64,000 bases of DNA from a virus (IMGVR_UViG_3300045988_056936:1-64000), one strand, 5' to 3'. Shown: positions 1 through 64,000, numbered from the stretch's first letter. Notes: generated from the sequence alone by a model not told the origin. A program made the numbers and translations.

Positions 1-112
1 AATTAACCTACTAACACCCTTCATTCAACACTACGTTATCTTTTGCCTAGAGGCAAGGATATTACTTAGCAAACTAAAAAAAAATAATAAAATGTTTCTA
101 AATATATAATAA

Positions 113-209
113 CTCGACATTGGAATTGGCATTGCTGACGTCATTGTTAGAATTGAAATAGCTGAGACCCGCATTGCCGCCATTATTCGCGTTGCTGCCT
201 ACTAGCAGT
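113..209 (-). repeat. DGR template repeat (TR). Non-coding copy rich in AAC/AAT codons, lying 75 bp past the tail-fibre stop codon
   Basis: About 97 nt homologous to 314-410 and to 28271-28367. I aligned base by base: about 22 mismatches to VR1 and about 20 to VR2, all at positions where this copy has A on the minus strand (T on plus), none at other bases. Read as peptide it gives ...GSNANNGGNAGLSYFNSNNDVSNANSIVGFR, the AAY-codon pattern typical of DGR templates. Confidence 0.85.
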
Positions 210-283
210 ACTTTTTTGCCAATCAACGGTTTTTAGAAGTAATATCCTACGATTTATCATCTAAATCGATTTTTATATTGTAT

Positions 284-3200
284 ATCTTAAGATACTCTAT
301 TCAGAGTCCTGAACCCGACAATGGAATCGGCACCGCCGACGTCATAGCTAGAATGGAAATAGCCGAGACCCGCATAGCCGCCATTACCCGCGCTGCCGCC
401 CACCAGCAGCGTGCGAAGCGCTGTGCTTCTTGCGTTGCAGTAATGGTAATCGCAAATATAAGTAGTAGCACTTCCTCCAACAGCGGATGGAATTATTTCA
501 GCGGTTTCACCTAAGTCAAATGCCTTAATATAACCATCAGATGCTACTTCGTATCCTGCAACGGTTTTCTCTCCAACTACGTCGGTAAATTCCGATACGT
601 TAGTAGTTGTATAGACAGTGCTAATCTCATTAGCAGCTGCTCTCACTATAACTACTCCGTCCAGGTTAGTCCAAATATCTCCAAATGGATTATCAAAACC
701 TCTCCATCTTGGAACTTTAAATGTCTTAGTCGCTACTGTATCTGTTCCGTTTGTTGCAGTACACTCTGGAATAACTAAATCTTTGATTCCAGTAAAGTTA
801 CCAATATCGTTACAGTAACCACATGGAGTAAGAGGATAGGTTCCATTATATCCAGACCAACTTGTAGCAGAGTTACTCCAGTCTGTAACTCCAGGACCAA
901 GTCCTCCTTGACGATAACCATCAGAAGTAAGCTCGGCATTATATGCAGCCTGAGAGTTAAAGTTAGCATATTCTATTACATAGTTCCAGTAGAATATCCA
1001 TTTATAATATTCATAGCATAATAATTCAGAACCTGCATTTGTAGCATAAGTTCTCATATTAGCTCTAGAAACATTAGTTCTAGGTTTTCCTAAATCGCTT
1101 CTAAAAGCATCTTTGGTCTCAAGTTCAGTAGTTAGATACCCATCGAATTGTGCTCTATTTCCACCACCTCTAAATGCTTCTGTAGTATTGACCACAGACA
1201 CAGCTTTAGGGGTTGCTGACACAGTATTATCAACGGTATTTCTATATGCGTCAATTAATAGTTCTGGTATTTCTATCCATGAATCATCAAGCTTTACTAG
1301 AGAAATTCTAACCCATCTTTTATTTCCATTAGAGCCTGATTTACCATAAAATTTAGGAGTGTGGACTCTTACAGTTCCATCAGTTCCATCGAGCACAGAA
1401 GGAGTACTTCCATCTTCTTTGTAAGCCCAATCATCCGGATATAAATAGTAATTTACCACACCGTTATTTGCTACACATCCTCTGTAAGCGGACTAGATAG
1501 GGAGGGATTTATGTAATAGTGGGTTTCCTATTCTAGTAAGGATAGGAGAAGATACGGTAATATCCCATTCTACTCCATAAGAGTATAAGTCTACGTTACT
1601 GCTTAACTCTGTGACTTGTTTGCTTAGACTCTATTGTTTTTTTTGTAATTCTTCCCAAGCAGTATTAAGAGCATTAAATTGTTTCTCTAACTTAGTACTA
1701 GTATCTGCCCACTATGCAGTCCCATCTTCAGAAAAGGTTAAAATCTATCCAAGTGCTCCTCCAGCAGGTATGTGTTTATTTCCAGAAGTAGTTGGGTGTA
1801 CATAATTATTTGCATTATCTGCAATACCACTAAGTTTCTGTTTTTCAGTTTCTGTGTAATTAGCTTCAGAAAGTCCTTTTCCTAATTCTTTATCTACCTT
1901 ACTTTCCAACTCCGTTTTAGTAGCTAAACCGCTTATATCCTAGTGTTCCTTTAAATAATTTTCATCATTCTATAACTAAGACACTTTAGTTGGAATGGCA
2001 CTAGATTTTGCATATGTCTAATCTATAACATTTCCAGAGCCATCATAGGTAGCCTTTAAGTCATATACGGTTTCTCCAACCTTTATAGATTTGATTGCTG
2101 CCATATCATTGTATTATTAAAGTTTCATCAACTACATCGTGATCTATTCCCTCTATGGAAGCAGTTAGGTCCTCAACAGCCTTCTACAATTCTGCTTTAG
2201 TAGCATAGTTCTTGAGAACTTCCTAGTCTACTCCAGAGCCTCCTCCTATACTTCCTCCAACAACTTTTACTGGTTTGGCAGAACTCTTAAACTGTCCTTC
2301 AATATAAATTGTTCCCATATTGTTTAAAATATTAATTGTTCATTTTCTCCATCTACCTCTACACTAGAACCTGGCTATAAAGCGTCTATCTTTTTCTACA
2401 ATTCGGCTACGGCCTAGCTAATTAGTTCTTCTACCTCAGCTTTGGTGTAGTATCTCTCTATAAGATATTCGCTCCTAACATATCCAGTATCTTGTAAATC
2501 TTTTTCTCCATAGGTGCAATAATAAGTATCTTCTTCAGTCTTACTATTCTCAACTAGGTCATCATAATCAGCTTGTGGTAAGCATACAAGTTTTGGTACT
2601 TCTTCAGTAATAGCAACTTGCTTGCCTCCAGCAAATAGCCTGTTATCTTCTGTGGTAAGTTTAACAGAACTCTCAATAACTTGCTCAGTTCCTGTTTCCT
2701 CAAAAGGTTCTCCAGTTGTTCCCTATTGTACTTCTTTTTCTCCAATTTTCTAAATAGTAATATCAGAAGTTTCTACTGATGTAGATTTCAAAAGCTCAGT
2801 GCTAAATTCTTTAGCAGCAGCAGCCTAATCATCCTGATATTTTTTCTAGGTAACAAATATGAAATCATCATCTCCGGTTTCAGGAGAGTCTCCCCTTAAA
2901 CTTTCTTTTGTTACGTAATCTTCGGCTATCTAATCTGATAAATCAGATAATGACTATTGAGTAGCATAAGTAGACTGAGCATTTTCCTTAGTAAGAAATT
3001 TGTCATCAACCTGCTAAATAGTATAATAAGCCTTAATATCTTCTGTAGTAACGTAGTTTCCAAGTTTTTGCAAACCTTGAACTATTTCATCAATCTACTT
3101 CTTGGAGTAATAATTTGTAGCAACCCAGGACTGATATTGATTGGTAGTATGATAATTCTAATCCAAATATTCCTTAGTAATATAAACCTTTGCATCATTT

Positions 3201-5778
3201 GTGACGTCATATACATAGTAATATGTATCAGGCTCTACCGTCCCTTCCTCTACTAACTTTAGATACTCTTCTTCAGTTAATGTTACTAAGTTCGGAATAT
3301 CCGATTCAGTAGCAATCTAATCTTCACCTATAAATAATCCTTCAGACCTAACGTCTACTACTAGCTAGCTCTCTCCCTCTACTACAGGAGATTTTATCTA
3401 TCCAACAGTGATGCTTTCTAAGGAACCATTCCCATCTACCTTTAAAGTCTTATCTAGCTCATCTTGAATAGCCTATTGGTCTTCGTCATACTATTTCTTT
3501 GTAACAAAGACAAAATCATCTCCTTCCATTCCTTCTCCTCTAAGACTTTCTTTGGTAACAAATATGTCATCAGTTTCTTCCTTAGTATAATGGTTAGATA
3601 AGGCTTTAGATAACAAGGACTCTGGGTCCTCTAAATCTAGATCAGTTTTAGGGGCATAATTCTCAGTTAACTCTTCAAGGGTAGCATACTTGGAAAGGTT
3701 AGAGATTGTCTAGTCTAAATCCGTTCTAATCTGTACGACAGTAGTATTTAGAGCTTTCTATTTCAACTATTCCTCTATCTTTTTACCCCATTCTGCTGAT
3801 AAGTAAAACTAATCATCATCTAGGCTGTCTTCATATATATAATAATATGTTTCTGCATGAAGATATGTTTTATCTTCGTCTATAGGTTTAAAATCTTCTG
3901 TGGTATTTTTAGACCATTCCTTATATTCAGCCTCTGTACAGGTGATTATCTAAATAGATTCATAAGAAGCTTTCCAACCTTCTTTGTATTTAATCTTAGA
4001 CTTATCTACTAGCATATAAATATTTCCGTTATCTATATTTGAAACGGTCATGCCTTGATAAGCATATTTCTCCGGAATAGAATATAATTCGTCTAAATTA
4101 TCGACTACTGTTCTATTATCAAGAGGTTTAGGAGTTTCTACGGTTAAAGCAACACCTAATGTAGCATCACCTGTATATTTAAATGCCATTATTGTGATAA
4201 AGTAAAGTTAATTTGATGAGGCAATGCTGAAGAATAAGTATCCTTCTTAGTCCATACTTTATAAGGAAATCCATTTATCTATTCAGTAGAAGTTTCCCAT
4301 CCACTTAAATCAACATTTAGGTATCCTAGTCCTCCATCTACTGTAAATGAATTTAGCTAAGTATTACTTCCAGGTAATTTTATAATAGCCTTTCCACTTA
4401 ATGAAAATGTAATAATTCCAGAAGATTGTCCAAATGGAACAAGACTCTATTTGATTAAACTATCTGTATTACCAGAATACCAAGGGTAGGTAGCAGTCAC
4501 CTATGCTGTAGTTGATATTGAACCAGCCTCCACCCTCTTGTCTGTAACCTCTCCCTTGTTGTTAATAAGATATTCTCCAGCAGCATAATTTACGGTACCA
4601 GAATGCACATAAACACCGATAGAATCATATGTTTCAGATTCTACAGGAGAATCATTATAGGTAATAGTTTCTTCTCTACCAGTTTCCTCTCCAGCATCAT
4701 TTTTTATAAATGTTAAAGTAGGGGTAAGTAAAGCGGATCCTACCTCCACAATCTAAGAGGTGAAGCTATAATACAACTAAGGATAAACCAAATCTCTAAC
4801 AACAGTAGGAAATAATAGAGTGTCTATAATCTCATTAAACGGCTTTCCTTTCAATTTTTCAACTGTAGTTCCTTGAATAACAGTAGAAGTAGTATCATCT
4901 GGAAGTTCAGTTTGATAAGTAGCTATAGTTTCTAAACTTGTCTATATATTTGTGATATTCTCAGTATTAGAATCTACTTTAGAATCAGTGTTCTTCTAAG
5001 CTTCCTATACTCCCTTAACTTCTTCCTTTACCTCTGTTAGAGATGGTTCCAGGTCTTTTACATATATTCCAGGTAGAACTACTGTGGAAGGTTCTCCTTC
5101 CTCCTCTACTGGAGGAATTTCCTACTGAATCAGATGTATTGCATTATCCTCCTACTAAGATAGAATTACTTCTAGAGTATTATCATCCTTTATTTCTATG
5201 GTTTTGGAGTTTCTTAGACTATTAGTTATCCAATTCTAGATGTTTTTGTCAACATCTATATTTTTGATAGACTCATTAATATCCTCTATTGCCTCATTAA
5301 TCTAGGTTATTTTCTCAGAAAGATTGTTTATGCCAGTTCTGTTAGATTCAATTTCTTCTTCAAGTTCTTCCTTAAGTACAGTAATAGAAGTTCTGATATT
5401 ACTTATATCAACTTTTATTTCCTCTATTTCTTCTGTATTAGCTTCGTACTAACTTATAAAGAATAAAGCATAATCTAAGGCATCTTTTACAGTATTGATA
5501 TTCTCTGCAACATCACTAGTATAAGTCCATTTCTATTCTATGTACTATACTAAATCTTTCTAGGCTTCTATAGTTCCTTCTATATTTCCCCAAAGAAGAC
5601 TCTACTCATCAGCGATACCTAGATTCTTTCTAACCTTAGCTCTTTCTAATTCAGTTCTATATTCTCCAAGATAGTTGTTTCTTAGGAGAGGTATAGGTTC
5701 ACTTTTTATTAAATGTCCTTTCTTTCCACAAGGCTTTATATCAGCATTGCTTACCGAAGTATAAATAGGCTGTATCAT
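284..5778 (-). CDS. Tail fibre / receptor-binding protein, possibly more than one gene, TAG-recoded, with the DGR variable region at the C-terminus. The 5' boundary is uncertain (candidate ATG at 5776-5778)
   Basis: ORF-track fragment 287..1459. My manual translation upstream continues in frame through TAG codons at 1493, 1631, 1712 and 1745 with no TAA or TGA. It yields ...YTETEKQKLSGIADNANNYVHPTTSGNKHIPAGGALG(Q)ILTF..., a phage tail-fibre-like motif. The C-terminus carries VR1. Confidence 0.45.
314..410 (-). repeat. DGR variable repeat VR1 at the extreme 3' end of the tail-fibre gene. GC-rich island
   Basis: Differs from TR only at TR adenines. Encodes ...LVGGSAGNGGYAGLGYFHSSYDVGGADSIVGFRTLN, then RVS and a TAA stop at 284-286. 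Its GC content stands out in an AT-rich genome. Confidence 0.85.
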
Positions 5779-5779
5779 T

Positions 5780-8700
5780 ATGATTCAATAATTGCTATTT
5801 AATAAATTCGTGATTATCTAATTTTACGGGTAGGTTAATAAAACAAATTAGATTCAAAATATCCTAATAATCTGGTCTATATCCCTTTCTAACCCTTTTA
5901 AGGAAATCCTCATACCTTTTAATAGCCTTTCTTTTAAGAGCATCCACAACCTATACGTTTATGTTCATGGTGATTGTCACAGAATCCACCGCAAGTGCGG
6001 AACATTGCTAACAATCTTTCAGCTTCCATGAATTGTTTAAAGCCTATTAAATAATCTATAATGTTAAGTGTCATCCAGATAAAATCTCTTGCAAATATAT
6101 CTGCATCATGTTCTCTAGTTAGACACTTATTTAATAAAGAGTCAAAGAGTTTCTTACAGTAGTTAATATAACACTATTGCAGATTTCCTGTAAAGAATAC
6201 ATCTACCTTACATTTTTTGATAGTAGTTCCTTCTATATTTCTCTCAAGGATTTCTTTTACAGTACATTCCTCTAGCTCTCCATCTACTTCTTTATATAGT
6301 TTCTCTCCATCAGTTATATAGATAGTTTCATAATACTCCTTGTATTCATCAGATGAATTTTCATACCATTTCATATTAGGAAGAATTATGTGGTCTACTA
6401 CATAATATCCATCTTCTTTCACCTTAAATGTACAAGAGTCTAAATCCTCTGTATGGTCATTGAGAAGTACGTCTATCAAAGTAGCATCTCCTATACTAAC
6501 TTTTATGATAGTATTTAGGGTAGCACTTTCACTATACTTATAAGAATCATAGGAAGTTACTACCTCTAAATCTTCATCAATATACTATCCATATTCCTTT
6601 GAAAAGTCTTCAATAGTTATTTCCCCGTTAATCTGGGTATGTATATCAATACTAAATTCCATATTATAATAATTAAGACTCAGTAGTAGGCCATTGACCA
6701 TATTGAGCAGGAGTAGAAAATGGTTTCCACTTACCTTCTTGTCGTATACGTCTAGACATAAAAACTGAACTAAATGATAAACTAATATCTTGAGGATAGT
6801 CTGTCCATGTATATGACTAACCTTCAGGAGTCGGTGGTAGACTATTTAATTTACCAGCTGGTTTCCCATTCCAATAATAATTATAGTCATATGCCTTAGT
6901 TGGAGTAACAGTCGTTGTTTCATGTCCTTCTAAATCTACATATAGAGGATTTCCATCCTCATCTGTTTTCTGCTTATACTCAATAACTGGAGTTATTCCC
7001 TCAGTTCTAGTGTATATATTCTAGATAATAGTAGAAACATCGCTTGCCACAATCTCATAAATAGTAGTTCCCTGAGATTCGTCAGCTCCCTAGAAAGTAA
7101 ATTTAGTTCTTTTCCAGATGTATGGATTCTCTTCAGTTGGAAGTTCAAAAGTATCAGTCCACTATTTAGTAGATAATTTTATCTCAGATTCTTCAGCAGT
7201 ATCAGCAGGTAAGTAATGAATCTTAATAATAATATTATTTACCGCTTCACTAGAACCAGAAAGATCTGACACCTATTTAAATAGTTTCTTTAAATCTTCT
7301 TCCACATTTGATTTGGAACCAGAAGCATTACTAATAATTACTGAACCATCTGAAATAGGATAAATCTATTGCTAATCCTTATTATATACAATTGTTCCAG
7401 TTGCCATATTAATGTATTTGTCTTATTTTGTCATTATATGGATTTCCATCATGAAGCTAAGCTAACTCTATTTCAGTTCTCTTTTCTTCTATATCCATTT
7501 GTCTATCTTTATATGTAGAATCAGATTGAGCTTTGAGCCAGTTAACTTTATATTCTAACTACATTTTCTGCTACTCTAATCCTAATCTCTATTCATCCAA
7601 ACTTTCTATCTTCTACTAAGCTTTCTATAGTTCTTGCTGTAACTGCTGTGCCTATTGTGAAGTTTCTTCCAGTTTTTCCTATAGCTGCTATAGCTAATTG
7701 TTTTCTTCTTTACGAATCTATACTGCTTTCTTAACCTTATATTTAAGGTCTGTAAGACTCTTAGCAGTTAGTGCTTCAAATATGATGTCAGGATCCATTT
7801 GCTGACTTTTAACAAACTCTGGAATAATAGCTTTAATAGTTTGTAAATCTTCCATTACTTCAGAGCTAGAAGTTATATGGATGTCATAATCAGTAACCGT
7901 AAAATACTCTGGAAGCGCTGTAAATATCTGCTAGTATTTATCTCCAAGTATAATAGTACCAGTCAATCCTTTCTTATATGTTATTTTAGCCTAGTTTAGA
8001 CTATCCAATAATATCTCACAAGTGATTAGGTCCATCTACTAGAAATAATGCTTGGTTACTATGTAAGAGTTAGTAACACCTTGCTTAATATTAGTTACAG
8101 CATCGTGAGTTTCTATTCCATTTAATCTTTCTCTAAATACTCCAGTTATAGATGATGTAGTTTGTTCTACTGATTGAATTGCTAATTCAATAGCCTATAC
8201 AGCCTAAGCTTTTAAGGTATCATCAAATCCATTGTATATCTAGTTAGGTGCTTGCGCTCCATCATTTCTTCCCTCCTAAGTGGAATCAATCCACATGATA
8301 CCACCCTTCTTGTATGCTAACCATTTCTACACTCTTTCTGGCCATTTTACGCCTAGGTTAGTAGGAAGCAATGACATATCCATGATTACTCCAGCAGTAC
8401 CGCTGTTAGCTATCAGGTTGTCCCTATAATAATTTAACAAGTCATATCTATCCTGTAGATGTGCACACTTTAATATCAGAGAGTACGGTTGTTGGGAACG
8501 ATTTAAGAAATATACCCCATTCACAGACAAAGAGCAGAAATTAGGATTATCTTTCGACCTCATAACAGTCTTGTCTAGACCTCTCAGAATATATATTTCT
8601 TCTCCAATTCTAATGGTATTGTATCTCTACATTACAAAATCGTCATCAGTTTCTATCCACTCTACATCATAAACAGGAATTAACTAAAATCTATGAGCAC

Positions 8701-9480
8701 TATATTCATTATCTGGATATCCAGGAATAGTTTCATGATTCTAATCTTCGTTTACTATAGTACAAGTGTCACCATAAACTCTTCTATAAACTGCAGCTGA
8801 ATCATCAGCTCTCCATTCATCTTTTAGTCTTTTCAAATCTTCTCTAGAGATTTCTTTTCCGTATTTAGCTAATATCTAGCTTTTACTCATCCATTTTCTA
8901 ACCACAACTCTATACGAATTTCTAACATATGGAGATTCTGGATTCCTATCTACGAAAGTATTTAAAGGATTCAGAACTTCTATTTCTATGTTAGTTCCAG
9001 AAGATGATGATTTTACTCTGAAAAATGTATAGCCAGTAATTAATAAATCTGTAAGTAACTATCGGAGTTTAGTTATTAAATCGGTTTCTCTAGACTGCAT
9101 AATATAATGAATAATATTCTATGCAGCTATCTCATATTGAGAAATAAAAGACTAATCAATGTCTTGAATAATTTTATCTAACTAAGTCTTCACGGCTTTA
9201 TCTGTAATATCTTTTCCGTCGATAAATTTCAGAATAGAATTACTTAAATGGTCTCTAAGAAATTTAACTATTCCTTTAGTTATTTCTAACTATTTTTCTC
9301 TAGTGATATTACTAATGGTATCTGAATCCTTACAAGAAATCTTCGGAAGGATAGGGGTTCCTAGATATTCTCCTACTAGAGCATCTACATGCTTTTTTAG
9401 TAATGGTGTAAATTCTACAGAAGTAGGACTACCTATTCCGAAGTTTTCTTCCAGGTAACGAAACTATTCTGGGTCTCTCT
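5780..9480 (-). CDS. Block of TAG-recoded virion/morphogenesis genes, not individually delimited. The ORF track is fragmented here because amber codons are sense codons
   Basis: All six frames lack long ORFs although the region is clearly coding: codon-like composition, minus-strand ORF fragments 6174..6479 and 8327..8563, and frequent CTA triplets on plus, which are TAG on minus. Confidence 0.3.
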
Positions 9481-9777
9481 TTCCGTTATAGTAATTATAG
9501 GCTTTCTATAATTCGTATTTATCATATACAAGCTCCGCAATAGCCTCGTTCGTCTTGTCTATCAGTTCTTTTTCTTTCATAACATAAATTATGCTGTTCT
9601 GGAGGAAGTTTAGTTGCATTATAGTATTTAACTCTTTGTAACTTCCTACTTCTTAATTCTTCCTTTATAAATGGGAGAAATTCTTCATCAGGTAAATCAG
9701 CTATAATGACTAAAGGCATCTCTGACCTATCAAAGTTAAACGATACCTTATAACCAACTGGATCTAGGTTCTGAATT

Positions 9778-12138
9778 TCAAGCCCACCTACGTATTCCAT
9801 TTTGTACAAGTCTCTCATATAACCTAGGATCACTTGTTTCAATTCTGTATGGGTCATCGTATTCATTTTTTTGTATGTTAGTTTCAAAAGTCTTAGAAGT
9901 TGGTATAACCCCAAATCTTTTGATTCCTCTCTCGTCGTAATAATAACCATAATCTTGGAATTGTTCAACTTCTTTTTCAACAAGCACTGGCTATCTTCCT
10001 GACAATTCCTAGTCTGCCAATTCTGTCATTCCCACAGCTGCTACAATATCGAATTTACCTTTATTCTCATCATTATATCCAGTAAATTGGTCTAACATTT
10101 CTTCAAACCATATAGTATGACAGAAATCCTCAATAAAGGCTGCTGTCAAATCAGTATGTTGTTCTATAATAGTTTTGGTAGCGGGTGTTCCGTACTATTT
10201 AGTAGTTCCATTCTTGACGTCTGTTAGAGTAGCTCTAGGTCTTTTCATAAAGTAGTTTAAACAACCCTTTTCTCTAGCCCAGGTAATCATACCTACACGG
10301 GTAGCTTCTATGTTTATTCTACAATTATAGTATCTAGCTAAACACATAGCTATTTTATAGGCTTCTCTAATGTCATTAGGTCTGTCTTTATACATAGCAA
10401 CATACTACGGTTCGTTTAGACCAAATGCTCTTCTTTTTATAGTTATACAGAAATCAGAAGGATCTCTTGTTTCTTTTGAAGTTTGACTAGCTCCTATATC
10501 AATACCGTCTATTCCTGCAACATATAAATCATGCATTTCTTTGTACGCTGGAGATTCAAATTCTTCTCCCCTTTCCTCGGCTTCCTATCTAAGTTTATCC
10601 ATCTACTCTTTATACAAATCAGACCATACAGGATGTTCAAGTATTTTTACTTTTCCGTTAATATTAGGAATCCATTTAAAACCATCTATATTATCCTAGG
10701 TGTGTTTATTATTTTTATAGAAATAGTCTATGTATCCAGATTCTGGTCTTGGTCCTATTTTCTTAAGTCTTATATTAGCTAACTGGTCCGCAATAAGAAT
10801 CTTGTTGAACTTGTTAACACCTTCAAGATTAAATGCTTCTTCTGCATTCCAACATCGTTCAGCACACTTCTTTAGATAGTCATCTGGAACTGCTAATAAA
10901 TTGTCGCGCTCTTCCTATAGATACTTCTTATATTCTACTGTATTACATACACCTCTATGGTCCATGTATTCTGAATTTAGAGACTAGACAAAATATGGAA
11001 TGAAGAACCCACTTTCAATAGTAGTCCCATCCTGGGTATAATTATGTCTAAATGGAAGAACTTTGTAAGCTTTTGGATTATAATATATCTTCTTAAGACC
11101 TGCTAATGGAGCGCCCATATCACCACCAGTACCTCCAAATAACATTGTTCCACGAGGTTTACCTTGAACTTCACAAAGCTCTTGTCCCTACACTACAGCA
11201 GTATCTAGTCCAGGCCAAGATCCTGCTTCATCATATATTAATAAGTCAACACGGTCTCCACGAATATTAGATGCCTTAGCTCCGTTTATTCCAACTACTT
11301 CCGATTTAAATCCAACATCCTCAAACTGTCCGTTTACCTTAATCTGTTTACCGGACTTCTTTCTTAAGTCTTGGTCAATCAAACGTAGTTTGAAGAATCC
11401 TCCTCCTGTACAAGTATTCAAGAATGTTAAAGCATTATCAAACTTACTAAAAGTACCTTTAAGGAAGGTATCATTAAAACAGGTAATCATTACTCTGCTT
11501 CTTCTGATTACTGAATACATTCTTGCAGATAAGGATGCATTTATTTCAGAGAATCCAATAGAACGAGCTTTCATAAGAGCTGCGTGTTTATGCAGAACTC
11601 TAGCCATCTATAGATAATGAAAGAACATATAATGAGATGCGAAAAATATAGGAAAGTCACTACTTGTTCCTTCTCCAGATGCCTTGTTATCATCAATAAT
11701 AGGAAGCTAGTAGAAGTTTAGGAAGAAATAGTTATCTCCAGTAATTGTATAACCATTAACAGTCATTCCATATTTACATCTTCTATACTATTCCTTCCAA
11801 AACTCATTATATCTCTTACTATCTTTTAGATATGGACAATACTTTCCAGTTTTTCTATATACTTCTCTGGTCTCAGTAAACCAATCTGGGTCGAAATCAA
11901 GACCATGTGTTTCATCTATTGGTCTATATCCAGTTATTTCATAAGATAAAGTAGGGTCAAATACCTCTATCTTATCTCCTCTTTTTACATCCCAATAATC
12001 AGCATTTTTGCCTCTTTCCTCTCTTATCTTCTATACTAGTTCTCTAGCTTCTTTGGCATCCTCTTTTTGTTCTTTCTCTCTTACCTAATCTACTATATTC
12101 TAGATTTCTTCAGGTAATATTTTTTTCTTTCTAGGCAT
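9778..12138 (-). CDS. terL: Terminase large subunit (TAG-recoded)
   Basis: ORF fragments 11188..11607 (..LIYDEAG.. Walker-B-like terminase ATPase motif), 10195..10395 and 9778..9987 share one frame. ATG at 12138-12136 and TGA at 9778-9780. In-frame TAGs link the fragments. Confidence 0.55.
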
Positions 12139-13520
12139 AATTAAAAGTCTCCTGGGTCAAAGCCGTCTGTAGCTCCACCTCTTACAGTAGATTGTTCTGT
12201 AAGCTCTTTCTTAACCTGCTCTTCTAGTGTTACTAATTCTTCATGAACTTTATGAAGAGTAGCCATTTCTTTCATTACCTTTTCAGCTTGAAAGACGGGT
12301 TTGCCATTATTATCACGTTCATTTAAATCTACTATAGTATCAAAATAATCAATAAACTAGTCAGCTGCTCTTTTAGCTGCTTCTAGAAGTTTTATTGATT
12401 TGTTAGAATCCTACAATGCTCGGTATTTTCTACAGGCTTCCCTGAATAACGGGTCATTAAATTCGGATTCAGATAGTCCAGAGTCACTAATAGCTTCATC
12501 ATGTCTTTCATGTTCTGAATATTGGCTATAGGGACTCTTCCAATCAATAGCTAGATAAATGTAAGATAATTCTCTAGTTACTCGTTCCTTGTCAACAGAT
12601 TTATCCCTCTGTATCAAAGCCTTAAACTCTTTAACTAGAAGAAGCTCTGGTTCATTTATTTCTAACTATTTAGTTAAAGTGTTATAATTAAATACATTCA
12701 TACTCATCAATCATTAACATTAACATCTTTAATCTTTTTATTTCATTTTAGAACCGCATTTACTTACTTTCATTTTAGAACCACAAGCATCTTTCTTAGC
12801 ATACTTTGTTCTATCTGGAACCCATTTTCCATTTTTAAAGTTTCCCTTGTGTCCTCTATTTGCCATGACCTCCTAGTCATTATATTTATTAATAGATACA
12901 GAATCTCTGGATGCTTCATCCTTTGCAGATTTCATATCCTTTTTATACTAAGCTCTTCCAGCCTTGAACTTGTCAACTTCATTAGCTTTCTTAGTAACCT
13001 TAGTTCCTTTCTATGCTTTTTGGCAAGCTTTGCAGATTCTTCCTCCCTGTTTAAAATAAACAAGTTCCTCTCCTTCTGGGCATACTCCTTTTAATTTTTT
13101 ATAGTATTCTAGTTTAGCTCCAAGTCTAGCCATAACTCCGCCTTGCATCTTCTACATAAATTCTTGATACTTGGCTTTGATTCCATCTTCTCCAAGCTAC
13201 TCAGCGTAAGCCTATAAATCTTGCTCTGATTGTAGTTGTATCCCTTGTGCTTGGGCATCTTGTATCAAGTATGCCATGAATGCTTTCTGTAATTCTTCCT
13301 AATTAGCCATTACTCTTCTACTTTAATTAAATCCTTTGTATTAAATACTGCTTCCTGCATTAATCCAGAATCAGTAAACCATCTACATCTTAGTCCTCGT
13401 AATCCTTGGTTATCTTTAAATAAAGCTGCTTCTCTTCTTAGAACAAGCATAACTGGAGAGTGCATTACTTTACACTACCGTAAAGTAACACAATCCCCAG
13501 GCTTAAAATAAACTTTTTCA

Positions 13521-14123
13521 TCAATTGTTTCCATGCTTCAATTCGTCTCTTCTTTCAGTTAGTTTCTCATTAACTACAGCCATGATTCTATTCTCATTAA
13601 CTACTACAAATCCTAGTTTATAGAATGGAACCATACATTCACTAGCTATTGTATAAAATACAATATCTCCAGGCTTCAAGAACTCACACTTATGTCCTAC
13701 TTCTATCACAGTTCCTACCTTAATAAATTGTTGCTCTTCTTCAATTTCTCCAGTCTCATTAGATTTATAAGTAGGAGTAAATCCACCTAAATCAGTAATA
13801 AGACCGCTTTTAGTAGTTTTTATTTTTTGGAATGGGTTTTGTTCAAAGGGTTTAATTAATGCATACCCATACATCGGCATAATTTCAACTCCATTCATAT
13901 CGTTAGATAATGATTTAGCGTAATCCTCTAGTGCCTGATTATGTTTAGAGAATTTATCTTCTAACTCATCTACTGCGGTATTAAACTTCTCTTGTTTTTC
14001 TCTTAATAATGTTTGGTCTGCAGCCTCTCCATTTAAAATAAAATGTTCTCCCGTACCTTCCATTCCGGTTAATGATAGTGCTAGTTTTTCGTTACTGTTT
14101 AATTCTGTTCTTAAAGTTTCCAT
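13521..14123 (-). CDS. GroES-like co-chaperonin fold protein (T4 gp31-like?) with an N-terminal coiled-coil extension
   Basis: The C-terminal ...KSGLITDLGG...VGTVIEVG...LKPGDIVFY...IMAVVNE resembles the GroES/gp31 mobile-loop and beta-barrel pattern. Confidence 0.35.
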   Translation of the reverse strand: METLRTELNSNEKLALSLTGMEGTGEHFILNGEAADQTLLREKQEKFNTAVDELEDKFSKHNQALEDYAKSLSNDMNGVEIMPMYGYALIKPFEQNPFQKIKTTKSGLITDLGGFTPTYKSNETGEIEEEQQFIKVGTVIEVGHKCEFLKPGDIVFYTIASECMVPFYKLGFVVVNENRIMAVVNEKLTERRDELKHGNN

Positions 14124-14131
14124 AATTCATT

Positions 14132-14664
14132 TTACCATTTACATAAATCACAATGTTCATCTTCAATTCTTGTTTTATTCTCTAGTATACAACCACATTC
14201 ATCGCACACTTCCCCAACAGATGTTTGTAATTTATGGGAACAAGTGTCACAAATTTTTAATCTTTTGGTTGCCAAATCTTGATTTATTCCGAATATATTG
14301 AAATATATACTTTTCAATATTGTTAAAGGTTTAATAAATATTGCTTTAATCCATTTCCATATCATATCTTCTTCCTCCTTCTCGTTTATATTTTGGACAG
14401 TAAGTATATAATGCTTATCTGGTTTATATAATATAGGAGTTCCATAGATTACCATTTCCCTGCTGGGCAATGTTTCTTTTCGTTTGGAATCTTCTTCTCT
14501 AGTAAACATCCACATCCCTTTATATACCCTTCTTTAGGGCTTATACTTATATCATTATTCTTTGGATTTAGATACAAATGCCCATTACATAATCCATTAT
14601 CTTGGTCACATATTGGGCAGCGTCTACATATCTCAAATCTTTCTTCTATTTCCTCTAGTGTCAT
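14132..14664 (-). CDS. Two overlapping Cys-rich zinc-ribbon ORFs (CxxC...CxxC repeats). Possibly one frameshifted gene
   Basis: ORFs 14132..14515 and 14449..14664 overlap by 67 nt in different frames. Both carry CxxC pairs (CDTCSHK..CDECGC..CDLCKW; CRRCPICD..CNGH..CGC..HCPAG). Confidence 0.35.
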
Positions 14665-14666
14665 AA

Positions 14667-15581
14667 TTAATATTCAATACGTTGACGTTTTCTTTTATTT
14701 TCTGCCAATATAGATTCCTTCTTGTAGAAGGCTAGCATTTTTATAACCTCATCTTTTAGGTATGGCAAGTGATATACTGTCATATTGTCATTATGATCGA
14801 AATGTACCAAAACCAAATCCTCTATTTCAAACTCTGGATTTTTCTTTTGAATCATCCAAGCATAAGTACTTAATTGTAAAGTATAGTGCCAGTAATTAAC
14901 ATCATCTAAATTATTTAGAGGATATTTCATCTTAACAGAAGTTTTGGTTTTAGAATTGAAGAAACTCTTAGTTTCTATTTTCTTATTGGTCTTCCAGTCT
15001 CCTATAATTATCTTATTTCCCCTTTTAACTAATAAGTCAATCTGTCCTGCTATTCTTAGCTTTCCATCATCCGATACTCTAGATATTAAATACTCAGGAT
15101 ATACACCATTCTCTAAGTCTAATTCATTGTGGTCTTTTATACACTCAAACTTGCCACCTATTTGATATTTACTAAGGTCTATGTTCTGTTTCTTTTTATA
15201 GAAAGAGTTTTCCAAATCTGCATGGATTTTAGTTCCCCTCTCGCATGAGTTTCTATTCTCTAAATCCCAAGCATCTAAGATAGCTTGTTGCTCTTTATTA
15301 AACTCGTCTTCTGTAATGTTATGAAGTTCAAGTAGAACTTTATCAAATTTCTTAGTGTTCAACAAAGACTTTTTTTCTATAGCCCAATCTTCTTTAGGTA
15401 AGAGTTTCTCTAGTGCTTTATATGCTGACCAGAACTCCTTATCAAATGGTTGGGTGAAAGAATGAATTAAAGTCGTTACAGATATAAACTTCTGCTCTGG
15501 CTTTGTAACATCATAATAAATATGAGCTTCTTCCTCAAAAGCTATGTTCCCATTTTGTTTTGTAATTTTACTTTTGTCCAT
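14667..15581 (-). CDS. PD-(D/E)XK-superfamily nuclease (RecB/Cas4/YqaJ-like exonuclease)
   Basis: C-terminal ...GQIDLLVKRGNKIIIGDWKTNKK matches the D..(D/E)xK core. The N-terminal H..Y motif is also present. Confidence 0.5.
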   Translation of the reverse strand: MDKSKITKQNGNIAFEEEAHIYYDVTKPEQKFISVTTLIHSFTQPFDKEFWSAYKALEKLLPKEDWAIEKKSLLNTKKFDKVLLELHNITEDEFNKEQQAILDAWDLENRNSCERGTKIHADLENSFYKKKQNIDLSKYQIGGKFECIKDHNELDLENGVYPEYLISRVSDDGKLRIAGQIDLLVKRGNKIIIGDWKTNKKIETKSFFNSKTKTSVKMKYPLNNLDDVNYWHYTLQLSTYAWMIQKKNPEFEIEDLVLVHFDHNDNMTVYHLPYLKDEVIKMLAFYKKESILAENKRKRQRIEY

Positions 15582-15695
15582 TAGTCATAATTCATTTAAT
15601 CATTTATCACATTTATCTATATTTATTTGATACTTTTCAAGTATATTAATATTCTTTGTAAGATACAAATCAATAAATAATACATTATATTAAAA

Positions 15696-16037
15696 ATGTC
15701 TAACAGTAAGAAAATTACAACATTTGGGTGTCCAATTTTCAAAAATGGGTCGGGCATTCACATTAAAGAGAAGAACAGAGGCAAATTTACAGCATCTGCC
15801 AAGGCAGCAGGAGAATCTGTACAAGAACACGCTAAGCATGTACTAAACAATCCTAACGCTACCCCTCTTTAGAAGAAGCGAGCTAATTTTGCTAGAAATG
15901 CTTCTAAATGGAAACACGAAGATGGGGCTAAGATACATAAACCGAGTGGACATAGGTCTATTCTAGATAATGGATGGATTCCTACTACTAGATTAAAGAA
16001 GGGAACTTATGGATTTATTAAAACTAAGAAACGATGA
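15696..16037 (+). CDS. Small plus-strand gene embedded in the minus block, TAG-recoded (MSNSKKITTFGCPIFKNGSGIHIKEK...)
   Basis: ATG at 15696. My manual translation reads through in-frame TAGs and ends at TGA near 16037. It is not called by the ORF track because of the amber codons. Confidence 0.3.
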
Positions 16038-16310
16038 AAAACATTATTAAGTGCATTAAAGAGATTGTATTAAGAATATATCTATATTTACTATTTATAT
16101 TTAAAAAGTAACATGGACTATAACAAAGCAACTTTACACGCGGCAACAGGTCGTACTCTCTTACTTCCTGGATGGAGAGGATATTTTTATTGGGATTATT
16201 CTAAAAAGGAATTGAATTTCAGAAACGGAGATTATCATTTAGATAATAAATAGCTTAGAGAAAAGGGAGTCATGGAGAGAACTGATTGGTACTATATTAT
16301 ATAACAAAAT

Positions 16311-16350
16311 AGGCGAGCCTAGAGATTAGGTTCGCCTATTTTTATTTAAC
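16311..16350 (+). terminator. Rho-independent terminator-like hairpin (taggcga...tcgccta followed by a T-run)
   Basis: A 7-bp perfect stem followed by TTTTTATTT, immediately after the small plus-strand ORFs at 15696-16310. Confidence 0.45.
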
Positions 16351-17504
16351 ATTATACTTTGTATCATAAGTACAAGTGATTCTATTTATACCATCCTCCC
16401 ACCAAGGTTTATCTGATGGCTATCTAATACCACTTGGGATGGTTATTGTAGGAGTAGAAGTTTCTACTATAGCATCTACTATTTTAAATAATGTATCCAA
16501 GTCAAATTCTGGAAATTCATTATGTAAGTTTGTCAATGTCTTTTTAAAGTCTATCATATCCCTCAAATGTATTATCAATTATTGCTTTTTCTAGTGTAGT
16601 GTCTTTATATAGTCCATTTTTAATTAGATTTCTAACTGAATTGTCAACTACATTCCATATATCAATCAGTAATGATTTATTCTCCGGAACACTTCTAAGT
16701 GTACTTTCTAAATATCCGGCTTTTATCATATTTATTAGTTGACCGTTAATAAAGACTTCAAATTTAAATTCTTTATCCATATATTTTAGTATATTACACT
16801 TAGTCTATTTAATTCATCTAGGTAATCTAGAAACCATTGTTCATTTTGTTTTCCTTCTTCTGCAACAATCTCAATTAAAGATTCTGCTGCTAGGAGTATA
16901 GTTTCAGATAACTCTTTTAAATTTGGCTTAGTTAGTTCATTGTATTTATCAGTCAAGTTTAACATAATCCATCCAGTCTTTTATATATGATTTACATTCC
17001 TCTAAATCTGGATAGATACTTGCTATAGTGCAACCTGTTTTTGGATTCCTAAAATGATGGAGTTTTGCTTCCTCATTTTTCTCCTCTTCTATATTTCTAT
17101 TTAATGTTCTATTCCAGTAGTTGTATTTCTCATCTAGCATTTCCTTATCACACTCCTCCAATATTTTCATATTGGGATTACTCATTATTTTGTCATACTT
17201 TCTTTTTAAATTAGAAACTTTGACAACATCATTACCATTCAATACGACTGCACACTGTTTCATTTCACTACTTTATAAGTACATATCTTACCTATCTGCT
17301 TTCCTTGAATACTTATTTGTGGAAGAAAGTAGCAGGCTTGATTCTCAAATTCTTGAGGTACAAATATGTAATCAAATCTACATCCAACTACCTTATCGCA
17401 AACTTTATTCCAATCATCTCCCTCTTCAATAATAAGGGTCTTAGCTCCTGTTGGAGTTACAGCATAATTCTCATTTAAATTTATCATAACTATTAATTTT
17501 GGCG

Positions 17505-17576
17505 TTGCCCTACTAGGATTCGAACCCAGACTAAATGATTTAGAGTCATCTGTGCTGACCATTACACCATAGGGCA
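17505..17576 (-). tRNA. Amber-suppressor tRNA, anticodon CUA, tRNA-Gln-derived
   Basis: Manual cloverleaf: acceptor TGCCCTA/TAGGGCA (U1-A72) with discriminator A; D-arm GGTGTAATGGTC; anticodon stem GATGA/TCATT with loop CTCTAAA (U33, CUA, A37); T-arm CTGGG-TTCGAAT-CCTAG. The D-arm and acceptor are near-identical to tRNA-Gln(UUG) at 32536. It sits at the 5' head of the TAG-rich minus-strand block. Confidence 0.8.
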
Positions 17577-18240
17577 GTATTTATTTCTCTTTTAGAGATT
17601 TATTCTCCGCTGCCAATTTCTCTAGTTCTTTCCTTAGCTGTTCGTTTTCGTGAAATAAAGCCTACATGGTTGCATTTACATTAGCAAGGAGTATTCTTAT
17701 TTGAGCTATTTGTTCATACATATGCTTTCAGTTGTTCTATTTTCATAGTTACCACATTAGATAATGCCATTCTGAATTTAGTAATTCCAGCTCTTACTGA
17801 TTCCAATTTTCCACTTTCCAAACATTCTTGAATTTTATTTAGTTCGGATTCCCCTAGATATTCGCAGACATCTATAAATAAATCATCATCTAAAGATTCT
17901 AAGTATTTCTGGAATTTGCCTACTTCTTCATTAGCTAGACAGCTTTCCTCTTTCTATCTCTCATAAGATATTAATAAGAATAAAGAATCATCTGTAGATT
18001 CCGCTTTAATGGTTAGACCATTACTTGATAGATAATACTCCTAGTTCTTATTAATTGCATCAACGAGATTCTTAAACTCGTCCTAATTTAGTAATGTTTC
18101 TAAGTCTGTAATCATAATTGTTTCTTTTTTAGTTATATACAACAATACCTTCTGAAAAGTTAAATACAAAGTTAAAAAATTCTAATTCTAATATTATACA
18201 TATTTCATTTAGTTATCCGCAAATGGGTACAGGTACTTTA

Positions 18241-18249
18241 TATAAATAG
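18241..18249 (+). promoter_or_regulatory. TATAAATA(G) motif, copy 1 (T4-late-promoter-like box)
   Basis: ttatataaatagcc, about 190 bp upstream of ORF 18434. Confidence 0.25.
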
Positions 18250-18433
18250 CCCCCTGGGGGTTTAATAAATTCGGAATTTATATACAGGTGAAAATTACCT
18301 AGATTCCGAAAATTATATGAGAGACTGTTATGGCGGTCCACAACCCCTTTAGTCCCCCCCTGTATATTGATATAAAACTAAAACAAAAACAAAAGTAACT
18401 CACAGTATTAACAAATTAAAAATTTTTAGTATT

Positions 18434-18880
18434 ATGACACTCGAAGAATTAAAGAACAGTAATCTCAGCGTAGAAGAACGTGCTAAATCAGTGGTAAACT
18501 CATTAGGTTTGGAAGGTAATGAACGTTCAGTTGTTGTCGGCTTGAAGAAGGGCGATAAGTTCCAGATTGTTGCTATGAACAAAATGGAATTGACAAACAA
18601 CACACAAAGAGAAGGACAAGCAAGGTTTGTGCCTATCACTTTCACAACTGACAGTGGTGCATCAATCGGAGCTAAACACTTCGCTGGCGTAACTATCGAC
18701 GACGAAGCTCCTGCTATTGGTTCTACTCCTTTGGAAAATGCAAATTTCCTTGTTTGGTGCATAGACCACAAAGTAACATTTGTGGTTAAGAGCATCACCT
18801 CTGAAGACATCGAGGCACACGGAGGAGTTCCGGCTTACACCAAGAGAACTTACAAACTTGAGGTTGAGGATTACGAGTAA
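18434..18880 (+). CDS. Hypothetical protein. First gene of the rightward arm, likely early and abundant
   Basis: A 148-aa ORF with no internal TAG, directly downstream of the divergent promoter region. Confidence 0.5.
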   Translation: MTLEELKNSNLSVEERAKSVVNSLGLEGNERSVVVGLKKGDKFQIVAMNKMELTNNTQREGQARFVPITFTTDSGASIGAKHFAGVTIDDEAPAIGSTPLENANFLVWCIDHKVTFVVKSITSEDIEAHGGVPAYTKRTYKLEVEDYE

Positions 18881-19140
18881 AAGATTGGGGAGAAATCCCC
18901 TTTCTTTTATATACAAATAATCTTTGTAGTTATGGACACGAGAAAAAAGTTCAGAACGAGAAAGTGTTTGTATAGCTGGGGAGCAATCTATGACCCAAAG
19001 ACTGGAGAAAAGTTAAATCTCAAAGCGGACAGAGTTTATTGTAAAACTTCTGAAGCATGGATTATGACTTATCAAAAGTCAGAAGAAGACATCCCAAAAG
19101 TAATAAGAATTGTCTTTGTAGATTAACACGACTCTCTCGT

Positions 19141-19149
19141 GTATAAATA
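19141..19149 (+). promoter_or_regulatory. cGtGTATAAATA motif, copy 2, flanked by the inverted repeat actctctc/gagagtgt
   Basis: tctcgtgtataaataagtgagag. Confidence 0.3.
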
Positions 19150-19236
19150 AGTGAGAGTGTGACCGAATCTTAGAGTCAATCTCAGCGCACAACGAGATTT
19201 AAAATAAGTCAAACGTGCAACTCTAAGGTATTACGA

Positions 19237-19245
19237 GTATAAATA
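19237..19245 (+). promoter_or_regulatory. cGaGTATAAATA motif, copy 3
   Basis: ttacgagtataaataaaatg. Confidence 0.3.
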
Positions 19246-19975
19246 AAATGCCCATATGAACTCCATCATTGGAACATTGGTCAACGGAGAAATCAACAAC
19301 AAAACAAAAAAAATCAAAACCGAGTTAACTTTTGTAGTAGTTTTAGTTTTTATGTCTGGCTGATAGGAAAGACTATCATTTCTAGTAAAATCGTGTATGT
19401 TTCACGTGAAAATATGGAGAGTAAGGAGAAGAATGTTCCACAAACTCAAAGGCAGATTTTCCTACTTTTTCCAGTTTTCAAAAAATCGCCAGTAGGACGA
19501 GTTTTATAACTCATACTACAATGATTATTTACTCTAACATTAGCCTATAAAAAGGCAACAAAAAGCGGGGTTACGCAGATAGCCCAATATCCGAAAATAA
19601 CTGCTATTAATGAAAATGAGAGTTCGCAAACTTATCTCATGAGTAAGGAGGATTGAGCTATAAGATTGGTCACTTATAGCAATATATGAAAGTACTGCTG
19701 ACATACAAGTAGACCATGTATGTCATATTTTTATATGTTATGCAATTGTATTAGAAGTTGCCTGGTATAAGCCGCTAGATTAATAAGGCTAGCTGATAAG
19801 AGGATACCTCATAAGGGTATATTTCCTACCTCGAACTCAGTCGCAAGAATATGGATTAGCTACCTATATTCTTAGTGAACGTTAGTAACGTAGCTATTTG
19901 ATTTTCAGTATAGGAAACTGAGAATTAAGTAGTTGAATAACTCTCTATCTTATACTAGTTGCCAAGATAGAGTTT

Positions 19976-20045
19976 TCCCCATTAGTATAATGCATTGCGC
20001 CTTCCTCTAAAGAAGGAGATTCTGGTTCAAACCCGGAGTGGGGAA
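19976..20045 (+). tRNA. Second CUA-anticodon (amber-suppressor) tRNA, Gln-like acceptor, atypical 3-bp D-stem
   Basis: Acceptor TCCCCAT/GTGGGGA (U1-A72, U7·G66) with discriminator A; anticodon stem CCTTC/GAAGG with loop CTCTAAA (CUA); T-arm TCTGG-TTCAAAC-CCGGA. The D-arm is weak (GTA/TGC). Confidence 0.45.
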
Positions 20046-20851
20046 CTTAGTATTTGAGGACTACAGCTACTTGTAGGCTCTATTTGCTGTTAAGGACTAT
20101 AATGGGTACGCCCAGAGACTATGTAATTGTTGTGAAACAATTCAAAGGAGAGTGGCACAGGAAGGTCTTTTGATAGTGTTCATTTTTTATCCCAACAGCG
20201 GTGGGGATATTTTTAAAACTCAGCCTAGGAGAGTATAAAATACCATCTGATGAGACTAGGACGAAATATACTTTGTATATAATGGTATAACTAATTAAAA
20301 CTAAGAAGATGAAAAAGAGATATATTATTCCAGAGGAACTGCATTTTGCTTCTGCTAGCTGTGGATTTGAATGTAATAATTATGACGAGGTATTAGCGTT
20401 TGCTGGATATTTTCTATCTATCGGGTGTTCCTTTGAGGTTTCGGATCTCTATATCGAACCAAAGGGGAATTTAATTCCTTTAAAACAGTCGAACGAAGAA
20501 AGGGATGTATGGGAATATCTCATGCTAGAGTTTTAATAACTAAAACATAAATATTATGAGCAAATTGACAAAAAAGAAAACAGAAACTCTCTATGCCAAA
20601 ATGGTAAGAGAAGAAAAAGCTATGCAAATTGCTGCTCAATATGGTCTTCAATATGAAGTACTTCAGTCTATTAAGGCTGGATGTACTCCAGAAGAAGCCT
20701 TACGTGAATGGGATTTAGTATAGCTTTCTTTAAAAAACTTAATAACTTTCCAAGTCATTGAGGACACCAGTTTCTTATATGTTACGCATGAGAGGTCGAA
20801 CATACTCCTTGCGATATAAGTTTTAGGTGTAAAATGCAATACTAGTTATAT

Positions 20852-21187
20852 ATGAAAGAGATAAAAATTCTAGAAACAACAAAAGTTCTCTCTGATAGAG
20901 AGGCTGATTTACTTTGTTCCGTATTATGGTCTTTAGGTATTTATCCAGAGATTACAGCACTTGAAAGGAAAAATAGAAACATTACACTGGCGAGTATTCT
21001 TCCAGAAATGCAACCTAGGACAGCTAGCCGTATTAGAGCTATGTTGGATGATCAAGTTTATATCTCTCTCAACATTTTCATGGAAAACTATTCTTGGCGT
21101 GATTTCATGAAAATGCCTGGTGTTGGAAGGAAATCGCTAAGTGATTTAAGATCAGTTTTGCAAAAGTACGGATACAAAACATTCTAA
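20852..21187 (+). CDS. Small protein whose C-terminus resembles the RNA polymerase alpha-subunit C-terminal domain HhH motif (..MPGVGRKSLSDLRSVLQKYGY..)
   Basis: Motif resemblance only. Confidence 0.25.
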   Translation: MKEIKILETTKVLSDREADLLCSVLWSLGIYPEITALERKNRNITLASILPEMQPRTASRIRAMLDDQVYISLNIFMENYSWRDFMKMPGVGRKSLSDLRSVLQKYGYKTF

Positions 21188-21200
21188 CTCGACTTCGCGA

Positions 21201-21209
21201 GTATAAATA
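21201..21209 (+). promoter_or_regulatory. cGaGTATAAATA motif, copy 4, upstream of recoded gene 21316..22507
   Basis: ttcgcgagtataaataggc. Confidence 0.3.
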
Positions 21210-21315
21210 GGCTTTAGGCGGAGAGCGGTAGGTAGAATAGTCTACCTACGTAGTGTAAAATACTTGCTATTTAGCAAACAAATGTGTAGTATTCTATAAA
21301 TAAAAATTAAATATT

Positions 21316-22507
21316 TATGGAAGACAAAGTAAAAGAATTTAGAGACAAAAATCCTATACTAGACTTCCTAGCAGGATTTATTCCTGGAGTTGGAGAAGCA
21401 TAGGACGCACATGATTTTATTCATGCCGCAAAAGATAAAGATTATATAAGTATGGGTTTAGCAGCTACAGGCTTAATTATTCCAGGAATCACAGGAGGGC
21501 AAATAAAGAAACTTTCAAACGTTTTAATAAAGAAAGGTTGGCGAGAAACGAAGGGAAGAATATTTGACCCATAGGGAGTTGAATACATTAGGAATAAAGA
21601 AGGAAAACTTCAAAGCTTATCATCTTACAGACAGACTCAAGCCGTAGAAAAAAGAATTGAGGAAAATAAGTCTAAGGCTAAAGCCAGATCTAATCAACAA
21701 AAGAAAGTAATCAAAGAGCATAACGAAGAAGCAGAAAAGTTTAGACTTCGAACGGGACTTGATTATTCTTTAGAAAATTGGCAATCACTAGCTTCAGGAC
21801 ATAAGATGTCACAAGAGGAAATAGACTTATTCACCAAAAAAGCTTTTCCCTAGTTTGTTCAAACTTATAATGAACTAATTAAGTCTGGTAAGCTGATAAG
21901 ATAGCCTAATGGAAGATATACTGCTAATGGAAGGAAGAATCTAAGCAACATAGAAACTATGTATTATATCTAGGCAAACTCTCCTCAAGGTAAGAATCTT
22001 TTATATAATGGTATCACAATGAGGTCTGGAATTAAGGATAAACATAGTTTTGAAACCGGAAAAAATAACCAGAATTATGAGAAATGGTTCAGTTCTAATC
22101 CAAGAGGAGCAAAAGCTTACGGAGACTTTGCAATCTGGGGACTACCAGTTAAACCTTCTATAATTAATCCCAACTGGGATGACTAGATTAGGCTTATAAA
22201 AAGGCAGAAAGCTAATCCATCTTCTAATAATTGGGCAGGAGGTCCAATAGGTGCTTATTTAAGCAAGGATAGAGCACGTTCTGTAAATATGTCTGAAGGT
22301 GTTCTTACAGACGATTATGCAACATAGGTTCTTAATTCTGACCCTATAAAAGGAGTATTTACTATAGTAGGTCCAGATATTCCTGTAAAATCTGTATTTG
22401 GAGGATCTGGAATGTACGATGTTAGTCCCAAAAAGCTATATAATCCATTCTTATCTCTTACCATGATGGGAATGCTAGGTTATAAACATTTAAATAAAGA
22501 TGAATAA
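21316..22507 (+). CDS. Hypothetical protein of about 395 aa, TAG-recoded (about 7 in-frame TAGs), TAA stop
   Basis: My manual translation from ATG 21316 runs about 395 codons with no TAA or TGA and ends ...MLGYKHLNKDE* overlapping the ATG of ORF 22500. It is invisible to the stop-to-stop ORF track. Confidence 0.45.
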
Positions 22508-22985
22508 ATTTACATTCAAAGAGTGGTGCCAACTGGCTATGCCTCACTCTCAATTAGATCAGAGTGGACTTCCTCTAGAAGAAACAAGACAACTTGCTCG
22601 CAAAATGTATCTTGGACTTGACAGATTCATTGAAGCACAAGATAAGTGGAATACTTATCAAACTGCCTTGGAAGAAGTCAAAGCAGGGAAGAAGAAAACA
22701 CATTGGATTTGGTTTATCTTTCCTCAAATGGAGGGACTTGGCACAAGTGAAAAGTCTCGTTACTACGGAATACGTGGGCGTGATGAAGCTATTGAATATA
22801 TCAACCATCCTATATTGAGAGATAGGTTAGTTGAAATCACAGAAGCGGTCTATAATAACGAGAAAACTGTTTACGAGATATTTGGAAACGATGTAATTAA
22901 AGTAAGGTCTTGTATGTTACTTTTCGCATCTGTTTCTGATATTCCTATCTTTCAAAAGATGCTTGAAAAGCATTGCTGGAGATAA
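22500..22985 (+). CDS. DUF1810-like protein (..HWIWFIFPQ.. motif)
   Basis: Motif recalled from the DUF1810 family. Function unknown. Confidence 0.35.
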   Translation: MNKFTFKEWCQLAMPHSQLDQSGLPLEETRQLARKMYLGLDRFIEAQDKWNTYQTALEEVKAGKKKTHWIWFIFPQMEGLGTSEKSRYYGIRGRDEAIEYINHPILRDRLVEITEAVYNNEKTVYEIFGNDVIKVRSCMLLFASVSDIPIFQKMLEKHCWR

Positions 22986-24011
22986 AATCCTCTGATGAGT
23001 CTTTGAAAATTAAGACGAAACTACCTAGAAATAGGTAGTCAGGATTAAAAGAAAAAGAAAATGAGAAAATTCAACAGATTACACTGCGATTCAACTGTTC
23101 GCGCAAGATTTACAGATTCATGGGGAAGAGTGATAACTCTCACTGGAACCCACGCCTTCGAGTATACCATTCACATAGAAGGCATCAGAACAGTTACAGA
23201 AACATTTGTGAATGGAAATTAGCAAGAAAAAGATTTAACGAATTAAAAAGAAAACCATGAGAAAAAGATTCAAAGCTGCGAGAATAGCATCTTCAGACAA
23301 CTACGAATTGTCTAGAAGAATACATTCTCAGTATTTAAAGAGATGGCACAATGCTAACATCGAGGTAATCACTGAAATTACCACATCATTAGTAATCAAA
23401 GAACAAAAATACATAAGAGTATTTGGAGAATTAATTCCGATTTCGGAAGAGGAATTGAGAATCCATAACACTCTGATAATTGAGAACTAATATGGAAGAT
23501 TTATTAGCAATTGTTAGATGGGGCATTACTTTACCCGTTTGGTTATTAGAACATATACTGAAAGGTTTAACTTTCATTGTTCTAGTATTTGGACTTGTCG
23601 TTATGGCGATTTTATTCCCGCTATTTCGATCTACTTGGCGTCGTACAGGCGATTCTCGTGTATTTAAGTATGCAACAAAGTGGAGAGGAAACTATCCACT
23701 AACAAAAAAAGTATTTAGTTTATGGCAATAATGAGAAGAATCACCGAAATAAACGGTGAGATAATTATGGTGGAAACTATGATTATTGTAGGCAATATAA
23801 TCCTTTGTACAATTCATATTAATGGAGAGCTAGTTAAGTATGAAATATTATCTGTTGGACAGCTACGGGAAGATCATTAGGTCTTTCCGTAGCTGGTCAG
23901 AAGCTAACAAATTCAGAATAGTGATGAATAGATTGGATTGGAGGATTGTACCATGACCTATATAGTAGTATTCATAATATTAATTATCATTTGGAAGGCA
24001 ATTGAAGAACA

Positions 24012-33563: not shown

Positions 33564-33980
33564 TTGGAATTTATGAATTATCAGTATTTCGGATTGTTTT
33601 TAAATGAACATAATAGGAATGAGCTTATGAAAATCATTTTTGCTAATCCTATTATAGCTAATCTGGTCCTTCAAAGAGGAAGTACTTTATATCTAGACCA
33701 TTGTACTCTGCTCCACAGAAATCAAAACGACAAAGAGATATATGACTCTCTTGTAAAGAAGATTGATGAATCATGGATGGTAGAAGTAAATGGGATAGGT
33801 TTCTCTAACAAAGCAATAGCTTTTAGAGTTACTATACCAGACTTGCCTTGTGCAAATGCTAAGCCACATATTACTATTTGCACAATCAATGGAGGAAAAC
33901 CAGTTGATAGCAATGGAATATGCGAGTGGATTTCTATTCCCAAACTCAATATTTGTTGTGAAATAAAATTAGTGAAATAA
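33564..33980 (+). CDS. 2H-phosphoesterase superfamily protein (LigT/2',5'-RNA-ligase/CPDase-like) with two HxTx motifs
   Basis: ..DHCTLLH.. and ..PHITICT.. are spaced like 2H enzymes. It is embedded in the tRNA array. Confidence 0.45.
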   Translation: MEFMNYQYFGLFLNEHNRNELMKIIFANPIIANLVLQRGSTLYLDHCTLLHRNQNDKEIYDSLVKKIDESWMVEVNGIGFSNKAIAFRVTIPDLPCANAKPHITICTINGGKPVDSNGICEWISIPKLNICCEIKLVK

Positions 33981-34433
33981 TGTGGTCAAGAGAAAGTCCA
34001 ATGAAAGAATATGCCAGGAAACATCCTGGCTGTTCTCTTCAAGAGTATTGTGAATACTTAGATAATATTGCTAGAGAGGAAGCAGAAAGAAGGAGACTAA
34101 AAGAAGAAGAAAATAATCAACTTCTAAAAAGTTTTGAGGGAAAATGCTTTCAAATAAACTTCAATAGACAATCATTTGGTTATTTCAAGATAACTAAAGA
34201 TATTACTGCCCTTAGAGAAGATGTTAAAGAAGATTTCTATGAAGTTTTCATAGATAGCAATACAACTAGAATAAGTCTTGAAAAGAAGAGAATGATAAAT
34301 CGTCAATGGCTTCCTGGGCAGGGAAGTGAAAAGTGTACAATAGTTCCTGAAGAATTGTTCAATAAGGTAGTCAAGTATTATCAAGAGATGTGTACTATGG
34401 CTGAGAAAATAAGAGACGGGGAATTGTAACCTT

Positions 34434-34515
34434 GGGGTAGTGGCGGAATTGGTAGACGCGCTAGACTTAGGATCTAGTACAGAAATGTGTGAGGGTTCGA
34501 GTCCCTCCTACCCTA
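34434..34515 (+). tRNA. tRNA-Leu(UAG), type II
   Basis: Acceptor GGGGTAG/CTACCCT; anticodon stem CTAGA/TCTAG with loop CTTAGGA; long variable arm; T-arm GAGGG-TTCGAGT-CCCTC. Confidence 0.8.
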
Positions 34516-34746
34516 CAACTTTTATTCGATTATAGATTATGAAAGAGTTAAGTGAAATTATCCAAGAATTGGTAGACAGTAGCAATTCCATGAATCAAAT
34601 TGATTCAAAAACTGCTATACAGTATGTTGTGGAGGCTTACGAAGCTGGAATGGATAAGGCTAAAGAACTTATCAAAGACAGTGGAGAACTTTAATTAACT
34701 GAATGTTCTGAAACATTCATATTAAATAACAATTAAAAATAAAGAA

Positions 34747-35931
34747 ATGAACAAGGTTTGGATGTGTTCCGGGTCTACATACACCCAAGTAGGCTCAGGT
34801 TACAAGATTTCGGAATCTCTTCCGGTTGGTATTTACAGTATTAGTCTGACAATGACAGGTTATCACCTGGATAAGTATGCAGACAAGTTCGTATTTCCGT
34901 ACAAGATGTATGGACTGCAGGAAGATTTCATAGACTATGTAATCAAAACTTATAGTAACACGGAAGGAAACTTGGGAATCATGCTTACTGGTACAAAAGG
35001 TACTGGAAAGACTGTCACAGCTAAAGAATTAGCTAACAAATTGAACCTTCCTGTTATTATAGTAAAGGATATGGGAGACCATAATCAATCTATGATTGAG
35101 TTTCTCTCTGGCATTGAGGGAGACTGTGTTCTCTTCCTAGACGAGTTTGAAAAGAACTTCAGCGAGTCGGATTCTACAATCCTCCAAATTATGGATGGAG
35201 TTTATAACTCTAAGTATCGTAAGGTATTCTTGTTGACTACTAATGCAATGTCTATCAACGAGAATATGGTAGGACGTCCGTCTAGAATCCGCTACGTCAA
35301 GAAGTTTGAAAATCTTGATTTGAAGGTTGTAAACGAATATCTAGACGATGCCTTGGAAGTTCCAGAAGCACGTCAAGATTTGCTTGACTTCATTGATTCT
35401 TTGACCATATCAACTATTGATATTCTCAAAACTATAGTTAATGAAGTTAACATTCATGGAATTGAAGGTTTGAGAAAGGCTAAGAGTTTCTTCAATGTAG
35501 TAACTAATGAGTATGAGTATTCCTGTATCAGAGGTTATGCTTACACTGGAGAAATTGAGCAAGACAAGAATAAGTTCTCTATTGAGAACTTCTCCAAGGC
35601 TGTTGAGAGATTTAATAATCCTATACCTAAGCCTATTGTTAACGATGAGGATAACTGTACTATGGAGGAAAGAAAAGCTCTCAACGAATACTATGAGTAT
35701 CGTCGCCATAACTTCCACAACCTGTCGTATTACTTTATCTACTCTTCTACCAAGTTCAGCAATCTTAAGGTGGGAGACGGCTTCTACAGTGACGAGATTA
35801 TCGCTATTGACAAGAAGTTGAATGTTATTGTTACTAAGAACGGTAACGAAATTAACTACTACTGGATTAAAGATCCTAACAGTAAGCCATCTCTGTATCG
35901 TACAGGAAGATACGATTCTTTGGTACTCTAA
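34747..35931 (+). CDS. AAA+ ATPase, function unknown
   Basis: Walker A GTKGTGKT, Walker B VLFLDEFEK, sensor ..LLTTNA... Confidence 0.5.
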   Translation: MNKVWMCSGSTYTQVGSGYKISESLPVGIYSISLTMTGYHLDKYADKFVFPYKMYGLQEDFIDYVIKTYSNTEGNLGIMLTGTKGTGKTVTAKELANKLNLPVIIVKDMGDHNQSMIEFLSGIEGDCVLFLDEFEKNFSESDSTILQIMDGVYNSKYRKVFLLTTNAMSINENMVGRPSRIRYVKKFENLDLKVVNEYLDDALEVPEARQDLLDFIDSLTISTIDILKTIVNEVNIHGIEGLRKAKSFFNVVTNEYEYSCIRGYAYTGEIEQDKNKFSIENFSKAVERFNNPIPKPIVNDEDNCTMEERKALNEYYEYRRHNFHNLSYYFIYSSTKFSNLKVGDGFYSDEIIAIDKKLNVIVTKNGNEINYYWIKDPNSKPSLYRTGRYDSLVL

Positions 35932-35958
35932 AAACTGGGGAGCTAGTCTCCCCTTTAT

Positions 35959-36032
35959 GTCTGGATGCCTGAGTGGTCTAAGGGAACGGTCTGCAAAACC
36001 GTGTTTCGTGGGTTCGAATCCCACTCCAGATT
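35959..36032 (+). tRNA. tRNA-Cys(GCA), discriminator U73
   Basis: Acceptor GTCTGGA/TCCAGAT with discriminator T; anticodon stem ACGGT/ACCGT with loop CTGCAAA; T-arm GTGGG-TTCGAAT-CCCAC. Track ORFs overlapping it (35410..36024 and the 5' part of 35822..36481) are probably spurious there. Confidence 0.7.
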
Positions 36033-37343
36033 CTACACTAATTTATTTGCCTATGGACAGAAAATTAAGAAGAGAGCTTTCTAAAAGAAAGTGGATTTCT
36101 AGAGCTAAAAAAGTTTATAACTCTTGCGGGAAGTTCTATATCCCGGTAAACGGAATTAAAGCCAGTGTTCAGTATAATGTTCCTATTTTCAGAAATAGAG
36201 CACTGAGAATTTGTGAATCAATTACGGATTTTCTTAATGATTCCAAGTATGCCAAAATGCTTAAGAATTGCACTTCTCCCTACAGAAGTAAGATGATGCA
36301 GTACGAATATAAGAAAGAGAATAGAAAAGATAGATATAAGGCTAAGAAAGATATCCAGGAAGGTATTCAGGAATATGAGTCCAGGGACAATCTTTCATGC
36401 TCATCATGTATATTCTATGATGGAGGTCTATGCGAGAAAGGATTATTAACGACAGATGATTGTCCAGAATATTGGGATTAATTATGGATAAATATATTAA
36501 TGGAAATTTAATAAAGAGGATACTAGTTTTTAAAACTAGAAAACATCCAGAATGGAAGCATAGAATAGCGGATACCAAATTTTTATTCTGGAAAAGGCAT
36601 ATTGATTATTGGTATCTTCTAGACCCATGCTTTGGGACTTACTCTGAGAAAGGGATGCTCGAATCAATTAGTAAGAGAACATCCTTCTACAAGGATGGAA
36701 TAGTATACCAGAAGCCGCATATTATTCTAGAGTTCTCTGAGAGACATGATGAGTCTATCTATTTTGATAGTGATGAGGAAATGGAAGGCTGGCTTGAGTC
36801 TTTCAGGCAAGAATTTGGAAACCATTTATTTATATAGAATAATACCTTTATCCCAGTTTAGAGCTTAGCTCAAGTAGTGAAGAACAGTAGCTATTGGTTA
36901 AAACGAGGTGGAGTGCCAGACGAAAGACTGGAATTAACATAGTTTAACTTTGAATCTCCGACTATGCGGAGTATCATTATGGCAGAATTGATTTTCTTAC
37001 CTAATGGAAAATGCGACTTGAAGTTCCACGCTCATCCCAAGAATTTCAAAAGGGTTGAGAAGTTCAACTACAAAAAGAACTTTTTCAAGGTTTACGTTGA
37101 CCGAAACGACAGCGTTTACGAGATAACTCGCTGCGAGGTGGTTACATGGAAAACCATAGAGAAAGGCAAGAAGAAATTTAACGTCCCTGACGAGGTGAAA
37201 GAAACTCGTGATGCTCACTTGTTTGACAAAATCAAGGGGAATCCGTTCAAAATCGCTATTACTAAGGTAGCTGGCGAGATTGATATGCAGGAGCTGTTAT
37301 CTGAGTAATTCGTTTAGGAGAGTATCGTAAAACTCTCCATTAT

Positions 37344-37418
37344 GCAGGTGTGGTGTTAATGGATTGAGCACGCCAGACTTCCAATCTGGAGGGGAGAGTT
37401 CGAGTCTCTCTACCTGCA
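37344..37418 (+). tRNA. tRNA-Gly(UCC)
   Basis: Acceptor GCAGGTG/TACCTGC; anticodon loop CTTCCAA; T-arm GAGAG-TTCGAGT-CTCTC. Confidence 0.8.
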
Positions 37419-37423
37419 CATTT

Positions 37424-37495
37424 GTGGGTATAGCACAACGGTTAGTGCATCGGCTTGCCATGCCGAGGATGTGAGTTCGATTCTCATTACCTACT
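37424..37495 (+). tRNA. tRNA-Gly(GCC)
   Basis: Acceptor GTGGGTA/TACCTAC; D-arm GCAC/GTGC; anticodon stem TCGGC/GCCGA with loop TTGCCAT; T-arm GTGAG-TTCGATT-CTCAT. Confidence 0.75.
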
Positions 37496-37804
37496 CAAAA
37501 TTTAAGTTTTATGAAAATAAAGTGTACAGTATGTAATAAAGAATTTTATTATGGAGACCATAACTCTCCAATGTTTATTGATGAGGTTTGGAACAAGATA
37601 ATAAATTACTTTAAGCTAACCAATTTTGAAAAAGAAGCTGCAAAGAAATTCTCCTCTTATTACAAAGGGGGAGGTAAAGATTATTATCCAGACCACCATG
37701 TGTTTATCTGTAGCGAATGTGCGGAGAAGGCTCTAGGTAGGGAAATAACTGATAAGGATATTAATGATTCATTATTTAATATCCCATTTAGAGAGAAGTA
37801 CTTT

Positions 37805-37889
37805 AAATCTTAATATCCGTGTGGGTGAATGGTTTAGCCATCAGTCTGCAAAACTGAAAAGAGAAATCTTTAATGAGGGTTCGAATCCC
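37805..37889 (+). tRNA. Atypical type-II tRNA with GCA anticodon and U73 (Cys identity elements) plus a 17-nt variable stem-loop
   Basis: Acceptor ATCCGTG/CACGGAT perfect, discriminator T; anticodon stem TCAGT/ACTGA with loop CTGCAAA; variable arm AAAGA-GAAA-TCTTT-AAT; T-arm GAGGG-TTCGAAT-CCCTC. Confidence 0.55.
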
Positions 37890-37919
37890 TCCACGGATTC
37901 TAATTTTAAATTTAAAAAT

Positions 37920-38546
37920 ATGGCATATATTTATTGCATTACAAATTTAATTAATAGCAAGCGATACGTAGGAAAAACTACTACTTCTATAGAAGAGCGC
38001 TGGAAGGAACATTGTTATGACTTTTAGAAAGAAAGATGCAACAAAAGACCTTTATATGATGCCATGAATAAGTATGGTGTTGAGAACTTTATGATAGAGG
38101 AATTGGAATATGTAGATAGTAACTCTGAATTATCTGAAAGAGAAATCTATTGGATAAAAGAGCTAGGAACTTATGGTTCTAATGGGTACAATGCCTCTAA
38201 AGGAGGAGATGGCACTATTCTATACAATCATAGTGAAATTGTAGAATTAGCTAGATTGGGATATACTAGTTCTTAGATACAAGAAAAAATAGGGTGCTGT
38301 AAAGACACTATTTACAAAGTTTTGAAGGCAAATAATATAAAAATTAGAAAAAGTAACGCAAAGTTAATTGCTTAGTATGACTTAGCAGGTAATTTTATAC
38401 AGGTATTCTTTGGTTCCAGAGAAGCTTAGGAATGGTTAATTAATAACGGAATTACTGACAATAAATCTGCATAGAGTCATATTATAGGATGCTGTAAGAA
38501 TAAAACCAAATCATAGTATGGCTATATTTGGAAATATCTTCCAGAG
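37920..38546 (+). CDS. GIY-YIG homing endonuclease (I-TevI/Seg-like), TAG-recoded (6 in-frame TAGs), free-standing in the tRNA array
   Basis: MAYIYCITNLINSKRYVGKTT..IEERWKEH.. (GIY-YIG). CYDF(TAG)KERCNKRPLYDAMNKYGVENF aligns with I-TevI HLQNAWNKYGEDNF. ORFs 37764..38027 and 38064..38276 are in the same frame, joined through TAG. TAA at 38544. Confidence 0.7.
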
Positions 38547-38701
38547 CCTATTTAATCTTTAAATCACTGTTTCGACATTTTCAGTCTAAATGCCGTGTCT
38601 GGAGACGTTACCAACCAGTCGTGCTATACGGTTAGAATAGTCCGTGCCTCACTGGTGATAGAGGCATCCCTGGGTAGCGGATGTAAAGTAGTTACCAATA
38701 T

Positions 38702-38780
38702 CGTGGAGTAGAGAAGTGGTCATCTCGCTAGGCTCATAACCTAGAAATCGTCATAAACGGTTCGAATCCTACCTCCGCAA
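38702..38780 (+). tRNA. tRNA-like element with CAU anticodon and initiator-like C1xA72, but a disrupted/extended T-arm. Possible pseudo-tRNA
   Basis: Acceptor CGTGGAG/CTCCGCA; D-arm GAGA/TCTC; anticodon stem CTAGG/CCTAG with loop CTCATAA. The T-loop TTCGAAT is present but the 5' T-stem strand is replaced by GTCATAAACGG. Confidence 0.3.
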
Positions 38781-39024
38781 CTAAACTCCTTTTGTGGCTC
38801 TGAATTAGATTAATTATTAACAATTTTAAACTTTGATGTTATGAAGAAAGTAATTAATGTTGTGAAGAAAGCTGCTAAGTGGTATTTTGAACAGAGTTCT
38901 AAGAGCTATACATGGTTAGTTTCTGGAACTATTCCGCCTCCTTATAGAGGTCTAGAGTAAAGATACTACTAAAAGGTAAGTACCAAAGGGGTACTTATCT
39001 ACACCCGTGGAGAAAATTAACTAT

Positions 39025-39096
39025 TGGGGTATAGTTCAAAGGTCAGAACTTTTGACTGTTAATCAAAGAATCATGGTTCGAGTCCATGTGCCCCAG
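39025..39096 (+). tRNA. tRNA-Asn(GUU)
   Basis: Acceptor TGGGGTA/TGCCCCA; D-arm GTTC/GAAC; anticodon stem TTTGA/TCAAA with loop CTGTTAA; T-arm CATGG-TTCGAGT-CCATG. Confidence 0.8.
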
Positions 39097-39622
39097 CTAT
39101 TGACCTTATATTAGATTATGCATCAGTGTGATTATTGTTGTTGGTACTACAGTGGAAATTGTGATTGTCCATATGTAATGAAGAAACAAGCGTGTGAAAA
39201 TGCTTTGAAAACTAAAGAGAGAAATGAAAGACCTATTAGAAAAGTACAAAATGTTTCAAACTCCAAAACTAGCTAATGAGATTTCATGGAAAGACATGAA
39301 GGAATTTAACTCTTATATGAAAGAAGTAGTTCGTGATTATAAGATTAAACAGGCTAAATCAATTCAGAGTGCTAGAAACGTAATAATATCCTGACCTGGC
39401 AAGGTAAAATCCATTCGGGGTTTAAGTTAAAGCCAGTCCCTGCGGAATCATAGAGACCTTTTCTGACACGATAGTCGATGAACTGAGAGAGTAGTATGGT
39501 TGCGGACTTATGCTACTAGAACATGATTCAAACAAAAAACTTATCTGGTGTTGTTAAGTTGTGGAATCTTAACAGTGGAAATTTATGGGTATGTCACCAA
39601 TTAAAAAGAAAATCCCAAAAAT

Positions 39623-39695
39623 GGGCCGTTAGCTCAAATGGCTAGAGCGCTGGTTTTGCACACCGGAAGATAGGGTTCGAGTCCCTGCGTGTCCA
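39623..39695 (+). tRNA. tRNA-Ala(UGC) with G3·U70. The inner acceptor stem is weakly paired
   Basis: D-arm GCTC/GAGC; anticodon stem CTGGT/ACCGG with loop TTTGCAC; T-arm TAGGG-TTCGAGT-CCCTG. Acceptor GGGCCGT/CGTGTCC has only 4 of 7 pairs but includes G3·U70. Confidence 0.55.
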
Positions 39696-39904
39696 CAAAC
39701 TTTATTTAAAAAATTATGAAAGTATATGTAGTTGTAGTAAATTATCACCCAGCTAATGCTCCTCAAAATTATGAAACTGATTGCCAAATCTTCTTAGACA
39801 AGAAACAGGCAGAGAAGTATAAAGAGGCTAAGGAAAAAGAGTTTCCTATTAGATGGGGAGGAGAGTATAATCATTGTAAACTAATTAAAAAGTATTTGTA
39901 ATAT

Positions 39905-39977
39905 CGCGGGATGATAGCAGAGGTAGCTAGTCAGGCTCATAACCTGAAGGTCGTCGGTTCGAATCCGACTCCCGCTA
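39905..39977 (+). tRNA. tRNA-Met(CAU), initiator-like (unpaired 1-72)
   Basis: Aligns position by position with E. coli tRNA-fMet: acceptor CGCGGGA/TCCCGCT with C1xU72; D-arm TAGC/GCTA; anticodon stem TCAGG/CCTGA with loop CTCATAA; T-arm GTCGG-TTCGAAT-CCGAC. Track ORF 39911..40150 over it is spurious. Confidence 0.7.
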
Positions 39978-41311
39978 CTAAGTTATTTTTAACAATTAAA
40001 ATTAGATTATGGATTTCAAGAATCTTACGAAGGAATCTCTTCCGAAAGAATTTCAGGAGAGAATTGAACGTTTCAATCGTTTATTCATTGAAGCTGGTAA
40101 TGGTACATTTGAAGAAAATGACCTATTCGATTATGAAATGGCTTGTATAAAGCAAGCTCTATCATTTTCTGAGTTTTTCAAAGAAATGAGTCTGGAGGAA
40201 TGTAAAGCCTTCTATGAGAAATATCCTAGCTTATTTGAGCTGATTGAGGCTATCAAAGACAAACTTCCGTACTACGACAAAGGACATAGTGGAAATTCCA
40301 TGAGTATGAGTTGGATGCTATACAGGTGTTATAAGGAGAAACCTGAGCTTGTTCCTTATATGCATGGTTGTCTGGCTCAACTTGTTGGGGACGAAGGTTA
40401 TCATGATAATCGTTCTGATGTTCCAAAACTATGAGTGTAATACAACAAGTTTATTTAGCTGAAGCTGGTTATTCTATTTACATAAAGGGAATTAAACCAG
40501 ATAAGGATAATGAATGTTCTGGTGAGATTACTATAAATGGTAATCCCACTAGATTAGAGAGAAAAGAACGCTATCATATTGATGGCAGTATGCTTGTAAC
40601 TGACAATTACCACATTCCTATGGACTTCATAATTAGTTTTTTACAAGCTAATAATTCTGTTGAACAGAAAGAGGATGGTAAAATGTATGTTGTTCTAAAA
40701 GAAGTGGAATTTAAACTCAATAAATAATGTTATCAATACTTTATGACGAATACCTAAAATGGGGTTGTCCCAACTGTGGTTGTGATACCATTAAAGGTAG
40801 TTGTGTATCTGGAGGAGGTTTAACTTCTGGTACTTGTAGGCACTGTGGTATACATTTTGAAGTAAGGAGCGATAATCCTACTATGAAGTGTTTGTATGGA
40901 GCTTATCCAGAGAATCCGTCTGACCCAAACTCTGAATGGGTAAAGGAAGAAGCTATAAGAATAGACCATCCTAGAAAAGGTATTTCTCCTTGGCATTGGA
41001 AACCAAAAGACATTCGTCCAGAGGAAGGAGAATACTGGAGTTCTAGAGGTGTTGGATATGATTTATCTGGATTCGTAAAAACTAAAGCTGCTGGTGAACG
41101 TATTTTAGCTATGGTACGAGAAGTTCTTGGAACCGATGACTGTGAATCTTGGTTAGATTATAGACCAAGCGAGCCAACTTGGATTCAATTCAAGTTTCAA
41201 TCTAGCGAGTTTGACCTAGAGAAACTGAATAAGTTATCTAGAGAAGCTAATAACGTAATTACTAAGGAAATAATTAAACAATGTAAACTCCCGTCTAATT
41301 GACGGGAACAT

Positions 41312-41872
41312 GGGCCTACTTGGATTTGACAGGCGATTACGAATTATAAGGACGTGTAGAGCGCAATCTCTTTAAACGAAGAAAACAAATAACTGCAGAA
41401 ATTGCACCTGTAAGAATGGCAGCCTAAGCTGCTGGCTTGTTGGTAGACACTATTAACTAAGTCGGGTTACGGGAGAGACCTAGAAACAGAAGAGGTTGAG
41501 TATATTGATATAATGGAGAGCTAGGCTCTAATCCTAGTAATATACTCTTAATCAGAACACTCTAAGAGTTAGTAAGACTGAATCTCCTACGTCATAAAAC
41601 AGATGGAAGATGTGTTCCATGAGATGTGACGAATCTCTAAAGTATCATCCCGTTCTCCAACGTAAATGGAGTGGTGGAACGTTGACTTCGGTCAGCCCTA
41701 TAGTTTGGTAGCTTGTAGATAAGCATCTAGAGAAATACTTAGTATGGACTCTTGTAAGACTTATAAAACTACCTAAATGCTAGAACTCCCTAGCTGATGT
41801 AATAAAAATGAGACGCACGTTATCCTTGTAACGAGGGTTGTTTGGACACGGGTTCGACTCCCGTTAGGTCCA
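41312..41872 (+). ncRNA. ssrA: tmRNA-like (SsrA) RNA. tRNA-like ends flank a long internal region (about 560 nt)
   Basis: The 5' end GGGCCTACTTGGATTTGACAGGCG compares with E. coli tmRNA GGGGCUGAUUCUGGAUUCGACGGG. The 3' end GGACACGGGTTCGACTCCCGTTAGGTCCA compares with GGACGGGGGUUCAAAUCCCCCCGGCUCCA. The 5' GGGCCTA pairs with the 3' TAGGTCC. A possible tag ORF ends ..VRMAA-TAA (gcagcctaa) at about 41430. Confidence 0.45.
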
Positions 41873-41878
41873 CATAAT

Positions 41879-41952
41879 AGGGCTATAGCTCAACTGGTTA
41901 GAGCACCACACTGATAATGTGGAGGTTATCAGTTCAAGTCTGATTAGCCCTA
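41879..41952 (+). tRNA. tRNA-Ile(GAU)
   Basis: Acceptor AGGGCTA/TAGCCCT; D-arm GCTC/GAGC; anticodon stem CCACA/TGTGG with loop CTGATAA; T-arm ATCAG-TTCAAGT-CTGAT. Confidence 0.8.
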
Positions 41953-42029
41953 CAAAACCGCCAGCTCACGCGGTATATAAGAAAGGATTGCCGGACTCGC
42001 AGGTGTAACGAGATAAATACCTGCATTTT

Positions 42030-42102
42030 CGAGGCTGTGGTGTAATGGCTTGCATATCACACTGTCACTGTGAAGGTTGGGGTTCGAATCCCCCAGTCTC
42101 GG
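42030..42102 (+). tRNA. tRNA-Asp(GUC)
   Basis: Anticodon stem TCACA/TGTGA with loop CTGTCAC; T-arm (T)GGGG-TTCGAAT-CCCC(C); acceptor CGAGGCT/AGTCTCG. Confidence 0.65.
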
Positions 42103-42109
42103 CATTTAT

Positions 42110-42182
42110 TCCCCTGTAGTTTAGTTGGTTAGAACACGTGATTTGTAATCTCGAGACCTCGGTTCGAATCCGAGTGGGGGAT
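42110..42182 (+). tRNA. tRNA-Thr(UGU)
   Basis: Acceptor TCCCCTG/TGGGGGA; D-arm GTTT/GAAC; anticodon loop TTTGTAA; T-arm CTCGG-TTCGAAT-CCGAG. Confidence 0.7.
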
Positions 42183-42888
42183 CTTTGGTAATTTAATAGA
42201 TTAATTATTTATGACTAGATTAGAAAAGTATTTATTAGCAACAGCTTCCGAGATTATCGAAGCTGAAACCACTGTTTCTCGCTACTTTGTCATTGGAAAC
42301 GTCAAAGTTAGAGTATCAGACCATTTAAGTAAAATGAGTGATGCAGACTTACAAGTAATTATCCCATTGAACGGAGGGACTAAGTATATAGTTACTGTTA
42401 AGGATAGTCCTGGAAAATTTCTTGTATGGAATGCAACTCAAATAAAAGACTTTATTCCTTCATTGCAGATTATTAAGGGCTTGAAGGAAGGAGTGCAACT
42501 TAAGCCAAAACCTAAAGACTCTGCAGTTCAGAAGATTCAGCTAGCATTAAATAATAGTAATACCGATGGAGGTTCGTTAACGTTCGATGGTACTATTATC
42601 GAGTCTAGATTGAAAGAAAAGCAACTTACCTCCAAACAGCGGGAAGTTTTCAGGAGAACTAAATCTACTTGGGATATTTCTCAGATTGGAACATTACCCA
42701 GTATGATTAAAGTAGATTTGGGATTGTCAAATGGTTCTGTAAACGAAGATGTGCAGATATTTCTAACTTGTACATCTTTAACCTACAAAGAAATTCTGAA
42801 CATTTATAAAATAATAGTTGTTGATAACCATATGGTTCCAACTATTAAACTGTTGCAAGAAGCTTATAGCTTAATTGTGCAGTAGGAT

Positions 42889-42960
42889 AGCGCCATCATC
42901 TAATGGTTAGGATTCAGGCTTTTCACGCCTGCCATACGGGTTCGAATCCCGTTGGCGTTA
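42889..42960 (+). tRNA. tRNA-Glu(UUC)
   Basis: Acceptor AGCGCCA/TGGCGTT; anticodon stem CAGGC/GCCTG with loop TTTTCAC; T-arm ACGGG-TTCGAAT-CCCGT. Track ORF 42923..43108(-) over it is spurious. Confidence 0.7.
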
Positions 42961-44734
42961 CTATGTACCCCAGCAGCGGAAGTTGTTGGGGTATTTTTTG
43001 TTTAATATAATTAATAATTGATGAGAAAAACATTTGAGTTTGTAAAGGTTGGAGGAGTCTGGTTCTATTGGTGGCCAGATTATGACGGAACACCAGAGGA
43101 ACTAGCAATGGTTGGTGGTGCAGATGAACTTCTTGATTCTCTAGATAATAAGTTTGTTAGATTGCAGATGGTTGACCCAGCTGCAGCTAAGATAACGTTG
43201 TCTAAAATTGAGGAGGATGAATGTGGAGCAACTTACTTATGCAAAAGTAAGAATTACAATGACAGGGTATGGATTTGTGCTGTAACTCTATCAGTATTCG
43301 GGGAATATCCTCAAAATATTTACCTAAAAGATATGTAAAAAATGAAAACGTTAAATGAGATTTTAGACAATTACAAAGACTATGCCGTAGTTCTCGATGA
43401 CCGTTTCGGTTCTAGATTAGCAAAGTTTTTAACAGAAGAGCAGTTAGAAAAAATAGGCTTCAAGTACGATGGTGATGAGCCTTATCCAGAGCCTAAGGAA
43501 TGGACTAGAGAGAATATCCTAGAGCAACTTAAGTCTGACGTGGAGTTTGGTTTTGAGAAGGCTCTAGACCAGAGAGGCATTTCAGCTAGCCTAATGTTCT
43601 ACGTGGTACTAAGGTGGAATCAAGTTCTAGAAGAGGGCTTAGAGAATTATCCTGAAGAGAATTATGCTATGTATATGGGTTGCCTTTGTTTAAGGCTACT
43701 GCTGTAAAGTATGGATGGGAGAATCCTATAGGCGACGATAATGGGGACGAAGAGTTCTACAATGAGTAGCGCTATGAAGGAATCTTCTATACTTAAAGCA
43801 ATTTCTGACGCTATTGAAGAATACGAGGAAAATCAACAAAGACGAATAGACCTGTTAGAGAGTAAAATTCTGCTATTTGAGAGAGAAAGGGAGGCTTTTA
43901 TTCGGCATTTGAGAGAAGGAAACATTCAATTATTAAAGGATTATCTAGGAATTAAAGATGAGTAAGTACTATTTAATTAAGGAATGTAATAATATTCCTT
44001 TTATCTTAGGACAGTTCGATAGTATTGAAGAGGCTGAGGCCGCTCTTCCTTCTACAAATAAGAAGGGAGCTAAGCACTTTGTCGTTTGTTCTACAGAGCA
44101 ATTAAAGTCAGCAAGGGCGGCTATATCCTACTTACAAGAAGAACTTAGAAAGAGTCGAGAGGAGGTACGGCAATGGAGGGATTTAGAACTTAAAACAAGG
44201 CTAGATTTCTCAAACCAAATCTGTGAATTATCGAAGATAGCTAATCTAACTGTAGAGGACCTAACTAAAGTATTGTTATGATAGTAAGTTCTCCTTTTGA
44301 TAAAGATTTGCTTGGACATGAGATAAGGGGTGTAAATACATCTTACTACGGACTTTCTGCATTGCAGGCTGTAATAAATCATGACGGAATCCGTCAAGAT
44401 ATTGCAAAATATATGTATAGAGACTGCATTGTAGATGGAGGACGAAAAGGAGTAATCATAGGATTTGAGGATAATAATCAATTCTTTGATTACTACTATA
44501 TAGTCTATGTGCCAGAGCTAAATACTACTGTATATCAATTAGCTAATGATGCGAGATTTATTAATTCAATTGAGATATGAAAGTATATTATATTTCAATT
44601 CCCACGGCATATGACGGGCAAGTCCCTATAAACTATGAGAAGATCTCTCCTCTTTTTCTAGAGAAGAAAGACGCTATAGAATGGGCGGTAACTCAAAATT
44701 ACTGGGATATTAGATTAATAGAAGAAGAAGTTTT

Positions 44735-45229
44735 ATGAAAAAGAAAGTTTTAATTATCCTTATGATTAGTATTGTATTCGGATTTGCAACTGGTTATTCT
44801 TTGCATCATCTGATACATTTCAATCAGAAACAGGAGGAAATGGTATTGCTGCCAGAGCATCCATTCTACTTATTGGATGAAGTAAACGAAGAAGTATTGT
44901 ACAATACTTTGAAGCATTACGATTTTCCAAATCCAGCAATTATAACAGCTCAGGCTGTTCTGGAATCTGGCAATTTTAAATCGAAACTTTGTAAGGATAA
45001 TAACAATCTGTTCGGGTTGTATAACTCCAGAACAATGTCTTACTTCAAGTTCGATAGTTGGATAAGCTGCGTGTTCGCTTATAAGCAATTTATCCTTAGT
45101 AGGTATAACCCAGAAGAGGATTATTACAAATTCCTAGACAGAATTGGCTACGCTGAGGATTCCTTGTATGAAAGTAAAGTTAAGGAATTGGAATTAGATA
45201 TACTTAATAAATATGGAAGCTCAAATTGA
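44735..45229 (+). CDS. Peptidoglycan hydrolase, glucosaminidase/FlgJ-like domain (endolysin or virion lysin)
   Basis: N-terminal TM/signal, then ..ITAQAVLESGNFKSKLCKDNNNLFGLYN.. matching the glucosaminidase motif (AQAxLESG...NNLFGI). Confidence 0.55.
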   Translation: MKKKVLIILMISIVFGFATGYSLHHLIHFNQKQEEMVLLPEHPFYLLDEVNEEVLYNTLKHYDFPNPAIITAQAVLESGNFKSKLCKDNNNLFGLYNSRTMSYFKFDSWISCVFAYKQFILSRYNPEEDYYKFLDRIGYAEDSLYESKVKELELDILNKYGSSN

Positions 45230-45560
45230 AGAAGCTATCAAATTTAGAAAGAAAGCTAATTTCAAGATATTAACTAGATTAAGTCAAATCATTGACCAAT
45301 ATCCTTATCTAAGATTTCACCAAATTCTTATTATATATAAGATTAGTGAGCTGGGAGTGGATAAGTTCAATGAGGAGAGTGTAGAAACTTTGAAGAAGCT
45401 AGAGCATGAAATGGTGGAAAAAGGAATTAGTAAGATTACTAGTAATAGTTCTGATGGGAACAATACTATTAGTAACTAGGGAAGTAACGGGTTTTGAGAC
45501 CGCAGTTATGACTGGTCTAACTATTATATTATGCAATCAAATATTTAACGAATAAAGATT

Positions 45561-47576
45561 ATGAATTTTAAAGATTTCAAGAAAGATGTAGAGTCTGCTT
45601 TCAATGCTATGATTGCAGATAATTTATTTGTAGTTAATGTAGACAAAGACCTTTTGTGGATGAGTTATCTTCTCTCCTTTGAGGACGAAACAATTCGGCA
45701 AGATCACAATTGTAATGCTTGTAAGTCTTTCATACGTCACTATGGTAAGGTAGTCGCTATAGACCCTCAAACCTACAAGGTGAAAACCTTCTGGGATGAT
45801 GTTCACACTCCTGGCTATGAAAAGACCGCATCTGATTTAGCTAAGCTCGTTAAGGAAGCTGGAATAGGAGATATATTCATTCAGGATGTTAATGAGTTTC
45901 ACGGTTGTGACCATAATGTGCAACTTCTTCCTGATGGAACTACTAGAACTTGGACTCACTTGTACGTGACTATTCCTAACAAGTTTAAATTCAACAAGAG
46001 AGTACATCATTTCGATTCTGCCGCAGGTTATCGCGGAGATGTTAGAGCTAGAGCTGGTGTCTTTGAACGCTCTCTTTCCGAGCTTAAACTAAGTGCGGTA
46101 GAAACCGTAATTGAGTTGATAGAGGATAATAATCTCTATCGCGGAGAAGAGTTCCTAAAGACTCTGCAAGAGTTCAGAAGAACTATGCTTGAGGCCGATA
46201 ATCTCTCACCAGAGGTTCGCACTAACTATTGTTGGTTTAACTTCAAATCTCCAATAGCTAAAATTAGAAATACGGCTATGGGAACTCTACTGATTGACTT
46301 AAGTAATGGTGTAGACCTGGAAAGAGCTGTTAAGTCTTATGAGAACATTATGGCTCCATCTAACTATAAGAGACCTACTGCTCTTATTACTAAGAAACAA
46401 ATTGAGGCTGCTCAGAAGAAGGTTGAAGAACTTGGGTTAACTGATGCCCTTCCTCGCCGTCATGCTCGTGTAGAAGATATTTCTGTAAACGACGTTCTGT
46501 TCGTAAATAGAGACACTCGTGCACGTATGAAAGGAGGTATATTTGACTCTTTAAAAGAGACCTCAACGGTTAATCCTAAAGAGTATACCAAAGCTACTGA
46601 AATTTCAATTTCGGAGTTTGTAACTAATGTATTGCCACACTCTAAGGATGTGCAAATTCTTGTTGAGAATAAGCATATTCCTAATTTTGTTACCCTAACT
46701 GCTCCAGAGAACCCTGATGCAGGTCAGCTGTTCAAATGGAAGAATAACTTCGCTTGGGTGTATAATGGCTCTATGGCGGATTCATTCAAGGAGAAAGTAA
46801 AAGCAGCAGGTGGTAACGTAAATGGATTCCTAAGATGTTCTCTACACTGGTTTAACTATGATGACCTTGACCTCCATGTAACAGAACCTGGTGGTAATGA
46901 AATCTATTACGGGCATAAGAGAGGATTAACTGGTGGTACACTAGATGTAGATATGAACGCTGGTTCTGGTAAAACCAGAGATGCAGTCGAGAATATTATC
47001 TGGACTGACCAATCTAAACTCAGAGCAGGTCGATATGAAGTGCGTGTGCATAACTTCTGCAAAAGAGAACATATAGACTTTGGATTCGAGGTAGAAATCG
47101 AAATCAATGGAGAACTTCATAAGTTCAACTATGATAAGATGGTGTCAGACAGAGAATATATTGCGGTAGCAATTATCAAGGTAGATTCTATTGGTAATAT
47201 AACCCTAAGTCCGGTAATTGCCGAAGGTGCAACTTCATACAAGTCTATGAACGAGTGGGGCATTGATACTATGCGTTTCCAAACTGTTTCTTGCATCATG
47301 TATTCTCCAAATTATTGGGAAGGTAATGAAATAGGAAACAAGCACCTATTCTTCATGATTGATGGATGTAAAAATCCTGACCCAGTTCGAGGATTCTTCA
47401 ATGAATATCTGAGACCCGATCTCGAAAAAGATCATAAGAGAGTATTCGAAGCTATTGGCTCTAGAGCTAAAGCAGAATACAACGATAACCAGTTGAGTGG
47501 ACTAGGATTCTCTAGTACGTCTCACGACGAGGTTGTAGTTAAAGTTGATAATAAACCATTTAAAATTAAATTCTAA
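45561..47576 (+). CDS. Large hypothetical protein (671 aa)
   Basis: Long TAG-free ORF. No confident family assignment from motifs. Confidence 0.5.
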   Translation: MNFKDFKKDVESAFNAMIADNLFVVNVDKDLLWMSYLLSFEDETIRQDHNCNACKSFIRHYGKVVAIDPQTYKVKTFWDDVHTPGYEKTASDLAKLVKEAGIGDIFIQDVNEFHGCDHNVQLLPDGTTRTWTHLYVTIPNKFKFNKRVHHFDSAAGYRGDVRARAGVFERSLSELKLSAVETVIELIEDNNLYRGEEFLKTLQEFRRTMLEADNLSPEVRTNYCWFNFKSPIAKIRNTAMGTLLIDLSNGVDLERAVKSYENIMAPSNYKRPTALITKKQIEAAQKKVEELGLTDALPRRHARVEDISVNDVLFVNRDTRARMKGGIFDSLKETSTVNPKEYTKATEISISEFVTNVLPHSKDVQILVENKHIPNFVTLTAPENPDAGQLFKWKNNFAWVYNGSMADSFKEKVKAAGGNVNGFLRCSLHWFNYDDLDLHVTEPGGNEIYYGHKRGLTGGTLDVDMNAGSGKTRDAVENIIWTDQSKLRAGRYEVRVHNFCKREHIDFGFEVEIEINGELHKFNYDKMVSDREYIAVAIIKVDSIGNITLSPVIAEGATSYKSMNEWGIDTMRFQTVSCIMYSPNYWEGNEIGNKHLFFMIDGCKNPDPVRGFFNEYLRPDLEKDHKRVFEAIGSRAKAEYNDNQLSGLGFSSTSHDEVVVKVDNKPFKIKF

Positions 47577-48319
47577 TTATGTACAAACAAGCGTCTAAAA
47601 TGAAGTTGCGCTTTGCAACTAGTAAAGGTAATTTGAGTGTGGAAGATTTGTGGGACTTAAGTCTGCCTGCATTGGACAGACTGGCAGTGTCCTATGACGA
47701 AGAATTAGCCAAGAGTCCTAGAAAATCTTTCATAACTAATGATACTCCTAGCAATAGCGAACTGGAGTTAAAGTTCAACATTGTGAAAGATGTTATCACT
47801 GATAAGCTGAAAGACAAGGCCGCTAGAGAAGCAGCTAAAGATAAGGCAGCTGAGAAGGCACGCCTGACTGAACTGCTGGCTAAGAAACAGTCTGAGAAAA
47901 TGGAAAGTATGTCCGAAGATGAAATCAGACAACGACTTGCAGAACTCGGATAATTGTGTCGTATTGAAAACAGTTAGTCCACAAATCTTAGATAAACTAA
48001 GGGAAAGTGGATTGACTGTTTGTACGTGTTGTGAATTTCCTGGTACAGCCTGGTTAGTATTCAGACCAAATATGCCTACATCGGATATTCACGGTGAGGG
48101 GTATGATTTCGAAGAGATAGGACTTTTTGGAACAGAGGCTGTTCTCAAATACTTCGAAGCTAACACTCCGAATTATGTAGATTGCGGAACTGATGTCGAT
48201 AAATTTATTAACATTTGTTTGCAGTTTAAATAAGTTAACGGTTTTTAACTTTGAATTTAACACTTGTACTGTTATTATAGTAAGTTGATTAGCGGTACGT
48301 GAGTATAGCTAATTACTAT

Positions 48320-48405
48320 GCCCGAATGGTGGAATTGGTAGACACGTCAGATTTAAGCTCTGATGCCCAGTAATGGGCGTGTGGGTTCGAGTCCCACTTC
48401 GGGTA
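48320..48405 (+). tRNA. tRNA-Leu(UAA), type II
   Basis: Acceptor GCCCGAA/TTCGGGT; anticodon stem TCAGA/TCTGA with loop TTTAAGC; variable arm GCCCAGTAATGGGC; T-arm GTGGG-TTCGAGT-CCCAC. Confidence 0.8.
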
Positions 48406-48596
48406 CTAATTTAATATCAATAATATGGAAAGATATATAGAAGAACTTATTGAAATATATAGAAAAAATACTCTAAAGTCAGATGAAGAATTAGAATCTC
48501 TGAAGAGTTTACTTAGAAATGTTCATCGTGATGGATTTATAGCAGGAGAAGAATCAATAATTAATGTTGTGGATAAACTAACAAAACGTAACTAAT

Positions 48597-49508
48597 ATGA
48601 ACAGTGTATTTTTTGGAAATGAAGGGTTGACTTCTACGTCAGCAAACTTCTATGCGAACATCGCACAAGAAATGATTCAAGCAGCACAGGAACGCTTGAA
48701 TAATGTGAAATTCTTTCAAGTATCTGTAGCCTCTATCGGTGGAGGAGAAAAGCAGTTAATGACAGTAGGACAAAAGTCCCTTGACTTTATAAAAGATGAT
48801 TTGGAAAAGGTCGCTGCCATGAATAGTTTTTGTGCTTGGGTACGAGAAGCTATTAAAGAGAAAGAAGGAATGATTGGCAAAGTATCTGCTACTATGCTTG
48901 ATGATTGGGCAGAAAGTCAGGGAATAGGACTGCCAGAGCAGCCTAAGTATCCAGAAGCTCTACCTTCTCCGACTGAAGAGACTATCATAAAGTCGTGGGA
49001 TATTAACAAGAGAAATAAATTCCTAAGATTAGAGGCGTTTGCTTCTACCTATGGAAAGTATATTCATCCAAAAGGAGCCTTTAGTAAAGCACGAAAAGAA
49101 GTTCATGCAGCTGAGAATTGTCCTATCTATAAGGAAGGCTCTGGAAGAGATTTAATTCTCTACTACCAAGACCCTACCATCGAAGTAGAAAAAGTGGACA
49201 ATATGTTCATGTCTCTTCAAGACACCTATCGTTCTTACGAGAAGGAGTTAAATGCTCTTAAAGCTGAGCTTAAGGAGGAGGTTAATAAACTTTCTAACAC
49301 TCAAGAACAAGAGTATCGTGAGAAAATGGCTGAATTTAAAGCAAAATACGACAAATATACCTCCGAATTAGGAGAGTTGAGAAGTCGTTTCAATAGTTGG
49401 AAAACTTCTGAAATGGAACGTATTTCCAAACTAAAAATCGCTTTGCCTAAGAATCTTTTAGATATTTTCGAAGAGATTAGGAGACAAGGCGACTCTTCCT
49501 CTAAGTAA
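48597..49508 (+). CDS. Hypothetical protein
   Basis: A 303-aa TAG-free ORF with a coiled-coil-rich C-terminus. Confidence 0.4.
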   Translation: MNSVFFGNEGLTSTSANFYANIAQEMIQAAQERLNNVKFFQVSVASIGGGEKQLMTVGQKSLDFIKDDLEKVAAMNSFCAWVREAIKEKEGMIGKVSATMLDDWAESQGIGLPEQPKYPEALPSPTEETIIKSWDINKRNKFLRLEAFASTYGKYIHPKGAFSKARKEVHAAENCPIYKEGSGRDLILYYQDPTIEVEKVDNMFMSLQDTYRSYEKELNALKAELKEEVNKLSNTQEQEYREKMAEFKAKYDKYTSELGELRSRFNSWKTSEMERISKLKIALPKNLLDIFEEIRRQGDSSSK

Positions 49509-51204
49509 TTAGAGGACTTCCGTAGGAAGCTAACATAACATACTTAACAGGAATAATTATGAACAGTATATTCTTAAATCCGCATGGATTTAATCTTTAT
49601 TCGCTGGCTACACAAAAATTTACAACCTACTCTCTAATTGAGAGTCTTTGTCTTAGTCTTTGTTAGTGTAGCTAGGTCTTTGACTACGGCTTCATCTTTG
49701 CCTGCGCGTTAGCTTCCTACATAGCTCGTCAACCACGTGTTGAAGGAGTTACGGAATCCCTTCGGGATTCTAGCCTTTTGCTTCAGTTACAAGTAATCTT
49801 TAAACTTGGTGACTATTATCCCAAATTCTCAACAAGATGAAGAGGGAGGTTGACCAACCTAATAATGGTACAAGCTCTTCGGAGTGATAGGAGTGGGGAA
49901 AGTATCTGGTGAAGCACAGATACTGGAACCACTCTTTTTTTTGATAGATAAAATGATTATTAACTAATTTAAATTAAGAAAAATGAAGAAAGTACTATTG
50001 CTTTTCGGAATGGTTGCACTGATGTCTGCTTGTGCAGGTAATACAAAGACTCAGGCTCCAGAAAACGATTCTATCGCAATCGTTAAAGAAGTTGCTGACA
50101 CAATGAGTGTAGACACTCTAGGTGTGGATAGTCTTGTAATTGATAGTATTCAGTAATATGGATTTTATCGCAACCAGAGTCAATGAACTCTTAAGTAGGG
50201 TATCTCCTATTAAGCGATGGCTTATTTCTGATGTTGCGAATGAATACTATCGAGCAGGATATCAAGATGGTCAGAAACTAGTCTACAGAAATGTGTTAAA
50301 GGGAAGCGCATTGAGAGAGTTTATCGAAATTCTAAATCATTGCGGAATTAAACTTAGTTACAACTTACGTAAGGGTGGGCTACTGGTCAGTGTAAGAACT
50401 GATAAGTTGTCCAACTTACAGAATCTTGTTAATTGTTACAAAAATGAGCAAAACAAAGAGAACAGTCCTGACAAGGGATGATTGTCCCCCATTGGAGGAA
50501 CAATACAAAAGCATTATGGAGAACTTTGATTTTGATAAGGTTCTGGAGTATATGCAGTGGGACAAGAGTCATAGAGAATATGATGACGAGGGTCGCTGTA
50601 TAGGCAAAAGTACATGGAAAATGTATGTAGGTCCGAACGAACACAGAGTTCCCACTCTTTACGAACTATCCAGAAATGCTAGCGTACTACTAAGAGAAGT
50701 AATGAAGCTGTACAATGACAACAAAAGTCCTTATCTTTCTATAGCTACTGGACCATTCAAGGTTATTTGCAGATATGGGATGCTGGAACTTATAGCTTGC
50801 CTAGAAACTTGGAGTTATGATTGAATTTAATCAGATTTTTTGTGAGGATTTGAAAGATGATTTCGAGGAAGCTGGTAGGCATGAGAGAAATTTCGAGTTA
50901 GACGAGTTTATTCAGAAGGATTTAAGTAGAGCATTTGCGTTTGGTTATTGTCATTTAGACTGGATAAAGGAGAAAATGTGGTTTCCTGTTCCTATTAGGA
51001 AGGCTTTACGGCATTTAGGGGACGACCTAGAAGATTTTGCTCCTCAGCTTAAATGGCTTAACGAAAAATATGGTGCTATAGGAAAGAGAGTTAGAATTGT
51101 TGATTATGCAAACTATATTTTAGATAATATATTTTGTGACAATCAAGACGATTTGCTAAAGATAGCAATATTACTCGGAACTAACATGAGAGTAAATACT
51201 GCTG

Positions 51205-51648
51205 ATGAGCAGGCTAGAAGTGTTCACTGATGGAGCTTTTAGCTCGTCTAGAGACACAGGAGGAGTAGGAGTTGTATTCGTAATTGATGGGGAAAAAGCC
51301 TATGAATTTAGTAAGATGATTCCTAATACTACTAATAATAAATGTGAGTTGTTAGCAGTAATTTATGCTCTAAATGCAGTAAGTCGTAAAATCGAATCTC
51401 TGACTATTTACTCAGATTCTCAGTACGTCATAGGATGTGCTACTAAAGGATGGAAAAGAAAGAAGAACGTAGAGTTATGGAATTTATACGACAAGGTCTT
51501 AAATAAGGCAAAGCAATTTTGTCCTAATATAGATTTTTGTTGGGTGAAAGGACATACTTCAAGTTCAGACTTCTTTTCTCAGATGAATAATCTCGCAGAT
51601 AAATTAGCAGTTGAAGCAAGTCAGGAATATGAAACTAAGAAAGAATAA
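51205..51648 (+). CDS. rnhA: Ribonuclease H (RNase HI)
   Basis: ..VFTDGA.. (Asp1), ..NNKCELLAVIYAL.. (Glu), ..IYSDSQYV.. (Asp), ..WVKGHTSS...NLADKLA.. (His/Asp). Classic RNase H1 motif order. Confidence 0.75.
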   Translation: MSRLEVFTDGAFSSSRDTGGVGVVFVIDGEKAYEFSKMIPNTTNNKCELLAVIYALNAVSRKIESLTIYSDSQYVIGCATKGWKRKKNVELWNLYDKVLNKAKQFCPNIDFCWVKGHTSSSDFFSQMNNLADKLAVEASQEYETKKE

Positions 51649-52061
51649 GAATAAGAAACTTATCAAAGAAGCTATGAAGTTTTATCCATTCGATTATGGA
51701 TTTGTTCTCTCTTTAGAGAAACAAGCCCTAATTAGAATGTATGAATACTTTAAGGTATCTAGAATTGCGGAAGGCAATGAACGTGTCGAAAAAGAGCTAA
51801 ATCTAGCACTAAAGCTATTAGATATTGTGCTAGAAATAGATTCTGCGTATCACCATGACTTTAGACCTGGGTCAAAGGGATTTGTAGATAGACACATAAA
51901 TACTAAAAATTGGAATCGATTCCACCCTAAGGCTGCTGATCTCGATTGGAATACTCCAATCCTTAAAGATTATCTGAGAAGAGAAAAAGCCTGGTACTTA
52001 TACAACAAACTAAAGTTTGAACGTATGAGGTCTTGGTGGGATTAATTTAATTAATAGAATT

Positions 52062-53078
52062 ATGAAGAAAATTTTTAGTATTATTTGTTTGTGTTTAATG
52101 TGCGTGTTTGCTAGCGCACAAGTTGTTGAAACTGGAAGTTTGAAAGATAACTGGTATGTTTCTGGTAATGTAGGTACCACAATTTGGGACAACTCAAGAA
52201 GTTGGGCTGAACCTCATGATGTATTAGTAAATATTGCGGTGGGTAAAGAAATTACTCCTATCTTCGGACTAGAGTTAGATATGATGGCAGGTATGAATCA
52301 AGGCAGTAAAACGTTCTTCGATTCCCATAACCTTACAGCTAATGTAACTACTAATCTAACTAATCTTATTTGTGGATACGAAGGCTCTAGACGTTTATTT
52401 GAGCCTGTATTACTGATAGGTGCTGGTTGGTATCATACTTATGGTGATGTTTATAATAATGTATCTGCAAGAGGTGCAATTAGATGCAACTTTAATATTA
52501 CTGATAGTTGGGCACTAAATGTTACTCCAGAGTATATGCTACTTCCAAAGACTACTCCTCTAAATCATGAAGTAAATGTTTATATAGGAGCCACTTACCG
52601 GTTTAAGTCTAATAAAGGAAACTTTCCTATGATGAAACTATATAGTGACGCTGAAGTAGAAAGTCTTAATGCTGCTATTAACGAGTTGAGGGTTAAGAAT
52701 AGCGAATTGGAATCTCGTAAACCAGTAGAAATAATTAAGACTGATACTATAGTAGTTACTAAGGTAGAACTTCTTACACCTAAAATTCAGTTTTTACAGA
52801 ACTCTTCTGAAATCTCTACAACTTCTAATGTTGCAGTATCGGAGTTAGCAGCTTATATTTCAAATAGTGGTAAGTCATATATGATTGAAGGATATGCTTC
52901 TGAAGAAGGTCCAGTAGATTTTAATGACAACTTAGCTGTAGCTAGAGCAGAATCTATGAAGAAGGCCCTTATCAGTTATGGCGCTCCAGAGGATAAGCTT
53001 ATAGTTAAAGGCTGCGGAAGCACTACTGAGTTTGGAGATAGAGAATTTAACAGAATCGTAATCGTAACAGAACAATGA
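52062..53078 (+). CDS. OmpA-family outer-membrane protein (signal peptide, beta-barrel, OmpA_C peptidoglycan-binding domain)
   Basis: MKKIFSIICLCLMCVFASAQ. The C-terminal ..EGYASEEGPVDFNDNLAVARAESMKKAL..GCGSTTE.. matches OmpA_C. Confidence 0.6.
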   Translation: MKKIFSIICLCLMCVFASAQVVETGSLKDNWYVSGNVGTTIWDNSRSWAEPHDVLVNIAVGKEITPIFGLELDMMAGMNQGSKTFFDSHNLTANVTTNLTNLICGYEGSRRLFEPVLLIGAGWYHTYGDVYNNVSARGAIRCNFNITDSWALNVTPEYMLLPKTTPLNHEVNVYIGATYRFKSNKGNFPMMKLYSDAEVESLNAAINELRVKNSELESRKPVEIIKTDTIVVTKVELLTPKIQFLQNSSEISTTSNVAVSELAAYISNSGKSYMIEGYASEEGPVDFNDNLAVARAESMKKALISYGAPEDKLIVKGCGSTTEFGDREFNRIVIVTEQ

Positions 53079-54140
53079 AATACAAGAAAAAAGTAAAATG
53101 GTTAAAGGATAAACAGGCATGGTGGGATAAGCAGGGAAAAGATTTCCAAGCTGCAACCACTAGACCTGGTTCCGTTAAAACTCGATAATCTATGTTAGCT
53201 ATTATACTAGCAATAGTCTTGATAATCGCCTTTATTTATTACGACCCATATGTAGATATTACAGAGGATAATGTCTTATTATGGTATAATGGTAAGGGAT
53301 ATAGGGAATACATTATTCTGTGGTCCAGAAATACTAATTAAGTATGGACGTAAAGATTATGTTGATAAGTGATTGTATAGGAGTTGTGCTCTATGCGCTC
53401 CTATACTATACACTTTATCATACCTATGAACTAGATTATTTAGGTTCTGGAAGGTGGAGAAGGTGGAGAAGAATATCTGTGCCTGGTTGGGCTGTAGTTA
53501 TAGCCCTAGTGAGCCTATGTCTTCCTCCTGTAGCTGTCTCGCTTTCTATAGTAAGCTGGATTATATATATGCTTAAGTTTCTCGGCGATAAATATTACGA
53601 GGTAGACGTTTCTTTTATTAAGTTTTTATCAAACTCAATACATGACACGAATATTTAAACATCTAATTAGGATTATTAAGCATAAATACTGGGTAGCACG
53701 CTATTGTTTCCAGTTAGGTCTTTATTGGCAGGGAATAGTACATGACTGGTCTAAGTTTAGCTATACTGAATTTAGTAGGTCAATAAAGTATTGGGACGAT
53801 ACTATTAGTCCTCTAGCTAATGAGAAAAACATACACGGATATTCTGAAACCTTCCTACATCATCGAGGAAGAAATCCACATCACTATGAATATTGGGTTC
53901 ATAGTTTAGATGAAGGAGGAGTTCCAGCGAAAATGCCAAGAAAATATGCTTTGGAATTAGTCTGTGATTATCTGGCTGCTGGGAGAACCTATAATAAAGA
54001 TTTTACCTATGGGAGTGAGTACAACTGGTGGATTAAATTTCTAAGTTCACCTAGAGCTATACATCCCGAAACCAAGGACTTCGTAACTAAATGCTTTAGG
54101 CATTTGAGTGCCGGAGGTAATATTAAATATTTATTGAAAA

Positions 54141-54965
54141 TTGACTATGAGTAAGATAATAGGGCAAGACAAGTTAATTAAGGAAGTTAATAGAATATTT
54201 CAGGTATTTGTAAATAGTAATTGCAAGATAAGACCGCACTTTATTCTTACAGGTGAGAGCGGGTCTGGTAAGAGCTTTACTATTAAACAGTTATGTGATA
54301 TGAATGAACTTAGCTTTCTAGAAGTTAATGCAGCTCAAATAACTAAAGAGGGTATTTCTGGAAATAGTTTAAGCAAAATTCTATCTCCACTTGTTAACTA
54401 TAGTCACACACCTATTGTAGTCTTCGTAGACGAGTTTGATAAACTTTTCATCAACGGAAACACTAATAGCCAACTGGCTAATGAATCTACTGCCAGTGTA
54501 CAGAACGAGTTTCTCAAACTTTTAGAGTCTGATACTACTAGTGTTTTTGGCGATTATGGGAAGTACATATCAGTCCCTATTGATAATGTACTATTTGTGT
54601 TTGCTGGAGCATTCAATAATGAGCCTCACATTACATTAGATAGACTAAGAGACTTTGGAGTTAAAACAGAGTTTCTTGGAAGAGTAGGATTAATCTACAA
54701 TACTAAACCTCTCACTCTAGAGGATTTGTATTCTATCTTGGAGTGTTCAGACTTGTTGCAGAATTATCTTGACTTATTCTTTAATGTAAATAGAGAACAA
54801 GTCATTAGTGATTTGAAAGGGTATCTCGAAAGTTCTTTTCGCAATAATACTCTTGGAGCAAGAACAATTAATACTCTTATTCACCAATACTTTATCAAAG
54901 GTGGAAAACTCGAAACTGAAGAAGTAAAAGAAATAACTTTTAACAAAAAATTAGAATGGAAATAA
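54141..54965 (+). CDS. AAA+ ATPase (ClpX/HslU-like core)
   Basis: Walker A GESGSGKS, Walker B VVFVDEFDKLF, sensor ..FVFAGAF... Confidence 0.55.
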   Translation: MTMSKIIGQDKLIKEVNRIFQVFVNSNCKIRPHFILTGESGSGKSFTIKQLCDMNELSFLEVNAAQITKEGISGNSLSKILSPLVNYSHTPIVVFVDEFDKLFINGNTNSQLANESTASVQNEFLKLLESDTTSVFGDYGKYISVPIDNVLFVFAGAFNNEPHITLDRLRDFGVKTEFLGRVGLIYNTKPLTLEDLYSILECSDLLQNYLDLFFNVNREQVISDLKGYLESSFRNNTLGARTINTLIHQYFIKGGKLETEEVKEITFNKKLEWK

Positions 54966-56506
54966 TTAATGCTACAGATGGTTACAAGTTGGGCCATCAC
55001 AGAATGTACCCCGAAGGTACTGAACAAGTTTATAGTAACTGGACTCCTAGAAGTAATAAATACTTCCCAGAAGCAACCGAAGGTTCAGTAGTATTTGGTA
55101 TTCAATACCTAATCAAAGAATATCTCATTAAACAGTTTGAGAAAAACTTCTTTAATCTACCAAAGAAGGAAGCTGTGGAGATGTTCTATCGTAGAGTAAA
55201 CAACTTTGTTGGTATTGAATCCGTTGGGTACAGACATATTGAAGCTTTATATGACCTTGGGTATCTACCAATTCGCATAAAGGCTCTTCCTGAAGGTTCT
55301 GTGTGCCCTATTCGGGTTCCCATGATGACCATTACAAATACTCTACCCGAGTTCTTTTGGTTAACTAACTACTTAGAGACTATTATCAGCTGTACCTTGT
55401 GGATGCCATGCACATCTGCTACTAGAGCTAGGCTTTATAAGAAAGAGCTACATCGTCATGCTTGCAAGACTGGTTTTCCAACAGATGTAAATCTTGGTTT
55501 TTGTTGTCATGATTTCTCAATGCGAGGTATGGCGGGAATGGAAGCCGCAATTATATCTGGTATGGCGCATATGACTTCTTTTGTGGGAAGTGAAACTATT
55601 CCAGCTATTGCTGCTTTGGAAGAATATTATGGAGCTAATTCAGACGAGGAATTGATTGCTGCTACAGTTCCAGCAACAGAACACTCTGTAATGTGTGCTG
55701 GAGGGGAGGAAGATGAGCTGGGCACTTTCAAACGTCTAATTAATGATTTGTATCCTTCTGGGTTTGTTTCTATTGTATCTGATACTTGGGATTTCTGGAA
55801 TGTAATTGAAAATTTCTTGCCCAAGCTGAAGAAAGACATTATGGCTCGTGATGGTAGAGTAGTAATCCGTCCTGATAGTGGAGACCCAGTAGATATAATC
55901 TGCGGGTTGAGAACTAATCCTCACTTCAATACCAGAATGAAAGAAGGTAAGTATTATTGCTGCTATGCTCCGTTTAACGACGATGCAGAGTATGTTGAAG
56001 TGTCCGAAGGTCAATATTATGGGGCATATTATATGCTTGGTAAAATCTTCGGATGGAATACTACTTCAAAGGATTACCGTTATCCTAGCACTAAGGTTGG
56101 TCTGCTTTATGGAGATTCTATTACTCTGGAACGTCAAAAGCAAATCTACTTGAGATTAGAAAACGCTCATATGGCGGCTTGTAATCTCGTTCTGGGAGTA
56201 GGTTCATATTCCTATCAGTATGCAAGTAGAGATAGTCTTGGGTTTGCTATTAAGGCTACTGCTTGCGTAGTAAATGGCGAATTGAAAGAAATCTTCAAAC
56301 ATCCTAAAACTGATGATGGTACTAAGAACTCTTTGAAAGGTTTGATTGCTGTCTATAAATGTCTGGATGGGAAGTATACTGCTACCGACCAGGTCTCAAT
56401 CGAGGAGGAAAAAGAGGGATGCTTAGAGACTGTCTTTGAAGATGGTATCTTGAAGAAAGAATATTCTCTTGAAGAAATCAGACAAAGAATTGACCATGGA
56501 CTTTAA
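54956..56506 (+). CDS. nadV: Nicotinamide phosphoribosyltransferase family protein (NAMPT/NadV-like; candidate Namat of an NAD+ reconstitution pathway)
   Basis: N-terminal ..INATDGYKLGHHRMYPEGTEQVYSNWTPRS.. matches the NAMPT start (ATDSYK..H...YP). Length 516 aa. Confidence 0.75.
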   Translation: MEIINATDGYKLGHHRMYPEGTEQVYSNWTPRSNKYFPEATEGSVVFGIQYLIKEYLIKQFEKNFFNLPKKEAVEMFYRRVNNFVGIESVGYRHIEALYDLGYLPIRIKALPEGSVCPIRVPMMTITNTLPEFFWLTNYLETIISCTLWMPCTSATRARLYKKELHRHACKTGFPTDVNLGFCCHDFSMRGMAGMEAAIISGMAHMTSFVGSETIPAIAALEEYYGANSDEELIAATVPATEHSVMCAGGEEDELGTFKRLINDLYPSGFVSIVSDTWDFWNVIENFLPKLKKDIMARDGRVVIRPDSGDPVDIICGLRTNPHFNTRMKEGKYYCCYAPFNDDAEYVEVSEGQYYGAYYMLGKIFGWNTTSKDYRYPSTKVGLLYGDSITLERQKQIYLRLENAHMAACNLVLGVGSYSYQYASRDSLGFAIKATACVVNGELKEIFKHPKTDDGTKNSLKGLIAVYKCLDGKYTATDQVSIEEEKEGCLETVFEDGILKKEYSLEEIRQRIDHGL

Positions 56507-56933
56507 TCATCCTTTTGGGAAAGAAGCTTGCAAGAAACGACTATTAGAAGAGTATCATAAATACGGAAAGCTAATAGTCGCTTTCGATTTTGATAATACT
56601 ATTTTCGATTACCATAATACTGGCGGAGATTATAGTTGCGTTATAGAACTACTTAAAGAATGCTCACTTCTAGGTTTTGAAATGATTTTATTCACCACTG
56701 ATGAAGATGATTATAAAATTATGGCAAAGCAGACAATTTGTATGCGATTAGGAATAGCAAATATTACTTCTAATACTTTATCTGCTCCAAACATTAGTAG
56801 TTCTATATTCTCTAAATCTAAGAAACCTTATTACAATATCCTCCTAGATGATAGGGCAGGTCTGGAAGAAAGTTATGAAATCTTAAAATATGTAGTAGAT
56901 GAAATTAAACTTAATCAACAAGGAAATCAGTGA
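56469..56933 (+). CDS. HAD-superfamily hydrolase-like protein
   Basis: ..VAFDFDNTIFD.. (HAD motif I, DxDxT). Confidence 0.4.
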   Translation: MKKSDKELTMDFNHPFGKEACKKRLLEEYHKYGKLIVAFDFDNTIFDYHNTGGDYSCVIELLKECSLLGFEMILFTTDEDDYKIMAKQTICMRLGIANITSNTLSAPNISSSIFSKSKKPYYNILLDDRAGLEESYEILKYVVDEIKLNQQGNQ

Positions 56934-57708
56934 AATTAAGTACGATGTTACTAGATTTCCTGATGGAGAGCCTCAGTTTTTCCTTACTGAGGAATTAAAC
57001 AGAAAGGAATCTATTGATGTCATTTGTAGAATATCTAATACTGAGGATTTATTCCTCTTAGTGCAAGTAGGAGATATTTTAGATAGACAAGAAGTAGAAT
57101 GGGATTTACACATTACTTATTTAATGTCTATGCGTATGGATAGAGTAATGAGTTTTAATCGTCCATTCTCCTTGAAAGTAGTATGTAATATGTTAAATAG
57201 CTTAGGCTATAGAAACATATATGTTCTTGAGGCACATTCTAGTAGAACTTTTCATCTTCTTGGTGACAGATGTTTACCTTGGGAATTTGGACACCACTCT
57301 TGGATTCCAGCCCAAAGTAATATCGTGTTCCCAGACCATGGGGCGAAGGACAGATATGGAAGTAACTATTCTCACTATGGTTATTTAGTCTTCAAAAAGG
57401 AAAGAAATCTAGAGACTGGAAGAATTGAGTCCTTTGAAATAGAGGAGTCTAAGAATTGCTACTATTCTACATTTGTGTTCATTGATGACTTGTGTGATGC
57501 CGGAGGAACTTTCCTAGGAGAGCTTAAGGTTCTCAAAGAGAGATATCCAAATAGCAAGTTTATCATAATCGTATGTCACGCAGTTAATGATAAAGGTCTG
57601 ATTAATATGTGTAATAATTTTGACCAGGTTATTGTATCTAATTCTCATAGGGATATTAATTATCGTCCCAGCAACGAGAACTTAACTGTAATAGACGTTT
57701 GTAAATAA
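56899..57708 (+). CDS. Ribose-phosphate pyrophosphokinase (PRPP synthetase) family protein. Candidate ADPR-pyrophosphate synthetase (Adps) partner of the NAMPT-like enzyme
   Basis: N-terminal ..FPDGEPQFFL.. and ..ITYLMSMRMDR.. (Prs FSDGE / PYxxYARQDR). PRPP-binding loop ..FVFIDDLCDAGGTF... Confidence 0.65.
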   Translation: MKLNLINKEISEIKYDVTRFPDGEPQFFLTEELNRKESIDVICRISNTEDLFLLVQVGDILDRQEVEWDLHITYLMSMRMDRVMSFNRPFSLKVVCNMLNSLGYRNIYVLEAHSSRTFHLLGDRCLPWEFGHHSWIPAQSNIVFPDHGAKDRYGSNYSHYGYLVFKKERNLETGRIESFEIEESKNCYYSTFVFIDDLCDAGGTFLGELKVLKERYPNSKFIIIVCHAVNDKGLINMCNNFDQVIVSNSHRDINYRPSNENLTVIDVCK

Positions 57709-60700
57709 CAAAATAAAAATGGTAATTGAAGGTCCTTTTTACAGACTTACTCCCATTAGTGAATCTTCTCCGAGGTTTGACTTGGAATTGTTGTATGATA
57801 TTGGTGGGAAAAATCCGAGAAAAGAATTTAAAGTGGAAGGCTATGGCTATCCCCTAGAAGCTGCTATAGAGCGATGTCGCCATTATGCAGTAAGAAAAAA
57901 GTTCGGAAAAGATGAAGTTATAACTTTAGGTAGGTACTTAGATGAGTTTAAAAAGGCAAAGGAGGAAATTAAACTCGAAGTCTCAGGAGATTCAGGAGAT
58001 TCTAGCGGAGAGGCTGAATAAGCTTTGTAGATTCTTAGATGAGGAATATGACGTTAATTGTGGAGGGTGTTGCTATATAGCATACTGTCTAGCTAGGCTA
58101 CTAAGTAGAGATAAATTCAAGTTCAAAGTCATTATTTACGAGGATTATGAACTAGAAGAAAAGTTTAGCGAAGTAGCGAGAAGTCATTATCATTATGCGA
58201 TTTCTATTGGAAAGTACACCATAAACGCAGCAGATTGTGATGATGACGATAGCTTTTGCAGAAATGTGTATACTGGCGTAAAAGCTTCCGAACTACTATC
58301 TCACTATCAGAAATGTAGCTGGAATGACTGTTATAATACTCAAAAGAATCAATTCATTTTTAAGACTATAAAGGTGTTTTATGACGACCTCACGGAGGAC
58401 TTACGAGAAGGATAAACAAATTGTGCATACGCACGATAAGTTTATCTACTGTAGTTCAGTATATCAAATATGGAGCTGGGGAGCTGCTCTAATGGAAGAA
58501 AAATACTACTCTTCTAATAAACCTATTGTATTGAAAAAGAATCAACTATGTTGTAAGAGGAAGAAGTACTCTTTGCATAGATTCTTTGAATTACAATTTG
58601 CTCCCGAAGAATATTTAATTAATAACGGTTTTAAAATTGTAGAAAATGAAACAGGATGTGATTGAGTACATGGTAGACTCATTTGTAGACTTTAAGGGTG
58701 AAGAACGTAAAATTGTAGCTTGTGCTTTAAGTCAGGCTGCTGAAGTAAGTGAGGATGATTGTGTCTTAGCAGTAGGTTGGGTAGCTCCCGATGAATACAT
58801 ATGCACAAATGATCCGGACTATGCTAGAATCTGTAGAGTAGTAACCGTTGGTATTGCAGTATGTAATCCTAGTGATACCTTCGATTTGGCTAAGGGACAG
58901 AAGAAGGCTTACGATAAGGCTCTTCATGATCCAAAGTGTCCAGCTATTTATACTACATCTAGAGGTGTAGCAGGTAAAGTGCTGGTAAAAGCATTCTTGG
59001 AACAGGAGCTTACTTTCTTGAAAGAAAATCCAGAGCGTATCATTAAGGGGTATAACCAAATGAAAGCTCGATTCGAAAGAAAAGAAGCCCTCAAGAACGA
59101 AATCAAAAATCTCTCTGATAAAGAGAAGCAAGCTTTGAATCTAGCTAAAGAAGGTATAGATGTAGTTAAATGCGCTGAACTGGTAACTAAAGCCAAGGCA
59201 ATAGGCGTTGAGCTAAATGAACAGGACTAAGTTTTGCTATATCTTAATAGCCTTGATGGGATTGCTAATTATTTATTTGCTAATACCTAAGAAGGAAACC
59301 GCAGTTTCTCCGCCTAATGTGCAGGAAATAGTAAGGGATTCTATAATTAGAGATAGCATCTATATAGTTAACGATTCCATCGTGGAGAAAATTAAGTATA
59401 TAGACAAAGAGTATGATGAGAAAGTATCTACTATTATGTCTAGTTCTGATAGCATCAATTTGTGCTTTTTCTCAGAATACATCGACCGTTACAATAACCA
59501 GCGAGCAACTAAAAACAACTAATCTGATATTTGCCGAGCATCAGAAGTTGTCTGAAACTGTTCCGTTATTGAATAAGCGAATAACTAATCTAGAACTAAT
59601 AAATAAGAGTTGGGAAAAAACGGATTCTCTTCGTAGAGTTCAGTTACTGTATTATGGAAACATAATTGAAGATAAAAATAGATCTATTGAAGGTCTTAAT
59701 AAGTCTTTAAAAAAGAAGCAGAATGTCATTAAATATGGCGCTGCTGGTTCATGTGTATTAATATTATTATGCCTATTACTGAAGTAATGTTTAAGGACAA
59801 AGATGGTTTTCACTACAAACATCCTGAACGTAGCTGCACTAGGTGTAAGAATTACCCTTGCTTGCCTAACATGGATAAGCTGCAAGGAGACTTCGCTTCT
59901 TATGGTTGTAGGAAGTTCGAGGATATTAATACATTTGAAGTGTGGAAACCAAAGAAGTAACTTACCATGTCAAATTTGTTGCTGAATGTGAGGACGGGAT
60001 GGGATACGCTAATTATGTCTTTGAAAGGCTAGAATATGATAATCTAGATTACAAGGATATAATGTGTGTTCGATTCCCGAATTGGAACCAGTGTTCTATG
60101 AAATTAGGAGATGTCGGCTATGTTTCACTAAGATACGTAGAAGAAGGCATCGATAGATGGTACGATGGTAAAGATTTTGTTCCATACAAGGATAGTAATA
60201 TAATTTTCTTGAAATTTATTCATGAAAAGCCTATCATTGAAGATGGACAAATATTATTAGATTAACATTAAAAAGGAGATAAACTATGAAGTATTTTTAA
60301 AGAATAATTTATGACTGTATTAGGAGATAAGCTGAGAGAGGCTTTGAGCGATAAAGCAAACGACGTTAATAGCTATGTATGGAAAGGACCTAAGGTAAAT
60401 GGGGTCCAGGAGGAAATTAAATTGGTAGACGCAGGTTATGACCAGCTGAGACGATTCTACAATCATTGTGAACAAATGTTGTACAACTCTGATACCAAGA
60501 ATCCGGGTCGTGTAACATTACTCGGAATTGTGCCCGACCAAATACAAAGATGTCGTGCAGAGCTTCTTATTAGATGGCTTAGAGCTGAAAAGCAATACAC
60601 AAACACACGTTGTTTGGAAGACTTGAAAGCTGTTATCAAAAACAATAAGGAAGTGTTAACTAATGAGGCTATTAAGGTCTATCCAATTGGAGAGATTCTT

Positions 60701-61170
60701 AATGGAATCCCTGTAGAGTTTAGAGAAGTACCAGTAAGTTTAGTTATGGATGCTTGTTTAGATTCCTTGGGATTGTTTGACAACTCTCATTTGACGCTTA
60801 ACTTCATTGTAAAAATGGGACTGTGGTTTACACAGCAAGAAATGCAGAAAGACTTGTATCGTAAAGACCCAGTGACAGGTAAAGCTGTTAACAGACTGTT
60901 AGTAGTAAGTAAGGAACTTCGTTTGAATCCTTCTATAGCTCTGAAAATCTGTGATACTGGATTAAGTTATGCTGAGTTTAGATCTATGTGTAGATTGAAA
61001 CGAGATAAATATGCTAACTTAACTAGTGATCAGCTCAGACTGCTATCAAACAAAGTTCTTTATCGCTTCCAAAATCAATGCGAGAACCAGGCTAAACAAT
61101 GGAAGGATAAGATGGAAGAAATCAAGAAAGTTGCAGAACTTAAAGGATGGGACATCACTAGGAATATAGA

Positions 61171-62448
61171 TTGATGAAAGACCTCTTTACTCCTGTTACT
61201 CGTGATGAGCGACAGGAGCAATGTAAGAGAGCCTGGTTATTACATAAAGGAAGAGGCACCATAGAAGCCTGTACAGGCTTTGGTAAAACACGATGTGCTA
61301 TTAATTGTTTAAAGGCTGTTCTATCTAAATATCCTACTATTAGAGCATTGGTAGTAGTCCCCACGGAACTTTTAAAGAATCAGTGGATAGATATATTAGA
61401 TAAGGAAGGTCTAGGGTTAAATACAGAGGTGCAAGTTGTAAATACTACAGCAAAGAATGGATACGAATGTGACTTTTTAATCATTGATGAAATCCATAGA
61501 ACTGCTGCTGAGACTTTACAATTTGTATTTAGTAAGGTTAAATACAAGTTAATTCTTGGACTAACTGCTACTCTGGAAAGACTTGACGGTAGACATACTA
61601 TAGTCGAGAAATATTGCCCTGTAGTTGATAGCGTAACTATTGAAGTAGCCAAAGCCAATGGTTGGGTATCTGATTTTACTGAATATCAAGTAATTATCAC
61701 AGCAGAAGACATCGAAAGCTATCGAGAGCAAAATAGGGAATTTATAAGACATTTTGAATTCTTTAACTTTGATTTTGGACTCGCAATGAGTATGGTTGGT
61801 AAAGACGGCCTCAGAAATAGGCTTAATTACAGAAACCAGATTTGTAGTAGTTCGGATAAAGCTGAGCTGTCTAATGCTTTGAAGCAGATTACCTTTCATT
61901 CTACAGCTTTTATGAGAGCTTTACAAGCTAGAAAAAAGTTTATCCATAATCATCCGGCTAAATTAGAAGTGGCTAGGGAGATTATTGCTCACAGAGCAGA
62001 CAAGAAAATTATTACATTCTCTGCTAACACTGCAATGGCAGAGAAGATAGGAGTAGGATATGTTTACACTGGCAAAGAAAGTAAAAAACAAAACAGAATT
62101 ACACTTGAGGAGTTCGCCCTACTAGACAAGGGCGTGATTAATAGCTGTAAATTGGCTATTGAAGGTTTTGATTGTCCCGGTCTATCGGTCGGGATAATGC
62201 TTGGAGTTGACTCTAGTAGCACAAAAAGCACTCAAGCCGCTGGTAGGGTCATTAGAAAAGAAGGTTCTAAATACTCTGAAATATTCACATTAGTGCTAGA
62301 AGATACCGTTGAACAAGAATGGTTTAAGAAGTCTCATCAAAAGAGCGAGTATGTTACTATTGATGTAGATAACTTACGAAAGTTACTTAATGGAGAGCCT
62401 TGGGAACCTTACAAGAAAAAATTGCAGAATTTTACCTATCGTTTTTAA
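61171..62448 (+). CDS. Superfamily-2 DEAH-box helicase (UvsW/XPB-like)
   Basis: Motif I ..CTGFGKTR.., motif II ..LIIDEIHR.., motif III ..GLTATLER.. Confidence 0.7.
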   Translation: MMKDLFTPVTRDERQEQCKRAWLLHKGRGTIEACTGFGKTRCAINCLKAVLSKYPTIRALVVVPTELLKNQWIDILDKEGLGLNTEVQVVNTTAKNGYECDFLIIDEIHRTAAETLQFVFSKVKYKLILGLTATLERLDGRHTIVEKYCPVVDSVTIEVAKANGWVSDFTEYQVIITAEDIESYREQNREFIRHFEFFNFDFGLAMSMVGKDGLRNRLNYRNQICSSSDKAELSNALKQITFHSTAFMRALQARKKFIHNHPAKLEVAREIIAHRADKKIITFSANTAMAEKIGVGYVYTGKESKKQNRITLEEFALLDKGVINSCKLAIEGFDCPGLSVGIMLGVDSSSTKSTQAAGRVIRKEGSKYSEIFTLVLEDTVEQEWFKKSHQKSEYVTIDVDNLRKLLNGEPWEPYKKKLQNFTYRF

Positions 62449-63307
62449 TTATGGAAACTTATTACACTAAAAAAGAGTTTAATGAGATGAAGTCTGCTTT
62501 GACTAAGAAGTGCAAAGCATTGGAAACTAAAGTTAGTAAGCTTACCGCTGAATTGAAGGAATTAAAGAAGGACTATGCAGTACTTCTTGAAACTGCCAGC
62601 GAAAAAGTTGAGGACTAAAGTTTATCACGTAACCAAGTTTTAACGCTTTAACAAGTAAACTAGACTTGGTGTATAGATTAGTAGAAAATCTATTAATTTG
62701 TACACGTGAAAAATCTTGAACTGAAACAGCAACTTTTGTTTTGTGAAAAATATAGCATAAACCCAAGTGAGCTGTTGTTGTTAGAAATTCTTCTTATCGC
62801 CCAAGAGGGTGATGAACCCGAAATTGTCCACGAGTATTTCTCTTCTAGAGTATGCGCTCGTGGTTTTACAATAGAACTATTAACTGGACTTCGCGATGCT
62901 GGAGTTATTCATAAATCCTATAAGATTCCTGAGAAAGGGTCTGTATTTAACCCACTAGATGTTCCTCTAAATAAGTTAGTTGTGAAAGACTTTTATAAGT
63001 GTTCATTCGACTTAGGTAAGGAATTGTGGGATACTTATCCATTATTTGGAATAGTTAATAATACACAAGTGGGTCTGAAAAGCGTATCTAAGAAATTTGA
63101 TACAATTGAAGACTTCTATAGGTTTTATGGTAAAACTATCAGATGGAAGCCAGAAACTCATAACCATATTATAGAGTTAGTTAAGTGGGCTAATGAACAC
63201 AATATATTGTGTACCACAATAGCTAATTTTGTAATAGACCATAAGTGGGAAGAACTAGAGGCATTAAAGAATGAAGGCGGAGTTAATTATGATTCTATGA
63301 GATTACT

Positions 63308-64000
63308 ATGATTTCTGATAAACTTCTCAATGAAATTGATAGAGGTAGACAGGGACTAAATCATGGTATTTCTATGAAACTTCCTAAGCTAGAGAGTATT
63401 ATTGATGGAGTTACTAGGGAAACCTATACTTTAATTCTATCAAACTCTGGTGCAGGTAAGACTTCGTTTGCCTTATATGCTTATGTATATCGACCACTAA
63501 TGGAACATCTTGATGATGATGATTTTAAGGTATTATATTTCAGTCTTGAAATGGGAGAAGTAGCTTTGTATATTAAGCTGTTATCCATATATATATTTGA
63601 GACCTATGGAATCCAACTATCTTTTAAGAAGATATTGTCAAGAGAAAAAGAATATATTTTATCTGATGAGCATTATGACTTAGTTAAGCAATGTATGCCT
63701 TGGATAGATAAGATTAGTAAGAAGTTAGAAATCTATGACAAGAAGGTAACTCCGAAGAAGGTATATGCCATCTTGAAAACTAGGTTGGAGGAAATGGGAA
63801 CCTTTTCTGAAAGTGAAACCCGCCTCGTCTATACTCCAAATAATCCTAATCTTATTTATAATGTAGTTGTAGACCATATTGGTCTTGTTGGTACAAAGCC
63901 TGATATTGATTTGTTGTCTAGCTATCTTCTTTTTCTTAGAGATAAGTGTTTTATTAGTCCTGTAGTAATACAGCAAGCTAATAGAGAGCAGGGAAATATT
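63308..64000 (+). CDS. DnaB-like replicative helicase (partial, runs off the window)
   Basis: ..GLNHGISMKLPKLESII..LILSNSGAGKTSFALY.. (Walker A), ..YFSLEMG.. (DnaB H1a SLEM). The reading frame is open to the window end. ATG overlaps the stop of ORF 62706..63311 (ATGA). Confidence 0.65.
   Translation, partial: MISDKLLNEIDRGRQGLNHGISMKLPKLESIIDGVTRETYTLILSNSGAGKTSFALYAYVYRPLMEHLDDDDFKVLYFSLEMGEVALYIKLLSIYIFETYGIQLSFKKILSREKEYILSDEHYDLVKQCMPWIDKISKKLEIYDKKVTPKKVYAILKTRLEEMGTFSESETRLVYTPNNPNLIYNVVVDHIGLVGTKPDIDLLSSYLLFLRDKCFISPVVIQQANREQGNI

What the first reader, a model, noticed from the sequence alone, without database searches (positions are those of the whole stretch)
54956..57708. NAD+ reconstitution (anti-depletion) module: NAMPT-like, HAD and PRPP-synthetase-like genes in tandem
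A 516-aa NAMPT-family enzyme is followed by a HAD-like protein and a Prs-family protein (FPDGE.., ..MRMDR.., IDDLCDAGGT). Phage pairs of a PRPP-synthetase homologue (ADPR-PP synthetase) with a NAMPT homologue have been described as NARP1. They rebuild NAD+ after depletion by Thoeris, DSR or SIR2-type defences. The NadV/NatV pair is a related variant.

The order and spacing here fit such a counter-defence operon. The interposed HAD phosphatase is an unusual third member.
Basis: established knowledge. Interest (0 to 1): 0.55.

Follow-up and report, generated by a model that had tools for sequence, protein, structure and literature searches.

The report
Phage NAD+ rebuilding operon with HAD phosphatase
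A gut phage carries the known two-enzyme pathway (NARP1) that rebuilds NAD+ after bacterial defences destroy it, plus a small HAD-type phosphatase that is tightly linked to this pathway in many unrelated phages and bacteria but does not appear in the literature searched.

Summary
Three overlapping, same-strand ORFs lie at 54956-57708 in a ~186-kb human-gut phage.

The 516-aa protein is a Namat, not an ordinary Nampt. It carries the published adenine-clamp motif (GSYSYQYASRD). It scores 256-351 bits against reference Namats and 145 bits against the NARP2 Nampt of phage KVP40.

The 269-aa protein is an Adps, not a PRPP synthetase. It scores below the curated PRPS threshold, as the validated ICP1 Adps does. 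It has the Adps-type catalytic hairpin and PP loop and lacks the PRPS C-terminus.

The window holds no NMNAT gene and no Macro-domain gene. The module is therefore NARP1, not NARP2 and not the published NARP1-AP.

The new element is the 145-aa capless HAD phosphatase. All its catalytic motifs are invariant. Its homologues sit directly beside Namat and Adps in 70 of 77 viral loci and 31 of 59 bacterial loci, in five gene orders. They occur in crAss-like, Bacillus, Vibrio and Aeromonas phages, and beside Adps alone in Lak megaphages. Close relatives carry the operon with or without it.

I infer that it converts a phosphorylated ADP-ribose into ADPR for Adps, as a non-homologous analogue of the Macro-domain Adpp. 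The substrate is unproven. One locus carries both a Macro gene and this HAD.

The parts
54956..56506 (+). Namat (nicotinamide ADP-ribose transferase; NAMPT family), 516 aa
   Evidence: phrog_448 E=1e-182 and Pfam NAPRTase plus NAMPT_N. The best PDB matches are 9w5x/9w5w at 488 bits, identified as SpbetaL1 Namat by sequence match to the paper and to Table S4. Mammalian NAMPT scores ~227 bits and Xanthomonas Nampt ~198 bits. Over aa 1-317 it scores 351, 304 and 256 bits against SpbetaL1, ICP1 and Gary Namat, and 145 bits against KVP40 NARP2 Nampt.
56201..56233 (+). Namat selectivity-clamp helix (SCH) motif GSYSYQYASRD, aa 416-426
   Evidence: [quoted passage not shown] SpbetaL1 has GSFTYQYNTRD and ICP1 has GSYTYQYVTRD. 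Genuine Nampts have GGALLQKVDRD (Xanthomonas) and GGGLLQQLDRD (KVP40).
55052..55066 (+). Namat selectivity-clamp loop (SCL) region SNKYF. K35-Y36 aligns with SpbetaL1 R40-V41.
   Evidence: Alignment to 9w5x and MAFFT alignment. The paper states that when Lys occupies the Arg40 position, the next residue provides the adenine stacking, as in Bas63. This is inferred from alignment only.
56496..56933 (+). Capless (C0) HAD-superfamily phosphatase, 145 aa. The ORF is open from TTG 56469. It is the NARP1-associated third gene.
56899..57708 (+). Adps (ADP-ribose pyrophosphokinase; PRPS-like), 269 aa
   Evidence: TIGR01251 scores 58 bits against a cutoff of 113. Validated ICP1 Adps scores 98 bits and E. 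coli Prs 423 bits. blastp gives SpbetaL1 69.7, ICP1 64.7 and Gary 63.9 bits, against 40.0 bits for E. coli Prs. Residues F20, R79, H113, D146, K167 and D196-D197 align with ICP1 F18, R87, H121, D161, K185 and D212-D213. It lacks the ~30-40-aa PRPS C-terminal alpha11-alpha12 region.
57394..57426 (+). Adps catalytic beta-hairpin KKERNLETGRI, containing K167, the equivalent of ICP1 K185
   Evidence: The motif K-x-R-[DN]-x-x-T-G-x-[IL] is shared with the validated SpbetaL1, Gary and ICP1 Adps. E. coli Prs has KRRPRANVSQV instead. K185A abolishes ADPR-PP formation in ICP1 Adps (PMC13586617).
57484..57513 (+). Adps PP loop DDLCDAGGTF, aa 196-205
   Evidence: ICP1 has DDICDGAASF, Gary DDISDGGASF and SpbetaL1 DDLSSFGGTF. 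E. coli Prs has DDMIDTGGTL. ICP1 C215 and F221 contact the donor ATP, and the window protein has C199 and F205 at those positions.

Best explanation
The three genes form a NARP1-type NAD+ reconstitution operon carrying an extra phosphatase.

Inferred from homology to characterised enzymes: after a host defence (SIR2, TIR, SEFIR, DSR or similar) cleaves NAD+ into ADP-ribose and nicotinamide, Adps (56899-57708) transfers the beta,gamma-pyrophosphate of ATP to the 1'' hydroxyl of ADPR, giving ADPR-PP and AMP. Namat (54956-56506) then joins ADPR-PP to nicotinamide, giving NAD+ and PPi. Its aromatic clamp (Y418, Y422, K35-Y36) holds the adenine and so selects ADPR-PP over PRPP.

Shown here: the interposed 145-aa capless HAD enzyme (56496-56933) has an intact Asp-nucleophile phosphatase site. 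It is genetically coupled to the Adps/Namat pair across distant phages and bacteria, yet it is optional among close relatives.

Inferred, not shown: it dephosphorylates a phosphorylated ADP-ribose species that Adps cannot use, so that ADPR is supplied to the pathway. Candidates are ADPR-1''-phosphate, made by RES-domain NAD+ phosphorylases such as aRES, and 2'-phospho-ADPR from NADP+ cleavage. On this reading it is a non-homologous functional analogue of the Macro-domain Adpp of NARP1-AP.

My probabilities are: NARP1 identity about 0.9; HAD functionally belonging to the pathway about 0.8; HAD producing ADPR from a phosphorylated ADPR about 0.55; ADPR-1''-P specifically about 0.3.
For: NARP1 identity:
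- The Namat clamp motif and catalytic core are conserved (D8, Y10, F187, S188, R190, the PATEHSVM catalytic-His segment at aa 239-246, R305-x-D307, G386-D387, G416-S417, R425-D426).
- The protein scores 256-351 bits against reference Namats and 145 bits against KVP40 Nampt.
- Adps features and scores are as listed under parts.
- No NatV/NMNAT homologue occurs in the 64-kb window at E<=1.

HAD as an active phosphatase:
- The four motifs are invariant from 27% to 100% identity.
- The model is confident and has a HAD fold.

HAD coupled to NARP1:
- 70 of 77 IMG/VR loci and 31 of 59 bacterial loci have both partners adjacent. Several of the exceptions lie at contig ends.
- Five gene orders occur: Namat-HAD-Adps, Adps-HAD-Namat, Adps-Namat-HAD, HAD-Adps-Namat and Namat-Adps-HAD.
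- The linkage holds in crAss-like phages, Bacillus Herelleviridae, a code-15 gut phage, and Vibrio and Aeromonas phages at only 27-29% identity. It also holds in Flavobacteriia, Saprospiraceae and Paenibacillus genomes. Lak megaphages have the HAD beside Adps only.

Analogy to Adpp:
- In VPT02 and PhAER-3 the HAD occupies the Adps-X-Namat slot that Adpp occupies in Vibrio phage Gary.
- The HAD is optional among close relatives. cr126_1 has it; cr85_1 and same-genus 'frurule' have no HAD ORF upstream of Adps. Adpp is likewise present in only 15% of NARP1 operons.
- An Adpp HMM finds a Macro gene in only 1 of 139 HAD loci, and none in the window.
- The published Macro-type list names no Bacillus, Bacteroides or Prevotella phage. 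aRES-like genes are listed in Bacillus, Bacteroides and Prevotella genomes.
Against: - No biochemical data exist for this HAD family. The closest solved structure, BT_0820, has no known function, and the fold alone does not give a substrate.
- Locus L139 carries Macro, Adps and HAD together. This argues against simple redundancy with Adpp and favours a different substrate for the HAD.
- The near-exclusivity of HAD and Macro is confounded by host lineage.
- 23 of 59 bacterial homologues and a few viral ones lack NARP1 within 6 kb, so the family is not obligately tied to NARP1.
- Namat has E213 where SpbetaL1 has the nicotinamide-contacting D215. The change is conservative and shared with crAss-like phages.
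- Adps has M84 at ICP1 F92 and G207 at F223.
- phrog_619 does not separate Adps from Prs: E. coli Prs scores 193 bits.
- The pairwise margin for Adps over Prs (64-70 against 40 bits) is modest.
Confidence: 0.6

Rival explanations
1. NARP1 is correct, but the HAD enzyme serves the pathway in another way. It could recycle breakdown products of the labile intermediate ADPR-PP, such as ADPR-phosphate formed after opening of ADPR-1'',2''-cyclic phosphate. It could hydrolyse the PPi released by Namat and so pull the reaction forward. It could act as an NADP(H) or NMN phosphatase that redirects pyridine-nucleotide pools.
For: Tight linkage shows only a functional connection, not the substrate. Osterman et al. 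observed ADPR-cyclic-phosphate as a spontaneous ADPR-PP product. L139 has both Macro Adpp and the HAD, which suggests non-identical roles. Other NARP1-HAD loci carry varied NAD-related extras, so these are flexible NAD-metabolism clusters. Examples are a nicotinamidase/isochorismatase gene in L077 and Phass-1, a kinase-NT5C fusion in L048, a NUDIX gene in VPT02 and an NAD synthase neighbour.
Against: If the HAD repaired an intrinsic weakness of NARP1, it should be near-universal in NARP1 operons. It is found in roughly 82 of about 1,477 phage records with a Prs-like hit, and it is absent from the experimentally competent SpbetaL1, Bas63 and ICP1 operons. An NMN phosphatase would work against NAD+ restoration. 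The optional, lineage-patchy pattern fits a response to a particular host defence better.
Confidence: 0.25
2. This is ordinary auxiliary nucleotide metabolism. A phage-borne PRPP synthetase and a NadV-type Nampt make NMN from nicotinamide by classical salvage, and a generic nucleotidase travels with them. No ADPR chemistry or counter-defence role is involved.
For: Database labels say 'ribose-phosphate pyrophosphokinase' and 'nicotinamide phosphoribosyltransferase'. The PRPS catalytic core (K167, R169, H113, D146, DD) is conserved. The PP loop DAGGT resembles canonical DTGGT. phrog_619 also matches real Prs. Namat enzymes retain some PRPP-dependent NMN synthesis in vitro.
Against: The Namat-specific clamp motif, absent from genuine Nampts, is present. 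The protein is roughly twice as similar to reference Namats as to the NARP2 Nampt. The Prs-like protein scores 58 bits against the 113-bit PRPS cutoff, like the validated ICP1 Adps and unlike E. coli Prs at 423 bits. It has the Adps-type beta-hairpin and truncated C-terminus. No NMNAT gene that could convert NMN to NAD+ is in the window.
Confidence: 0.05
3. The HAD gene is an unrelated passenger, for example an RNA-repair or dNMP phosphatase that happens to be inserted in the operon, with no functional connection to NAD+ reconstitution.
For: The family has members away from NARP1: 23 of 59 bacterial loci, plus L074 and L078. Structural neighbours include T4 Pnkp 3'-phosphatase and deoxyribonucleotidases. 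Some records label it 'polynucleotide kinase'.
Against: Adjacency is preserved through five gene orders and across phages of Bacteroidota, Bacillota and Proteobacteria, at down to 27% identity. This cannot be inherited synteny or chance.
Confidence: 0.05

Closest known systems
NARP1 (Adps plus Namat; phages Bas63, SpbetaL1 and ICP1 NrsAB; Osterman et al. 2024, bioRxiv 10.1101/2024.02.11.579819; structures in PMC12774641 and PMC13586617)
   Same: It has the same two enzyme families in one operon. The Namat clamp motif and catalytic core are present. The Adps catalytic Lys, acceptor residues, PP-loop and beta-hairpin signatures and truncated C-terminus are present. The predicted chemistry is ADPR + ATP -> ADPR-PP, followed by + nicotinamide -> NAD+.
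   Different: The gene order is Namat first and Adps last, whereas Bas63, SpbetaL1, ICP1 and Gary have Adps first. A third gene, the HAD, lies between them. Adps is very divergent, at 25-28% identity to validated enzymes. Namat has E for the Nam-contacting Asp and a ~27-aa loop insertion. The host is probably Bacteroidota, and no NARP1 from such phages has been tested.
NARP1-AP (Adps - Macro-domain Adpp - Namat; Vibrio phage Gary; bioRxiv 10.64898/2026.01.28.702374)
   Same: It is a three-gene NARP1 operon with an accessory phosphatase. The phosphatase is optional among related operons. In VPT02, PhAER-3 and other loci the HAD occupies the same Adps-X-Namat slot as Adpp. The proposed logic is the same: convert a phosphorylated ADPR into ADPR for Adps.
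   Different: The phosphatase is a HAD-superfamily enzyme with an Asp-nucleophile mechanism and a Rossmannoid fold. It is not a Poa1p-like Macro domain, so there is no homology. Its substrate is unknown. The host range is largely complementary: the part of the published Macro list that I read names Pseudomonas, Vibrio, Acinetobacter and Pseudoalteromonas phages, while the HAD type is mainly in Bacteroidota and Bacillus phages. One locus, L139, has both.
NARP2 (NadV/Nampt plus NatV NMNAT-Nudix; Vibrio phage KVP40)
   Same: A NAMPT-family enzyme is used by a phage to restore NAD+.
   Different: No NMNAT/Nudix partner is in the window. The NAMPT-family protein has the Namat clamp rather than the Nampt sequence GGGLLQQLDRD. 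A PRPS-like partner is present instead.
BT_0820 family HAD-type phosphatases (PDB 2obb; NCBIfam NF046079) and other capless HAD phosphatases (T4 Pnkp 3'-phosphatase domain, KdsC, GmhB)
   Different: Identity to BT_0820 is only ~22%, and the score is 20 bits against the 165-bit family cutoff, so it is not a member. BT_0820 itself has no assigned substrate. The RefSeq/PHROG name 'phosphoheptose isomerase' for this phage family has no support.

Membership tests
NARP1 | An Adps homologue and a Namat homologue encoded in close proximity (the operational definition used by Osterman et al.) | tested here: met
   The genes at 54956-56506 and 56899-57708 are on the same strand, separated only by the 145-aa HAD gene, with overlapping reading frames.
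NARP1 | [quoted passage not shown] | tested here: met
   GSYSYQYASRD at aa 416-426. Xanthomonas Nampt has GGALLQKVDRD and KVP40 Nampt has GGGLLQQLDRD. T is replaced by S at position 9.
NARP1 | Namat selectivity-clamp loop supplies an adenine-stacking residue (Arg, or Lys/Tyr followed by the stacking residue) | tested here: inconclusive
   K35-Y36 aligns with SpbetaL1 R40-V41, which fits the 'Lys then next residue' variant. The loop is variable and the assignment rests on alignment alone.
NARP1 | Namat catalytic core shared with Nampt (Phe/Tyr sandwich, Asp-Nam contact, catalytic His, Arg306/Asp308, GDA, GS, Arg399) | tested here: met
   All these residues are conserved except D215->E213, A362->S and T398->S.
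NARP1 | The Namat protein is closer to validated Namat than to validated Nampt | tested here: met
   Over aa 1-317 it scores 351 (SpbetaL1), 304 (ICP1) and 256 (Gary) bits, against 145 bits for KVP40 Nampt. The full length scores 488 bits against 9w5x and ~227 bits against mammalian NAMPT.
NARP1 | Adps catalytic Lys (ICP1 K185) and ADPR-binding residues (F18, R87, H121, D161, D212, D213) | tested here: met
   K167, F20, R79, H113, D146, D196 and D197 align with them. F92 corresponds to M84. Most of these residues are also conserved in PRPS, so this is necessary but not discriminating.
NARP1 | Adps-specific remodelled donor site (PP loop and beta-hairpin) and loss of the PRPS C-terminal alpha11-alpha12 | tested here: met
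   The beta-hairpin KKERNLETGRI fits K-x-R-[DN]-x-x-T-G-x-[IL], shared with three validated Adps and absent in E. coli Prs. The PP loop DDLCDAGGTF has C199 and F205, the equivalents of ICP1 C215 and F221. The protein is 269 aa, against 315 aa for Prs.
NARP1 | Enzymatic activities (ADPR + ATP -> ADPR-PP; ADPR-PP + Nam -> NAD+) and rescue from NAD+-depleting defence | not testable with these tools
   This requires biochemistry and phage genetics.
NARP1-AP | A Macro-domain (Poa1p-like) ADPR-1''-phosphate phosphatase, Adpp, in the operon | tested here: not met
   An HMM built from nine published Adpp sequences finds nothing in the six-frame translation of the whole window at E<=1. Pfam finds no Macro domain in the neighbouring ORFs. 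The third gene is a HAD enzyme instead.
NARP1-AP | Dephosphorylation of ADPR-1''-P to ADPR, allowing escape from aRES | not testable with these tools
   This is only inferred by analogy for the HAD enzyme.
NARP2 | Nampt paired with a bifunctional NMNAT-Nudix enzyme (NatV) | tested here: not met
   phmmer with KVP40 NatV against the six-frame window gives no hit at E<=1. Only 64 kb of a ~186-kb genome was searched.
Class I PRPP synthetase (canonical Prs) | Score above the curated thresholds of the PRPS models, and a canonical ribose-5-phosphate loop DD[MI][IV]DT[AG]GT | tested here: not met
   TIGR01251 scores 58 bits against a cutoff of 113, and every equivalog scores <=48 bits against cutoffs of >=296. 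E. coli Prs scores 423 bits and validated ICP1 Adps 98 bits. The loop is DDLCDAGGT.
HAD superfamily phosphatase | Motifs I (DxDxT/V), II (S/T), III (K) and IV (DD or ExxxD) on a Rossmannoid fold | tested here: met
BT0820 family HAD-type phosphatase (NF046079) | Score above the family cutoff of 165 bits | tested here: not met

The most novel reading that the evidence does not exclude
The HAD enzyme defines a second, independently evolved class of NARP1-associated phosphatase whose substrate is not ADPR-1''-P. It might act on 2'-phospho-ADPR from NADP+ cleavage, or on another phosphorylated ADPR. That would imply a still-undescribed NAD(P)+-destroying defence chemistry in Bacteroidota and Bacillus hosts, which these phages have adapted to. 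The locus carrying both Macro Adpp and the HAD (L139) would then encode a NARP1 able to accept three different cleavage products.
Probability: 0.2. Interest if true: 0.75.

Novelty: new variant of a known kind. Interest (0 to 1): 0.55.

Why it matters
NAD+ depletion is among the commonest bacterial antiphage strategies, and NARP1 is the commonest phage answer. The 2026 NARP1-AP work showed that bacteria can evade NARP1 by changing the cleavage product, and that phages answer with an added phosphatase.

The results here suggest the same step was taken at least twice, with unrelated enzyme folds. The HAD version is the one present in phages of the human-gut Bacteroidota and in Bacillus phages: the window phage type, crAss-like phages and, beside Adps alone, Lak megaphages.

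This gives a defined, easily cloned three-gene operon in which to test what the HAD acts on. It also gives a route to finding which host defence drives its retention. On the practical side, it corrects a widespread mis-annotation ('phosphoheptose isomerase', 'ribose-phosphate pyrophosphokinase', 'nicotinamide phosphoribosyltransferase') in crAss-like and Bacillus phage genomes. It would add a marker for anti-defence gene finders.

Tried and rejected
1. PHROG family membership as an Adps/Prs discriminator. This was rejected because E. coli Prs scores 193 bits on phrog_619, more than the window protein at 176 bits.

2. PDB sequence search for Adps structures. The PDB copy returned only canonical PRPS entries at E>=2.5e-7, so no direct comparison with a solved Adps was possible.

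4. Literature on BT_0820/2OBB. Nothing useful was held.

5. Neighbours of the HAD homologues that lack NARP1 (Bacilli MAGs, Pirellulaceae, L074, L078). Pfam gave no informative or recurrent NAD-related domain, so there is no substrate clue.

6. Promoter and terminator scan of 51000-60500. Counts did not differ meaningfully from the shuffles, and the sigma-70 consensus is inappropriate for a probable Bacteroidota host.

7. Guessing the Bas63 accession. MZ501111 turned out to be Bas51. Bas63 was replaced by the validated sequences in Table S4 of the aRES preprint.

8. AAA+ ATPase (54141-54965) and DUF5662 (53642-54154) as parts of the module. This was rejected. The AAA gene is present in only a subset of near-identical phages. 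DUF5662 is confined to the window-type phages.

9. Strict mutual exclusivity of HAD and Macro. This was rejected because of L139.

Full report
**1. Observation**

The window holds three same-strand, overlapping ORFs at the reported coordinates. They are 54956-56506 (516 aa), 56469-56933 (154 aa from a TTG start) and 56899-57708 (269 aa).

The middle gene most likely starts at ATG 56496 and encodes 145 aa. Homologues and database gene calls begin M-x-FNHPF. On that start, Namat and the HAD gene overlap by 11 nt, and the HAD gene and Adps overlap by 35 nt.

The window is phage DNA. It is 99-100% identical to IMG/VR viral contigs of 185-192 kb and 99.8% identical to an unannotated human-faecal 'Bacteriophage sp.' record. 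G+C is about 35%.

**2. The 516-aa protein is a Namat**

It matches phrog_448 at E=1e-182 and the Pfam families NAPRTase and NAMPT_N.

The structural study of SpbetaL1 Namat (PMC12774641) defines what separates Namat from Nampt. This is an adenine 'selectivity clamp' made of a helix motif, GS-X-Phi-X-Phi-X-Phi-TRD with aromatic X, and a variable loop that supplies a further stacking residue.

| Protein | Clamp-helix sequence | Source |
|---|---|---|
| Window protein (aa 416-426) | GSYSYQYASRD | |
| SpbetaL1 Namat | GSFTYQYNTRD | |
| ICP1 Namat | GSYTYQYVTRD | |
| Xanthomonas Nampt | GGALLQKVDRD | |
| KVP40 NARP2 Nampt | GGGLLQQLDRD | |

In the loop, K35-Y36 aligns with SpbetaL1 R40-V41. This fits the 'Lys then next residue' variant the paper describes.

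The catalytic core is conserved, with three exceptions: D215->E213, A362->S and T398->S. The D215->E change is shared with crAss-like phages.

Quantitatively, residues 1-317 score 351, 304 and 256 bits against SpbetaL1, ICP1 and Gary Namat. They score 145 bits against the KVP40 Nampt. The full-length protein scores 488 bits against PDB 9w5x, the SpbetaL1 Namat, and about 227 bits against mammalian NAMPT.

**3. The 269-aa protein is an Adps**

The PHROG family does not discriminate, because real E. coli Prs scores higher on phrog_619 than the window protein does. Other tests do discriminate.

(a) On the curated PRPS model TIGR01251 (cutoff 113 bits):

| Protein | Score (bits) |
|---|---|
| E. 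coli Prs | 423 |
| ICP1 Adps (validated) | 98 |
| BPS10C Prs-like | 70 |
| Window protein | 58 |
| cr126_1 Prs-like | 55 |

(b) By blastp the window protein scores 69.7, 64.7 and 63.9 bits against the validated SpbetaL1, ICP1 and Gary Adps. It scores 40.0 bits against E. coli Prs.

[quoted passage not shown] The window protein has the hairpin motif K167-K-E-R-N-L-E-T-G-R-I. This is shared with all three validated Adps, whereas E. coli has KRRPRANVSQV. Its PP loop, DDLCDAGGTF, has Cys and Phe at the positions of ICP1 C215 and F221. It ends about 40 residues before Prs does.

The catalytic Lys and the acceptor residues all align.

**4. Which pathway**

No NatV/NMNAT homologue and no Macro/Adpp homologue occur anywhere in the 64-kb window. 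The module is therefore NARP1. It is not NARP2 and not the published NARP1-AP.

**5. The HAD gene**

It has no Pfam hit. It gives a weak NCBIfam hit to the BT0820 HAD phosphatase family (20 bits against a cutoff of 165). It matches phrog_1238, which RefSeq propagates as 'phosphoheptose isomerase'.

All four HAD motifs are invariant in homologues from 27% to 100% identity: D31-x-D33-x-T35, T67, K110 and D118-D119.

**6. Linkage of the HAD gene to NARP1**

A tblastn search of deposited phage genomes finds the HAD in 82 records, against about 1,477 records with a Prs-like hit.

| Lineage | Arrangement |
|---|---|
| crAss-like cr126_1, DAC15 (cr111_1 and DAC17 from hit coordinates) | Namat-HAD-Adps |
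| Bacillus Herelleviridae (BPS10C inspected; 54 Bacillus records have the HAD) | Adps-Namat-HAD |
| Prevotella Lak megaphages | HAD-Adps, no Namat within 6 kb |
| Code-15 gut phage Phass-1 | nicotinamidase-Adps-Namat-HAD |
| Vibrio phage VPT02 and Aeromonas phage PhAER-3 (27-29% identity) | Adps-HAD-Namat |

In IMG/VR, 70 of 77 HAD loci have both partners adjacent, and three of the exceptions end at a contig edge. In bacterial genomes 31 of 59 do. These include Flavobacteriia, Saprospiraceae and Paenibacillus/Cohnella. Five gene orders occur. Such conservation through rearrangement and across phyla indicates functional coupling.

The HAD is optional. cr85_1 has Namat followed directly by Adps. 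Kolpuevirus 'frurule', in the same genus as cr126_1, has no HAD ORF upstream of Adps, although I did not verify that its upstream ORF is Namat. The validated SpbetaL1 and ICP1 operons lack the HAD, as does Bas63, which is described as a two-gene operon.

**7. Interpretation of the HAD**

The closest precedent is NARP1-AP (bioRxiv 10.64898/2026.01.28.702374). There, 15% of NARP1 operons carry a Macro-domain phosphatase, Adpp, between Adps and Namat. Adpp converts ADPR-1''-phosphate, the product of the RES-domain NAD+ phosphorylase aRES, into ADPR.

The HAD gene shares three properties with Adpp:
- It is optional.
- It occupies the same slot in several lineages.
- It has phosphatase chemistry.

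An Adpp HMM built from nine published sequences finds a Macro gene in only one of the 139 HAD-bearing loci scanned. The published Macro list names no Bacillus, Bacteroides or Prevotella phage. aRES-like genes are listed for those host genera.

I therefore favour a non-homologous analogue that feeds ADPR into NARP1.

The one locus with both genes is L139, arranged Macro-Adps-orf-HAD. Together with the confounding by host lineage, it means identity of substrate with Adpp is not established. 2'-phospho-ADPR from NADP+ cleavage and decay products of ADPR-PP remain open alternatives.

No paper in the searchable library connects a HAD enzyme with NARP1.

**8. Verdict**

The core system is already known, and this is a new, divergent member in a large gut phage. 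The conserved HAD partner is a new variant of the 'NARP1 with an associated phosphatase' idea and is directly testable.

Noticed in passing
window 54141-56933; proteins P0005 and P0007; record MT836666: Near-identical phages in public data carry in-frame deletions that fuse the N-terminus of the AAA+ ATPase to the HAD protein and remove Namat entirely. The junctions lie at FVDEFDKLFING/KLIVAFDFD and FVDDFDNT microhomologies. MT836666 covers only 86% of this region, in four pieces. NARP1 is therefore lost in some natural variants.
   Followed up: partly
L035 5478-5990; L049 5427-5999; L066: In some viral contigs only a C-terminal fragment of Namat (16-73% coverage) remains upstream of an intact HAD and Adps, away from contig ends. 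This suggests recurrent decay of Namat.
   Followed up: no
L024-L027, L030, L051, L086 (HAD); L028-L029 (Adps): The module is mosaic. HAD alleles of only 69% identity are flanked by Namat at 100% and Adps at 99% identity to the window. Elsewhere Namat is 98% identical while Adps is 42%. Individual genes of the operon are exchanged by recombination.
   Followed up: partly
window 54141-54965 and 53642-54154: A ClpX/HslU-like AAA+ ATPase (phrog_5534) lies directly upstream and overlaps the Namat start by 10 nt. It is present in only a subset of otherwise near-identical phages. A DUF5662 protein precedes it and is usually the direct upstream neighbour of Namat in this phage group. Neither is conserved with NARP1 outside this group.
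   Followed up: partly
window 52062-53078: A phage-encoded outer-membrane protein (OMP beta-barrel plus OmpA C-terminal domain, with a signal-peptide-like N-terminus). It is a likely moron gene and hints at a Gram-negative host, probably Bacteroidota.
   Followed up: no
L139 2166-6200 (bacterial MAG contig DAORGW010000032): This is the only locus found with both a Macro-domain Adpp homologue (4139-4699) and the HAD (from 6001, cut by the contig end) flanking Adps (4699-5508). A calcineurin-like metallophosphatase lies upstream (2166-2834).
   Followed up: partly
L077 6398-6931; L146 (Phass-1) 881-1426; L048 4970-6001; L144 (VPT02) 1477-2049: Other NARP1-HAD operons carry further NAD-related extras. 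These include an isochorismatase/nicotinamidase-like gene, a kinase (AAA_33/dNK) fused to an NT5C nucleotidase between Namat and the HAD, and a NUDIX hydrolase nearby. An NAD synthase neighbour was also seen in the Pfam scan.
   Followed up: no
L007 (Lak-B1) 4998-6358; L069; L070: Prevotella Lak megaphages have the HAD directly followed by the Adps-like gene, but no Namat within 6 kb. Whether Namat lies elsewhere in these ~540-kb, alternatively coded genomes was not checked.
   Followed up: no
L076 5806-6951: In one Adps-HAD-Namat locus the HAD reading frame continues into NUMOD4 and HNH homing-endonuclease domains (a 381-aa ORF). This suggests a homing endonuclease inserted in, or fused to, the HAD gene.
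   Followed up: no
window 55586-55606 and about 55907-56020: Namat of this phage and of crAss-like phages has Glu (GSETIPA) where SpbetaL1 and human enzymes have the nicotinamide-contacting Asp. The window protein also has a ~27-aa insertion (about aa 318-355) in the loop that is disordered in the SpbetaL1 structure. Gary Namat has a larger insertion at the same place.
   Followed up: partly
RefSeq records NC_055884, NC_023501 and others (phrog_1238): The HAD protein is systematically named 'phosphoheptose isomerase' in RefSeq phage records. No evidence supports this. Other records call it hydrolase, phosphatase, HAD-like or polynucleotide kinase.
   Followed up: yes
window about 17000-19000: GC skew and AT skew change sign near 18 kb. 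This is consistent with a switch from minus-strand to plus-strand genes, a divergent transcription point.
   Followed up: no
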